Origin: a virus
Taxonomy: Duplodnaviria; Heunggongvirae; Uroviricota; Caudoviricetes
DNA: 29,353 nucleotides
Reading direction: 5' to 3' (one strand)
IMG/VR virus record: IMGVR_UViG_2778261069_000009
The translations under genes and the position numbers were made by a program. Shown here piece by piece: positions 1 through 29,353 of this stretch. A model generated the notes under the pieces. That model was not told the origin of the DNA. It did not search any database and saw only the letters and a list, made by a program, of their open reading frames with translations. Numbering within the stretch: position 1 is the stretch's first letter; each line of letters begins with the position of its first letter.

Positions 1-860
1 TCATTAGCCTTCACTAAGCCACCAGCTGCTATTAATGCACCGGGAATAGTCAATGCTTTTGTCTGATTAGATGATATGAATTCGTTAATTTTACTCGTGA
101 ACTCAAGATTTTTCTCATCGAGTTCGTTAAGAATTTTATTTACAGAAAACCTCTTTGTGTAAATCTCATATAGTTCATCATATTTTTTTCTGACGAGTTC
201 AGTAGAGTTAAGCAAGTCAAAGAAATTGAATGTACCATTTGCTTTAAATACTTCGTTTATGGCTGAACGTATAACGAGCTTGCGCTCGCTTTTGTGTAAA
301 TCATTGATTTTTATTGTGTCGAGAAGCTCCTTTATAATTTCATATTTAAGAGACGAGTTCGATAAGCGATTAATCTCGCTATATTGTAAAAAATGCGTGA
401 GTTCGACTGTATAACTTTTGTCTTCATTGGTGAAAAATAAGACAGAGCAGTCACTGTTATGATGATCAGCAATTAATGAAAGGATATCTTTCCACATAAA
501 GAAAATATGGATTTTTTCGATGCTTTCATTCTTAGAAGTAGGGAGTATTAACGGCGTTCCGATGATATAATTTTTCGGAAGAGCGTTTTGGGTGTTTACT
601 CTAGACCAAAAAGACTCAACATTCTCATAAATTATAGCGTCATCCCAAGATGAAGCTTGGCGATCTAGCCAAATTTCATTATTTTCGATGCAGTTTGTTG
701 CCTTTTTATAACCTATAGATTGTAACAGTCTAATTATTTCAGAACTATTTACAATAACAATGCTTTCTTCAAGACTTATGACAGTGTAGTAGCCCTCAAC
801 TCTGCTTGAGGCTCCGTTAATAATCTGCGCTAATCTTGATAAGTCATCAGCAATTGTCAT
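1..860 (-). CDS. hypothetical protein, partner of the NA37-like gene (start at 860; 3' end runs off the window)
   Basis: ATG at 860-858 lies 2 nt after the TAA of the upstream gene (TAA-TA-ATG). Hand translation gives an unbroken minus-strand frame of more than 285 codons down to position 1, in AT-rich DNA where random frames are short. Begins MTIADDLSRLAQIING; hydrophobic stretch TIPGALIAAGGLV near the window edge. No family recognised. Not in the ORF track, presumably because no stop lies in the window. Confidence 0.6.
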   Translation of the reverse strand, partial: MTIADDLSRLAQIINGASSRVEGYYTVISLEESIVIVNSSEIIRLLQSIGYKKATNCIENNEIWLDRQASSWDDAIIYENVESFWSRVNTQNALPKNYIIGTPLILPTSKNESIEKIHIFFMWKDILSLIADHHNSDCSVLFFTNEDKSYTVELTHFLQYSEINRLSNSSLKYEIIKELLDTIKINDLHKSERKLVIRSAINEVFKANGTFNFFDLLNSTELVRKKYDELYEIYTKRFSVNKILNELDEKNLEFTSKINEFISSNQTKALTIPGALIAAGGLVKAN

Positions 861-862
861 TA

Positions 863-2038
863 TTAGCTGTCTCTATATCTTTTGAGTTCATCATAATTTG
901 CCTGACTCAATTTTATCACAATTTCGCATTTGTTGTCAGTGAGAATTACAGGCTTATTTGACTTTTCGTCTCCAATAGCTCCACGCATTATTTTCAACTT
1001 AAAATTATTGTCGTTATCTGCCACTTCAATTGTAAGCGCGCTTTCAGCTGCTTTAGGAGTTGGTTCAAATTGAGGATCAATCTGGAAACCATTAAGATTA
1101 ACAAAATCGACAAACGTTCCCTTACATTTGTGTGAATCAGTCAGGCATGAGTCAATTATTTTTGAAATATCCTCTATCTTAACGGACTTATTTCCGTATT
1201 TATCTTTTGATTTTTTTTCCAGTAAGGATTTAACTTCATTGTCAATAGTATCACGCAGTACACGACCGAGTGAGTTTTTACTAGCAAAAATATCTATAGC
1301 ACTGAATAATTGCTGAATGCTTCTTTTATTGTCCGAATCATGTCGGCAACCTAATGAGTCTTTGAAAAAATCGCTTTTAGATTTACCTTGCAAGAAATGT
1401 ACATATGAGTCACCCTTGTTTTCTGGATAACTGGCTTCGAATAAAGTTAAATCGAACATCGCAGCCTGCCGTAAGGCATCGGTATTAATTGGATTTAATC
1501 TTGTTGGGGTCAACTTATCCGAATCAAAGTCATAGGCGCTTTGTTTATCAACCATTACGATTAGAAGTTTTCCCAAATCCTCTGGTTCGGTAGACTTATA
1601 GTGGACGAAAACAACGCTCCCCCCCTGAAGTTGGGCAACTCTCGATTCGTTATTAGCATTATGTTTAAGCTTCTCTATTATAGCTCTAGATAAATCAATG
1701 AATTCATTATTTTTATTAATGTATTTTTTTAGGATCGTAGGAATGGATGAAGGGTTGTGATCTGAGTCTAGGAAGTTATGAAATTTGTTTTTTCGGCTAA
1801 ATTTTTTCTCAATTCTGGTTATGAATTCAGATGTGACTTCATTTTTTAGATCCCAAACTTCACCTAATCGATAATCAAATGCTCTTGAATCATTTTTTTC
1901 AAGATTTGCTGTTACAGCACCAATAGGAAAGTACGATTGTTTGCCCAGCACTACAACATGAGGCGTGGCGCCGCATTTATCGCAAGCTACAGTTGGGTCG
2001 TCAAGAACATTGCCACATTCTAAACAAGTTATATCCAT
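863..2038 (-). CDS. zinc-ribbon plus NA37 (YejK/NdpA nucleoid-associated protein)-like domain protein
   Basis: 391-aa ORF in AT-rich DNA. N-terminus has CxxC-10-CxxC (CLECG...CDKCG). Central region aligns by eye with remembered E. coli YejK motifs: GGSVVFVHY then LLIVMVD, later YVHFLQGKSKSDFFKDSLG (YejK: [37 protein letters not shown]). Domain call rests on recall, not a search. Confidence 0.65.
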   Translation of the reverse strand: MDITCLECGNVLDDPTVACDKCGATPHVVVLGKQSYFPIGAVTANLEKNDSRAFDYRLGEVWDLKNEVTSEFITRIEKKFSRKNKFHNFLDSDHNPSSIPTILKKYINKNNEFIDLSRAIIEKLKHNANNESRVAQLQGGSVVFVHYKSTEPEDLGKLLIVMVDKQSAYDFDSDKLTPTRLNPINTDALRQAAMFDLTLFEASYPENKGDSYVHFLQGKSKSDFFKDSLGCRHDSDNKRSIQQLFSAIDIFASKNSLGRVLRDTIDNEVKSLLEKKSKDKYGNKSVKIEDISKIIDSCLTDSHKCKGTFVDFVNLNGFQIDPQFEPTPKAAESALTIEVADNDNNFKLKIMRGAIGDEKSNKPVILTDNKCEIVIKLSQANYDELKRYRDS

Positions 2039-2155
2039 TATATATCCCGAATTATAAGAATGAATTTTTATGTGGCTGAAAATTCTATCAAAACACTAAC
2101 GCGTACGCAAAAAATATCGTAATCTGTTAAGTGTGCTCACTTCGCCACACAGCTT

Positions 2156-2187
2156 AAACCCGCCATCGAGCGGGTTTTGTCGTTTCT
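2156..2187 (+). terminator. intrinsic terminator-like hairpin upstream of the lysis genes (tR'-like position)
   Basis: AAACCCGC (2156-2163), loop CATCGA, GCGGGTTT (2170-2177), then TGTCGTTTC. T-tract is on the plus strand only. Confidence 0.4.
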
Positions 2188-2329
2188 GGGTCTGGGGATT
2201 CCTTGGTCCTAGCCTATCCCGCAGTTATCCATTGACTCGGCTTCTTTGACGTTTCCGCATCTGATTTGCGGTACATGATGTTTCCTCAATTTGCACCTGC
2301 TGTATCAGCGAGGTGAGAGATAACTACAA

Positions 2330-2656
2330 ATGCCTCATAACCCAAATACCTGGCTGGAGTTGGTCCAGAGCTGGTGGCGTGGAGACACACCGCTGGGCGC
2401 AGTGATTATGTCGATCGTTATGGCTGGCTTGCGCATTGCCTATTTTGGCGGTGGTGGTGGCTGGAAACGAAAAACGCTCGAGATTTTGCTCTGTGGTGCT
2501 CTGACGCTGACTTTTGCATCCGCTCTTGAGTATGTCGGATGGCCTAAATCTCTTTCTGTTGCCATTGGTGGCGGCGTTGGGCTGATCGGGGTCGATGCTA
2601 TTCGTGGGGCTGCAATGAGAGTAATCGGTAATAAGTTTGGTGGCTCTAAGGAGTAA
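2330..2656 (+). CDS. holin, lambda S-like (class I)
   Basis: 108 aa with three hydrophobic segments and a charged C-terminus; resembles lambda S as remembered; GAGGTGAGAG RBS-like sequence upstream; immediately precedes the endolysin. Confidence 0.85.
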   Translation: MPHNPNTWLELVQSWWRGDTPLGAVIMSIVMAGLRIAYFGGGGGWKRKTLEILLCGALTLTFASALEYVGWPKSLSVAIGGGVGLIGVDAIRGAAMRVIGNKFGGSKE

Positions 2657-2659
2657 TTT

Positions 2660-3136
2660 ATGCAGGTACTAAATTCCCAGCGTAAAGCTTTCCTCGATAT
2701 GGTGGCATGGTCAGAAGGAACGGATAACGGGCGACAACCGACACGTAACCACGGTTATGATGTTATTGTCGGTGGAGAACTCTTCACTGATTACTCCGAT
2801 CACCCTCGCAAGCTTGTCACGCTAAACCCGAAACTCAAATCAACAGCTGCAGGCCGTTATCAACTTCTTTCGCGCTGGTGGGATGCTTACCGCAAGCAGT
2901 TAGGGCTGACAGACTTCTCTCCTAAAAGCCAGGATGCTGTTGCATTACAGCAGATTAAAGAGCGTGGCGCTTTACCGATGATTGATCGCGGCGATATTCG
3001 TCAGGCTATCGATCGTTGCAGCAATATCTGGGCGTCGTTACCTGGTGCAGGTTACGGTCAGTATGAACATAAAATCGGTGACCTGATTTCCCGGTTTAAA
3101 GAGGCTGGTGGGGTGGTAAATGAAGTTGAGCTATAA
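2660..3136 (+). CDS. endolysin, lambda R-like lytic transglycosylase
   Basis: 158 aa; QRKAFLDM(V/L)AWSEGTDNGRQ...NHGYDVIVGG...LSRWWDAYRKQLGL...RCSNIWASLPGAGYGQ is near-identical over long stretches to remembered lambda R. Confidence 0.9.
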   Translation: MQVLNSQRKAFLDMVAWSEGTDNGRQPTRNHGYDVIVGGELFTDYSDHPRKLVTLNPKLKSTAAGRYQLLSRWWDAYRKQLGLTDFSPKSQDAVALQQIKERGALPMIDRGDIRQAIDRCSNIWASLPGAGYGQYEHKIGDLISRFKEAGGVVNEVEL

Positions 3137-3500
3137 GCTGGCTATCTCTGCATTCATCTTTACTGTCATCGGTTCTTTCATCTGGTCTGCCAACCACTAC
3201 TACAGCAAATATCAGCACGAAAAGAAACGTGCTGATGAGGCTGTACAAAATGCTGAATCTGCAACAGCCATTACCCGTAACGTCCTGCAATCACTGCAAA
3301 TCGTCAATACAGTTATAGAGGTTAACCAGCATGCAAAACAGCAGATCGCACTGGAGTCACAGAGAACCCAGAAAGATATCAAAGTGGCTGTTGCGGATGA
3401 TGATTGTGCTGCACGCCTTGTGCCTGCTGCCGCTGCTGAGCGGTTGCGGAAGTACGCGGACAGTTTACGTGAGCACTCCGGCTACAACATTACCGACTAG
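3120..3500 (+). CDS. Rz-like i-spanin
   Basis: N-terminal TM segment (LAISAFIFTVIGSFIW) followed by a charged periplasmic region; position directly after the endolysin, overlapping its end. Confidence 0.7.
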   Translation: MKLSYKLAISAFIFTVIGSFIWSANHYYSKYQHEKKRADEAVQNAESATAITRNVLQSLQIVNTVIEVNQHAKQQIALESQRTQKDIKVAVADDDCAARLVPAAAAERLRKYADSLREHSGYNITD

Positions 3501-3654
3501 TCTGACTTCTGAAACACCTGTACCGTTCATACCAAATCCTCTGACGTATGGTGCCAGCCTGGAGCTGAATGTGAGTCTGTTGTCTGCACTGGCTAACTGC
3601 AATCGGGATAAAGCTGATATTCGTAAAATAGATGCAGAGAGAACTAACCATTAA
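3397..3654 (+). CDS. Rz1-like o-spanin lipoprotein (in +1 frame, overlapping Rz)
   Basis: Internal Met-Met start at 3397, then signal MMIVLHALCLLPLLSGC with lipobox LSGC and a Pro/Thr-rich mature part; frame is +1 relative to Rz; extends 154 nt past the Rz stop. ORF track start at 3331 is probably too far upstream. Confidence 0.65.
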   Translation: MMIVLHALCLLPLLSGCGSTRTVYVSTPATTLPTSLTSETPVPFIPNPLTYGASLELNVSLLSALANCNRDKADIRKIDAERTNH

Positions 3655-3675
3655 GCAATAAAATTGTCAAATTGA

Positions 3676-4302
3676 TCAGTTGTCAAATGAATATACGTTA
3701 AAGGTATATGTCGACATAATTTCACCAAGTACCTCAATACATATACTTTTTTTATGAAAATTACTGGGAAATGAACTTAGCTCTTCAAGGTATTGCACAT
3801 AAGTGCTGATATCACTTGCATCACGTTCAAGGAATTTCACTTGGCCAAAAGAAGGAGTATTAATCCTGGTTCTTTGCTGGATTATATGGATAAAATGTGT
3901 AGTTGGTGAAACTATTACTCTTGAAATATCGGAAATGATGTCTTCTTGAACTTGCCGATAAAGTAAATCCTTTGGGTAATGGTGTTTTATCTCGATGGTT
4001 GCAACATTGCCATTATGTTCAGACGTTAATATCGACTGGTTATAAAGTGATATGTCAACAGCGCCGATACCGAGTTTTGGATGCTCACTTAAAGCAGTTA
4101 GTGTGCTGATTTGATTGAGTATAACAACTAACTCATCACGTATTTGTGTTTCATGTTTGCGATTGTAGAAGTAGCCATTCAGTTCATTTAACTTTTTATG
4201 CATCCTATCGTGACTAATTGCTTCGATCAGTAAATCCTGAATCATACTTTTCTCTAGGTAATCCGAACGGTTGTAAGTGACAGTATTGTGCTGGCATGTC
4301 AT
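3676..4302 (-). CDS. hypothetical protein (accessory moron gene)
   Basis: 208-aa ORF in AT-rich DNA opposite to phage late transcription; alternative start at Met20 (4245); no family recognised. Confidence 0.6.
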   Translation of the reverse strand: MTCQHNTVTYNRSDYLEKSMIQDLLIEAISHDRMHKKLNELNGYFYNRKHETQIRDELVVILNQISTLTALSEHPKLGIGAVDISLYNQSILTSEHNGNVATIEIKHHYPKDLLYRQVQEDIISDISRVIVSPTTHFIHIIQQRTRINTPSFGQVKFLERDASDISTYVQYLEELSSFPSNFHKKSICIEVLGEIMSTYTFNVYSFDN

Positions 4303-4345
4303 TAATATGTAAAGGTATTGTGAATACCAGAAAGATAACGAAGTA

Positions 4346-4681
4346 TCATCGATAGAAAAACTTTACAGCCCACTCGTAAACAGCTTTGTAAATCGGTTCA
4401 TGGTAAATACTATCGATACTATTCAGATGTGCGATCATCGCCTCCACAGTTGTAGTGGTTGTTTCTAATATTTCGATTATTGCAGGGCGGTCATCATCTT
4501 CATCGAAGTATTCGAACAGCAGTACAGGTTTACCATGCCATTCAGCATCTGAGACTCTAAGGTTACAACTACCGCTCAACTCAAAGTGAATTTTGTAATT
4601 ACCTTCTACAGAATGGCCTACGGGGAAAAAGTATAGGGTGTCATCTTTGTTCAAAAGCCATTCCCATTCATAACTATTCAT
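4346..4681 (-). CDS. hypothetical small acidic protein (accessory moron gene)
   Basis: Start moved to the second ATG (4681), which has AGGAG 7 nt upstream on the minus strand; 111 aa; contains EYFDEDDDRP and a TTTT run; no family recognised. Confidence 0.55.
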   Translation of the reverse strand: MNSYEWEWLLNKDDTLYFFPVGHSVEGNYKIHFELSGSCNLRVSDAEWHGKPVLLFEYFDEDDDRPAIIEILETTTTTVEAMIAHLNSIDSIYHEPIYKAVYEWAVKFFYR

Positions 4682-4831
4682 TTGTGAACTCCTGTTCATT
4701 GAGTTTCAACAACTATCAACTACATCCAGCGAAGCATAAAAGATCGTTTATGGCAAAACCGGAATGGAGTGCGATTCGATTCTGAGAAGGATGCCACGTA
4801 TCGTACGCGAACCATCCAAGAGGATTATGCA

Positions 4832-5182
4832 ATGCCCCTACGAACCCCAAAAGCCTGCCGTGTTCGCGGCTGCCGCCATACCACTACTGACCCGTCAGGC
4901 TACTGCGAAAGCCACAAAAGCGAAGGCTGGAAGCAATACAAGCCAGGCCAGTCCCGACACCAGCGCGGTTATGGTTCGAAATGGGATGTTATCCGTGAAC
5001 GTGTGCTCAAGCGTGACAAAGGCCTGTGCCAGTTGTGCCTGCGTGCTGGTGTGGTGCGCGAGGCGAAAACCGTTGACCACATCATCCCTAAAGCGCATGG
5101 CGGCACTGATGCCGACTGTAATCTGCAGAGTCTGTGCTGGCCGTGTCATAAGGCGAAGACGGCCCGTGAACGGTTGAAGTGA
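4832..5182 (+). CDS. HNH endonuclease (terminase-associated)
   Basis: CxxC zinc knuckle (CRVRGC), DHIIPKAHGG, NLQSLCWPCH motifs; AAGAGGA RBS before ATG 4832; directly upstream of the terminase genes. Confidence 0.85.
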   Translation: MPLRTPKACRVRGCRHTTTDPSGYCESHKSEGWKQYKPGQSRHQRGYGSKWDVIRERVLKRDKGLCQLCLRAGVVREAKTVDHIIPKAHGGTDADCNLQSLCWPCHKAKTARERLK

Positions 5183-5201
5183 TAATAATTCTCAACTGCC
5201 T

Positions 5202-5268
5202 GAGGGGAGGGGCGGGTCAAATCCCTGCGGCCTGACGTCTTCCGGACTGCCCGCCCCATCGTTTTTTT
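5202..5268. other. GC-rich palindromic region, candidate cos / packaging site
   Basis: GGGGCGGG (5209-5216) and CCCGCCCC (5250-5257) flank a core with GACGTC at its centre, followed by a T7 run (5262-5268); sits between the HNH gene and the small terminase gene. Confidence 0.3.
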
Positions 5269-5307
5269 ATACCCGCGAAAAATGAAATTTAACCAGGAGT
5301 GCCGCAT

Positions 5308-5802
5308 ATGGCTGGAACGGCGGGGCGTTCCGGGCGTCGCCCCAAGCCAACGGCGCGCAAGGCGCTGGCCGGAAACCCCGGCAAGCGAGCCCTGAATAAA
5401 GATGAACCTGTTTTTACGCCCATCAAAGGTGTTGAGCCACCGGAGTGGTTCGCTGAAGAAGATCTCCCTCTCGCCACGATCATGTGGCAACTGACAACCA
5501 AAGAACTCTGCGGTCAGGGCCTGCTGTGCGTGACTGACCTCGCGGTGCTTGAGCGGTGGTGTGTGGCCTATGAGTTCTGGCGACGTGCCGTGAAAAATAT
5601 TGCCAGACAGGGCAACACCATCACCGGTGCAATGGGCGGTATGGTCAAAAATCCGGAGCTGACCGCCAAAAAAGAACAGGAGTCCGAGATGAGCAGTACG
5701 GGGGCAATGCTCGGACTCGACCCCAGCAGCCGCCAGCGTCTGATTGGCCTGGCGGGGCAGAAGAAAGCCACTAACCCGTTTCTGAAAATTATCGAATCAT
5801 GA
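5308..5802 (+). CDS. terminase small subunit
   Basis: Basic N-terminus ([22 protein letters not shown]); AGGAG RBS before ATG 5308; ATGA overlap with the large subunit start. Confidence 0.8.
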
Positions 5803-7532
5803 GCCGGAAATCTTACCCCAACGTAAATGCTGCCAATCAGTATGCCCGTGATGTCGTGCGCGGAAAGATTGTGGCCTGCCAGTTTGTGATTCAGGCCTGC
5901 CAGCGCCATCTTGATGACCTGATGGCGGAAAAAAGTAAGTCGTTTCGTTACCGCTTCGACAAGGACCTGGCTGAACGGGCCGCCAAATTTATTCAGCTGT
6001 TGCCGCACACCAAGGGTGAGTGGGCATTCAAGAGGATGCCCATCACGCTGGAGCCGTGGCAGCTCTTTGTGATCTGCTGCGCGTTTGGCTGGGTCAATAA
6101 AGGCTCCCGGCTGCGCCGCTTCCGTGAGGTGTATACCGAAATCCCCCGTAAGAACGGCAAATCGGCAATCTCTGCCGGTGTCGCCCTGTATTGTTTTGCC
6201 TGTGATAACGAGTTCGGCGCGGAAGTGTATTCCGGTGCCACGACGGAGAAACAGGCATGGGAAGTCTTTCGTCCGGCAAGACTGATGTGTAAACGCACAC
6301 CCATGCTGACGGAAGCGTTCGGGATTGAGGTTAACGCCTCAAACATGAACCGTCCGGAGGATGGTGCGCGTTTTGAACCGCTGATCGGTAACCCCGGTGA
6401 TGGTTCATCACCCCACTGTGCGGTGGTGGATGAATATCACGAGCACGCCACAGATGCGCTTTACACCACGATGCTTACCGGGATGGGGGCGCGACGTCAG
6501 CCACTGATGTGGGCCATCACCACCGCCGGGTACAACATTGAGGGGCCGTGCTACGACAAGCGGCGGGAAGTCATCGAGATGCTCAACGGCTCGGTGCCTA
6601 ACGATGAACTGTTCGGGATCATCTATACCGTTGATGAAGGTGACGACTGGACCGACCCGCAGGTGCTGGAAAAAGCCAATCCAAATATTGGCGTGTCGGT
6701 TTATCGCGAATTTTTGTTAAGTCAGCAGCAGCGTGCGAAAAATAACGCCCGTCTGGCAAACGTCTTTAAAACAAAACACCTCAATATCTGGGTGTCGGCG
6801 CGTTCGGCGTATTTCAACCTGGTGAGCTGGCAGAGCTGCGAGGATAAATCACTGACCCTTGAGCAGTTCGAGGGGCAGCCGTGCATTCTGGCCTTTGACC
6901 TGGCGCGTAAGCTGGATATGAACAGCATGGCGCGACTTTATACCCGCGAGATTGACGGTAAAACGCATTACTACAGTGTGGCCCCGCGTTTCTGGGTACC
7001 GTATGACACGGTGTACAGCGTCGAGAAAAATGAAGATCGACGGACAGCCGAACGCTTTCAGAAATGGGTGGAAATGGGCGTTCTGACCGTTACCGATGGT
7101 GCGGAGGTGGATTATCGCTACATCCTCGAGGAGGCCAAAGCGGCGAACAAAATCAGCCCGGTCAGTGAGTCACCCATCGACCCCTTCGGGGCGACCGGGT
7201 TGTCACATGACCTTGCTGATGAAGACCTGAACCCCATCACTATCATTCAGAACTACACCAACATGTCCGACCCGATGAAAGAGCTGGAAGCGGCAATTGA
7301 ATCGGGGCGCTTTCATCATGATGGCAATCCCATCATGACCTGGTGTATCGGCAACGTGGTCGGCAAAACTATTCCGGGTAACGATGATGTGGTGAAGCCC
7401 GTCAAAGAGCAGGCGGAAAACAAAATTGACGGTGCAGTTGCGCTGATTATGGCGGTTGGCAGAGCCATGCTGTACGAGAAAGAAGACACGCTGTCTGACC
7501 ACATTGAGTCCTATGGGATCCGCTCGCTTTAA
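5799..7532 (+). CDS. terminase large subunit
   Basis: 577 aa; position after the small subunit; nuclease-type acidic motifs in the C-terminal half; start overlaps the small-subunit stop. Confidence 0.9.
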
Positions 7533-7543
7533 CTGAGGTAATT

Positions 7544-7726
7544 ATGATCATGCTGATTCTCGCGCCTCTGGTGGGCGTGCTGGGTGCGCTTTTGCTGGCG
7601 TATGGTGCCTGGCTGATTTATCCCCCGGCGGGGTTTGTTGTTGCCGGGGCGTTGTGTCTGTTCTGGTCGTGGCTGGTGGCGCGATATCTCGACCGTACAC
7701 AGCTGTCTGATGGTGGAGGTAAATAG
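7544..7726 (+). CDS. small membrane protein, two predicted TM helices
   Basis: 60 aa, [26 protein letters not shown] and [15 protein letters not shown]; GAGG RBS 5 nt before the ATG; lies between terminase and portal. Confidence 0.45.
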
Positions 7727-8967
7727 TGTTCTTTTCGGGATTATTTCAACGAAAAAGTGACGCACCGGTGACCACGCCAGCAGAGCTGGCGGATGCTATC
7801 GGGTTGTCCTACGACACCTATACCGGAAAGCAGATCAGCAGTCAGCGGGCCATGCGACTGACGGCGGTTTTTTCCTGCGTCAGGGTGCTGGCGGAGTCGG
7901 TCGGGATGTTGCCCTGCAACCTGTATCACCTGAATGGCAGTCTGAAGCAGAGAGCCACTGGCGAACGTCTGCATAAGCTGATCTCCTCGCATCCTAATGG
8001 CTATATGACGCCGCAGGAGTTCTGGGAGCTGGTGGTCACCTGTCTGTGCCTGCGGGGCAACTTTTACGCCTACAAAGTGAAAGCATTTGGCGAAGTGGCT
8101 GAACTGCTGCCCGTCGATCCCGGCTGTGTGGTACCGAAGCTTAACAGTAGCTGGGAGCCGGTCTATCAGGTCACATTCCCGGACGGCTCAACGGATGTGC
8201 TGACCCAGGAGGATATCTGGCATGTGCGCACGCTGACGCTGGACGGTCTGGTGGGACTGAATCCCATCGCCTATGCCCGCGAGGCAATATCGCTGGCAGC
8301 AGCGACTGAAGAGCACGGTGCCAGACTGTTCAGCAATGGCGCGGTGACGTCCGGTGTGTTGCGTACAGAGCAGACGCTGTCGGATCAGGCTTATGAGCGC
8401 CTGAAGAAAGATTTTGAGGAGCGTCACACCGGGCTTGGCAATGCTCACCGCCCGATGATCCTTGAGATGGGGCTGGACTGGAAGTCGATGGCGCTGAACG
8501 CCGAGGACAGCCAGTTCCTGGAAACCCGCAAGTTTCAGCTTGAAGAAATCTGTCGTCTGTTCCGTGTGCCCTTGCACATGGTGCAGAACACCGATCGCGC
8601 CACCTTCAACAATATCGAAGAGCTGGGGCTGGGATTTATCAACTATTCACTGGTGCCGTATCTGACCCGCATCGAACAGCGGATCAACACCGGACTGGTA
8701 CGAAAAAGTAAGCAGGGCGTTTATTACGCCAAATTTAACGCCGGGGCGTTACTGCGCGGGGATATGAAGTCCCGTTTTGAAGCCTACGCCACCGGGATTA
8801 ACTGGGGAATTTACTCTCCCAATGACTGCCGCGACCTGGAAGATATGAATCCGCGTCCCGGTGGTGATGTCTATCTCACACCGATGAACATGACCACGAA
8901 ACCCTCCGATGGCAGTAAAGCCGGTAAGCAGAAGGATAACGCCAATGCAGACGAAACAACGTCTTGA
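7726..8967 (+). CDS. portal protein (HK97 family)
   Basis: 413 aa; GTG start after GGAGG; position after the large terminase; overall resemblance to HK97-type portals. Confidence 0.85.
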   Translation: MFFSGLFQRKSDAPVTTPAELADAIGLSYDTYTGKQISSQRAMRLTAVFSCVRVLAESVGMLPCNLYHLNGSLKQRATGERLHKLISSHPNGYMTPQEFWELVVTCLCLRGNFYAYKVKAFGEVAELLPVDPGCVVPKLNSSWEPVYQVTFPDGSTDVLTQEDIWHVRTLTLDGLVGLNPIAYAREAISLAAATEEHGARLFSNGAVTSGVLRTEQTLSDQAYERLKKDFEERHTGLGNAHRPMILEMGLDWKSMALNAEDSQFLETRKFQLEEICRLFRVPLHMVQNTDRATFNNIEELGLGFINYSLVPYLTRIEQRINTGLVRKSKQGVYYAKFNAGALLRGDMKSRFEAYATGINWGIYSPNDCRDLEDMNPRPGGDVYLTPMNMTTKPSDGSKAGKQKDNANADETTS

Positions 8968-9595
8968 TGTACCGCTGAGTCTGAAATCTGTCAGTGACTC
9001 CGGTGAGTTTGAAGGGTATGGCTCCGTCTTTGGTGTAAAGGACAGCCACGATGATGTGGTGATGTCCGGGGCATTTGCTGCTTCCCTGCGGGCGTGGAGT
9101 GACAGAAAAACGTTACCTGCGCTGCTCTGGCAGCACCGCATGGATGAACCCATCGGTGTTTACACCGAAATGAAGGAAGACGATGTCGGGCTTTACGTCA
9201 GGGGACGGTTGCTCATTGATGATGATCCCCTCGCAAAACGCGCACATGCACACATGAAGGCCGGTTCGTTAACCGGCCTTTCTATTGGGTACGTCCTGAA
9301 AGACTGGGAATATGATCGGAGCAAAGAAGCCTTTCTGTTGAAAGAAATCGACCTCTGGGAAGTCAGTCTGGTGACGTTCCCGTCTAACGACGAGGCGCGG
9401 ATCAGCAACGTCAAGAACGCGCTGGCCCGCGGGGAAATCCCCGAACAGAAAAAAATCGAAAGAGTCCTGCGTGATGTCGGACTCTCCCGTACCCAGGCCA
9501 AAGCATTCATGGCCGGGGGCTATGGCGCACTGTCCCTGCGCGACGCTGAGGATGTGGGCTCTGCACTGAATGCACTTAAAAATCTGAACTTCTAA
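8945..9595 (+). CDS. prohead protease (HK97 family)
   Basis: Start placed at ATG 8945 (AGGA 8 nt upstream) rather than the ORF-track 8909; EGYGSVFGVKDSHDDVV...GLSIGY typical of this protease family; overlaps the portal end. Confidence 0.8.
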   Translation: MQTKQRLDVPLSLKSVSDSGEFEGYGSVFGVKDSHDDVVMSGAFAASLRAWSDRKTLPALLWQHRMDEPIGVYTEMKEDDVGLYVRGRLLIDDDPLAKRAHAHMKAGSLTGLSIGYVLKDWEYDRSKEAFLLKEIDLWEVSLVTFPSNDEARISNVKNALARGEIPEQKKIERVLRDVGLSRTQAKAFMAGGYGALSLRDAEDVGSALNALKNLNF

Positions 9596-9609
9596 TCAGG
9601 AGAAATACG

Positions 9610-10815
9610 ATGGCGGTTGATATTAAAGATGTGGAACAGGTCGCGCAGGAGCTGCAGCAGAAGTTTGACGACTTCAAGGCAAAGAATGACAAGCGCGTGG
9701 ATGCGATTGAGCAGGAAAAAGGCAAACTTGCCGGGCAGGTGGAAACCCTGAACGGGAAACTCAGCGAGCTGGAAAATCTCAAAAGCGACCTTGAAAAAGA
9801 GCTGCTTGAGCTGAAACGTCCGGCAGGTGGTGCGCAAAATAAACTGGCCACAGAGCACAAAGAGGCGTTTGTGGGCTTTCTGCGTAAAGGCCGTGAAGAC
9901 GGTCTGCGCGATCTGGAGCGCAAGGCATTGCAGGTGGGCACCGATGAAGACGGTGGCTATGCCGTGCCGGAAGCACTGGATCGCAACATTCTCACCCTGC
10001 TGAAAGATGAAGTGGTGATGCGCCAGGAAGCCACGGTGATCACTGTTGGCGGTTCCGACTACAAAAAACTGGTGAATCTGGGCGGCACGGCTTCCGGATG
10101 GGTGGGCGAGACTGACGCGCGCTCTCAGACTGCCACCTCAAAACTGGGACTGATTGAACCTTTCATGGGGGAAATCTACGGTAACCCGCAGGCCACCCAG
10201 AAAATGCTGGACGATGCCTTTTTCAACGTGGAGGCCTGGATCAACAGCGAGCTGGCAACCGAATTTGCCGAACAGGAAGAAATTGCCTTTACCTCCGGCG
10301 ATGGCACCAAGAAGCCAAAAGGGTTCCTGGCGTATGAATCCACTGATGAAACCGATAAGGTCCGGGCGTTCGGCAAACTTCAGCATATTGTATCCGGCGA
10401 CGCGACTGCGGTGACCGCAGACGCCATTATCAAACTGATTTACACGCTGCGAAAGGCACACCGCACTGGCGCGAAGTTCATGATGAACAACAACAGCCTG
10501 TTTGCCATCCGTCTGCTGAAAGACACCGAGGGTAATTATCTGTGGCGTCCGGGGCTGGAACTGGGGCAGCCGTCCTCTCTGGCGGGTTACGGTATCGCTG
10601 AAAACGAACAGATGCCGGATATCGCCGCTGATGCGAAAGCCATTGCATTTGGTAACTTCAAACGGGGTTACACCATCGTTGACCGTATCGGCACCCGCAT
10701 TCTGCGTGATCCGTACACCAATAAACCGTTTGTCGGTTTTTATACCACCAAGCGCACCGGCGGGATGCTGGTCGATTCGCAGGCCATCAAACTGCTGAAG
10801 ATTGCAGCGGCGTAA
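9610..10815 (+). CDS. major capsid protein (HK97 fold) with N-terminal coiled-coil delta-like region
   Basis: 401 aa; charged coiled-coil N-terminus then capsid-like body; follows the protease as in HK97-type head modules. Confidence 0.85.
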   Translation: MAVDIKDVEQVAQELQQKFDDFKAKNDKRVDAIEQEKGKLAGQVETLNGKLSELENLKSDLEKELLELKRPAGGAQNKLATEHKEAFVGFLRKGREDGLRDLERKALQVGTDEDGGYAVPEALDRNILTLLKDEVVMRQEATVITVGGSDYKKLVNLGGTASGWVGETDARSQTATSKLGLIEPFMGEIYGNPQATQKMLDDAFFNVEAWINSELATEFAEQEEIAFTSGDGTKKPKGFLAYESTDETDKVRAFGKLQHIVSGDATAVTADAIIKLIYTLRKAHRTGAKFMMNNNSLFAIRLLKDTEGNYLWRPGLELGQPSSLAGYGIAENEQMPDIAADAKAIAFGNFKRGYTIVDRIGTRILRDPYTNKPFVGFYTTKRTGGMLVDSQAIKLLKIAAA

Positions 10816-10821
10816 TCATTC

Positions 10822-10844
10822 AGGGGCGCGGAACCGCGTCCCCT
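10822..10844 (+). other. GC-rich stem-loop just after the major capsid gene
   Basis: AGGGGCGCGG-AA-CCGCGTCCCCT; no T-tract follows, so not a classical terminator. Confidence 0.35.
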
Positions 10845-10864
10845 GTCCTGACGGGTGAAGAATC

Positions 10865-11065
10865 ATGATCCTGAAACAAGATCTGAAATGGTCACCGGAC
10901 GGTATGCGTGTTGAGGTCATTCGGGCCGGTGAGTATGACGACGGGGCGCTTCCTGCCCGGGTGCAGGAGATTGCACTTCAGGCCGGGTTAGCTGAGCGCG
11001 GAACCAGTGCAAAAAGCAGTAAAGCGGCAAAAGAGAAAAAAGCCACGACCAGTAAAGAGAGCTGA
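10865..11065 (+). CDS. hypothetical small protein with Lys/Ser-rich tail
   Basis: 66-aa ORF in phage-like GC context between capsid and connector genes. Confidence 0.4.
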   Translation: MILKQDLKWSPDGMRVEVIRAGEYDDGALPARVQEIALQAGLAERGTSAKSSKAAKEKKATTSKES

Positions 11066-11067
11066 GT

Positions 11068-11391
11068 ATGCTTCTGACAATGGAAGAGATTAAAGCCCAA
11101 CTCCGGCTGGATGAGGATTTCGATGCTGATGACCGCCATCTGCAACTGCTGGCCTGTGCGGCGCAAAAGCGGACGGAAACGTATCTGAACCGGAAGCTCT
11201 ATGCACCGGATGAATCCATTCCGGACAGCGATCCGGACGGGCTGCACCTGCCGGATGATATTCGTCTGGGGATGCTGATGCTTATCAGCCATTTTTACGA
11301 AAACCGCTCGTCGGTTACGGAAGTGGAGAAACTCGACATGCCGCAGAGTTTTGGCTGGCTTGTCGGCCCGTACAGGTACTTTCCGCAATGA
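11068..11391 (+). CDS. head-tail connector protein (gp6-like)
   Basis: 107 aa starting MLLTMEEIKAQLRLDEDFDADD, characteristic of this family; position after the capsid gene. Confidence 0.7.
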   Translation: MLLTMEEIKAQLRLDEDFDADDRHLQLLACAAQKRTETYLNRKLYAPDESIPDSDPDGLHLPDDIRLGMLMLISHFYENRSSVTEVEKLDMPQSFGWLVGPYRYFPQ

Positions 11392-11798
11392 AAATTCGTC
11401 AGGCGCAGACCAGCGCAACCTACATTCTGCCGGACCCCGGTGAACTGAATAAACGCGTCCTGATCCGCCAGCGGGTGGATATGCCCGCGGATAACTTTGG
11501 CGTGGAGCCTCAATACCCGGTTACGTTCCGGACATGTGCGAAGGTTATCCAGACCAGTGCCACCACCTGGCAGGAGACCGCGCAGACCGGGGACGCCATC
11601 ACCCATTACATCACCATTCGTTACCGCCGGGGGATCACTGCTGATTATGAGGTGGTCTGTGATGACAGTGTGTACCGGGTGAAACGTCAGCGTGATCTGA
11701 ACGGGGCGCGGCGCTTTCTGCTGCTGGAGTGTACGGAGCTGGGCGAATGTAGGCAGAGTCACGGAGGCAGCAATGGCGACTCCCTTTTTTCACGTTGA
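11388..11798 (+). CDS. head closure / head-tail adaptor protein
   Basis: 136 aa; ATGA-type overlap with the upstream gene; position. Confidence 0.6.
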   Translation: MKIRQAQTSATYILPDPGELNKRVLIRQRVDMPADNFGVEPQYPVTFRTCAKVIQTSATTWQETAQTGDAITHYITIRYRRGITADYEVVCDDSVYRVKRQRDLNGARRFLLLECTELGECRQSHGGSNGDSLFSR

Positions 11799-12279
11799 TG
11801 TTCAGCAGCCCGCCGAGATGCGCTTTAACCGCGCCCGTGTCCGGCGGGCGTTTGTCACGATTGGGCAGCGTCATATGCGTGATGCCCGTCGGCTGGTGAT
11901 GCGCCGTGCGCGGTCGGCACCGGGTGAAAACCCCGGTTATCAGACCGGACGCCTGGCTCGTTCGATTGGTTATATGGTGCCGAGAGCCAGTAAAAAGCGA
12001 GCCGGTTTTATGACACGCATTGCCCCTAACCAGCGCAACGGGAAGGGGAACCGGATGATCTCTGGTGACTTCTATCCGGCGTTTCTGTTTTTTGGTGTCC
12101 GGGGAGGAGCAAAACGTCGTCGTAGTCATCATCGTGGTGCATCCGGTGGCAGCGGCTGGCGACTGGCTCCACGTAATAACTTCATGGTGGAAACGCTTGA
12201 AAAGAACCGCAGCTGGACACGCTATTTTCTGGCGCGGGAATTGCGTAAATCACTGAAGCCGGAGCGACGACACAGATGA
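11773..12279 (+). CDS. virion neck/tail component (HK97 gp10-like)
   Basis: 168 aa, very basic; position between the head-completion and tail genes. Confidence 0.55.
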   Translation: MATPFFHVDVQQPAEMRFNRARVRRAFVTIGQRHMRDARRLVMRRARSAPGENPGYQTGRLARSIGYMVPRASKKRAGFMTRIAPNQRNGKGNRMISGDFYPAFLFFGVRGGAKRRRSHHRGASGGSGWRLAPRNNFMVETLEKNRSWTRYFLARELRKSLKPERRHR

Positions 12280-12836
12280 AACTGACGCCTGTTATTGCTG
12301 CGCTGCGTGCCCGCTGCCCGTATTTTGAAAACCGGGTGGCAGGCGCGGCACAGTTCAAAAATCTGCCGGAGGTCGGAAAGCTGAGACTCCCGGCGGCGTA
12401 TGTGGTACCGGGTGATGACTCTCCGGGAGAAAACAAAAGCCAGACCGACTACTGGCAGGAGCTGAAAGAGGGTTTCTCCGTGGTTGTCATACTGAGTAAC
12501 GGGCGTGATGAGCGCGGTCAGTTTGCCTCGTATGATGTGGTGGACGATGTCCGGCAGATGCTCTTTAAGGCTCTGCTGGGCTGGAACCCGGAGGCGTGCG
12601 GTAACCCGATTACCTATGACGGCGGCACGCTGCTGGATCTGAATCGTCATGAGCTGATTTATCAGTTCGATTTTTCGGTCATCAGCGAGCTGACTGAAGA
12701 CGATACCCGCCAGCAGGATGATCTGAACAGTCTGGATGAACTGCAAACGCTGGCGATTGATGTTGATTATCTCGAGCCCGGTAACGGGCCTGACGGCGAT
12801 ATCGAACATCACACCGAAATAACCCTTCCTTCCTGA
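12276..12836 (+). CDS. hypothetical virion protein (tail completion candidate)
   Basis: 186 aa; overlaps the upstream stop; precedes the sheath gene. Confidence 0.5.
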   Translation: MKLTPVIAALRARCPYFENRVAGAAQFKNLPEVGKLRLPAAYVVPGDDSPGENKSQTDYWQELKEGFSVVVILSNGRDERGQFASYDVVDDVRQMLFKALLGWNPEACGNPITYDGGTLLDLNRHELIYQFDFSVISELTEDDTRQQDDLNSLDELQTLAIDVDYLEPGNGPDGDIEHHTEITLPS

Positions 12837-12844
12837 GAATCTTC

Positions 12845-13015
12845 ATGTTTGTGAAACCTGTTAAAGGGCGGTCAGTTCCTGACCCTGCCCGCGGCGACCT
12901 TTTGCCCGCCGAGGGGCGAAATGTTGATGAGAACAACTACTGGCTGCGCCGTGAAGCCGCGGGTGATATCCGGCGCGTGAATAAAAAGGTGAACACCGAT
13001 GACGATAAGCTTTAA
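12845..13015 (+). CDS. possible small ORF (56 aa) before the sheath gene
   Basis: ATG 12845 to TAA 13013-13015, MFVKPVKGRSVPDPARGDLLPAEG; overlaps the sheath start by 17 nt; below the ORF-track size cutoff. Confidence 0.3.
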   Translation: MFVKPVKGRSVPDPARGDLLPAEGRNVDENNYWLRREAAGDIRRVNKKVNTDDDKL

Positions 13016-14495
13016 CACCATTCCGTCGAATACGCTGGTTCCGCTGTTTTATGCGGAAATGGATAACCAGGCGGCGAATACTGCACAGGACAGCGGAGCA
13101 TCGCTGCTGATTGGTCACGCCAATAACGGTGCAGAGATTGTTGCCAACAGTCTGGTGCTGATGCCGTCGGCAGACTATGCACGCCAGATTTGTGGTGCGG
13201 GAAGTCAGCTGGCGCGTATGGTCGAGGCTTATCGCCAGACCGACCCGTTTGGCGAGCTGTATGTGATTGCCGTTCCGGAAGCCACAGGCGCGGCGGCAAC
13301 GGTTACGCTGACGGTGACCGGAGCAGCAACCGAAACCGGCACGGTGAATGTTTATGTGGGACGTACCCGCGTGCAGGCACCGGTGACCAACGGCGATAAC
13401 GTCACGACGATTGCCAGCAGTATCCAGGATGCCATCAATGCCGTTCCGGCCCTGCCGTTTACGGCCTCATCTTCGGCAGGCGTGGTCACACTGACCGCGC
13501 GTCATAAGGGGCTTTGCGGGAATGAAATTCCTGTCAGCCTCAATTACTACGGCTTTGGTGGGGGCGAAGTGCTGCCAGCGGGCGTACAGATTGCCGTGGC
13601 GACGGGGACCGCCGGAACGGGCGCTCCGGTTCTCACCGGTGCGGTGGCTGCAATGGCGGATGAGCCGTTTGATTATATCGGTCTGCCGTTCAACGACACG
13701 GCCTCCGTTAACACGCTGGTGACCGAGATGAACGATACCAGCGGTCGCTGGAGCTATGCGCGTCAGCTGTATGGTCATGTGTATACGGCAAAGATCGGCA
13801 CGCTGTCAGAACTGGTGACCGCAGGTGACCAGTTTAACCAGCAGCACATCACCCTGGCGGGGTACGAAAAAGAGACCCAGACGCCTGCCGACGAGCTGGC
13901 GGCAAGCCGTACCGCCCGCGCAGCGGTGTTTATCCGCAACGATCCGGCACGTCCCACGCAGACCGGTGAGCTGGTGGGTATGCTGCCTGCGCCGAAGGGG
14001 AAACGGTTCACGATGACCGAGCAGCAGACCCTGCTGTCTCATGGCGTGGCAACGGCGTATGTCGAAAGCGGGGTGCTGCGCATTCAGCGTGATGTCACCA
14101 CGTACAGGGAAAATGCTTACGGGGTTGCGGATAACAGCTACCTCGACAGCGAGACGCTGCATACCAGTGCGTATGTACTGCGCAAACTGAAATCCGTCAT
14201 TACCAGTAAGTACGGGCGTCACAAGCTTGCCAGCGACGGTACCCGCTTTGGTCCCGGTCAGGCGATTGTCACCCCGGCGGTGATCAAAGGGGAACTGCTG
14301 GCAACCTACCGTCAGCTTGAGCGTGCGGGGATCGTGGAAAACTACGAACTTTTTAAGCAGTACCTGGTTGTGGAGCGTGATGCCAGCGATCCGAACCGCC
14401 TGAACACGCTGTTCCCGCCTGACTATGTTAACCAGTTGCGTGTCTTTGCCGTGGTTAACCAGTTCCGTCTTCAGTATTCAGAGGAGTCCGCATAA
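12999..14495 (+). CDS. contractile tail sheath protein (Mu L-like)
   Basis: 498 aa; immediately followed by the tube gene with an ATGG-type junction; order matches Mu L-M. Confidence 0.85.
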   Translation: MTISFNTIPSNTLVPLFYAEMDNQAANTAQDSGASLLIGHANNGAEIVANSLVLMPSADYARQICGAGSQLARMVEAYRQTDPFGELYVIAVPEATGAAATVTLTVTGAATETGTVNVYVGRTRVQAPVTNGDNVTTIASSIQDAINAVPALPFTASSSAGVVTLTARHKGLCGNEIPVSLNYYGFGGGEVLPAGVQIAVATGTAGTGAPVLTGAVAAMADEPFDYIGLPFNDTASVNTLVTEMNDTSGRWSYARQLYGHVYTAKIGTLSELVTAGDQFNQQHITLAGYEKETQTPADELAASRTARAAVFIRNDPARPTQTGELVGMLPAPKGKRFTMTEQQTLLSHGVATAYVESGVLRIQRDVTTYRENAYGVADNSYLDSETLHTSAYVLRKLKSVITSKYGRHKLASDGTRFGPGQAIVTPAVIKGELLATYRQLERAGIVENYELFKQYLVVERDASDPNRLNTLFPPDYVNQLRVFAVVNQFRLQYSEESA

Positions 14496-14851
14496 TGGCC
14501 CGTATCGGGGGAACCTGTTATTTCAAAATTGACGGTCAGCAGCTATCGCTGACCGGCGGCATTGAGGTGCCCATGAACAGGACGGTCAATGATGACATCA
14601 TCGGCCTGGACGGTTCAGTGGACCGCAAGGAAACTCACCGTGCGCCTTATGTCAAAGGGACCTTCAAGGTGCCGAAGAATTTTCCGGTGAGCAAAATCAC
14701 CTCGTCTGATGAGATGACAATCACTGCCGAGCTGGCGAACGGTCAGGTCTATGTACTGTCGTCTGCCTGGCTGCACGGCGAAGCGAACCATAATGCCGAA
14801 GAAGGCACGGTTGATCTTGAGTTCCACGGTGAAGAAGGGGATTACCAGTAA
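14495..14851 (+). CDS. tail tube protein (Mu M-like)
   Basis: 118 aa directly after the sheath gene. Confidence 0.8.
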   Translation: MARIGGTCYFKIDGQQLSLTGGIEVPMNRTVNDDIIGLDGSVDRKETHRAPYVKGTFKVPKNFPVSKITSSDEMTITAELANGQVYVLSSAWLHGEANHNAEEGTVDLEFHGEEGDYQ

Positions 14852-15120
14852 TGAAAGAGCTTGAGTTAAAGAAACCGATTATTGCTCATGGCGAGACACT
14901 CTCCGTACTGGAGTTTGATGAACCCACCGGGAAGGATGTCCGCGAGCTGGGGTATCCCTACCAGATGAATCAGGATGAGTCCGTCAGACTTCTGGCGCAT
15001 GTGGTGTCGAAATACATTGTGCGGCTGGCGAAAGTGCCGCAAAGCTCTGTCGACCAGATGTCTCCGGCAGACCTGAATGCAGCGGCGTGGCTTGTGGCCG
15101 GTTTTTTCCTCCAGGCCTGA
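14851..15120 (+). CDS. tail assembly chaperone (short, G-like form)
   Basis: 89-aa ORF between the tube and tape measure genes; slippery site near its 3' end. Confidence 0.7.
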   Translation: MKELELKKPIIAHGETLSVLEFDEPTGKDVRELGYPYQMNQDESVRLLAHVVSKYIVRLAKVPQSSVDQMSPADLNAAAWLVAGFFLQA

Positions 15121-15269
15121 CGGCTGAATACCTCACTGATCGCTTCTTTGACTGCGCCAGCTACTGGCGCATTAATCCCTTCGAATTGCTGAATATGCCG
15201 ATCAGTGAAATTCCCTTGCTGGTCAGTCAGGCAAACAGGATAGAGCAGGAGAAACGCACACATGGCTGA
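15102..15269 (+). CDS. -1 frame extension of the tail assembly chaperone (GT-like product)
   Basis: T_TTT_TTC heptamer at 15102-15108 in the zero frame of the chaperone; the -1 frame stays open to 15269 and overlaps the tape measure start. Confidence 0.55.
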   Translation, partial: FFPPGLTAEYLTDRFFDCASYWRINPFELLNMPISEIPLLVSQANRIEQEKRTHG

Positions 15270-17097
15270 ATTTGAGCTTAAGGCGTTGATCACCGGTGTC
15301 GACAGGCTTTCTCCCGCGCTGTCGAAAATGCAAAAGAAAATCCGGGGATTTAAACGCCAGGCGGAAGAAGCGTCACAGGGTGGGCTGGCGCTTGGTGGCG
15401 GACTGGCAGCGGGTCTGACGCTTTCCCTGAAATCTTATGCCGATCAGGAAAACGCCGCCACCGGGCTGAAAGTCGCCATGATGGATGCGAACGGCGAGGT
15501 TGGAAAGAGCTTTCAGGACATCAATAAACTGGCTATTGGTCTGGGTAACCAGCTACCCGGTACAACGGCTGATTTCCAGAACATGATGCAGATGCTGGTG
15601 CGTCAGGGGATCCCGGCAGAAAACATTCTGGGTGGTGTGGGTAAAGCGACAGCTTATCTTGCGGTACAACTGAAAAAAACACCGGAAGCGGCTGCTGAGT
15701 TTGCTGCAAAGATGCAGGATGCTACCGGAACGGCGTCAGAAGACATGATGGGGCTGTTCGACACTATCCAGAAGGCGTTTTATCTGGGCGTTGACGATAC
15801 CAACATGTTGTCCTTCTTCACTAAAACCAGTTCTGTTCTGAAGATGGTGAATAAGGACGGTCTTCAGGCTGCACAGAGCCTTGCCCCTATCAGCGTCATG
15901 ATGGATCAGATGGGGATGAATGGGGAGTCGGCAGGTAATGCCCTGCGAAAAGTTATCCAGTCCGGATTAAGCGTTAAGAAAATCAGGGACGTCAATAAAG
16001 TCATGGCCCGCCAGAAACTCGGGGTGCAGCTCGATTTTACTGACAGCAAAGGGAGTTTTGGCGGTCTTGATAACATGTTTAAGCAACTGGCAAAGCTGCG
16101 AAAACTGACCGACGTTAAGCGAACAGGTGTACTTAAGGCAATATTTGGTGATGATGCCGAAACCCTTCAGGTGGTCAATGCCCTGATCGATAAAGGAAAG
16201 GATGGTTACGATCAGATCCAGCAGAAGATGAATAAACAGGCCAGCCTGAATAAACGTGTTCAGGCACAGCTTGGTACGCTGTCCAACCTGTGGGAGGCAA
16301 TGACGGGGACCGCAACTAACGGTCTTGCAGCTATTGGCGGCGCATTTTCTGGTGACGCTAAAAATATCACGCAATGGCTGGGGGAGTTGGGGGAAAAATT
16401 CACGAAGTTTGCGGATGAAAATCCCCGGGTTATTCGCGGCGTCGTCGGGCTTGCTGCCGGTCTTGCGATTCTGAAACTGGGATTGATGGGCGTGGGCAGT
16501 GCCATCAGTATTGTCAGCAGGATCATGTCGATGACGCCGATTGGCATGATTGCGACGGCGATAGCCCTGGCTGCGGGATTAATTATCACTAACTGGGATG
16601 TTGTCGGACCTTATTTTAAGAAACTCTGGGAAACCATTGGTCCTTATTTTGAGGCTGGCTGGGAACTTCTGAAGAAGGTTTTTGCCTGGTCGCCGCTGGG
16701 GATGGTAATCAATAACTGGGGACCGGTTGTTAAGTGGTTTCAGGATATGTGGGACAAGCTGAAGCCAATTATTGAGTGGTTTACCGACAGTTCCGGTGAC
16801 ACGGTCGATGCCATTAACTCTGCGCAGTGGGGCGCGGGTGCTTATGATGCTTATGGGACGGGAATACCGGCGCGGGGATACACACCTTATCCGGCGGTGG
16901 ATCCGGCTCAGTCAAACAACGCCTCCGATGCCACAGGCTCGAATCCCTTCATGATTAACAAAGCTTCTGCGCCAAAAGTTGATGGTGAGATCAAGGTCTC
17001 TTTTGTGAATTCGCCTCCGGGGATGCGGGTTATGGAAACGCGATCCAGCGGTTTTGATGTCAGCCATGATGTTGGCTATACGCGCTTTGGCAGGTAA
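15262..17097 (+). CDS. tail tape measure protein
   Basis: 611 aa; N-terminal helical region and a Gly/Ala-rich hydrophobic middle (GLAAGLAILKLGLMGVGSAISIV); position after the chaperone pair. Confidence 0.85.
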   Translation: MAEFELKALITGVDRLSPALSKMQKKIRGFKRQAEEASQGGLALGGGLAAGLTLSLKSYADQENAATGLKVAMMDANGEVGKSFQDINKLAIGLGNQLPGTTADFQNMMQMLVRQGIPAENILGGVGKATAYLAVQLKKTPEAAAEFAAKMQDATGTASEDMMGLFDTIQKAFYLGVDDTNMLSFFTKTSSVLKMVNKDGLQAAQSLAPISVMMDQMGMNGESAGNALRKVIQSGLSVKKIRDVNKVMARQKLGVQLDFTDSKGSFGGLDNMFKQLAKLRKLTDVKRTGVLKAIFGDDAETLQVVNALIDKGKDGYDQIQQKMNKQASLNKRVQAQLGTLSNLWEAMTGTATNGLAAIGGAFSGDAKNITQWLGELGEKFTKFADENPRVIRGVVGLAAGLAILKLGLMGVGSAISIVSRIMSMTPIGMIATAIALAAGLIITNWDVVGPYFKKLWETIGPYFEAGWELLKKVFAWSPLGMVINNWGPVVKWFQDMWDKLKPIIEWFTDSSGDTVDAINSAQWGAGAYDAYGTGIPARGYTPYPAVDPAQSNNASDATGSNPFMINKASAPKVDGEIKVSFVNSPPGMRVMETRSSGFDVSHDVGYTRFGR

Positions 17098-17157
17098 TGA
17101 AAAATTAATCTGTTAATGAGTCCCACTCCGGTGGGATTTTTTATGTACGGAGTTTAT

Positions 17158-18486
17158 ATGACGTGGAAAGACAGACTTCAGGACGCGTCATTTCGCGGTG
17201 TGCCGTTTAAGGTTGAAGAAGAAAGTGCGGGAACCGGCCGTCGTGTGGAAACACACGAATATCCGAACCGCGACAAACCCTATACCGAAGACCTGGGGAA
17301 AATCACTTTCCGCCCGTCCATCACAGCTTATGTGGTGGGAGATGACTGCTTTGACCAGCGCGATCGCCTGATTGACGCGCTGAATAAACCCGGTCCCGGC
17401 ACGCTTGTCCATCCGACTTACGGTGAGCTGAAAGTCTGTGTTGACGGGGAAGTTCGGGTCAGCACATCGAAGAGTGAAGGGCGTATTGTCCGCTTTGACC
17501 TGAAGTTTGTCGAAGCGGGAGAACTCTCTTACCCCACTTCAGGTGCGGCGACGGCGCAGACGCTGATGTCATCCTGTTCTGCACTGGATGACTGCATCAG
17601 TGACAGCTTCAGTGGTTTCAGTATCGATGGCGTGGCAGATTTTGTGCAGAACGACGTCGTCGGTAATGCCAGCACAATGCTTGGGTATGTTTCTGATGCG
17701 ATGAAAGTGGTGGATTCTGCCGTATCGGATGCCGCCAGGCTGTTGCAGGGGGATATCTCGGTACTTCTGCCGCCGCCATCGTCAGGCAAAAATTTCGTTG
17801 AGCAGGTGCAGAAAATGTGGCGTACCGGGAAACGCCTTTATGGTAACGCCAGCGACCTGGTCACCATAATCAAAACGCTTTCCGGTGTCAGCCTCGGCAG
17901 CGATCTGCAACCGCGCGGCGTCTGGAAAACGGACAGTAAAACCACCGCCACGGCGACGCAGCAGCGTAACGTGGTTGCCAGCACCCTTCGTACGACCGCA
18001 ATCAGCGAAGCGGCGTATGCCGTCACACGATTGCCTGCGCCCACAACTTCCGCGGTGATGCAGAATGCCACAGTGGGGCAGTCAACAACACCCGCGCAGA
18101 GCACCGGCTGGCCTTCTGTCACGCATCCGGCACTGAACAATGCACCGGCGGTGAAAAACACGGTTGACCTGCCAACGTGGGAAGAACTGACCGACATTCG
18201 CGACACACTGAATACGGCAATTGATAAGGAGTTGTCCCGTACAACCAGTGATGCGCTGTTTCTGGCGCTGCGCCGGGTGAAAGCAGATCTGAATGCGGAT
18301 ATCAACACGCGCCTTGAACAGTCTGCACGGATCATTCAGCGCACGCCGGATGAGGTTTTACCCGCGCTGGTGCTGGCGGCGACCTGGTTTGATAACGCGG
18401 CGCGTGACGCGGACATTATCCGGCGTAATGCCATTACGCATCCCGGCTTTGTGCCGGTGATCCCTCTGAAGGTGCCAGTGCAATGA
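17158..18486 (+). CDS. DNA circularization protein (Mu N-like)
   Basis: Start placed at ATG 17158 (GGAG 5 nt upstream); MTWKDRLQDASFRGVPF is typical of this family; position after the tape measure. The ORF-track start at 17116 and an ATG at 17143 are alternatives. Confidence 0.75.
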   Translation: MTWKDRLQDASFRGVPFKVEEESAGTGRRVETHEYPNRDKPYTEDLGKITFRPSITAYVVGDDCFDQRDRLIDALNKPGPGTLVHPTYGELKVCVDGEVRVSTSKSEGRIVRFDLKFVEAGELSYPTSGAATAQTLMSSCSALDDCISDSFSGFSIDGVADFVQNDVVGNASTMLGYVSDAMKVVDSAVSDAARLLQGDISVLLPPPSSGKNFVEQVQKMWRTGKRLYGNASDLVTIIKTLSGVSLGSDLQPRGVWKTDSKTTATATQQRNVVASTLRTTAISEAAYAVTRLPAPTTSAVMQNATVGQSTTPAQSTGWPSVTHPALNNAPAVKNTVDLPTWEELTDIRDTLNTAIDKELSRTTSDALFLALRRVKADLNADINTRLEQSARIIQRTPDEVLPALVLAATWFDNAARDADIIRRNAITHPGFVPVIPLKVPVQ

Positions 18487-19562
18487 ACGATAACGTCACG
18501 CTACGGGTAAATGGCCGGGAGTGGAATGGCTGGACATCGGTGCGCATCGGTGCCGGTGTTGAACGACTGGCGCGGGATTTCAGTGTGGAGATCACCCGCC
18601 AGTGGCCGGGAGATGAGGGTATTACCACGCTTCAGTCGCGCATTAAAAACGGTTCAAAAGTGGAGGTGCTGATTGGTGATGAGCTGGTGATCACCGGCTG
18701 GGTGGAGGCGACGCCCGTTCGTTACGATGCCCGTTCGGTCAGCACCGGTATTGCCGGACGTAGTCTGACCGCTGACCTGATTGACTGTGCAGCCGAACCG
18801 ACACAGTTTAACGGACGATCGCTGGTACAGATTGCGCAGGCGCTTGCTGCGCCTTTCGGCATTGAGGTGGTGAACAGCGGTGCGCCGTCGGGTGTTATTC
18901 CTGATGTCCAGCCTGATCACGGTGAAACGGTGATTGAGGTGATCAACAAAATACTCGGTCAGCAGCAGGCGCTGGCTTACGACGACCCGCACGGCAGGCT
19001 GGTGATTGGTGGTATTGGCTCAACGCGGGCACATACCGCGCTGGTACTTGGGGAAAACATCCTTTCCTGCGATACGGAGAAGAGTATCCGGGAGCGGTTT
19101 TCTGTTTACCAGGTGGCGGGGCAGCGTGCCGGAAACGACGATGATTTCGGTGAGGCCACCACCACCGCGCTGCGGGCCCGCACAGAGGACGCATTTATTG
19201 CCCGTTACCGTCCGATGTATATCAGGCAGACAGGGCAGGCTACGGGGGCAGGCTGTATTGCGCGTGCTGACTTTGAAGCCCGGCAACGGGCGGCGCGGAC
19301 GGATGAAACCACCTATGTGGTGCAGGGCTGGCGACAGGGTAACGGTACGCTGTGGCAACCCAACCAGCGGGTGATTGTCTTTGATCCGGTCTGTGGTTTT
19401 GACAATACCGAACTGCTTGTTTCGGAAGTCACGTTTACTCAGGACCAGAACGGCACCCTGACGGAAATCCGTGTCGGCCCGCCTGATGCTTATCTGCCTG
19501 AACCTGAAGACCCCGGCGCGCGGAAAAAGAAAAAAGCCAGAGTACAGGAGGACCCGTTCTGA
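18483..19562 (+). CDS. baseplate hub protein (Mu P-like, late control D family)
   Basis: 359 aa; ATGA overlap with the upstream gene; order as in Mu N-P. Confidence 0.75.
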   Translation: MNDNVTLRVNGREWNGWTSVRIGAGVERLARDFSVEITRQWPGDEGITTLQSRIKNGSKVEVLIGDELVITGWVEATPVRYDARSVSTGIAGRSLTADLIDCAAEPTQFNGRSLVQIAQALAAPFGIEVVNSGAPSGVIPDVQPDHGETVIEVINKILGQQQALAYDDPHGRLVIGGIGSTRAHTALVLGENILSCDTEKSIRERFSVYQVAGQRAGNDDDFGEATTTALRARTEDAFIARYRPMYIRQTGQATGAGCIARADFEARQRAARTDETTYVVQGWRQGNGTLWQPNQRVIVFDPVCGFDNTELLVSEVTFTQDQNGTLTEIRVGPPDAYLPEPEDPGARKKKKARVQEDPF

Positions 19563-20110
19563 TGAGGACGATTGAAGCCATGCAGCGACAACTTCTCGGC
19601 CTGATTGGGCGGGCAGTGGTGAAAAGCATCAGTGCCGCCACGAAATGTCAGACCGTGGATGTGTCCCTGATTGCCGGTGAACCCAAAGCCGGGGTTGAAC
19701 ATCTTGAACCCTACGGTTTTACCGCAAGGGCAAACAGCGGTGCGGAAGCGGTGGTGTTGTTTCCGGATGGCGACCGTTCTCATGCGGTGGTTGTTACGGT
19801 GTCGGACCGGCGCTACCGCCTGAAAGGGCTGCAGACGGGTGAGGTGGCGGTCTATGACGATCAGGGGCAGTCCGTGACGCTGACCCGGGAGGGGATCGTG
19901 GTGGACGGTGCAGGTAAAACGATCACGTTTCGCAATTCACCTAAAGCACGTTTTGAAATGGACCTGGAAGTGACAGGACAGGTGAAAGACCTGTGCGACT
20001 CCGGCGGCACCACCATGTCAGCGATGCGGCTTGCCTATAACGGGCATCGTCACAGAGAGAACGGTCAGGGCAGTAACACCGACAAACCGGATAAAGCGAT
20101 GGAGGCATGA
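19562..20110 (+). CDS. baseplate assembly protein V / spike (Mu gp45-like)
   Basis: 182 aa; position. Confidence 0.7.
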   Translation: MRTIEAMQRQLLGLIGRAVVKSISAATKCQTVDVSLIAGEPKAGVEHLEPYGFTARANSGAEAVVLFPDGDRSHAVVVTVSDRRYRLKGLQTGEVAVYDDQGQSVTLTREGIVVDGAGKTITFRNSPKARFEMDLEVTGQVKDLCDSGGTTMSAMRLAYNGHRHRENGQGSNTDKPDKAMEA

Positions 20111-20535
20111 TGGAACTGTGGCTGACGGTGAACGGTAAACGCACCTGCGCCAGCGCACCGCTGGATCCGCTGACCCGCGCCGTGGTGATTTCCCTGTTTA
20201 CCTGGCGGCGGGCGGAGCCTGATGACAACGCCGACGTCCCGATGGGATGGTGGGGGGATACTTGGCCTGCGGTACAGAATGACCGTTACGGCTCCCGGCT
20301 GTGGCTGCTTCAGCGCAGCAAACTGACCAATCAGCTGGTGCTGACGGTAAGGGGGTATATCCGCGAATGCCTGCAATGGATGATTGATGACGGCGTGGTG
20401 TCCCGTATTGATCTGGATATCCGCCGCACCGGGATTAATGAACTGGGTAACAGTATCACTCTCTGGCGTCGTGACGGACCGGTAATGATTTCTTTTGATG
20501 ATCTGTGGAGTGCGATAACGCATGGCGGACAGTGA
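20107..20535 (+). CDS. baseplate protein (gp46-like)
   Basis: 142 aa; overlapping starts and stops on both sides. Confidence 0.65.
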   Translation: MMELWLTVNGKRTCASAPLDPLTRAVVISLFTWRRAEPDDNADVPMGWWGDTWPAVQNDRYGSRLWLLQRSKLTNQLVLTVRGYIRECLQWMIDDGVVSRIDLDIRRTGINELGNSITLWRRDGPVMISFDDLWSAITHGGQ

Positions 20536-21580
20536 ATTTCAGCGCCCGACGCTGGCAGAAAATATCAGTATGCTCCGTAACGATTTATTCGCCAGGCTGG
20601 ACGTCAGCGACACGCTCCGGCGCATGGATGAAGACGTGCGGGCAAAGGTGTATGCGGCGGCGCTGCATACAGTTTACGGATACATCGATTATCTGGCAAT
20701 GAACATGCTGCCTGACCTGTGCGATGAGTCCTGGCTGGCGCGACATGCTGCGATGAAACGGTGTCCGCGCAAGGGGGCCACGGCTGCCAGCGGGTATATG
20801 CGCTGGGAAGGTGTCAGCGATGGCCTGAAGGTGACCGCCGGGAGTGTTATTCAGCGCGATGACCTGGTTCAGTACACGGCAACTGCCGATGCAACCAGCT
20901 CCGGTGGTGTCCTGCGCGTGCCGATCGCCTGCTCAAGTGCAGGCGCGGTCGGTAACGCTGACGACGGTACGGCATTAATCCTGGTCACGCCGGTTAATGG
21001 TCTGCCGTCTTCCGGCGTGGCAGATACCCTGACAGGTGGATTTGATACTGAAGAGCTGGAAACGTGGCGCGCCCGCGTCATTGAGCGGTATTACTGGACG
21101 CCTCAGGGCGGGGCTGACGGGGACTATGTCGTCTGGGCTAAAGAAGTGCCCGGCATTACCCGCGCATGGACATACCGTCACTGGATGGGAACGGGAACTG
21201 TCGGTGTGATGATTGCCAGCAGTGACCTGATTAATCCCATTCCGGAAGAATCAACGGAAACGGCAGCAAGACAACATATCGGGCCACTGGCCCCGGTGGC
21301 AGGCTCTGATTTGTATGTATTCAGGCCGGTGGCACATACGGTGGATTTTCATATCCGTGTGACGCCGGACACACCGGAAATACGGGCTGCCATTACCGCG
21401 GAGTTGCGTTCGTTCCTGCTGCGTGATGGTTATCCGCAGGGAGAACTGAAGGTATCGCGTATCAGTGAGGCGATTTCCGGTGCGAACGGGGAATACAGCC
21501 ATCAGTTGCTTGCACCGGCAGACAATATCTCCATTGCAAAAAATGAACTGGCGGTACTGGGGACGATTTCATGGACGTGA
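20522..21580 (+). CDS. baseplate J-like protein (gp47-like)
   Basis: 352 aa; order matches the e14 / Mu baseplate gene series. Confidence 0.8.
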
Positions 21581-22155
21581 CAAACGATGATTACATCCGT
21601 CTGTTGTCGGCACTGTTGCCCCCCGGTCCGGCGTGGTCAGCCAGCGATCCGGCGATTGCCGGTGCGGCACCGTCATTAACCCGCGTTCATCAGCGTGCGG
21701 ATGCCCTGATGCGGGAGCTGGATCCGCGCACCACCAATGAACTGATAAACCGCTGGGAGCGTCTGTGCGGTCTGCCGGATGAATGTATTCCCGCAGGGAC
21801 ACAGACCCTTCGCCAGCGTCAGCAACGGCTGGATGCGAAGGTTAACCTGGCGGGCGGCATCAACGAGGATTTTTATCTTGCACAGCTTGCTGCCCTGGGC
21901 AGACCGGATGCCACCATCACGCGATACGACAAAAGCACGTTCACCTGCTCATCGGCCTGTACTGACGCTGTGAATGCGCCGGAATGGCGGTATTACTGGC
22001 AGGTCAACATGCCAGCCGCCGCCAACACCACCTGGATGACATGTGGCGATCCCTGTGATTCCGCACTGCGTATCTGGGGTGACACCGTTGTCGAGTGTGT
22101 GCTTAACAAACTCTGCCCGTCGCATACCTACGTAATTTTTAAATATCCGGAGTAA
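21571..22155 (+). CDS. tail protein gp48-like (YmfQ-like)
   Basis: 194 aa; N-terminus [18 protein letters not shown] resembles the YmfQ family as remembered; Cys-rich C-terminus. Confidence 0.7.
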
Positions 22156-22158
22156 TCC

Positions 22159-22941
22159 ATGCATCGTATAGACACGAAAACCGCGCAGAAGGATAAGTTC
22201 GGCGCGGGTAAGAACGGTTTTACCCGTGGTAACCCCCAGACCGGCACGCCTGCCACCGATCTGGATGATGACTACTTTGACATGTTGCAGGAGGAGCTTT
22301 GCAGCGTGGTGGAGGCATCCGGTGCCAGCCTGGAGAAGGGGCGGCACGATCAGTTGCTTACCGCACTTCGCGCGCTGCTGTTAAGCCGCAATAATCCGTT
22401 TGGCGATATCAAATCGGATGGCACGGTGAAAACGGCTCTCGAAAACCTTGGTTTGGGAGAAGGTTCGGCATTACCCGTTGGAGTGCCTGTTCCGTGGCCT
22501 TCTGCCACTCCGCCAACAGGCTGGCTGAAATGCAACGGTGCGGCATTTTCTGCTGAAGAATACCCGGAACTGGCAAAGGCTTATCCGGCAAATAAATTAC
22601 CTGATTTACGCGGTGAGTTTATTCGTGGCTGGGATGACGGGCGTGGAGCTGACAGTGGTCGGGGATTATTAAGCTTTCAAAAAGCCACTCTGGTTGAAAG
22701 TTTTGGTCTGGTCAGATCACCAACCACTGGCTCTTATCGTCTGGTTACCAGACCGACAGAAACTGTTTCTGATAATACGTCTAACTATATGACGACTGAT
22801 TATGATTCCCGTGAAGGTCTATATTCCCCTGCAACAGCATACCCCTCTATCGAATTGCCACCAACTGGAGCAGGCGCAGGGGCTGGTTTTAGGGTTCGAC
22901 CAAGGAATATTGCATTTAACTATATTGTGAGGGCTGCATAA
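22159..22941 (+). CDS. tail fibre protein: constant N-terminus (to about codon 96) joined to the variable C-terminal segment Sv
   Basis: 260 aa; the left crossover site lies inside the gene at the codons for ENLGLGE; the C-terminal part is lower in GC. Confidence 0.8.
22436..22461. repeat. left crossover site of the invertible segment (26-bp, gix/pix-like)
   Basis: CTCTCGAAAACCTTGGTTTGGGAGAA; its inner 14 nt TTGGTTTGGGAGAA are the exact reverse complement of 24296-24309; the 26-mer is itself an imperfect palindrome. Confidence 0.65.
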
Positions 22942-23543
22942 TGGATAACGCCATATTAAATAGCGAGATTATCGCCACCAAAGCAGGGAATATTACAGTA
23001 TATAACTATGATAGTGAAACCCGGGAATATATTTCCACTTCAAATGAATATCTTGCTGTGGGTGTCGGTATTCCTGCATGTTCCTGTTTAGATGCACCAG
23101 GCACATATAAGGCTGGTTATGCTATCTGCCGTTCGATGGATTTAAACTCATGGGAATATGTGCCAGACCATCGCGGTGAAATCGTCTATAACACCGAAAC
23201 GGGAGACGCCAAAGAAATCACAACTCCGGGTGATTACCCCGAAAAAACAACCACTATCGCCCCGTTAACGCCATACGATAAATGGGATGGTGAGAAATGG
23301 GTGACGGATACCGAGGCACAGCATAGCGCCGCAGTAGACGCGGCAGAAGCACAACGTCAGTCACTGATTGATACTGCAATGGCTTCCATTAGTCTGATTC
23401 AACTGAAATCGCAGGCCGGACGGAAGTTGACGCAGGCAGAAACAACCCGACTTAACGCCGTGCTGGATTACATTGACGCGGTGACGGTAACAGATACCAG
23501 CACCGCGCCGGATGTCATCTGGCCTGAACTGCCGGAGGCGTAG
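22941..23543 (+). CDS. tail fibre assembly protein (Tfa)
   Basis: 200 aa; ATAATG overlap with the fibre gene; C-terminus DTSTAPDVIWPELPEA is shared with the convergent Tfa'. Confidence 0.8.
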   Translation: MDNAILNSEIIATKAGNITVYNYDSETREYISTSNEYLAVGVGIPACSCLDAPGTYKAGYAICRSMDLNSWEYVPDHRGEIVYNTETGDAKEITTPGDYPEKTTTIAPLTPYDKWDGEKWVTDTEAQHSAAVDAAEAQRQSLIDTAMASISLIQLKSQAGRKLTQAETTRLNAVLDYIDAVTVTDTSTAPDVIWPELPEA

Positions 23544-23958
23544 GCCATTCAATATCTGGAGCACTGGAAGTATCGACCAGTTCCAGTGCGTCCAGATAAT
23601 CCAGCCACAAATTATATTGCGCCAGTTCCTCACCTTTCAGACGACCAATAGCGGCTTTACCGGGCCATTGCTTACTGTTCATGTGTTCGTTGGCCTGATT
23701 AAGCAATAATTTTCTTTCTGATTCTGCCTGTTGAATAAGTTCTTCATGTGATGGTTGAGGTATTTCAGCCCATGTGGGAAAACCATTTACCCCTGCAACT
23801 CGGATTTTCCCTTGTGGCGGTTCCGCTATATATTTTACAAAAATGTTATCAGGAATATCTAATGCATCAGCGGGCCATGTTCCATTTACTTCATAAGTAT
23901 TTTTTAAATTAACAGCATAAAATGCATTTTCCGAAGGGGAATAAATATATTGATTCAT
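23515..23958 (-). CDS. alternative tail fibre assembly protein (Tfa')
   Basis: 147 aa; C-terminus DTSSAPDIEWPTPP parallels Tfa; 3' ends of the two Tfa genes overlap by 29 bp. Confidence 0.75.
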   Translation of the reverse strand: MNQYIYSPSENAFYAVNLKNTYEVNGTWPADALDIPDNIFVKYIAEPPQGKIRVAGVNGFPTWAEIPQPSHEELIQQAESERKLLLNQANEHMNSKQWPGKAAIGRLKGEELAQYNLWLDYLDALELVDTSSAPDIEWPTPPAVQAR

Positions 23959-23959
23959 A

Positions 23960-24310
23960 TTATCTTCCTATTGCGATAATCATAGTTCCATACAAACCAT
24001 TTCCGGTTGATACTTTTAAGGTTACTGATGTCCTTGTTGTCGTGTACCCCATAAGTTTAAAGGTCGGAGCAGCCGTTAATGTGCCATCAGACCATAAGGC
24101 ACTAACAGCCAGTGCACCTGAAGGAAATGCAATAGGGAAATTACCAGTAGTTCCGTTAGTGTCCGCCCCATAAACATTCATCGAAAACATTTGAACAATA
24201 TGACCACTTGGTAACTGAAACCAGTTTTTGCCAGATGGAAATGCAGACATATCTGGTTTCTGATTTTCTCCTGTTCCCACATTCCGTTTTGCCGCTTCTC
24301 CCAAACCAAC
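23960..24310 (-). CDS. alternative tail fibre C-terminal segment (Sv'), no start codon of its own
   Basis: The minus-strand frame is open from the right crossover site; the codons for VGLGE at the site match the plus-strand LGLGE codons at the left site, so inversion fuses this segment in frame to the constant N-terminus. The ORF-track start at 24349 lies outside the segment and is an artefact. Confidence 0.7.
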   Translation of the reverse strand, partial: VGLGEAAKRNVGTGENQKPDMSAFPSGKNWFQLPSGHIVQMFSMNVYGADTNGTTGNFPIAFPSGALAVSALWSDGTLTAAPTFKLMGYTTTRTSVTLKVSTGNGLYGTMIIAIGR

Positions 24311-24321
24311 GTTTATGAAAA
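24296..24321. repeat. right crossover site of the invertible segment (26-bp, gix/pix-like)
   Basis: TTCTCCCAAACCAACGTTTATGAAAA; inverted relative to 22436-22461 with 20 of 26 matches and an identical inner 14-mer. Confidence 0.65.
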
Positions 24322-24376
24322 TGCAGAAATAACGGCTAACTGGCATCATCTCTGGTTTTTATTCAGAGGGATGATC

Positions 24377-24931
24377 ATGCTTATTGGCTATGTACGCGTG
24401 TCAACAAATGACCAGAACACCGATTTGCAACGTAATGCACTGAACTGCGCGGGATGTGAGCGGATTTTTGAGGATAAAATCAGTGGAACTAAGTCCGACA
24501 GACCAGGACTGAAAAAACTGCTCAGGACATTATTGGCAGGTGACACGCTGGTGGTCTGGAAACTGGACCGACTGGGGCGCAGTATGCGGCATCTTGTCGT
24601 GCTGGTGGAGGAGTTGCGCGAACGAGGCATTAACTTTCGTAGTCTGACGGATTCAATTGATACCAGTACCCCAATGGGGCGCTTTTTTTTTCATGTGATG
24701 GGTGCCCTGGCTGAAATGGAGCGTGAACTGATTGTTGAACGAACAAAAGCTGGACTGGAAGCTGCTCGCGCACAGGGACGAATTGGTGGACGTCGTCCCA
24801 AACTTACACCAGAACAATGGGAACAGGCCGGACGATTAATTGCATCAGGAGTTCCTCGCCAGAAGGTGGCGATCATCTATGATGTTGGTGTGTCAACTTT
24901 GTATAAGATGTTTCCTGCAGGGGATAAATAA
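24377..24931 (+). CDS. pin: serine DNA invertase (Pin/Gin/Hin family)
   Basis: MLIGYVRVSTNDQNTDLQ with the catalytic Ser, GDTLVVWKLDRLGRS, RFFFHVMGALAEMEREL and a C-terminal HTH; near-identical to e14 Pin as remembered. Start placed at ATG 24377 because the AGAGGG RBS abuts the first ATG at 24371. Confidence 0.95.
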   Translation: MLIGYVRVSTNDQNTDLQRNALNCAGCERIFEDKISGTKSDRPGLKKLLRTLLAGDTLVVWKLDRLGRSMRHLVVLVEELRERGINFRSLTDSIDTSTPMGRFFFHVMGALAEMERELIVERTKAGLEAARAQGRIGGRRPKLTPEQWEQAGRLIASGVPRQKVAIIYDVGVSTLYKMFPAGDK

Positions 24932-25037
24932 AGTTAAAGTCACTTTGTGTACAAAAGAAAATAAAACAACAGCAACTTGTTGCAATTTTATCAATAAAAG
25001 TAGTATTGTCGTAAAAAATTGATTAAAGATTAATATT

Positions 25038-25871
25038 ATGCATGTTTTTGATAATAATGGAATTGAACTGAAAGCTGAGTGTTTGATAGGTGAAGAGGAT
25101 GGTGTTTATGGTCTAATCCTTGAGTCGTGGGGGCCGGGTGACAGAAACAAAGATTACAATATCGCTCTTGATTATATCATTGAACGGTTGGTTGATTCTG
25201 GTGTATCCCAAGTCGTAGTATATCTGGCGTCATCATCAGTCAGAAAACATATGCATTCTTTGGATGAAAGAAAAATCCATCCTGGTGAATATTTTACTTT
25301 GATTGGTAATAGCCCCCGCGATATACGCTTGAAGATGTGTGGTTATCAGGCTTATTTTAGTCGTACGGGGAGAAAGGAAATTCCTTCCGGCAATAGAACG
25401 AAACGAATATTGATAAATGTTCCAGGTATTTATAGTGACAGTTTTTGGGTGTCTATAATACGTGGAGAACTATCAGAGCTTTCTCAGCCTACAGATGATG
25501 AATCGCTTCTGAATATGAGGGTTAGTAAATTAATTAAGAAAACGTTGAGTCAGCCCGAGGGCTCCAGGAAACCAGTTGAGGTAGAAAGACTACAAAAAGT
25601 TTATGTCCGAGATCCGATGGTAAAAGCTTGGATTTTACAGCAAAGTAAAGGTATATGTGAAAACTGTGGTAAAAATGCTCCGTTTTATTTAAATGATGGA
25701 AGCCCATACTTGGAAGTGCATCATGTAATTCCCCTGTCTTCAGGTGGTGCTGATACAACAGATAACTGTGTTGCCCTTTGTCCGAATTGCCATAGAGAAT
25801 TGCACTATAGTAAAAATGCAAAAGAACTAATCGAGATGCTTTACGTTAATATAAATCGATTACAGAAATAA
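25038..25871 (+). CDS. mcrA: McrA, modified-cytosine-specific (type IV) restriction endonuclease with C-terminal HNH
   Basis: 277 aa beginning MHVFDNNGIELKAEC; C-terminal CENCG...HHVIPLSSGGADTTDNCVALCPNCH HNH motif; matches remembered E. coli K-12 McrA over essentially the whole length; AT-rich gene at the prophage end as in e14. Confidence 0.93.
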   Translation: MHVFDNNGIELKAECLIGEEDGVYGLILESWGPGDRNKDYNIALDYIIERLVDSGVSQVVVYLASSSVRKHMHSLDERKIHPGEYFTLIGNSPRDIRLKMCGYQAYFSRTGRKEIPSGNRTKRILINVPGIYSDSFWVSIIRGELSELSQPTDDESLLNMRVSKLIKKTLSQPEGSRKPVEVERLQKVYVRDPMVKAWILQQSKGICENCGKNAPFYLNDGSPYLEVHHVIPLSSGGADTTDNCVALCPNCHRELHYSKNAKELIEMLYVNINRLQK

Positions 25872-26104
25872 AATTGTTTATTAAAGTCACATTTAAGACG
25901 TAATACCCTACAGGGTAAAAATTTTCTCTGATCTTAACTTCTGCAAATGTTAACTGCTATTTTTATGCTAAAAATGGTTATCAAAACTCAAAAACACATG
26001 TTGATAATCAATGAGTTATGGAAATGCTAAGAGCTAATGAGTTATATGCAAATTAGTAAAATTATGCTGCTATGTCAAATAGTTACGATTTAGTTATCTA
26101 ACTA

Positions 26105-26269
26105 ATGCTGCGCCATATGGGCTGGACTGAAGCTGCAGACCTGATTGTTAAAGGTATGGAAGGTGCAATCAACGCCAAGACCGTAACCTATGACTTCGAA
26201 CGTCTGATGGACGACGCTAAGCTGCTGAAATGCTCAGAGTTTGGTGATGCGATCATCGAAAATATGTAA
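26105..26269 (+). pseudogene. icd: icd 3'-terminal remnant (54 codons) marking attR of the prophage
   Basis: Translates to [54 protein letters not shown], the C-terminus of isocitrate dehydrogenase; no upstream icd body (an in-frame TAA sits at 26099-26101); AT-rich phage DNA ends about 26103. Confidence 0.85.
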
Positions 26270-26292
26270 TTACCACATGTGTTAAATATTAT

Positions 26293-26320
26293 AACGGGCG
26301 TATAACACGCCCGTTGTTTT
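26293..26320 (+). terminator. rho-independent terminator of icd
   Basis: AACGGGCG (26293-26300), loop TATAACA, CGCCCGTT (26308-26315), then a T-run, 24 nt after the icd stop. Confidence 0.65.
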
Positions 26321-26403
26321 ATGATGATGTAAAATCTTCCCCAAAACTTTACCCAAAACTGGCTATTTTCTATGCTGTTTTGATATCTACGATAACCCGG
26401 TAT

Positions 26404-27336
26404 TTACAGAGTTTCCTCAAAGAATGGAGCTAATACTGAAATCGCTTCAGCCACATAGGCTTTGCCGTCATAGAGGTCCATATGGTTAGCGCCTTCAACA
26501 ATGTGATAGCGTTTATCCTGACTTGATGCTCGATCGTACAGGTCGTCACTCATCCATTTACTTCCTGCCAGACTGCCCGCCACAATCTGCATCGGCTGAG
26601 TCAGGTACACTTCCGCCATATGGTAAGCATCATAGGTAATCATCTGGTTAAGGCTGCGCAAAGTAGCGTAACCCGGTGCTGTTGGATACTGCGCGCGAGA
26701 GGTGTGGTAATACTCCCAGGCCTGACGCAGTTCTTCGTTCGGCGCATCGGCCTCCTTCATTGGCGCCAGTGGCATAATGGCGTATTCTCCGCTGCTAATA
26801 TCGCTGGTTCGGGCGTTTGAGCCAGCTTCAATGTGTGGCAGAGCATCAATAGATTTCACATTGTTTTCCCAACCATTGCGGAACATCGAACCAATATTGA
26901 CCGCACTAACGGTACCGATGGCCTTGATGCGGCGATCCTGAATTGCAGCATTGGCTGTATATCCTGCACCGGCACAAATTCCCATCGCACCAATTCGGGC
27001 ATTGTCGACATAAGAAAGTGTTGTCAGGTAATCAATTACGGCACTGACGTCTTCAGTACGAATGTATGGGTTTTCTAACTGACGCGGCTCGCCGCCACTT
27101 TCACCTTGATAAGAGGCGTCATAAGCGATGGTGACAAATCCTTTTTCCGCCAGTTTTTCGGCATAGGTTCCGGCTGTTTGTTCTTTAACGCCTCCACCGG
27201 GGTGAGATACCACAATTGCCGGATACTGACGGGTTTCATCAAATTGGGGAGGGAAATAGATCACAGCAGACAAAGAGATGGTTGGATTATTGCTGTTAGT
27301 GAAGCTGACTTTATTATTCATCATTCCGTTCCTCAT
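26404..27336 (-). CDS. alpha/beta hydrolase with Cys nucleophile (dienelactone hydrolase-like)
   Basis: 310 aa; HPGGG oxyanion-type motif and GICAGAG nucleophile elbow with Cys in place of Ser; divergent from a LysR regulator. Confidence 0.75.
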   Translation of the reverse strand: MRNGMMNNKVSFTNSNNPTISLSAVIYFPPQFDETRQYPAIVVSHPGGGVKEQTAGTYAEKLAEKGFVTIAYDASYQGESGGEPRQLENPYIRTEDVSAVIDYLTTLSYVDNARIGAMGICAGAGYTANAAIQDRRIKAIGTVSAVNIGSMFRNGWENNVKSIDALPHIEAGSNARTSDISSGEYAIMPLAPMKEADAPNEELRQAWEYYHTSRAQYPTAPGYATLRSLNQMITYDAYHMAEVYLTQPMQIVAGSLAGSKWMSDDLYDRASSQDKRYHIVEGANHMDLYDGKAYVAEAISVLAPFFEETL

Positions 27337-27363
27337 GGCGTTGCCGGTTCGTTTTAACGGCTG

Positions 27364-27437
27364 GTGATATCACTATAGATATTGATCATTAAGTTGATTA
27401 GACCCAAAATCATGATTGGACCTATCATTTAAATGAT
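27364..27437. promoter_or_regulatory. divergent promoter region with candidate LysR-type operator palindromes
   Basis: GTGATATCAC (27364-27373), ATCATTAAGTTGAT (27385-27398) and the perfect 14-bp palindrome ATCATTTAAATGAT (27424-27437) lie between the divergent hydrolase and LysR genes. Confidence 0.4.
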
Positions 27438-27461
27438 TAATAGATTGTATAGAGATACAGA

Positions 27462-28361
27462 ATGAAACGTGAAGAAATCGCTGATCTGATGGCATTCGTC
27501 GTCGTTGCAGAGGAGCGTAGCTTCACTCGCGCAGCAGTCCGCCTGGGCATGGCGCAGTCAGCTTTAAGCCAGATAGTGCGCCGTATAGAAGAACGATTGG
27601 GATTGCGGCTTCTGACGCGAACCACGCGCAGTGTTGTACCAACTGAAGCGGGCGAGCATCTTTTGTCTGTTCTTGGCCCTATGCTGCATGACATAGATTC
27701 TGCCCTGTCATCCCTGAGTGAGCTGCAGAATCGCCCATCCGGGACAATACGTATTACTACTGTAGAACATGCAGCAAAAACGATATTGTTACCAGCCATG
27801 CGCACATTCCTGAAATCACACCCTGAAATTGATATTCAGCTTATCATTGATTATGGTTTGACTGATGTCGTTTCTGAGCGTTTTGATGCAGGCGTCCGTC
27901 TGGGTGGGGAGATGGATAAAGATATGATCGCCATTCGAATCGGGCCAGATATACCAATGGCTATTGTTGGCTCACCGGATTATTTTTCCCGCCGAAGTGT
28001 TCCAACGTCAGTGTCACAATTAATAGATCATCAGGCCATTAATTTGTATCTTCCCACATCGGGTACAGCAAATCGCTGGAGATTAATACGCGGTGGACGC
28101 GAAGTTCGTGTTCGCATGGAAGGTCAGCTTTTACTGAATACGATAGACCTGATCATTGATGCTGCAATTGATGGGCACGGATTAGCGTATCTACCTCATG
28201 ATCAGGTTGAGCGGGCGATTAAAGAAAAAAAACTGATACGTGTTCTGGATAAATTCACACCAGATTTACCCGGTTATCACCTGTACTATCCGCATCGTCG
28301 ACATGCTGGCTCGGCATTCTCCTTATTTATAGATAGGCTGAAGTATAAAGGCGCTGTTTAG
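27462..28361 (+). CDS. LysR-family transcriptional regulator
   Basis: 299 aa; N-terminal HTH (FVVVAEERSFTRAAVRLGMAQSALSQIVRRIEERLG) and a C-terminal co-inducer-type domain. Confidence 0.85.
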   Translation: MKREEIADLMAFVVVAEERSFTRAAVRLGMAQSALSQIVRRIEERLGLRLLTRTTRSVVPTEAGEHLLSVLGPMLHDIDSALSSLSELQNRPSGTIRITTVEHAAKTILLPAMRTFLKSHPEIDIQLIIDYGLTDVVSERFDAGVRLGGEMDKDMIAIRIGPDIPMAIVGSPDYFSRRSVPTSVSQLIDHQAINLYLPTSGTANRWRLIRGGREVRVRMEGQLLLNTIDLIIDAAIDGHGLAYLPHDQVERAIKEKKLIRVLDKFTPDLPGYHLYYPHRRHAGSAFSLFIDRLKYKGAV

Positions 28362-28945
28362 TTTTGCTTGATGATACGTTGATTTTATTTTTCCCTTAAC
28401 GTGTTCACAGTTCCTTTCGACGTTTTAGTTATTTTTTCTTCTTCATACAATGGCGGCAATTACTTTCTTTTATTTTTATTATCGTGGATGTTAATACCAG
28501 AACTTCTGACCCTACGATGCATGTTTTTTGTATATTATCTGTATCAGGCAAAGAGTGGCGCAAATTGTGGATGATGGGGGAGTATAACCCGGAAGAGTTT
28601 ACATTTTTGAACGGTATTTTTTGTAATGTAAAGGAAAATCTGTGTCGGAATGATCGCTATTTGGGTGCAGATGGCAGAAGGAGTGGGGAAATAAATAATA
28701 ATTCTACGATGATATTATTTGGTTGTATCGGTTAGTGATGAACTCAGGTCGCCAGATGCTGCACCATCTCCGGCGTGGATGATGCTTTCAGTCTCAGACT
28801 TACTGACATCGCTCAATGGGATTCTTTCGTCCTCAGTGAGCGCATCGAAACCATAACTAACCAATTGAATAGCCTGCAAGAGTATGTGAGATCACAGTGT
28901 TCATATTAGAAAAGTCTTATCATAAGATTTTTTATATGGATGCAT

Positions 28946-29353
28946 TATGTCTCAATACGCTCGTGCCGCTTTAATTGCTTATAATTTGGTTGCCGATAAA
29001 TCAATGTCTCCTCGTGAGGCTTGGGACGCCGCTGTTGCTAAGGTTACAAAAAGCGAATCCTCAAGAAAGAAGGGATGCCCAAGGGCAACGTTTCTCGCCT
29101 TGGCGGATTGCGGTTATCTGAAGAATGTAGAACCACAGTATGGGGAGAAAAAAGGCGGTAAGTTGTACCAAAGGGTGGTTGAAGTTGCGAATCTGATTCT
29201 TGATTTACCCGGAATTAGCAAAGCTGTGAACCGCCCCGGGTTTCCTGGAGAGTGTTTTATCTGTGAACTCAGGCTGCCAGATCATCGTTTCCGATGGAAG
29301 CATAATAAGCTTTTTCTGCTTCTGCCGGAGGAGTATGGCCCAGCCTTTCCAGC
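28946..29353 (+). CDS. hypothetical protein, open to the window end
   Basis: ATG 28946 preceded by an in-frame TAA; at least 136 codons without a stop (MSQYARAALIAYNLVADKSMSPREAWDAAV); its last part overlaps a convergent minus-strand frame, so the true extent is uncertain. Confidence 0.35.
29269..29353 (-). CDS. 3' end of a minus-strand gene entering from beyond the window
   Basis: Minus frame reads LERLGHTPPAEAEKAYYASIGNDDLAA then TGA (stop at 29271-29269); only 27 codons visible. Confidence 0.3.
   Translation of the reverse strand, partial: LERLGHTPPAEAEKAYYASIGNDDLAA

Follow-up and report, generated by a model that had tools for sequence, protein, structure and literature searches.

What do the two minus-strand genes at the left end of this viral DNA encode, and do they form a new kind of anti-phage system? 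The window, which is the whole stretch of 29,353 nucleotides that was analysed (IMG/VR record IMGVR_UViG_2778261069_000009), belongs to a virus of the class Caudoviricetes, and a sequence-only reading had seen in its first 2,038 positions a probably horizontally acquired candidate for a new defence or exclusion module. The cassette is a system already known, named DS-1. With a probability of about 0.85, the gene pair represents a DS-1 allele that lambdoid/e14-like prophages carry as exchangeable cargo, in the interval from the Q antiterminator gene to the holin gene. The upstream gene is called here DS-1A and its partner DS-1B, and their features are collected in Table 1.

Table 1. Features of the DS-1 cassette and of its right flank, in window coordinates
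Feature	Position	Strand	Description or basis
DS-1A (gene A)	863..2038	minus	391 aa ORF
DS-1B (partner), codons 1-286 of 404	1..860	minus	N-terminal soluble domain and start of hydrophobic region
Gene junction TAA-TA-ATG	858..865	minus	TAA 865..863, TA 862..861, ATG 860..858
Juxtamembrane helix and first hydrophobic helix (predicted), DS-1B codons 226-286	3..185	minus	alignment A1, hydropathy
NA37 domain (PF04245), DS-1A codons 64-376	911..1849	minus	Pfam
Putative CxxC-10-CxxC zinc ribbon, DS-1A codons 5-22	1973..2026	minus	translation
Cassette-specific upstream region	2039..2095	minus	promoter-like site: -35 TTGATA 2091..2086, -10 AAAAAT 2069..2064
Terminator-like hairpin	2156..2177	plus	conserved phage backbone upstream of holin; flank, outside the cassette
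Holin gene	2330..2656		hairpin lies between DS-1A and holin

The GC content is 0.33-0.37 across positions 1..2000, against 0.46-0.50 in the lysis genes and 0.52-0.61 in the structural genes, in agreement with the AT-richness ascribed to the pair (33-37% vs 46-60% in the flanks). The 2-nt spacing between the genes was also read in the sequence as had been claimed, and this spacing by itself suggests that their translation may be coupled. From its ATG at 860..858, the DS-1B frame exits the left end of the window after 286 codons; the full-length gene of 404 codons was read from a locus (L001) that has 99.5% nucleotide identity to window positions 1..2300.

The identity of the pair was revealed by the NCBIfam equivalog models built for DS-1. 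Model NF053868 (DS1_1_antiphage) scored 450.5 bits on DS-1A (cut-off 330), with an alignment that spans positions 3-369 of the 369 in the model, and NF053869 (DS1_2_antiphage) scored 375.2 bits against a cut-off of 315, the latter with the full-length L001 partner and not with the window fragment. DS-1 consists of WP_000355468.1 and WP_000150292.1 (working ID D390, Tables S6, S8 and S11; PMC13092281), and its gene content and gene order are those of the present pair. DS-1A differs from the first at 2 of 391 residues (V145 for I, Y281 for H), and DS-1B from the second at 1 of the 286 visible residues (N56 for T), which corresponds to protein identities of 99.5% and 99.7% (visible part), respectively. 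These three amino-acid substitutions, and the end of the partner at codon 286 in the window, are the differences between this copy and the cloned DS-1.

DS-1, short for DefensePredictor discovered system 1, was reported by DeWeirdt et al. in the work on DefensePredictor (bioRxiv January 2025, 10.1101/2025.01.08.631726; Science April 2026, PMC13092281). Expressed from its own promoter on a low-copy plasmid, it protected E. coli MG1655 against Bas1, Bas3, Bas26, T3, T5 and T7, which represent T1-like, T5-like and T7-like phages (PMC13092281). The values of -log10(EOP) in Table S7 of that work are 7.6 for Bas1, 2.7 for Bas26, 1.7 for Bas3, 1.7 for T3, 1.0 for T5 and 0.92 for T7, and the table has no T4 entry for DS-1 (PMC13092281). 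The published work describes the phenotype only, without mechanism or mutants (PMC13092281).

The defence function guessed by the sequence-only reading is thereby borne out, given that a pair 99.5-99.7% identical to the present one is an experimentally validated anti-phage system. The claim of novelty, which was based on no NA37-based defence being known, does not hold: both DS-1 and PANGU (Li et al., bioRxiv preprint April 2026, 10.64898/2026.04.06.716658) have been described, dedicated NCBI models name both proteins, and RefSeq now labels the partner 'anti-phage protein'. A search of PADLOC-DB v2 (2023) gave no match for either protein at E <= 1, nor for the full-length partner at E <= 5. 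This absence is due to the date of the database and not to novelty, and since the 2023 release does not contain the system, a check restricted to PADLOC would make the pair look new. As a discovery there is nothing new here, as DS-1 has already been named, its phenotype tested and NCBI models built for its annotation; even so, a first pass that had nothing but the letters to go on singled out a genuine defence system.

The position of the cassette in the prophage was delimited by its right flank. Similarity to cassette-less prophages starts at window positions 2090, 2095 and 2102, which places the right boundary at ~2090-2100 and maps it to ~10 bp. The hairpin lies within a segment common to SfIV, E. 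coli S56 and DLP12. The pair had been placed just upstream of a tR'-like terminator and the holin, at a site where lambdoid phages carry lysogenic-conversion cargo; both parts of this description are supported by the hairpin and the holin gene listed in Table 1, and by a swapped cassette in a Q-holin slot whose flank is shared with cassette-less prophages. In these prophages, defence cargo is exchanged at the slot between Q and the holin gene. A consensus promoter scan upstream of DS-1A found 1 site against 1.1 expected by chance, and the promoter-like site of Table 1 is not evidence of a promoter.

PHROG 3767 is labelled 'nucleoid-associated protein', and RefSeq long used the same label for the DS-1A gene. 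NdpA-type proteins occur on plasmids, such as Pnd of pCAR1. These labels, together with AT-rich DNA in a moron slot, would also be expected of a mobile-element nucleoid protein that acts with an accessory membrane protein in prophage maintenance or host gene silencing, phage resistance being incidental. Such a role is the least probable of all the readings considered: carried by itself on a low-copy plasmid and away from prophages, the pair protects by 1 to >7 logs, relatives are found in non-prophage defence islands, and the constant association with a membrane protein would be left unexplained.

At the N-terminus of DS-1A, the cysteines C5-x2-C8-x10-C19-x2-C22 were read directly from the translation. 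The zinc ribbon that had been claimed is present as a CxxC-10-CxxC motif, with Pfam zinc-ribbon models staying below threshold (best model Zn_Ribbon_1, 13.4 bits against a cut-off of 25). The 18-residue motif is kept in 48 of 89 full-length relatives of DS-1A, and the others carry an acidic tail instead. The AlphaFold2 model has low confidence in this region (pLDDT 53-69) and shows a flexible linker at residues 27-33.

The remainder of the protein is related to YejK. PF04245 matches residues 64-376 with E = 6.2e-24 (85.4 bits against a gathering score of 24.6), phmmer aligns DS-1A with the YejK structure 9BE2 at E = 1.4e-9, and for the AlphaFold2 model (pLDDT 85) 9BE2 is the sole significant Foldseek match (E = 3.6e-14, probability 1.00). 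The proposed similarity to NA37 is significant by all three methods, and the YejK/NdpA motifs named in the sequence-only reading, GGxVxFxHY and Y..FL.G...DFF.D.LG, fall inside the 9BE2 alignment. The basic pore residues by which YejK (9BE2) binds DNA are R173/R176/K177 and R276/R280/K284. Residue R176 corresponds to K219 of DS-1A, within the invariant motif GKSKSDFFK, and the C-domain triad R276/R280/K284 falls beyond the alignable region. The possibility that DS-1A is the housekeeping YejK was ruled out: it scored 81 bits on the YejK equivalog NF001557, whose cut-off is 341, and DS-1A is therefore a YejK paralogue. A homologue search with profile A2 returned the same family again and no additional E. 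coli NA37 paralogue.

For DS-1B, the Pfam and PDB sequence searches found no domain and no match, and the protein matches PHROG 5023. The invariant columns of alignment A1 lie mostly within residues 226-280, and the best-conserved stretch is KKYDELYEIYTKRFSVNKILNELDEK..TSKINEFISS.QTKALTIPGALIA. The hydrophobic segment noticed near the window edge was located as ALTIPGALIAAGGLVKAN, which spans DS-1B residues 268-286 at window positions 3..59. Family-averaged hydropathy showed that hydrophobic stretches are conserved across the family at 266-309 and 363-388, the second preceded by KAKKRMRTVK. The structural model (pLDDT 84) consists of long helices, and the hydrophobic helices of the hairpin are short, with ~15 residues each. 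By these features the partner looks like a membrane protein, and its insertion into the membrane is predicted; the conserved hydrophobic helices and the helical model fit the membrane effector that had been suggested as possible. With a pI of 5.3 and a net charge of -7 across its 225 aa, the N-terminal domain is only mildly acidic (the homologues have pI 4.5-7.0), a composition that does not clearly mark it as a DNA mimic.

A Foldseek search with the DS-1B model gave nothing at E <= 1e-3, and hence no significant fold match to ClyA-type alpha-pore-forming toxins or CorA channels; the non-significant matches were to alpha-pore-forming toxins and CorA. The same non-significant fold matches, the long helices with a hydrophobic hairpin, and the tight linkage of the genes (2 nt) could also be accommodated by a module of toxin-antitoxin type, in which DS-1B would be a membrane toxin curbed by DS-1A and freed at host transcription/translation shut-off. 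We consider this improbable. The lack of a Foldseek match below the threshold weighs against it, and a putative antitoxin that is encoded upstream and is as large as 391 aa would be atypical. In addition, in type II PANGU, which is formed by the NAP Pag2A and the membrane effector Pag2B, defence needs both genes, and neither gene alone nor the pair is toxic (10.64898/2026.04.06.716658).

The pairing of the two genes is maintained among their relatives. By tblastn, 11 of 12 related loci (L003-L014) have an NA37 frame in the same orientation immediately before the partner, a count in which the L005 contig holds only the last 83 NA37 codons and L014 only an N-terminal NA37 fragment. One locus, L012, has a clear gap of ~50 nt between the genes. 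An NA37 gene likewise lies directly upstream in two distant members of the partner family (E about 1e-25 and 1e-17). A profile search gathered 772 representatives of this family at 50% identity, and the family is far larger than its annotation implies. The genes neighbouring the relatives include AbiE, AAA_21, ResIII, MmeI, NERD/UvrD and BstA_C, and some relatives are located in defence islands outside prophages. With the partner as tblastn query, 50,697 phage records gave no match, and plasmids gave six matching records. Three of these are enterobacterial (two E. coli, one Klebsiella), and in them a Q antiterminator gene underlies the match; those from Paraglaciecola, Glaciecola and Methylobacter are remote, with 25-26% identity.

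How DS-1 might act can be modelled on type II PANGU. In PANGU, a nucleoid protein leaves the nucleoid once the phage degrades host DNA and then engages an effector; upon infection the NAP-GFP fusion moves off the nucleoid, and the NAP is bound by the N-domain of the effector with a KD of 19 nM (10.64898/2026.04.06.716658). The response depends on the denA-driven breakdown of host DNA by T4 (10.64898/2026.04.06.716658). By analogy, DS-1A dimers would clamp the chromosomal DNA in the manner of YejK, breakdown of host DNA by the phage would release them, and freed DS-1A would bind the cytoplasmic N-terminal domain of DS-1B. The three predicted hydrophobic helices of DS-1B, a hairpin at ~269-303 and a helix at ~363-388 with long helices joining, might then compromise the inner membrane, in such a way that the cell would no longer support phage growth (abortive infection). 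Taken as a whole, this scheme has roughly even odds. In its favour, the phages restricted by DS-1 fall in groups, T1 and T5, that the PANGU authors count among the degraders of host DNA (10.64898/2026.04.06.716658). Against it are the phage spectra, which are opposite for DS-1 and PANGU-Ecu, the mildly acidic N-domain of DS-1B and its short hairpin helices.

Another reading gives DS-1 a different cue. DS-1A could clamp incoming phage DNA or sense a phage protein at the membrane, and DS-1B could block injection or replication locally, in a Kiwa-like manner and without killing the cell. The phage spectrum, which is unlike that of PANGU-Ecu, the clade-specific zinc-ribbon motif (48/89 relatives) and a partner N-domain that is not strongly acidic would agree with this. 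The EOP of Bas1, down by >7 logs with no plaques, would agree as well, although the size of the effect alone cannot separate direct immunity from abortive infection. On the other hand, the NA37 fold is a sequence-nonspecific clamp, and the same two-gene architecture responds to denA-dependent breakdown of host DNA, which makes sensing of something besides host-DNA loss rather unlikely, though clearly less so than the toxin-antitoxin arrangement. Release of DS-1A on host-DNA loss is the reading we prefer. A variant, which we put forward tentatively and with more doubt than belief, is that the zinc-ribbon NAP clade of DS-1 answers a cue of T1-/T5-/T7-type infection and not the denA breakdown by T4. 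The partner would then be an unclassified inner-membrane effector, gated via the strongly conserved juxtamembrane helix 226-268 and with an architecture like that of alpha-pore-forming toxins, and DS-1 would not be simply a type II PANGU.

Among the known systems, Kiwa consists of the membrane protein KwaA and the DNA-binding protein KwaB. It is similar to DS-1 in having two genes, one for a protein of the membrane and one for a protein that binds DNA, but no sequence relationship was detected (no PADLOC match), and gene order and domains differ. The E. coli YejK (NdpA, 9BE2), a dimeric and sequence-nonspecific DNA clamp, shares with DS-1A the fold found by Foldseek and the conserved core motifs, whereas the identity in the structural alignment is 18% and DS-1A has in addition a putative zinc ribbon at its N-terminus and depends on pairing with a predicted membrane protein. 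Type I PANGU, composed of the NAP Pag1A and the GRel toxSAS Pag1B, has an NA37-family sensor and the same proposed logic of nucleoid release followed by effector engagement, but its effector is a soluble alarmone synthetase and not a membrane protein.

The likeness to type II PANGU (Pag2A and Pag2B) is one of architecture. A YejK-like gene lies directly upstream of a partner with a soluble N-terminal domain and C-terminal hydrophobic helices, and both systems are known from E. coli as well as from the defence islands of diverse bacteria; in the window pair, the two-gene operon with a NAP is present and a C-terminal transmembrane region of the partner is predicted. The zinc-ribbon motif of DS-1A has no mention for Pag2A, and the partner N-domain expected of a type II PANGU is an acidic DNA mimic, whereas that of DS-1B is only mildly acidic. 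PANGU-Ecu blocks T4, with T1 and T5 being resistant to it (10.64898/2026.04.06.716658), whereas DS-1 restricts T1-, T5- and T7-like phages. Because these spectra are opposite, DS-1 is a useful second test case for the proposal that the loss of host DNA is sensed by nucleoid proteins.

The two minus-strand genes at the left end of the window, gene A (DS-1A) and its partner (DS-1B), are an already known anti-phage system, DS-1. In NCBIfam, gene A scored 450.5 bits against the equivalog NF053868 'DS1_1_antiphage' (cut-off 330), and the full-length partner scored 375.2 bits against NF053869 'DS1_2_antiphage' (cut-off 315); it is through these DS1 models that a record with newer annotation already names the partner 'anti-phage protein'. 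In E. coli strain 2016C-3878 (locus L001), gene A is WP_000355468.1 and the full partner is WP_000150292.1, of 404 aa, which is convergent with the Q antiterminator gene, their 3' ends overlapping by 21 bp. The differences from the cloned DS-1 proteins (window residue first) are V145/I and Y281/H in gene A and, within the visible part of the partner, N56/T. A megablast search found at least 80% of window 1..2300 in 106 of 5,426 complete E. coli genomes, most at 99.5% identity. PHROGs families 3767 and 5023 match the pair, and the suggested PADLOC check gave no match for either protein in PADLOC-DB 2023. The sequence-only reading had proposed a new NA37-based defence module; its novelty is out of date, since the pair is already named, and its defence function is borne out by the cloned copy, which restricts phages (PMC13092281).

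DS-1 was reported by DeWeirdt et al. in 'DefensePredictor' (bioRxiv January 2025, Science April 2026; PMC13092281), where Tables S6, S8 and S11 list it as transcription unit D390, composed of WP_000355468.1, annotated as YejK/NA37 at residues 42-382, and WP_000150292.1. Each unit, under the native promoter predicted for it, was carried by a low-copy plasmid and tested against 24 phages, the DS-1 construct being pCV1-D390 in MG1655 (PMC13092281). In Table S7, the -log10(EOP) of D390 was 7.6 for Bas1, with no plaques seen, 2.7 for Bas26, 1.7 for both Bas3 and T3, 1.0 for T5, 0.92 for T7 and about 0 for SECphi27; small plaques were recorded for Bas26, Bas3, T3, T7 and SECphi27, and T4 is absent from the D390 rows (PMC13092281). 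The main text mentions only 'a YejK nucleoid-associated domain' as newly validated in defence, and the paper gives no DS-1 mutants or mechanism (PMC13092281).

As had been noticed by eye, the pair is AT-rich: the GC content is 0.33-0.37 at window 1..2000 versus 0.46-0.50 in the lysis genes and 0.52-0.61 in the structural genes. The 2-nt spacing of the ORFs was read again at their junction, and the terminator-like element expected before the holin gene is a hairpin; with these, all the features noticed by eye are confirmed. Alignment of the window to L001, whose prophage has lambda-type head genes, is confined to 1..3134. The same DS-1 cassette is found in these two different phage backbones, which supports its horizontal exchange, in line with the acquisition proposed earlier from base composition. 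The slot between Q and holin holds differing minus-strand cargo among related prophages (E. coli S56, Shigella phage SfIV and DLP12). The S56 cargo protein is a predicted defence gene in DefensePredictor, where its match to HNH/type II REase is a remote one. Homology to the window begins at 2090 in SfIV, 2095 in the S56 prophage and 2102 in DLP12, which places the right-hand cassette boundary near 2090-2100, some 55 bp upstream of the gene A ATG.

Features of the window, of the partner protein and of the Q-holin slot in compared prophages (window coordinates unless a locus or residues are named)
Feature	Position	Strand	Remark
Gene A ORF	863..2038	-	391 codons; directly upstream of partner, same strand
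Partner	ATG at 860..858, to window left end	-	286 codons visible; window opens inside gene
Gene junction		-	TAA-TA-ATG, read from sequence
Terminator-like hairpin	2156..2177	+	between gene A and holin gene
Holin gene	2330..2656		lambda-family holin follows gene A in L001
Second AT-rich island	3676..4699	-	ORFs of 208 aa and 117 aa; GC about 0.37
Pin-like serine invertase	24371..24931	+	at prophage end
Alpha/beta hydrolase	26404..27336	-	past HNH protein
LysR regulator	27462..28361	+	past alpha/beta hydrolase
Partner, alpha/beta domain	residues 1-165		predicted model
Partner, helices	residues 169-218		predicted model
Partner, very long helices	residues 220-268, 288-331, 337-383		predicted model
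K-12 DLP12 cargo	L015 2530..4826		nmpC
SfIV cargo	L019 1922..3344		two hypothetical genes and IS1
E. coli S56 cargo	L020 1918..2664		248-aa protein WP_001406331.1

The second AT-rich island is flanked by Rz/Rz1 on one side and by the genes for HNH endonuclease and terminase on the other; DLP12-type prophages carry bor/iss and ylcI in this slot. Its ORFs have no match in Pfam, NCBIfam or PADLOC and match PHROGs 12494 and 14397, both labelled as of unknown function; the proteins, WP_000613841.1 and WP_001089762.1, are hypothetical in RefSeq, and neither is among the DefensePredictor table entries that were accessible. Window 24371..25871 (+) is an e14-type prophage end, in which an AT-rich gene for a 277-aa HNH protein comes after the invertase. 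The full-length match of this protein to PADLOC mREase_IV (662 bits) identifies it as McrA-like type IV restriction, so that the prophage carries at least two defence functions. The hydrolase and the LysR regulator are probably host genes.

A word-indexed search gave 69 partner clusters, Enterobacterales for the most part, and a HMMER profile search of 1.84 billion representatives gave 772 with E <= 1e-3, 372 of them with E <= 1e-10, with family members nearly all of about 380-450 aa. By tblastn, an NA37 frame lies directly upstream of the partner, on the same strand, in 11 of 12 profile-recovered genome loci, a count that takes in L005, with only the last 83 NA37 codons on the contig, and L014, with only an N-terminal fragment; two distant members (E about 1e-25 and 1e-17) likewise have NA37 directly upstream. 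The neighbours of DS-1-like pairs are typical defence-island and mobile-element genes: BstA_C and recombinases in Serratia; AbiEii/DUF6088, AAA_21 and a ResIII helicase in an integrase island of Pseudoteredinibacter; and MmeI, NERD/UvrD and conjugation genes at other loci. A BstA C-terminal-domain gene adjoins the pair in a non-prophage Serratia marcescens island (L016 9423..10334), and another is located in the nin region of a DS-1-bearing E. coli prophage (L002 695..1624). In E. coli AF5 (L002 4863..6812), IS1 interrupts the DS-1A gene, whose two fragments are each annotated as 'nucleoid-associated protein'; this copy is therefore probably inactive. A 2.6-kb contig binned as a Lactobacillales MAG (L004, JAATEZ010000277.1) holds a DS-1-like pair whose identity to the window proteins is 48% and 38%; its placement may be a binning error, since the other close relatives are all Gammaproteobacteria.

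The HMM search confirmed the NA37 domain of gene A, with PF04245 spanning residues 64-376 (E = 6.2e-24, over the Pfam gathering score). The N-terminus, MDITCLECGNVLDDPTVACDKCG, carries the CxxC-10-CxxC pattern noted earlier; gene A scores below the gathering scores of the zinc-ribbon Pfam models. The AlphaFold2 model (pLDDT 85, pTM 0.77) is confident in the NA37 body; pLDDT is 53-69 over the putative zinc ribbon, after which comes a flexible linker (27-33). The solved YejK structure 9BE2 was the sole significant Foldseek match of the model in PDB (E = 3.6e-14), and the YejK/NdpA motifs noted earlier are found in the phmmer alignment of gene A to it (E = 1.4e-9). Assignment to housekeeping YejK was rejected, at 81 bits versus a cut-off of 341. 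YejK forms a dimeric clamp whose basic pore measures 30 Å, and DNA binding is lost in the YejK mutants R173/R176/K177 and R276/R280/K284 (PMC11229321). In the phmmer alignment, R176 corresponds to gene A K219, within GKSKSDFFK, and the C-domain triad falls beyond the part that could be aligned; G218, S220, F225 and K226 of this motif are invariant in the gene A family. The same 18-residue CxxC-10-CxxC segment occurs in 48 of 89 full-length relatives, and in the remaining ones, mostly of Pseudomonas type, an acidic N-terminal tail takes its place. This tail is strongly acidic and of low complexity among the relatives P0131-P0157, e.g. MNDSAVNENPSDELELDEELDES, and such proteins are still paired with a DS-1B-like partner at a Pseudomonas locus (L012).

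The partner has no Pfam domain and no sequence relative in PDB; fold searches with its model (pLDDT 84, pTM 0.62) returned only generic helical bundles, and Foldseek no significant match. Its visible C-terminal end is ALTIPGALIAAGGLVKAN, the hydrophobic segment seen near the window edge. Family-averaged hydropathy marks residues 266-309, two short helices forming a hairpin with KANETTE between them, and 363-388, with KAKKRMRTVK just before; three membrane helices together with a cytoplasmic N-domain are predicted on this basis. The membrane partner proposed earlier thus agrees with two conserved hydrophobic regions. In the family alignment, conservation peaks at 226-285, in a juxtamembrane helix followed by KALTIPGALIA.G.

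PANGU systems, described in an April 2026 preprint by Li et al., combine YejK-like NAPs with effectors (10.64898/2026.04.06.716658). The type I NAP binds long DNA non-specifically and comes off the nucleoid upon T4 host-DNA degradation, with escape mutants in denA; once freed, it binds the acidic 'DNA-mimicking' domain of the effector, which becomes active, and the pair is toxic once the NAP is DNA-binding-dead (10.64898/2026.04.06.716658). Type II consists of the NAP Pag2A and of Pag2B, whose N-terminal domain mimics DNA and whose C-terminal region is transmembrane; in its E. coli example, PANGU-Ecu, both genes are needed, neither being toxic, the course of infection looks abortive, T4 is restricted, and T1 and T5 are resistant (10.64898/2026.04.06.716658). 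Pag2A-GFP leaves the nucleoid upon T4 infection, and the Pag2B N-domain binds Pag2A with a KD of 19 nM (10.64898/2026.04.06.716658).

DS-1 likewise joins a YejK-like NAP to a partner with an N-terminal domain and a predicted C-terminal membrane region, and it very probably belongs to, or adjoins, the type II PANGU class. Because the architecture is the same, we adopt the type II mechanism as the most likely for DS-1, with a probability of about 50%: the NAP would be freed from the nucleoid and would then engage the membrane partner. The value is held there because the likeness is architectural, the zinc ribbon is unmentioned, the phage ranges differ and the N-domain is mildly acidic. A zinc ribbon, such as the putative one of DS-1A, goes unmentioned in the PANGU preprint, and DS-1 is not cited in it (10.64898/2026.04.06.716658). 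The Pag2B N-domain is described as a DNA mimic; the N-terminal 225 residues of DS-1B are only mildly acidic (pI 5.3, net charge -7). Bas1 and Bas3 of the BASEL collection are presumably T1-like phages, and Bas26 a T5-like one. PANGU-Ecu restricts T4 and not T1 or T5, whereas the phages that DS-1 restricts are T1-, T5- and T7-like, T4 not being among the entries. DS-1, carried by a low-copy plasmid, was under its native promoter and PANGU-Ecu was induced with IPTG, and these differing expression systems could explain part of the discrepancy between them.

What the first reader, a model, noticed from the sequence alone, without database searches (positions are those of the whole stretch)
3676..4699. 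Second AT-rich two-gene cassette at the bor-equivalent position, oriented against late transcription
Between Rz1 and the HNH/terminase genes, where lambda carries bor, two AT-rich minus-strand genes (111 aa acidic, then 189-208 aa) are separated by 43 bp. Neither product matches a family I recognise. The small acidic protein followed by a larger one is compatible with an antitoxin/toxin or sensor/effector pair. The opposite orientation to the late operon suggests expression from the prophage state, as expected for lysogenic-conversion or defence genes.
Basis: partly seen in the sequence, partly recalled or inferred. Interest (0 to 1): 0.7.

Follow-up and report, generated by a model that had tools for sequence, protein, structure and literature searches.

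The report
Two independent prophage cargo genes, one nuclease
The two AT-rich genes are real, but they are separate cargo genes stacked in a variable slot of an E. coli prophage rather than a toxin–antitoxin pair; the larger one is an unannotated restriction-enzyme-like nuclease that probably defends against other phages, and the smaller one has no known function.

Summary
Two minus-strand genes lie between Rz1 and HNH/TerS of an e14-like E. coli prophage. The conserved starts give 189 aa (3676-4245) and 111 aa (4346-4681). GC is 37%, against 49-56% in the flanks. Both are under purifying selection and match PHROG families of unknown function.

The pairing idea fails. Across 110 related loci the two genes co-occur only in one E. 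coli lineage that is at least 96% identical. Every diverged homologue of either gene sits alone in the same slot, antisense to late genes, next to unrelated terminases. In E. coli itself the 189-aa gene stays intact where the small gene has been replaced.

The 111-aa acidic protein has no informative match.

The slot is a cargo hotspot. Verdict: ordinary prophage cargo genes ("morons"), with a new family of a known kind; moderate interest.

The parts
3676..4245 (-). Gene for a 189-aa stand-alone PD-(D/E)xK (type II restriction-endonuclease-fold) nuclease, called 'BIG' in this report (PGAP WP_053897784; phrog_12494). Putative catalytic residues are E32, D64, E85 and K87.
4246..4345 (-). 100-bp spacer between the two genes. 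It holds a promoter-like TTTACA-17-CACAAT (4313-4285) and a weak ribosome-binding site for the nuclease gene, and it travels with the nuclease gene.
   Evidence: Hexamers found, but not above chance. The same roughly 100 bp is retained upstream of the nuclease gene in L073/L074, where the small gene is absent; the homology breakpoint is at window 4371.
4346..4681 (-). Gene for a 111-aa acidic cytoplasmic protein of unknown function, called 'SMALL' in this report (PGAP WP_053897783; phrog_14397).
4750..4785 (+). Relic of the 5' end of a foreign small-terminase gene (MAKPEWSAIRF*). It marks the edge of the imported SMALL module.
   Evidence: Exact match. The intact terS start ATGGCAAAACCGGAYTGG is the divergent neighbour of SMALL or BIG in 16 other loci. 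The window phage itself uses HNH plus a P27-type TerS.
3624..4831 (.). Variable cargo slot (hotspot) between the 3' end of Rz1 and the start of the HNH gene.
   Evidence: Homology to prophages with other cargo ends at about 3614-3623 and resumes at 4747-4833. The empty allele has 26 bp between Rz1 and HNH. Alternative cargos are listed.
3331..3654 (+). Rz1/LysC-type spanin gene, the left flank of the slot and last gene of the lysis cassette.
4832..5182 (+). HNH endonuclease gene, which precedes the P27-type TerS and forms the right flank of the slot.
   Evidence: Pfam HNH 7.7e-15. PGAP start.

Best explanation
These are two unrelated single-gene cargo genes ('morons'), each acquired separately and stacked by recombination in the cargo hotspot between the lysis cassette and the packaging genes of an e14-like E. 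coli prophage. They do not form an obligate two-gene system. The 189-aa gene encodes a small, soluble, stand-alone nuclease of the PD-(D/E)xK (type II restriction-endonuclease) fold from an unannotated family. It most likely cleaves incoming phage or other foreign DNA in the lysogen, acting alone and without a methyltransferase. How it spares host DNA is unknown. The 111-aa gene encodes an acidic cytoplasmic protein that acts independently of the nuclease. Its most likely mode is binding a protein or nucleic-acid target in a phage-competition or conversion role, but that is a guess.

Shown here: gene reality, independence of the two genes, hotspot nature of the slot, fold, and invariant catalytic residues. 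Inferred: nuclease activity, a defence role, and expression from the prophage.
For: Independence of the two genes. Among 110 loci, both genes occur together only in the E. coli lineage that is at least 96% identical. All BIG homologues of 50-72% identity (Enterobacter, Yersinia, Klebsiella, Citrobacter and a group of IMG/VR viral contigs at about 50% identity) lack SMALL. All SMALL homologues of 63-74% identity lack BIG. In L073/L074 BIG is intact with dN/dS 0.14, while SMALL is replaced by a 151-aa membrane-protein gene. A third small gene precedes BIG in Enterobacter but precedes SMALL in L051. A relic of a foreign terS start marks the edge of the SMALL module.

Hotspot. Each gene always lies between Rz/Rz1 and the packaging genes, antisense, next to four different TerS types. 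In E. coli, 1397 of 5426 genomes match at least part of the 2.4-kb slot-plus-flank query but only 76 carry this cassette. Other alleles are empty or hold a 64-aa gene, ClpP plus a 182-aa gene, DUF6236 or GrlR.

Defence context. Distant relatives are embedded in type I R-M operons beside other accessory nucleases (L119, L120). Others lie next to a WYL regulator with YAcAr, cREC and PDDEXK_4 genes (L117), next to a GHKL ATPase (L121), next to HipA and a DEAD helicase (L122), or on a Rep3 plasmid (L123). The same prophage carries a DS-1-type nucleoid-associated anti-phage gene (NF053868, 450 bits against a cut-off of 330) and full-length McrA in its other AT-rich cargo positions.
Confidence: 0.55

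Rival explanations
1. One reading: the two genes form a functional pair, either a type II toxin-antitoxin system or a sensor/effector system, in which the acidic 111-aa protein neutralises or controls the 189-aa nuclease.
For: In the E. coli lineage the genes are adjacent and co-oriented, and no terminator was detected between them. The hairpins that follow SMALL in other phages are missing here. A small acidic protein upstream of a nuclease is a common antitoxin-toxin layout. 73 of 83 matching E. coli records carry both genes.
Against: The two genes do not co-occur outside one near-identical lineage. Diverged homologues of each gene are always alone. BIG is intact and under purifying selection without SMALL in E. 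coli L073/L074, and with SMALL truncated in L053/L070. It also occurs alone in Enterobacter (246 contigs for P0012), Yersinia, Klebsiella and Citrobacter. SMALL has no DNA-binding or antitoxin domain.
Confidence: 0.07
2. The 189-aa protein is a selfish, free-standing homing-type endonuclease. It cuts the empty slot of related phages and is copied in by repair, which would explain its fixed position.
For: It occupies the same intergenic position in otherwise unrelated lambdoid phages. Its distribution is sporadic, 76 of 1397 E. coli genomes with matching flanks. A conserved terS 5' 18-mer lies next to it in many loci. PD-(D/E)xK homing endonucleases exist (I-Ssp6803I; own knowledge).
Against: SMALL, which is not a nuclease, and several other cargos show the same positional behaviour, so the slot itself explains the position. 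The flanks differ: four TerS types and several lysis cassettes. In BIG-bearing alleles the terS 5' sequence is intact, so no split target is evident. The gene is antisense to the late operon. Distant relatives sit in chromosomal R-M or defence islands and on a plasmid, not in phage intergenic sites.
Confidence: 0.1
3. The 189-aa protein is a phage housekeeping nuclease used in lytic growth. It could be a structure-specific resolvase (Hjc/RecU-like) or a host-DNA degrading enzyme.
Against: The gene is antisense to late transcription, AT-rich and sporadic. Most prophages with the same flanks lack it, including an allele with an empty slot. A close relative of this prophage already encodes RusA. 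No isolated phage among 50,697 genomes encodes it. Relatives occur in non-phage defence islands.
Confidence: 0.08
4. Neither gene is a defence gene. Both are lysogenic-conversion or regulatory cargo affecting host physiology, and the nuclease fold serves mainly for DNA binding, or its activity is directed at the host's own nucleic acids for regulation.
For: The same slot carries GrlR-family, ClpP and DUF6236 genes, which are not classical defence genes. Lambda's bor in this position is a serum-resistance factor (own knowledge). There is no hit in PADLOC or NCBIfam.
Against: Strict invariance of exactly the catalytic residues across 18-39% identity argues for retained catalysis. Distant relatives are placed inside R-M operons. 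Defence genes occupy this prophage's other cargo slots.
Confidence: 0.15

Closest known systems
Type II restriction endonucleases of the EcoRV-like branch of the PD-(D/E)xK superfamily (SwaI, BglI, MspI, ThaI, EcoRV, HincII, NlaIV)
   Different: There is no detectable sequence similarity to any solved REase, and Foldseek finds no match. No cognate methyltransferase lies next to the gene in any of the roughly 20 contexts examined. It is therefore not an R-M system as defined.
Pfam PDDEXK_4 (PF14281) and other accessory PD-(D/E)xK nucleases embedded in type I R-M operons or defence islands
   Same: Five of 47 family members hit PDDEXK_4 weakly (best 3.9e-5), and one relative carries a precomputed PF14281 hit. 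Distant relatives lie in the same hsdS-hsdR accessory positions as PDDEXK_4 genes.
   Different: The window protein and most relatives do not reach any threshold. The profile-profile comparison was not significant. PDDEXK_4 proteins in those loci are about twice as long (378-421 aa).
Single-gene PD-(D/E)xK defence systems validated by DefensePredictor (DS-n series; PMC13092281) and Shedu SduA
   Same: The concept is the same: a nuclease of this fold that defends without a methyltransferase and is often found in E. coli accessory or prophage DNA. The paper reports 13-14 validated PD-(D/E)xK systems. One relative hits SduA at 1e-5.
   Different: No NCBIfam model, a library that includes at least one DS-series model (NF053868), hits any of 47 family members. 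Neither the accessions nor conserved peptides occur in the held supplementary tables, some of which were truncated when stored. The protein has no extra sensor or regulatory domain.
Lambda bor and other lambdoid cargo genes ('morons') such as lom and HK97 gp15
   Same: The genomic position is the same (after Rz/Rz1, before cos/terminase) and the orientation is antisense. The base composition is atypical, and the genes are present or absent between otherwise collinear phages. The bor facts are from own knowledge.
   Different: There is no similarity to Bor. Neither protein has a predicted transmembrane segment (highest 19-residue Kyte-Doolittle hydropathy below 1). The products are a nuclease-fold protein and an acidic soluble protein.

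Membership tests
PD-(D/E)xK nuclease superfamily | Alpha-beta-beta-beta-alpha-beta core fold | tested here: met
PD-(D/E)xK nuclease superfamily | Catalytic E (helix), D (start of beta2) and (D/E)-x-K (beta3), conserved across the family | tested here: met
   E32, D64, E85 and K87, plus K30, are the only invariant columns in 32 sequences. They remain invariant in 47 sequences at 18-39% identity.
PD-(D/E)xK nuclease superfamily | Significant profile match to a superfamily model | tested here: inconclusive
   The window protein has no hit. Relatives hit PDDEXK_4 in 5 of 47 cases (best 3.9e-5), and PDDEXK_7, PDDEXK_9 and HSDR_N once each. hhalign against three PDDEXK_4 proteins gave E 0.38.
PD-(D/E)xK nuclease superfamily | Metal-dependent phosphodiester cleavage | not testable with these tools
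   Needs biochemistry.
Type II restriction-modification system | Cognate DNA methyltransferase encoded next to the endonuclease | tested here: not met
   No methyltransferase lies next to the gene in the window, in L001, or in any lambdoid or distant locus. The only methyltransferases nearby are type I HsdM genes with their own HsdR, and an unlinked D12 methyltransferase in Yersinia.
Type IV (modification-dependent) restriction enzyme | A domain that reads modified bases (SRA, McrA-N, McrB-N, YTH/ASCH-like) joined to the nuclease | tested here: not met
   The protein is single-domain and 189 aa long, and no extra Pfam domain was found. The C-terminal helix and beta-hairpin (147-187) gave no separate match. 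Dependence on modified DNA cannot be tested here.
Type II toxin-antitoxin pair | The two genes are inherited together across relatives | tested here: not met
   They co-occur only in one E. coli lineage that is at least 96% identical. About 30 diverged BIG loci lack SMALL and about 17 diverged SMALL loci lack BIG.
Type II toxin-antitoxin pair | The toxin cannot be kept without the antitoxin | tested here: not met
   BIG is intact without SMALL in E. coli L073/L074 (dN/dS 0.14), and in Enterobacter, Yersinia, Klebsiella and Citrobacter. This evidence is indirect because toxicity was not measured.
Phage moron (Hendrix/Juhala sense) | An insertion between genes that are adjacent in related phages, with deviant base composition | tested here: met
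   The empty allele has 26 bp between Rz1 and HNH. GC is 0.37 against 0.49-0.56 in the window, and homologues are AT-rich relative to every host locus.
Phage moron (Hendrix/Juhala sense) | Own promoter and terminator, and expression from the repressed prophage | tested here: inconclusive
   Promoter-like and terminator-like sites do not exceed chance. BIG keeps its own 100-bp upstream region when SMALL is absent. Expression cannot be tested here.
Lambda Bor family | Sequence membership of the Bor lipoprotein family | tested here: not met
   There is no Pfam hit to Bor for either protein. Neither has a strongly hydrophobic 19-residue segment (highest Kyte-Doolittle value below 1).
Catalogued anti-phage defence systems (PADLOC v2, NCBIfam 2026 including at least one DS-series model) | A match to any catalogued defence-protein model | tested here: not met
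   Neither protein has a hit. None of 47 family members hits NCBIfam. PADLOC gives only stray weak hits for relatives.
Free-standing homing endonuclease | A conserved target site at the insertion point in alleles lacking the gene | tested here: not met
   The flanking genes differ between carriers, with four TerS families and several lysis cassettes. Non-nuclease cargos use the same slot. Cleavage specificity cannot be tested here.

The most novel reading that the evidence does not exclude
The 189-aa protein founds a family of minimal, methyltransferase-independent restriction nucleases that tell self from non-self by an undescribed route. Candidate routes are reliance on host Dam/Dcm methylation, so that under-methylated, fast-replicating phage DNA is cut, or recognition of phage-specific DNA modifications or replication structures. 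In addition, the 111-aa acidic protein could be a new stand-alone inter-phage competition or anti-defence factor, for example a DNA mimic. The lysis-terminase junction would then be a general, minable defence hotspot of lambdoid prophages, comparable to the P2/P4 hotspots.
Probability: 0.15. Interest if true: 0.6.

Novelty: new member of a known kind. Interest (0 to 1): 0.35.

Why it matters
If the 189-aa protein defends, it adds a very small single-gene nuclease family to the defence repertoire. It has 42 representatives among 1.84 billion protein clusters and no annotation anywhere. It would also pose a clean question: how does a 189-aa restriction-fold enzyme with no methyltransferase and no sensor domain avoid cutting its host?

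More generally, the analysis shows that the Rz1-terminase junction of lambdoid prophages is a modular cargo hotspot. Genes are swapped there one at a time, which is useful for mining candidate defence and conversion genes.

It is also a caution. Adjacency of a small acidic gene and a larger gene in one lineage is not evidence of a toxin-antitoxin pair.

Tried and rejected
1. DNA (megablast) and protein (tblastn) searches of 50,697 isolated phage genomes found no match for either gene.

2. Profile searches of PDB sequences with three alignments of the nuclease family found nothing.

3. The small protein gave a weak PDB sequence hit to the CPR-C4 protease (7ob6, E 0.08). I rejected it because it is not significant and the small protein has no conserved Cys or His at the catalytic positions.

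5. Foldseek of the nuclease model against the PDB found no significant hit. The afdb50 library was unavailable.

6. hhalign of the family against three PDDEXK_4 neighbour proteins was not significant.

7. I tested whether the 182-aa gene that accompanies ClpP in the same E. coli slot (L113) is a cryptic relative of the nuclease. It is not.

8. I searched the DefensePredictor main text and 12 supplementary files for the accessions and for conserved peptides and found none. Five of those files were truncated when stored.

9. Full-text search for the WP accessions and PHROG ids returned no papers.

10. Promoter and terminator scans of the window and three related loci were all at chance level.

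The close alignment found only two more species, Yersinia frederiksenii and a Citrobacter sp..

Full report
**What is there**

The window is the late region of an e14-like E. coli prophage. From left to right it holds:
- an AT-rich block with a minus-strand 391-aa gene;
- the lysis genes: holin, GH104 endolysin and Rz/Rz1;
- the two minus-strand genes of the finding;
- HNH, a P27-type TerS, TerL, portal and an HK97-type head;
- an invertible tail-fibre segment with a Pin-like invertase, then McrA.

A close relative additionally shows sheathed-tail genes and an upstream ymfK/ymfT/ymfL immunity region with Q.

The two genes are real.
- The ORFs run 3676-4302 and 4346-4699.
- The starts conserved in all homologues, and used by PGAP, give 189 aa (3676-4245) and 111 aa (4346-4681). 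The spacer is then 100 bp rather than 43 bp.
- GC of the slot is 0.366, against 0.491 for the lysis genes and 0.555 for the packaging genes.
- Both match PHROG families of unknown function over their full length.
- Both show strong purifying selection. Non-synonymous divergence is 0.15-0.23 with synonymous sites saturated, and dN/dS is 0.14-0.17 where measurable.
- Nothing reaches reporting thresholds in Pfam, PADLOC or NCBIfam.
- Every database copy is labelled 'hypothetical protein'.

**The pair is not a unit**

I collected 110 loci that encode a homologue of either protein. They came from E. coli genomes, NCBI, ENA and Logan assemblies, IMG/VR and GTDB genomes. I scored each for both genes by tblastn.
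- The two genes occur together only in E. coli loci where both are at least 96% identical to the window.
- Every diverged homologue of the large gene lacks the small gene. These are 50-72% identical and come from Enterobacter, Yersinia, Klebsiella, Citrobacter and a group of IMG/VR viral contigs at about 50% identity.
- Every diverged homologue of the small gene (63-74% identical) lacks the large gene.
- Within E. coli, L073/L074 have the large gene intact while the small gene is replaced. The breakpoint is 25 nt inside its 3' end, and the replacement is an AT-rich 151-aa membrane-protein gene on the other strand.
- L053/L070 have a truncated small gene next to an intact large gene.
- L039-41 keep the small gene next to a large gene cut at codon 38.
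- A third small gene (72-77 aa) precedes the large gene in Enterobacter but precedes the small gene in L051.

This pattern is incompatible with an obligate toxin-antitoxin or sensor-effector pair. It also shows that the nuclease-fold protein is tolerated alone.

**The slot is a hotspot**

In every locus either gene lies between the Rz/Rz1 end of the lysis cassette and the packaging genes, antisense to them. This holds although the neighbouring TerS is of four different kinds (P27, Terminase_2, Sf6-type, DUF2280) and the lysis genes differ.

In complete E. coli genomes, 1397 of 5426 match at least part of a 2.4-kb query spanning the slot and both flanks. Only 76 carry this cassette. Other alleles hold:
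- nothing, with 26 bp between Rz1 and HNH;
- a 64-aa gene;
- ClpP plus a 182-aa gene;
- a DUF6236 gene;
- a GrlR-family gene.

Homology with those alleles ends at about 3620 and resumes at 4747-4833.

Upstream of the small gene the window keeps a 36-nt relic of a foreign terS start (4750-4785, MAKPEWSAIRF*). The intact version of that 18-mer is the divergent neighbour of these genes in 16 other loci, including loci with different TerS families. The small-gene module was therefore imported by recombination from another lambdoid phage. The large gene brings its own 100-bp upstream region, which L073 retains without the small gene.

**What the large protein is**

The close family is narrow, being limited to Enterobacterales at 60% identity or more. 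An exhaustive profile search of 1.84 billion cluster representatives found only 42 proteins at E <= 0.001.
- Structure. An AlphaFold2 model built on the family alignment is confident (pLDDT 84, pTM 0.84). It has the alpha-beta-beta-beta-alpha-beta core of PD-(D/E)xK nucleases.
- Conservation. In an alignment of 32 representatives down to 19% identity, only K30, E32, D64, E85 and K87 are invariant. In 47 sequences at 18-39% identity the invariant set is N28, K30, E32, R36, E54, D64, E85 and K87.
- Placement. E32 lies in the first core helix, D64 at the start of beta2, and E85-x-K87 in beta3. That is the canonical catalytic arrangement.
- Weak sequence links. Relatives hit PDDEXK_4 (5 of 47, best 3.9e-5), PDDEXK_7, PDDEXK_9, HSDR_N and Shedu SduA.

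There are caveats. Foldseek against the PDB found nothing significant. The window protein itself hits no model. A profile-profile test against three PDDEXK_4 proteins was not significant. I put the fold assignment at about 0.8.

**What it probably does**

No methyltransferase lies next to the gene in any context, so it is not a type II R-M system. No modified-base reader domain is present, so type IV membership is not shown.

Distant relatives are not in phages. They lie in accessory, defence-type settings:
- two are embedded in type I R-M operons beside other accessory nucleases (L119: X-HsdM-HsdS-PDDEXK_4-HsdR; L120: HsdM-HsdS-..-X-REase-ARP/PDDEXK_13-PDDEXK_4-HsdR);
- one lies beside a WYL regulator with YAcAr, RNase T, PDDEXK_4 and cREC genes;
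- one lies beside a GHKL ATPase;
- one lies beside HipA and a DEAD helicase;
- one is on a Rep3 plasmid;
- one, in Acinetobacter and fused to DUF6508, sits among housekeeping genes.

This prophage's other AT-rich cargo positions hold known defence genes. One is a YejK-type nucleoid-associated anti-phage protein (NF053868, 450 bits against a cut-off of 330). The YejK domain class was validated in PMC13092281. The other is full-length McrA.

The best-supported reading is a stand-alone nuclease, made in the lysogen, that attacks incoming foreign DNA. The catalytic step is inferred from conservation. The defence role is inferred from context. The means of sparing host DNA is unknown.

Rivals are listed with their tests: a homing-type selfish nuclease, a lytic-cycle resolvase, non-defence conversion cargo, and the original pair model.

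**What the small protein is**

In other phages it is a single gene divergent from terS, about 67 bp away. Hairpins follow it there but are missing in the window. Its function remains open. I can only say that it acts independently of the nuclease.

**Novelty and verdict**

The genes are unannotated. They are absent from PADLOC v2, from NCBIfam 2026 (which includes at least one DS-series model), from the held DefensePredictor tables and from 50,697 isolated phage genomes.

Conceptually this is ordinary lambdoid 'moron' biology. A PD-(D/E)xK nuclease is also the commonest kind of newly found defence protein.

I rate it as a new member of a known kind, with interest 0.35. The defence or conversion idea is plausible, and the pair idea is not supported.

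Noticed in passing
window 863-2038 (-): The 391-aa gene in the AT-rich block between Q and the holin passes NCBIfam's curated cut-off for NF053868 'DS1_1 nucleoid-associated anti-phage protein' (450 bits against 330). It has an N-terminal zinc ribbon plus a YejK/NA37 domain. The closest E. coli relative, L001, carries two different hypothetical minus-strand genes in that slot, so the Q-holin junction is a second cargo hotspot.
   Followed up: partly
window 25038-25871 (+): This is full-length McrA, the type IV 5-methylcytosine-specific HNH restriction enzyme (E 3.6e-188 to PDB 6ghc). It is AT-rich and lies just after the invertase, as in e14.
   Followed up: yes
window 22941-24931: An invertible tail-fibre segment. 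It has two oppositely oriented tail-fibre assembly genes and a Gp53-like fibre C-terminus, next to a Pin/Gin-type serine invertase at 24371-24931.
   Followed up: partly
window 4750-4785 (+); L007, L009-L014, L044-L049, L091, L092, L110: The same 18-mer, ATGGCAAAACCGGAYTGG (MAKPDW), begins terS genes that Pfam assigns to different families (Terminase_2 and Sf6-type). It survives as a dead relic in the window. It may be a conserved linker where lambdoid modules and cargo recombine.
   Followed up: partly
L039-L041 / L106-L108 (IMG/VR E. coli prophage contigs): The nuclease gene is cut after codon 38. About 0.9 kb of other DNA follows, then a TerL fragment and a second TerS-HNH copy before Rz1. 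This is a tandem or hybrid rearrangement at the slot.
   Followed up: partly
L073/L074 4369-4824 (opposite strand to the nuclease gene): An AT-rich (GC 0.33) 151-aa predicted membrane protein replaces the small gene in these E. coli prophages. It is another uncharacterised cargo gene for this slot.
   Followed up: no
L007/L092 (Klebsiella) 6949-7650; L113 (E. coli) 983-1543: A ClpP-family protease gene is recurrent cargo in the same lysis-terminase slot. It is paired with the nuclease homologue in Klebsiella, and with an unrelated 182-aa gene in E. coli.
   Followed up: partly
L009-L015, about 40-90 nt after the small-gene stop: Two conserved hairpins follow the small gene in other phages. The second (GCCGCC-TTCG-GGCGGT plus a T-run) is oriented to stop transcripts arriving from the lysis side. 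It could shield the cargo gene from antisense read-through in lysogens. Both are absent from the window.
   Followed up: no
L006 (Yersinia enterocolitica) 8281-10816 and 4539-5659: This prophage carries a 501-aa unknown gene plus a D12-class adenine methyltransferase in its Q-holin slot. It also has Mom and ParB_N genes between the nuclease homologue and TerS.
   Followed up: no
P0138, P0139, P0143-P0145, P0150, P0156; L116 (P0143, Acinetobacter halotolerans): In several relatives of about 284-316 aa the nuclease domain is joined to DUF6508 (PF20118). At least P0143 and P0156 are from Acinetobacter. This would give that domain of unknown function a nuclease partner.
   Followed up: no

Follow-up and report, generated by a model that had tools for sequence, protein, structure and literature searches.

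Escherichia coli K-12 carries a defective prophage, e14, whose P segment (pinE, stfP/ycfK, tfaP, tfaE, stfE) was described by Plasterk and van de Putte in 1985 and analysed by Mehta et al. in 2004 (both as cited in PMC4272514). Its two orientations coexist in clonal cultures (PMC4272514, by sequencing and PCR; PMC12529663). In K-12, overproduction of PinE results in more inversion and deletion of pinE leaves the segment locked, and other Pin-type invertases encoded elsewhere in the E. coli genome can also flip the segment in trans (PMC12529663). Phages Mu and P1 have comparable switches, the G segment (gin, gix, S/U, S'/U') and the C segment (cin, cix, S/U), respectively. The Hin/hix system of Salmonella flagellar phase variation belongs to the same invertase subfamily and also uses 26-bp sites; its 65-bp Fis enhancer is contained in the 5' end of hin, some 100 bp away from hixL (PMC3798978). 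Finally, sites of the same family and fibre-tip cassettes are found in the Min-type tail-fibre shufflons (p15B type).

Here we analysed a stretch of viral DNA of 29,353 nucleotides (IMG/VR record IMGVR_UViG_2778261069_000009), to which we refer as the window. The region studied (Table 1) very probably belongs to a prophage of the e14 family and is its P segment, which Pin would invert to switch the distal half of a myovirus tail fibre between two states without loss of the reading frame. The sequence-only reading of this DNA had proposed that the locus follows the logic of the Mu G, P1 C and e14 P segments. In support of this, the locus has a Gin/Cin-type serine invertase outside the segment, crossover sites with the gix/cix core, and sites identical to those of K-12. 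The relationship goes beyond merely similar logic: the locus is the e14 P segment itself, with diverged cassette alleles. Note that the e14 P segment was already known, and the window is a real but ordinary case of it. Its main value lies in the correct annotation: an e14-type P segment whose orientation is opposite to that of the MG1655 reference record, and in which the 129-aa and 260-aa ORFs are two states of one fibre gene and not a pseudogene plus a separate gene.

Table 1. Features of the invertible tail-fibre locus (positions are those of the window)
Feature	Position	Strand	Details
Sc, constant 5' part of the tail-fibre gene, ~96 codons	22159-22447	+	Outside the invertible segment; ORF 22159-22941
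pixL, left crossover site	22436-22461	+	26 bp; central TT at 22448-22449; identical to K-12 pixL
Invertible segment	22449-24308		1860 bp, centre to centre of the sites; strand of the K-12 match switches inside both sites
Variable fibre C-terminus, StfE type, now joined to Sc	22450-22941	+	Pfam Collar, E 1.7e-14, residues 108-155
Tfa chaperone (200 aa, TfaE type) of the cassette now joined to Sc	22941-23543	+	Pfam Caudo_TAP, E 5.5e-31
Second Tfa chaperone, TfaP type, 147 aa, of the unjoined cassette	23515-23958	-	Pfam Caudo_TAP, E 3.4e-33
Alternative variable fibre C-terminus, gp53-like	23960-24349	-	Pfam Gp53-like_C, E 7.6e-09; inside the segment from 24307 inward
pixR, right crossover site	24296-24321	-	26 bp; central AA at 24308-24309 on the + strand; identical to K-12 pixR
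pin, serine DNA invertase, 184 aa	24377-24931	+	Pfam Resolvase E 2e-51, HTH_7 E 4e-14
Predicted recombinational (Fis) enhancer	24395-24466		5' part of pin; homology to the P1 Cin enhancer

Read as 26-mers, the crossover sites are CTCTCGAAAACC TT GGTTTGGGAGAA (pixL) and, in reverse complement, TTTTCATAAACG TT GGTTTGGGAGAA (pixR), and the inner 14-mer TTGGTTTGGGAGAA has the same letters in both. The repeat finder returned a single long inverted repeat between 20500 and 26000 (22443-22462 with 24295-24314; 20 nt, 95% complementary), so that both approaches support the earlier claim of two inverted 26-bp sites with an identical inner 14-mer. Since the centre of pixL is TT and that of pixR is AA, the central dinucleotide is equal when the sites are read in inverted orientation. 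In both sites the dyad symmetry is imperfect, with 9/12 and 8/12 matches between half-sites. An alignment with known sites, also suggested by the sequence-only reading, gives the core AAACC-NN-GGTTT, which is common to gix and cix, and both 26-mers of the window are, letter for letter, the pix sites of MG1655. With the annotated P1 cixL crossover, pixL shares the AAACC-TT-GGTTT core and the same central TT, and the inner half-site of P1, GGTTTAAGAGAA, is near-identical to GGTTTGGGAGAA in the window. No third crossover site, as in Min-type multi-inversion, was found across the 29-kb window; the sole further core match, at 11928, carries 1 mismatch and was rejected as an extra site, being at the chance level. 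With two crossover sites only, the window has two states.

The reading frame is preserved by the exchange, as had been claimed. In the fibre frame pixL encodes ENLGLGE, and exchange at the central TT produces NLGLGE at both resulting junctions. In its present place, and read on the minus strand, pixR encodes INVGLGE. Thus, the earlier statement that both sites encode LGLGE is correct for pixL and for the two junctions after exchange, but not for pixR in place, which gives VGLGE; the first base of the differing V/L codon falls in the outer half-site. In-silico flipping of 22449-24308 generated an uninterrupted 212-aa fibre, compared to the 260-aa fibre of the present orientation, and the frame is unbroken in both states. 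The GC content of the invertible segment is 0.37-0.46, compared to about 0.58 upstream.

Sc lies outside the segment and supplies the promoter-proximal start and the N-terminus to whichever cassette is joined to it, while the segment contains two convergent cassettes, each with a variable fibre part and a tfa gene. This agrees with the proposal that inversion swaps the fibre C-terminus together with its cognate Tfa. In both cassettes the fibre stop overlaps the tfa start, the start of the TfaE-type gene being fused to the fibre stop codon as TAATG. The two tfa genes had been said to overlap at their 3' ends, and indeed they do, 3' end to 3' end over 29 bp; the same 29-bp overlap is present in the RefSeq annotation of K-12, MB06231 and ET979. 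By blastp the two variable fibre parts of the window do not match each other, and their Pfam families differ. The ORF proximal to pin is composed of a short leader outside the segment and of the variable part that is turned towards pin in the given orientation. Its form in the window is a 129-aa ORF (23960-24349): the gp53-like frame stays open across pixR up to an ATGATG at 24344-24349, and the ORF is built like 'StfE2' of K-12.

The degree of similarity to K-12 changes sharply along the locus. Residues 1-105, which include Sc, are 96% identical to the N-terminus of K-12 StfP, and the TfaE-type protein is 89% identical to TfaE. Identity drops to 59% between the collar-type variable part and the stfE ORF of K-12, and to only 31% between the gp53-like part and the variable part of K-12 StfP. 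The TfaP-type protein resembles K-12 TfaP in its C-terminal 78 aa (65% identity), but its N-terminal half has no relation to that protein. The segment measures 1860 bp in the window and 1827 bp in K-12 by the same measure. The domain types and their order are the same, and we read this allele divergence as probable cassette exchange within the e14 family: the receptor-binding cassettes appear to be swapped between strains, with the sites and the invertase nearly constant. Among complete E. coli genomes, the best one has 93-95% identity over the segment; none of the species-representative genomes carry the same fibre.

Outside the segment, the window follows e14 of K-12 in the order ymfQ, fibre, segment, pin, mcrA, icdC, and is colinear with it at 97.5% over 20793-22463 and at 95.4% over 24295-26322 (95% identity for pin-mcrA-icdC). 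The stretch 26105-26323 also matches the 3' end of icd (85%), in agreement with a prophage integrated at icd, and the flanking host DNA is about 96% identical to E. coli. Taken with the genome comparisons above, this makes the source an Escherichia-like strain that those genome sets do not contain. In contrast to the window prophage, e14 of K-12 is without about 12.7 kb of head and tail genes, corresponding to 8133-20793. In the window the segment ends a complete late gene module, with lysis genes, terminase, capsid, sheath, tube and a Mu-type baseplate. The window therefore displays the undeleted late region of an e14-family myovirus, of which K-12 retains the ends only. The early region of the prophage is outside the window. 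McrA matched the PADLOC type IV enzyme model (E 1.9e-200), and a PADLOC scan of the unannotated left-end ORFs gave zero matches.

We propose that the two 26-bp pix sites would be bound by Pin dimers and brought into a synaptic tetramer, together with Fis on an enhancer inside the start of pin. The tetramer would cut both sites at the central TT, rotate by 180 degrees and religate the ends, and the outcome of this exchange would be the inversion of 1860 bp. The fibre gene up to codon ~96, together with its promoter and start codon, is outside the segment, so that each orientation joins this part to one of two unrelated C-termini. In state 1, the current one, the 260-aa fibre ends in a collar-domain receptor-binding part; in state 2, the flipped one, the 212-aa fibre would end in a gp53-like receptor-binding part; and in either state the matching Tfa chaperone gene is directly downstream. 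As in Mu and P1, the two fibres would be expected to confer different host ranges on a still-inducible phage.

An alternative, which we regard as rather unlikely, is that the switch benefits the host: the pin-proximal ORF, with its own translation, would mask outer-membrane receptors, and inversion would be a phase-variable anti-phage defence that replaces the host-range switch or adds to it. In K-12, StfE2 consists of the leader and the StfP variable part, with the gp53-like domain at residues 47-125; its overproduction cuts T2 adsorption, and cells with the inverted segment resist T2 (PMC12529663). The window is in the equivalent state, its ORF has the same build as StfE2, and the window shares its ATGATG leader with K-12, MB06231, ET979 and two further e14-type loci. 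However, the T2 result is not transferable to the window, because its gp53-like part is so different (31% identity) from that of K-12, where, moreover, the effect was seen mainly via plasmid overproduction. In addition, the ATG at 24349 is without a good Shine-Dalgarno, no promoter match was found in that direction in the 21900-25100 scan, and in the related locus L021 the leader is interrupted by stop codons. The S' ORF of Mu too extends a few codons beyond gixR, which suggests that such leaders are a by-product of an open site. Finally, the position of the segment within an apparently complete virion module favours a role on the phage side. Should the 129-aa ORF be expressed alone, for which we see a small chance, it could provide a phase-variable receptor-masking defence with a specificity unlike that of K-12, and one flip would serve both phage and host. 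If the anti-phage receptor mask claim is general, divergent alleles such as those of the window are natural material for specificity tests.

Coming back to the tail-fibre switch, pin is full length, with the catalytic Ser9 in a YVRVSTNDQ motif and an intact HTH domain. This is the build of the Hin/Gin/Cin/Pin class, small serine recombinases whose N-terminal catalytic domain has its nucleophilic serine near residue 9-10 and whose C-terminus forms a helix-turn-helix. It has a GAGGG Shine-Dalgarno 6 nt upstream (an alternative ORF start is at 24371). Over 140 residues the protein can be aligned with Gin and Cin without a gap, and it matches the structures of Mu Gin 3uj3 and 4m6f with E about 1e-95 (best 2.7e-95). 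We infer that Pin is active in the source strain and that it catalyses the exchange at the pix sites, presumably with Fis and supercoiling. A Fis-dependent enhancer had been expected within the 5' part of pin, and a candidate stretch was located there by homology: 56/72 nt (78%) agree with nt 19-90 of cin, which carry the enhancer annotation in the P1 record. In systems of this class the enhancer measures about 65 bp, acts in cis and has a Fis site at either end. The stretch contains G-N13-C 15-mers at 24398-24412 and 24447-24461, which span 64 bp and are about 97 bp from the centre of pixR; both values fit the enhancer described for Hin (PMC3798978), and the stretch is a predicted Fis-binding enhancer. 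Third-codon-position conservation among pin, pinE, gin and cin was 0.38-0.54 in the enhancer stretch (codons 7-30) and 0.35-0.43 in the rest of the gene (codons 31-140). This is not clearly higher, and the test was dropped as evidence because of the small difference and the tiny sample. Scans of 21900-25100 found sigma-70 promoters (7 found, 5.6 expected) and intrinsic terminators (3 found, 3.4 expected) at the chance level, none of them convincingly placed for pin, the fibre operon or the pin-proximal ORF.

Both orientations, to which the sequence-only reading had looked as a sign of inversion, are found at the population level and within the K-12 clone, in addition to the published clonal cultures. 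Among 5426 complete E. coli genomes, and with at least 80% coverage, all four junction types were found: Sc-collar (514), collar-pin (942), Sc-gp53 (7) and gp53-pin (23). ET979 carries the same cassette pair as the window in the flipped state, and 4861 bp of it are colinear (96%) with the window once the latter is flipped in silico. T16R (H38) was rejected as the flipped example, and ET979 used instead, because IS26 cuts its fibre gene after the junction. In the K-12 lineage the two orientations occur at 100% identity, DH1, DH5alpha, W3110-P, AB1157 and some MG1655 isolates being flipped, and C600, J53 and the MG1655 reference unflipped. Both orientations are thus established at three levels: the element family, the cassette pair of the window and the K-12 clone.

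These results bear on the possibility that the segment is a frozen relic, with an invertible anatomy but with Pin or the enhancer inactive in the source strain and the orientation fixed. Pin of the window does differ from K-12 PinE at several residues (e.g. R29 for L, D41 for E, L53 for S), and the enhancer homologues of the two differ at 9/72 nt. Nevertheless, we consider a relic improbable: pin is full length with its Ser9 motif and HTH intact, both 26-bp sites are the proven K-12 sites, close relatives sharing these cassettes occur in either orientation, and, as mentioned, other Pin-type invertases of E. coli can flip the segment in trans (PMC12529663).

In related loci from other Enterobacterales, we counted 77 copies of the core motif in 612 kb, compared to about 2.3 expected. 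An inverted repeat that arose by chance can almost certainly be dismissed, as can inversion through general homologous recombination instead of site-specific exchange. Short inverted repeats are common (16 pairs of at least 12 nt are listed in 5.5 kb), but no other pair in the region is as long or as good as the pix pair. Its 14-mer is present exactly twice in the 29-kb window, once per strand (0.30 matches expected in shuffled sequence with 2 mismatches allowed), and the gix/cix core is in frame in both fibre cassettes. Of the 21 two-site related loci, from other genera, 20 keep inverted pairs whose central dinucleotides agree (17 TT, 3 TC; 1.1-3.5 kb apart). Moreover, RecA-dependent exchange is not efficient with identities as short as 15-20 bp.

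The Mu G segment resembles the e14-type switch of the window in its constant fibre N-terminus, its two convergent tip and chaperone cassettes and its invertase just outside the segment. The likeness extends to the baseplate genes upstream in the window, which are of the Mu type (gp44-48), to the AAACC-NN-GGTTT core of gix, translated as NLGL, and to Gin, which is the closest solved structure to Pin of the window. Mu differs in its central dinucleotide, which is TC, and in its repeats, which are longer and perfect; its G segment is about 3 kb and the constant part 170 aa, its tfa genes have no overlap, and its fibre tips are unrelated to those of the window (no match by blastp). In P1, which shares the site features and the enhancer homology given above, cin occupies the opposite side with respect to the fibre operon, the segment has a length of about 4.2 kb, and the prophage is a plasmid with different virion genes. 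Hin/hix resembles the window in its enhancer arrangement, which is predicted in the window, but Hin flips a promoter and the hin gene is inside the segment, whereas the window swaps coding sequence and pin is outside. The Min-type shufflons are multi-site, compared to the two sites and two states of the window; some of the related loci from other Enterobacterales have 3-4 sites.

Our comparison with the e14 region of E. coli K-12 MG1655 (NC_000913.3) identified the invertible tail-fibre segment as an e14-family prophage P segment, reversed with respect to the MG1655 reference record. The region 20793-22463 is colinear with K-12 jayE-ymfQ and the start of stfP (97.5%), 22443-23670 aligns with stfE-tfaE in reverse orientation, and 24295-26322 is colinear again with pinE-mcrA-icdC (95.4%). 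The assignment follows from the strand switches, which lie within the two crossover sites, and from the 26-mers, both identical to their K-12 counterparts. The sequence-only reading had proposed the same logic as in e14 P; the locus proved to be that segment itself. The system is already known; the present e14 P segment has diverged cassette alleles and non-reference orientation and belongs to a fuller prophage. Identity to K-12 is 96% in the constant 5' part of the fibre gene (Sc), 89% in TfaE, 65% in TfaP (C-terminal half only), 59% in the collar-type variable part and 31% in the gp53-like variable part, and no DNA-level match to K-12 was found for 23670-24295. On these comparisons, the window cassettes are diverged alleles of the K-12 ones.

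Features of the invertible segment and of its surroundings
Feature	Coordinates	Strand	Remarks
Left site (pixL), 26-mer	22436-22461		CTCTCGAAAACC-TT-GGTTTGGGAGAA
Right site (pixR), 26-mer	24296-24321		reverse complement is TTTTCATAAACG-TT-GGTTTGGGAGAA
Fibre ORF, 260 aa	22159-22941	+	Pfam Collar, residues 108-155
tfa, 200 aa	22941-23543	+	Caudo_TAP; start overlaps fibre stop
Convergent tfa, 147 aa	23515-23958	-	Caudo_TAP
Pin-proximal ORF, 129 aa	23960-24349	-	Gp53-like_C
Serine recombinase gene (pin)	24371 or 24377 to 24931	+	Resolvase + HTH_7
McrA-type type IV methyl-directed restriction enzyme	25038-25871	+	adjoins pin; PADLOC E 1.9e-200
icdC, duplicate of icd 3' end	26105-26323		85% identical to K-12 icd
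ORF, 208 aa	3676-4302	-	no match in Pfam or PADLOC
ORF, 117 aa	4346-4699	-	no match in Pfam or PADLOC

Flipping 22449-24308 in silico produced an uninterrupted 212-aa fibre, made of Sc and the gp53-like part, with the 147-aa Tfa directly downstream. This bears out the proposal that inversion keeps the frame while exchanging the fibre C-terminus together with its cognate Tfa. In both cassettes the stop codon of the fibre part and the start of its tfa overlap, and a promoter scan revealed no convincing own promoter for either, so full fibre expression would depend on the junction with Sc. GC content is ~0.58 across the constant structural genes and drops to 0.37-0.46 within the cassettes, as expected of exchanged receptor-binding modules. 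The overlap described for the 3' ends of the two tfa genes measures 29 bp and is annotated in the same way by RefSeq in K-12, MB06231 and ET979. Note that an 18-nt inverted repeat (23462-23479 and 23588-23605, 83% complementary) flanks this overlap because a C-terminal motif common to both chaperones (LDYIDA or LDYLDA, then DTS.APD..WP) is encoded there on opposite strands; a scan found no terminator-like structure above chance at the overlap.

The most serious alternative concerns the biological role of the locus, not its mechanism. Inversion in K-12 creates a pin-proximal ORF, 'StfE2', that consists of a leader and the StfP variable part with its gp53-like domain, and overproduction of StfE2 is reported to block T2 adsorption (2025; PMC12529663). 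The window is in the state equivalent to inverted K-12 and carries a pin-proximal ORF of the same build, and the leader between pixR and pin is kept as MMPF/V...IFINVGLGE in e14-type loci. Against carrying the K-12 result over to this ORF, the gp53-like part shares just 31% identity with that of K-12, the leader lacks a good ribosome-binding site and contains stops in one related locus, and the Mu S' ORF likewise extends a few codons beyond gixR. We consider it improbable that blocking phage adsorption is the main role here. In the related locus (L021, Shigella flexneri SFBU0723, 6218-6293), two stop codons break the leader, so the ORF is not universally open; its outer half-site also differs.

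The interpretation as a Pin-invertible fibre segment is supported, and both orientations, which the sequence-only reading had suggested looking for, were present among E. coli genomes and within the K-12 clone. We built both left and both right junctions and counted them, at a coverage of at least 80%, in 5426 complete E. coli genomes. The window state was represented by Sc joined to the collar part (514 genomes) and by the gp53-like part adjoining pin (23 genomes), and the flipped state by the collar part adjoining pin (942) and by Sc joined to the gp53-like part (7). In strain ET979 this cassette pair is flipped: the strain aligned with the in-silico flipped window as a single 4861-bp block (96%), uninterrupted across pixL, whereas against the unflipped window the alignment broke at the sites and changed strand. 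Moreover, the Sc-StfE junction, which the MG1655 reference lacks, was found at 100% identity over 401 nt in several K-12-clone strains (DH1, DH5alpha, W3110-P, AB1157, EMG2 and several MG1655 isolates), and the reference junction in C600, J53 and others of this clone. Published work agrees: sequencing and PCR of clonal MG1655-derived cultures showed the two orientations side by side (PMC4272514), and in wild-type BW25113 qPCR gives ~30% inverted, overproduction of PinE increases inversion and deletion of pinE locks the segment (PMC12529663). A frozen relic, in which the segment no longer flips, is unlikely. In E. coli T16R (L005, 3410-7171), IS26 cuts the flipped fibre gene (Sc and gp53-like part) shortly past the junction, and beyond it lie bla fragments and CTX-M-55; the e14-type invertible segment of this strain has thus received a resistance island.

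The repeat search and the 26-mer framing confirmed two inverted 26-bp sites with an identical inner 14-mer. The longest inverted repeat within 20500-26000 is 22443-22462 / 24295-24314 (20 nt, 95% complementary); the two sites agree in inner half-site and central dinucleotide, and differ in their outer half-sites. A chance repeat is unlikely, the 14-mer occurring in the 29 kb at just these two places (0.30 expected with two mismatches allowed); no third crossover site was found in the 29-kb window. On alignment, the AAACC-NN-GGTTT core is common to the window sites, gix and cix, the central dinucleotide annotated for crossover in P1 cixL is likewise TT, and the core translates in the fibre frame as N-L-G-L in Mu, P1 and e14. 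The claim that both sites encode LGLGE held for both post-exchange junctions (NLGLGE) but not for the right site in place, which reads N-V-G-L-G-E; the first base of the V codon lies in the outer half-site.

Scanning species-representative genomes with the current fibre gave 79 loci, and in many genera (Pantoea, Erwinia, Xenorhabdus, Photorhabdus, Lonsdalea, Siccibacter, Rosenbergiella and others) homology starts at about residue 90-105, which is at the crossover site. In 612 kb of these loci we counted 77 core motifs, vs ~2.3 expected. Where a locus has exactly two cores, 20 of 21 form inverted pairs, 1.1-3.5 kb apart, with matching central dinucleotides (17 TT, 3 TC); as in the window, the inner half-site is kept and the outer halves diverge. 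Three or four cores fall within a few kb in six loci (L023, L028, L034, L060, L065 and L077), which come from Xenorhabdus, Pantoea allii and Escherichia sp. MOD1-EC7003; L028, for instance, has three direct AAACGTTGGTTT cores ~500 bp apart. This arrangement suggests multi-cassette (Min-type) fibre shufflons.

The catalytic domain of Pin, whose Ser9 lies in YVRVSTNDQ, aligned gap-free with K-12 PinE, Mu Gin and P1 Cin; among solved structures, Gin 3uj3 and 4m6f are closest (E ~1e-95). The search of 5' pin for the expected Fis-dependent enhancer yielded a candidate by homology: 24395-24466 is identical at 56 of 72 positions to the enhancer annotated at nt 19-90 of cin in the P1 record. This predicted Fis enhancer contains two G-N13-C 15-mers (24398-24412 and 24447-24461) that span 64 bp and begin ~97 bp from the pixR centre, fitting the published Hin-type enhancer of 65 bp with a Fis site at both ends, ~100 bp from hixL (PMC3798978); conservation at its synonymous sites was not clearly above that in the rest of the gene.

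Upstream, an apparently complete late module (2330-22155, especially 8133-20793) encodes holin, TerS, TerL, portal, prohead protease, capsid and connectors, then tail terminator, sheath, tube, tape measure, DNA-circulation protein and baseplate proteins of the Mu gp44-48 or gp43-48 type. Of this module, K-12 e14 keeps only 6396-8133 and 20793 onward, with ~12.7 kb lost; it is a deletion remnant of such a myovirus. The two small minus-strand ORFs of the table, of 208 and 117 aa, separate the lysis genes from the terminase genes. Upstream of the lysis genes, two further minus-strand ORFs (1-2038) may be prophage cargo: the product of one is 391 aa long and contains a 37-kD nucleoid-associated protein domain (NA37, E 6e-24), and the other, within 1-900 and open for at least 290 codons, had no Pfam or PADLOC match.

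As in K-12 e14, the McrA gene and, after it, icdC mark the right prophage end (attR). The host flank (26404-29353) carries an alpha/beta hydrolase and a LysR regulator (pgrR), just ~96% identical to E. coli, which makes the source an Escherichia-like strain absent from the genome collections; the best colinear matches of the flank end near 28458. Part of the flank is a multi-copy element, since matches to it were found in 5390 of 5426 genomes, with a median of 3 places per genome. A DUF6979 ORF begins near 28947 and continues past the window end.
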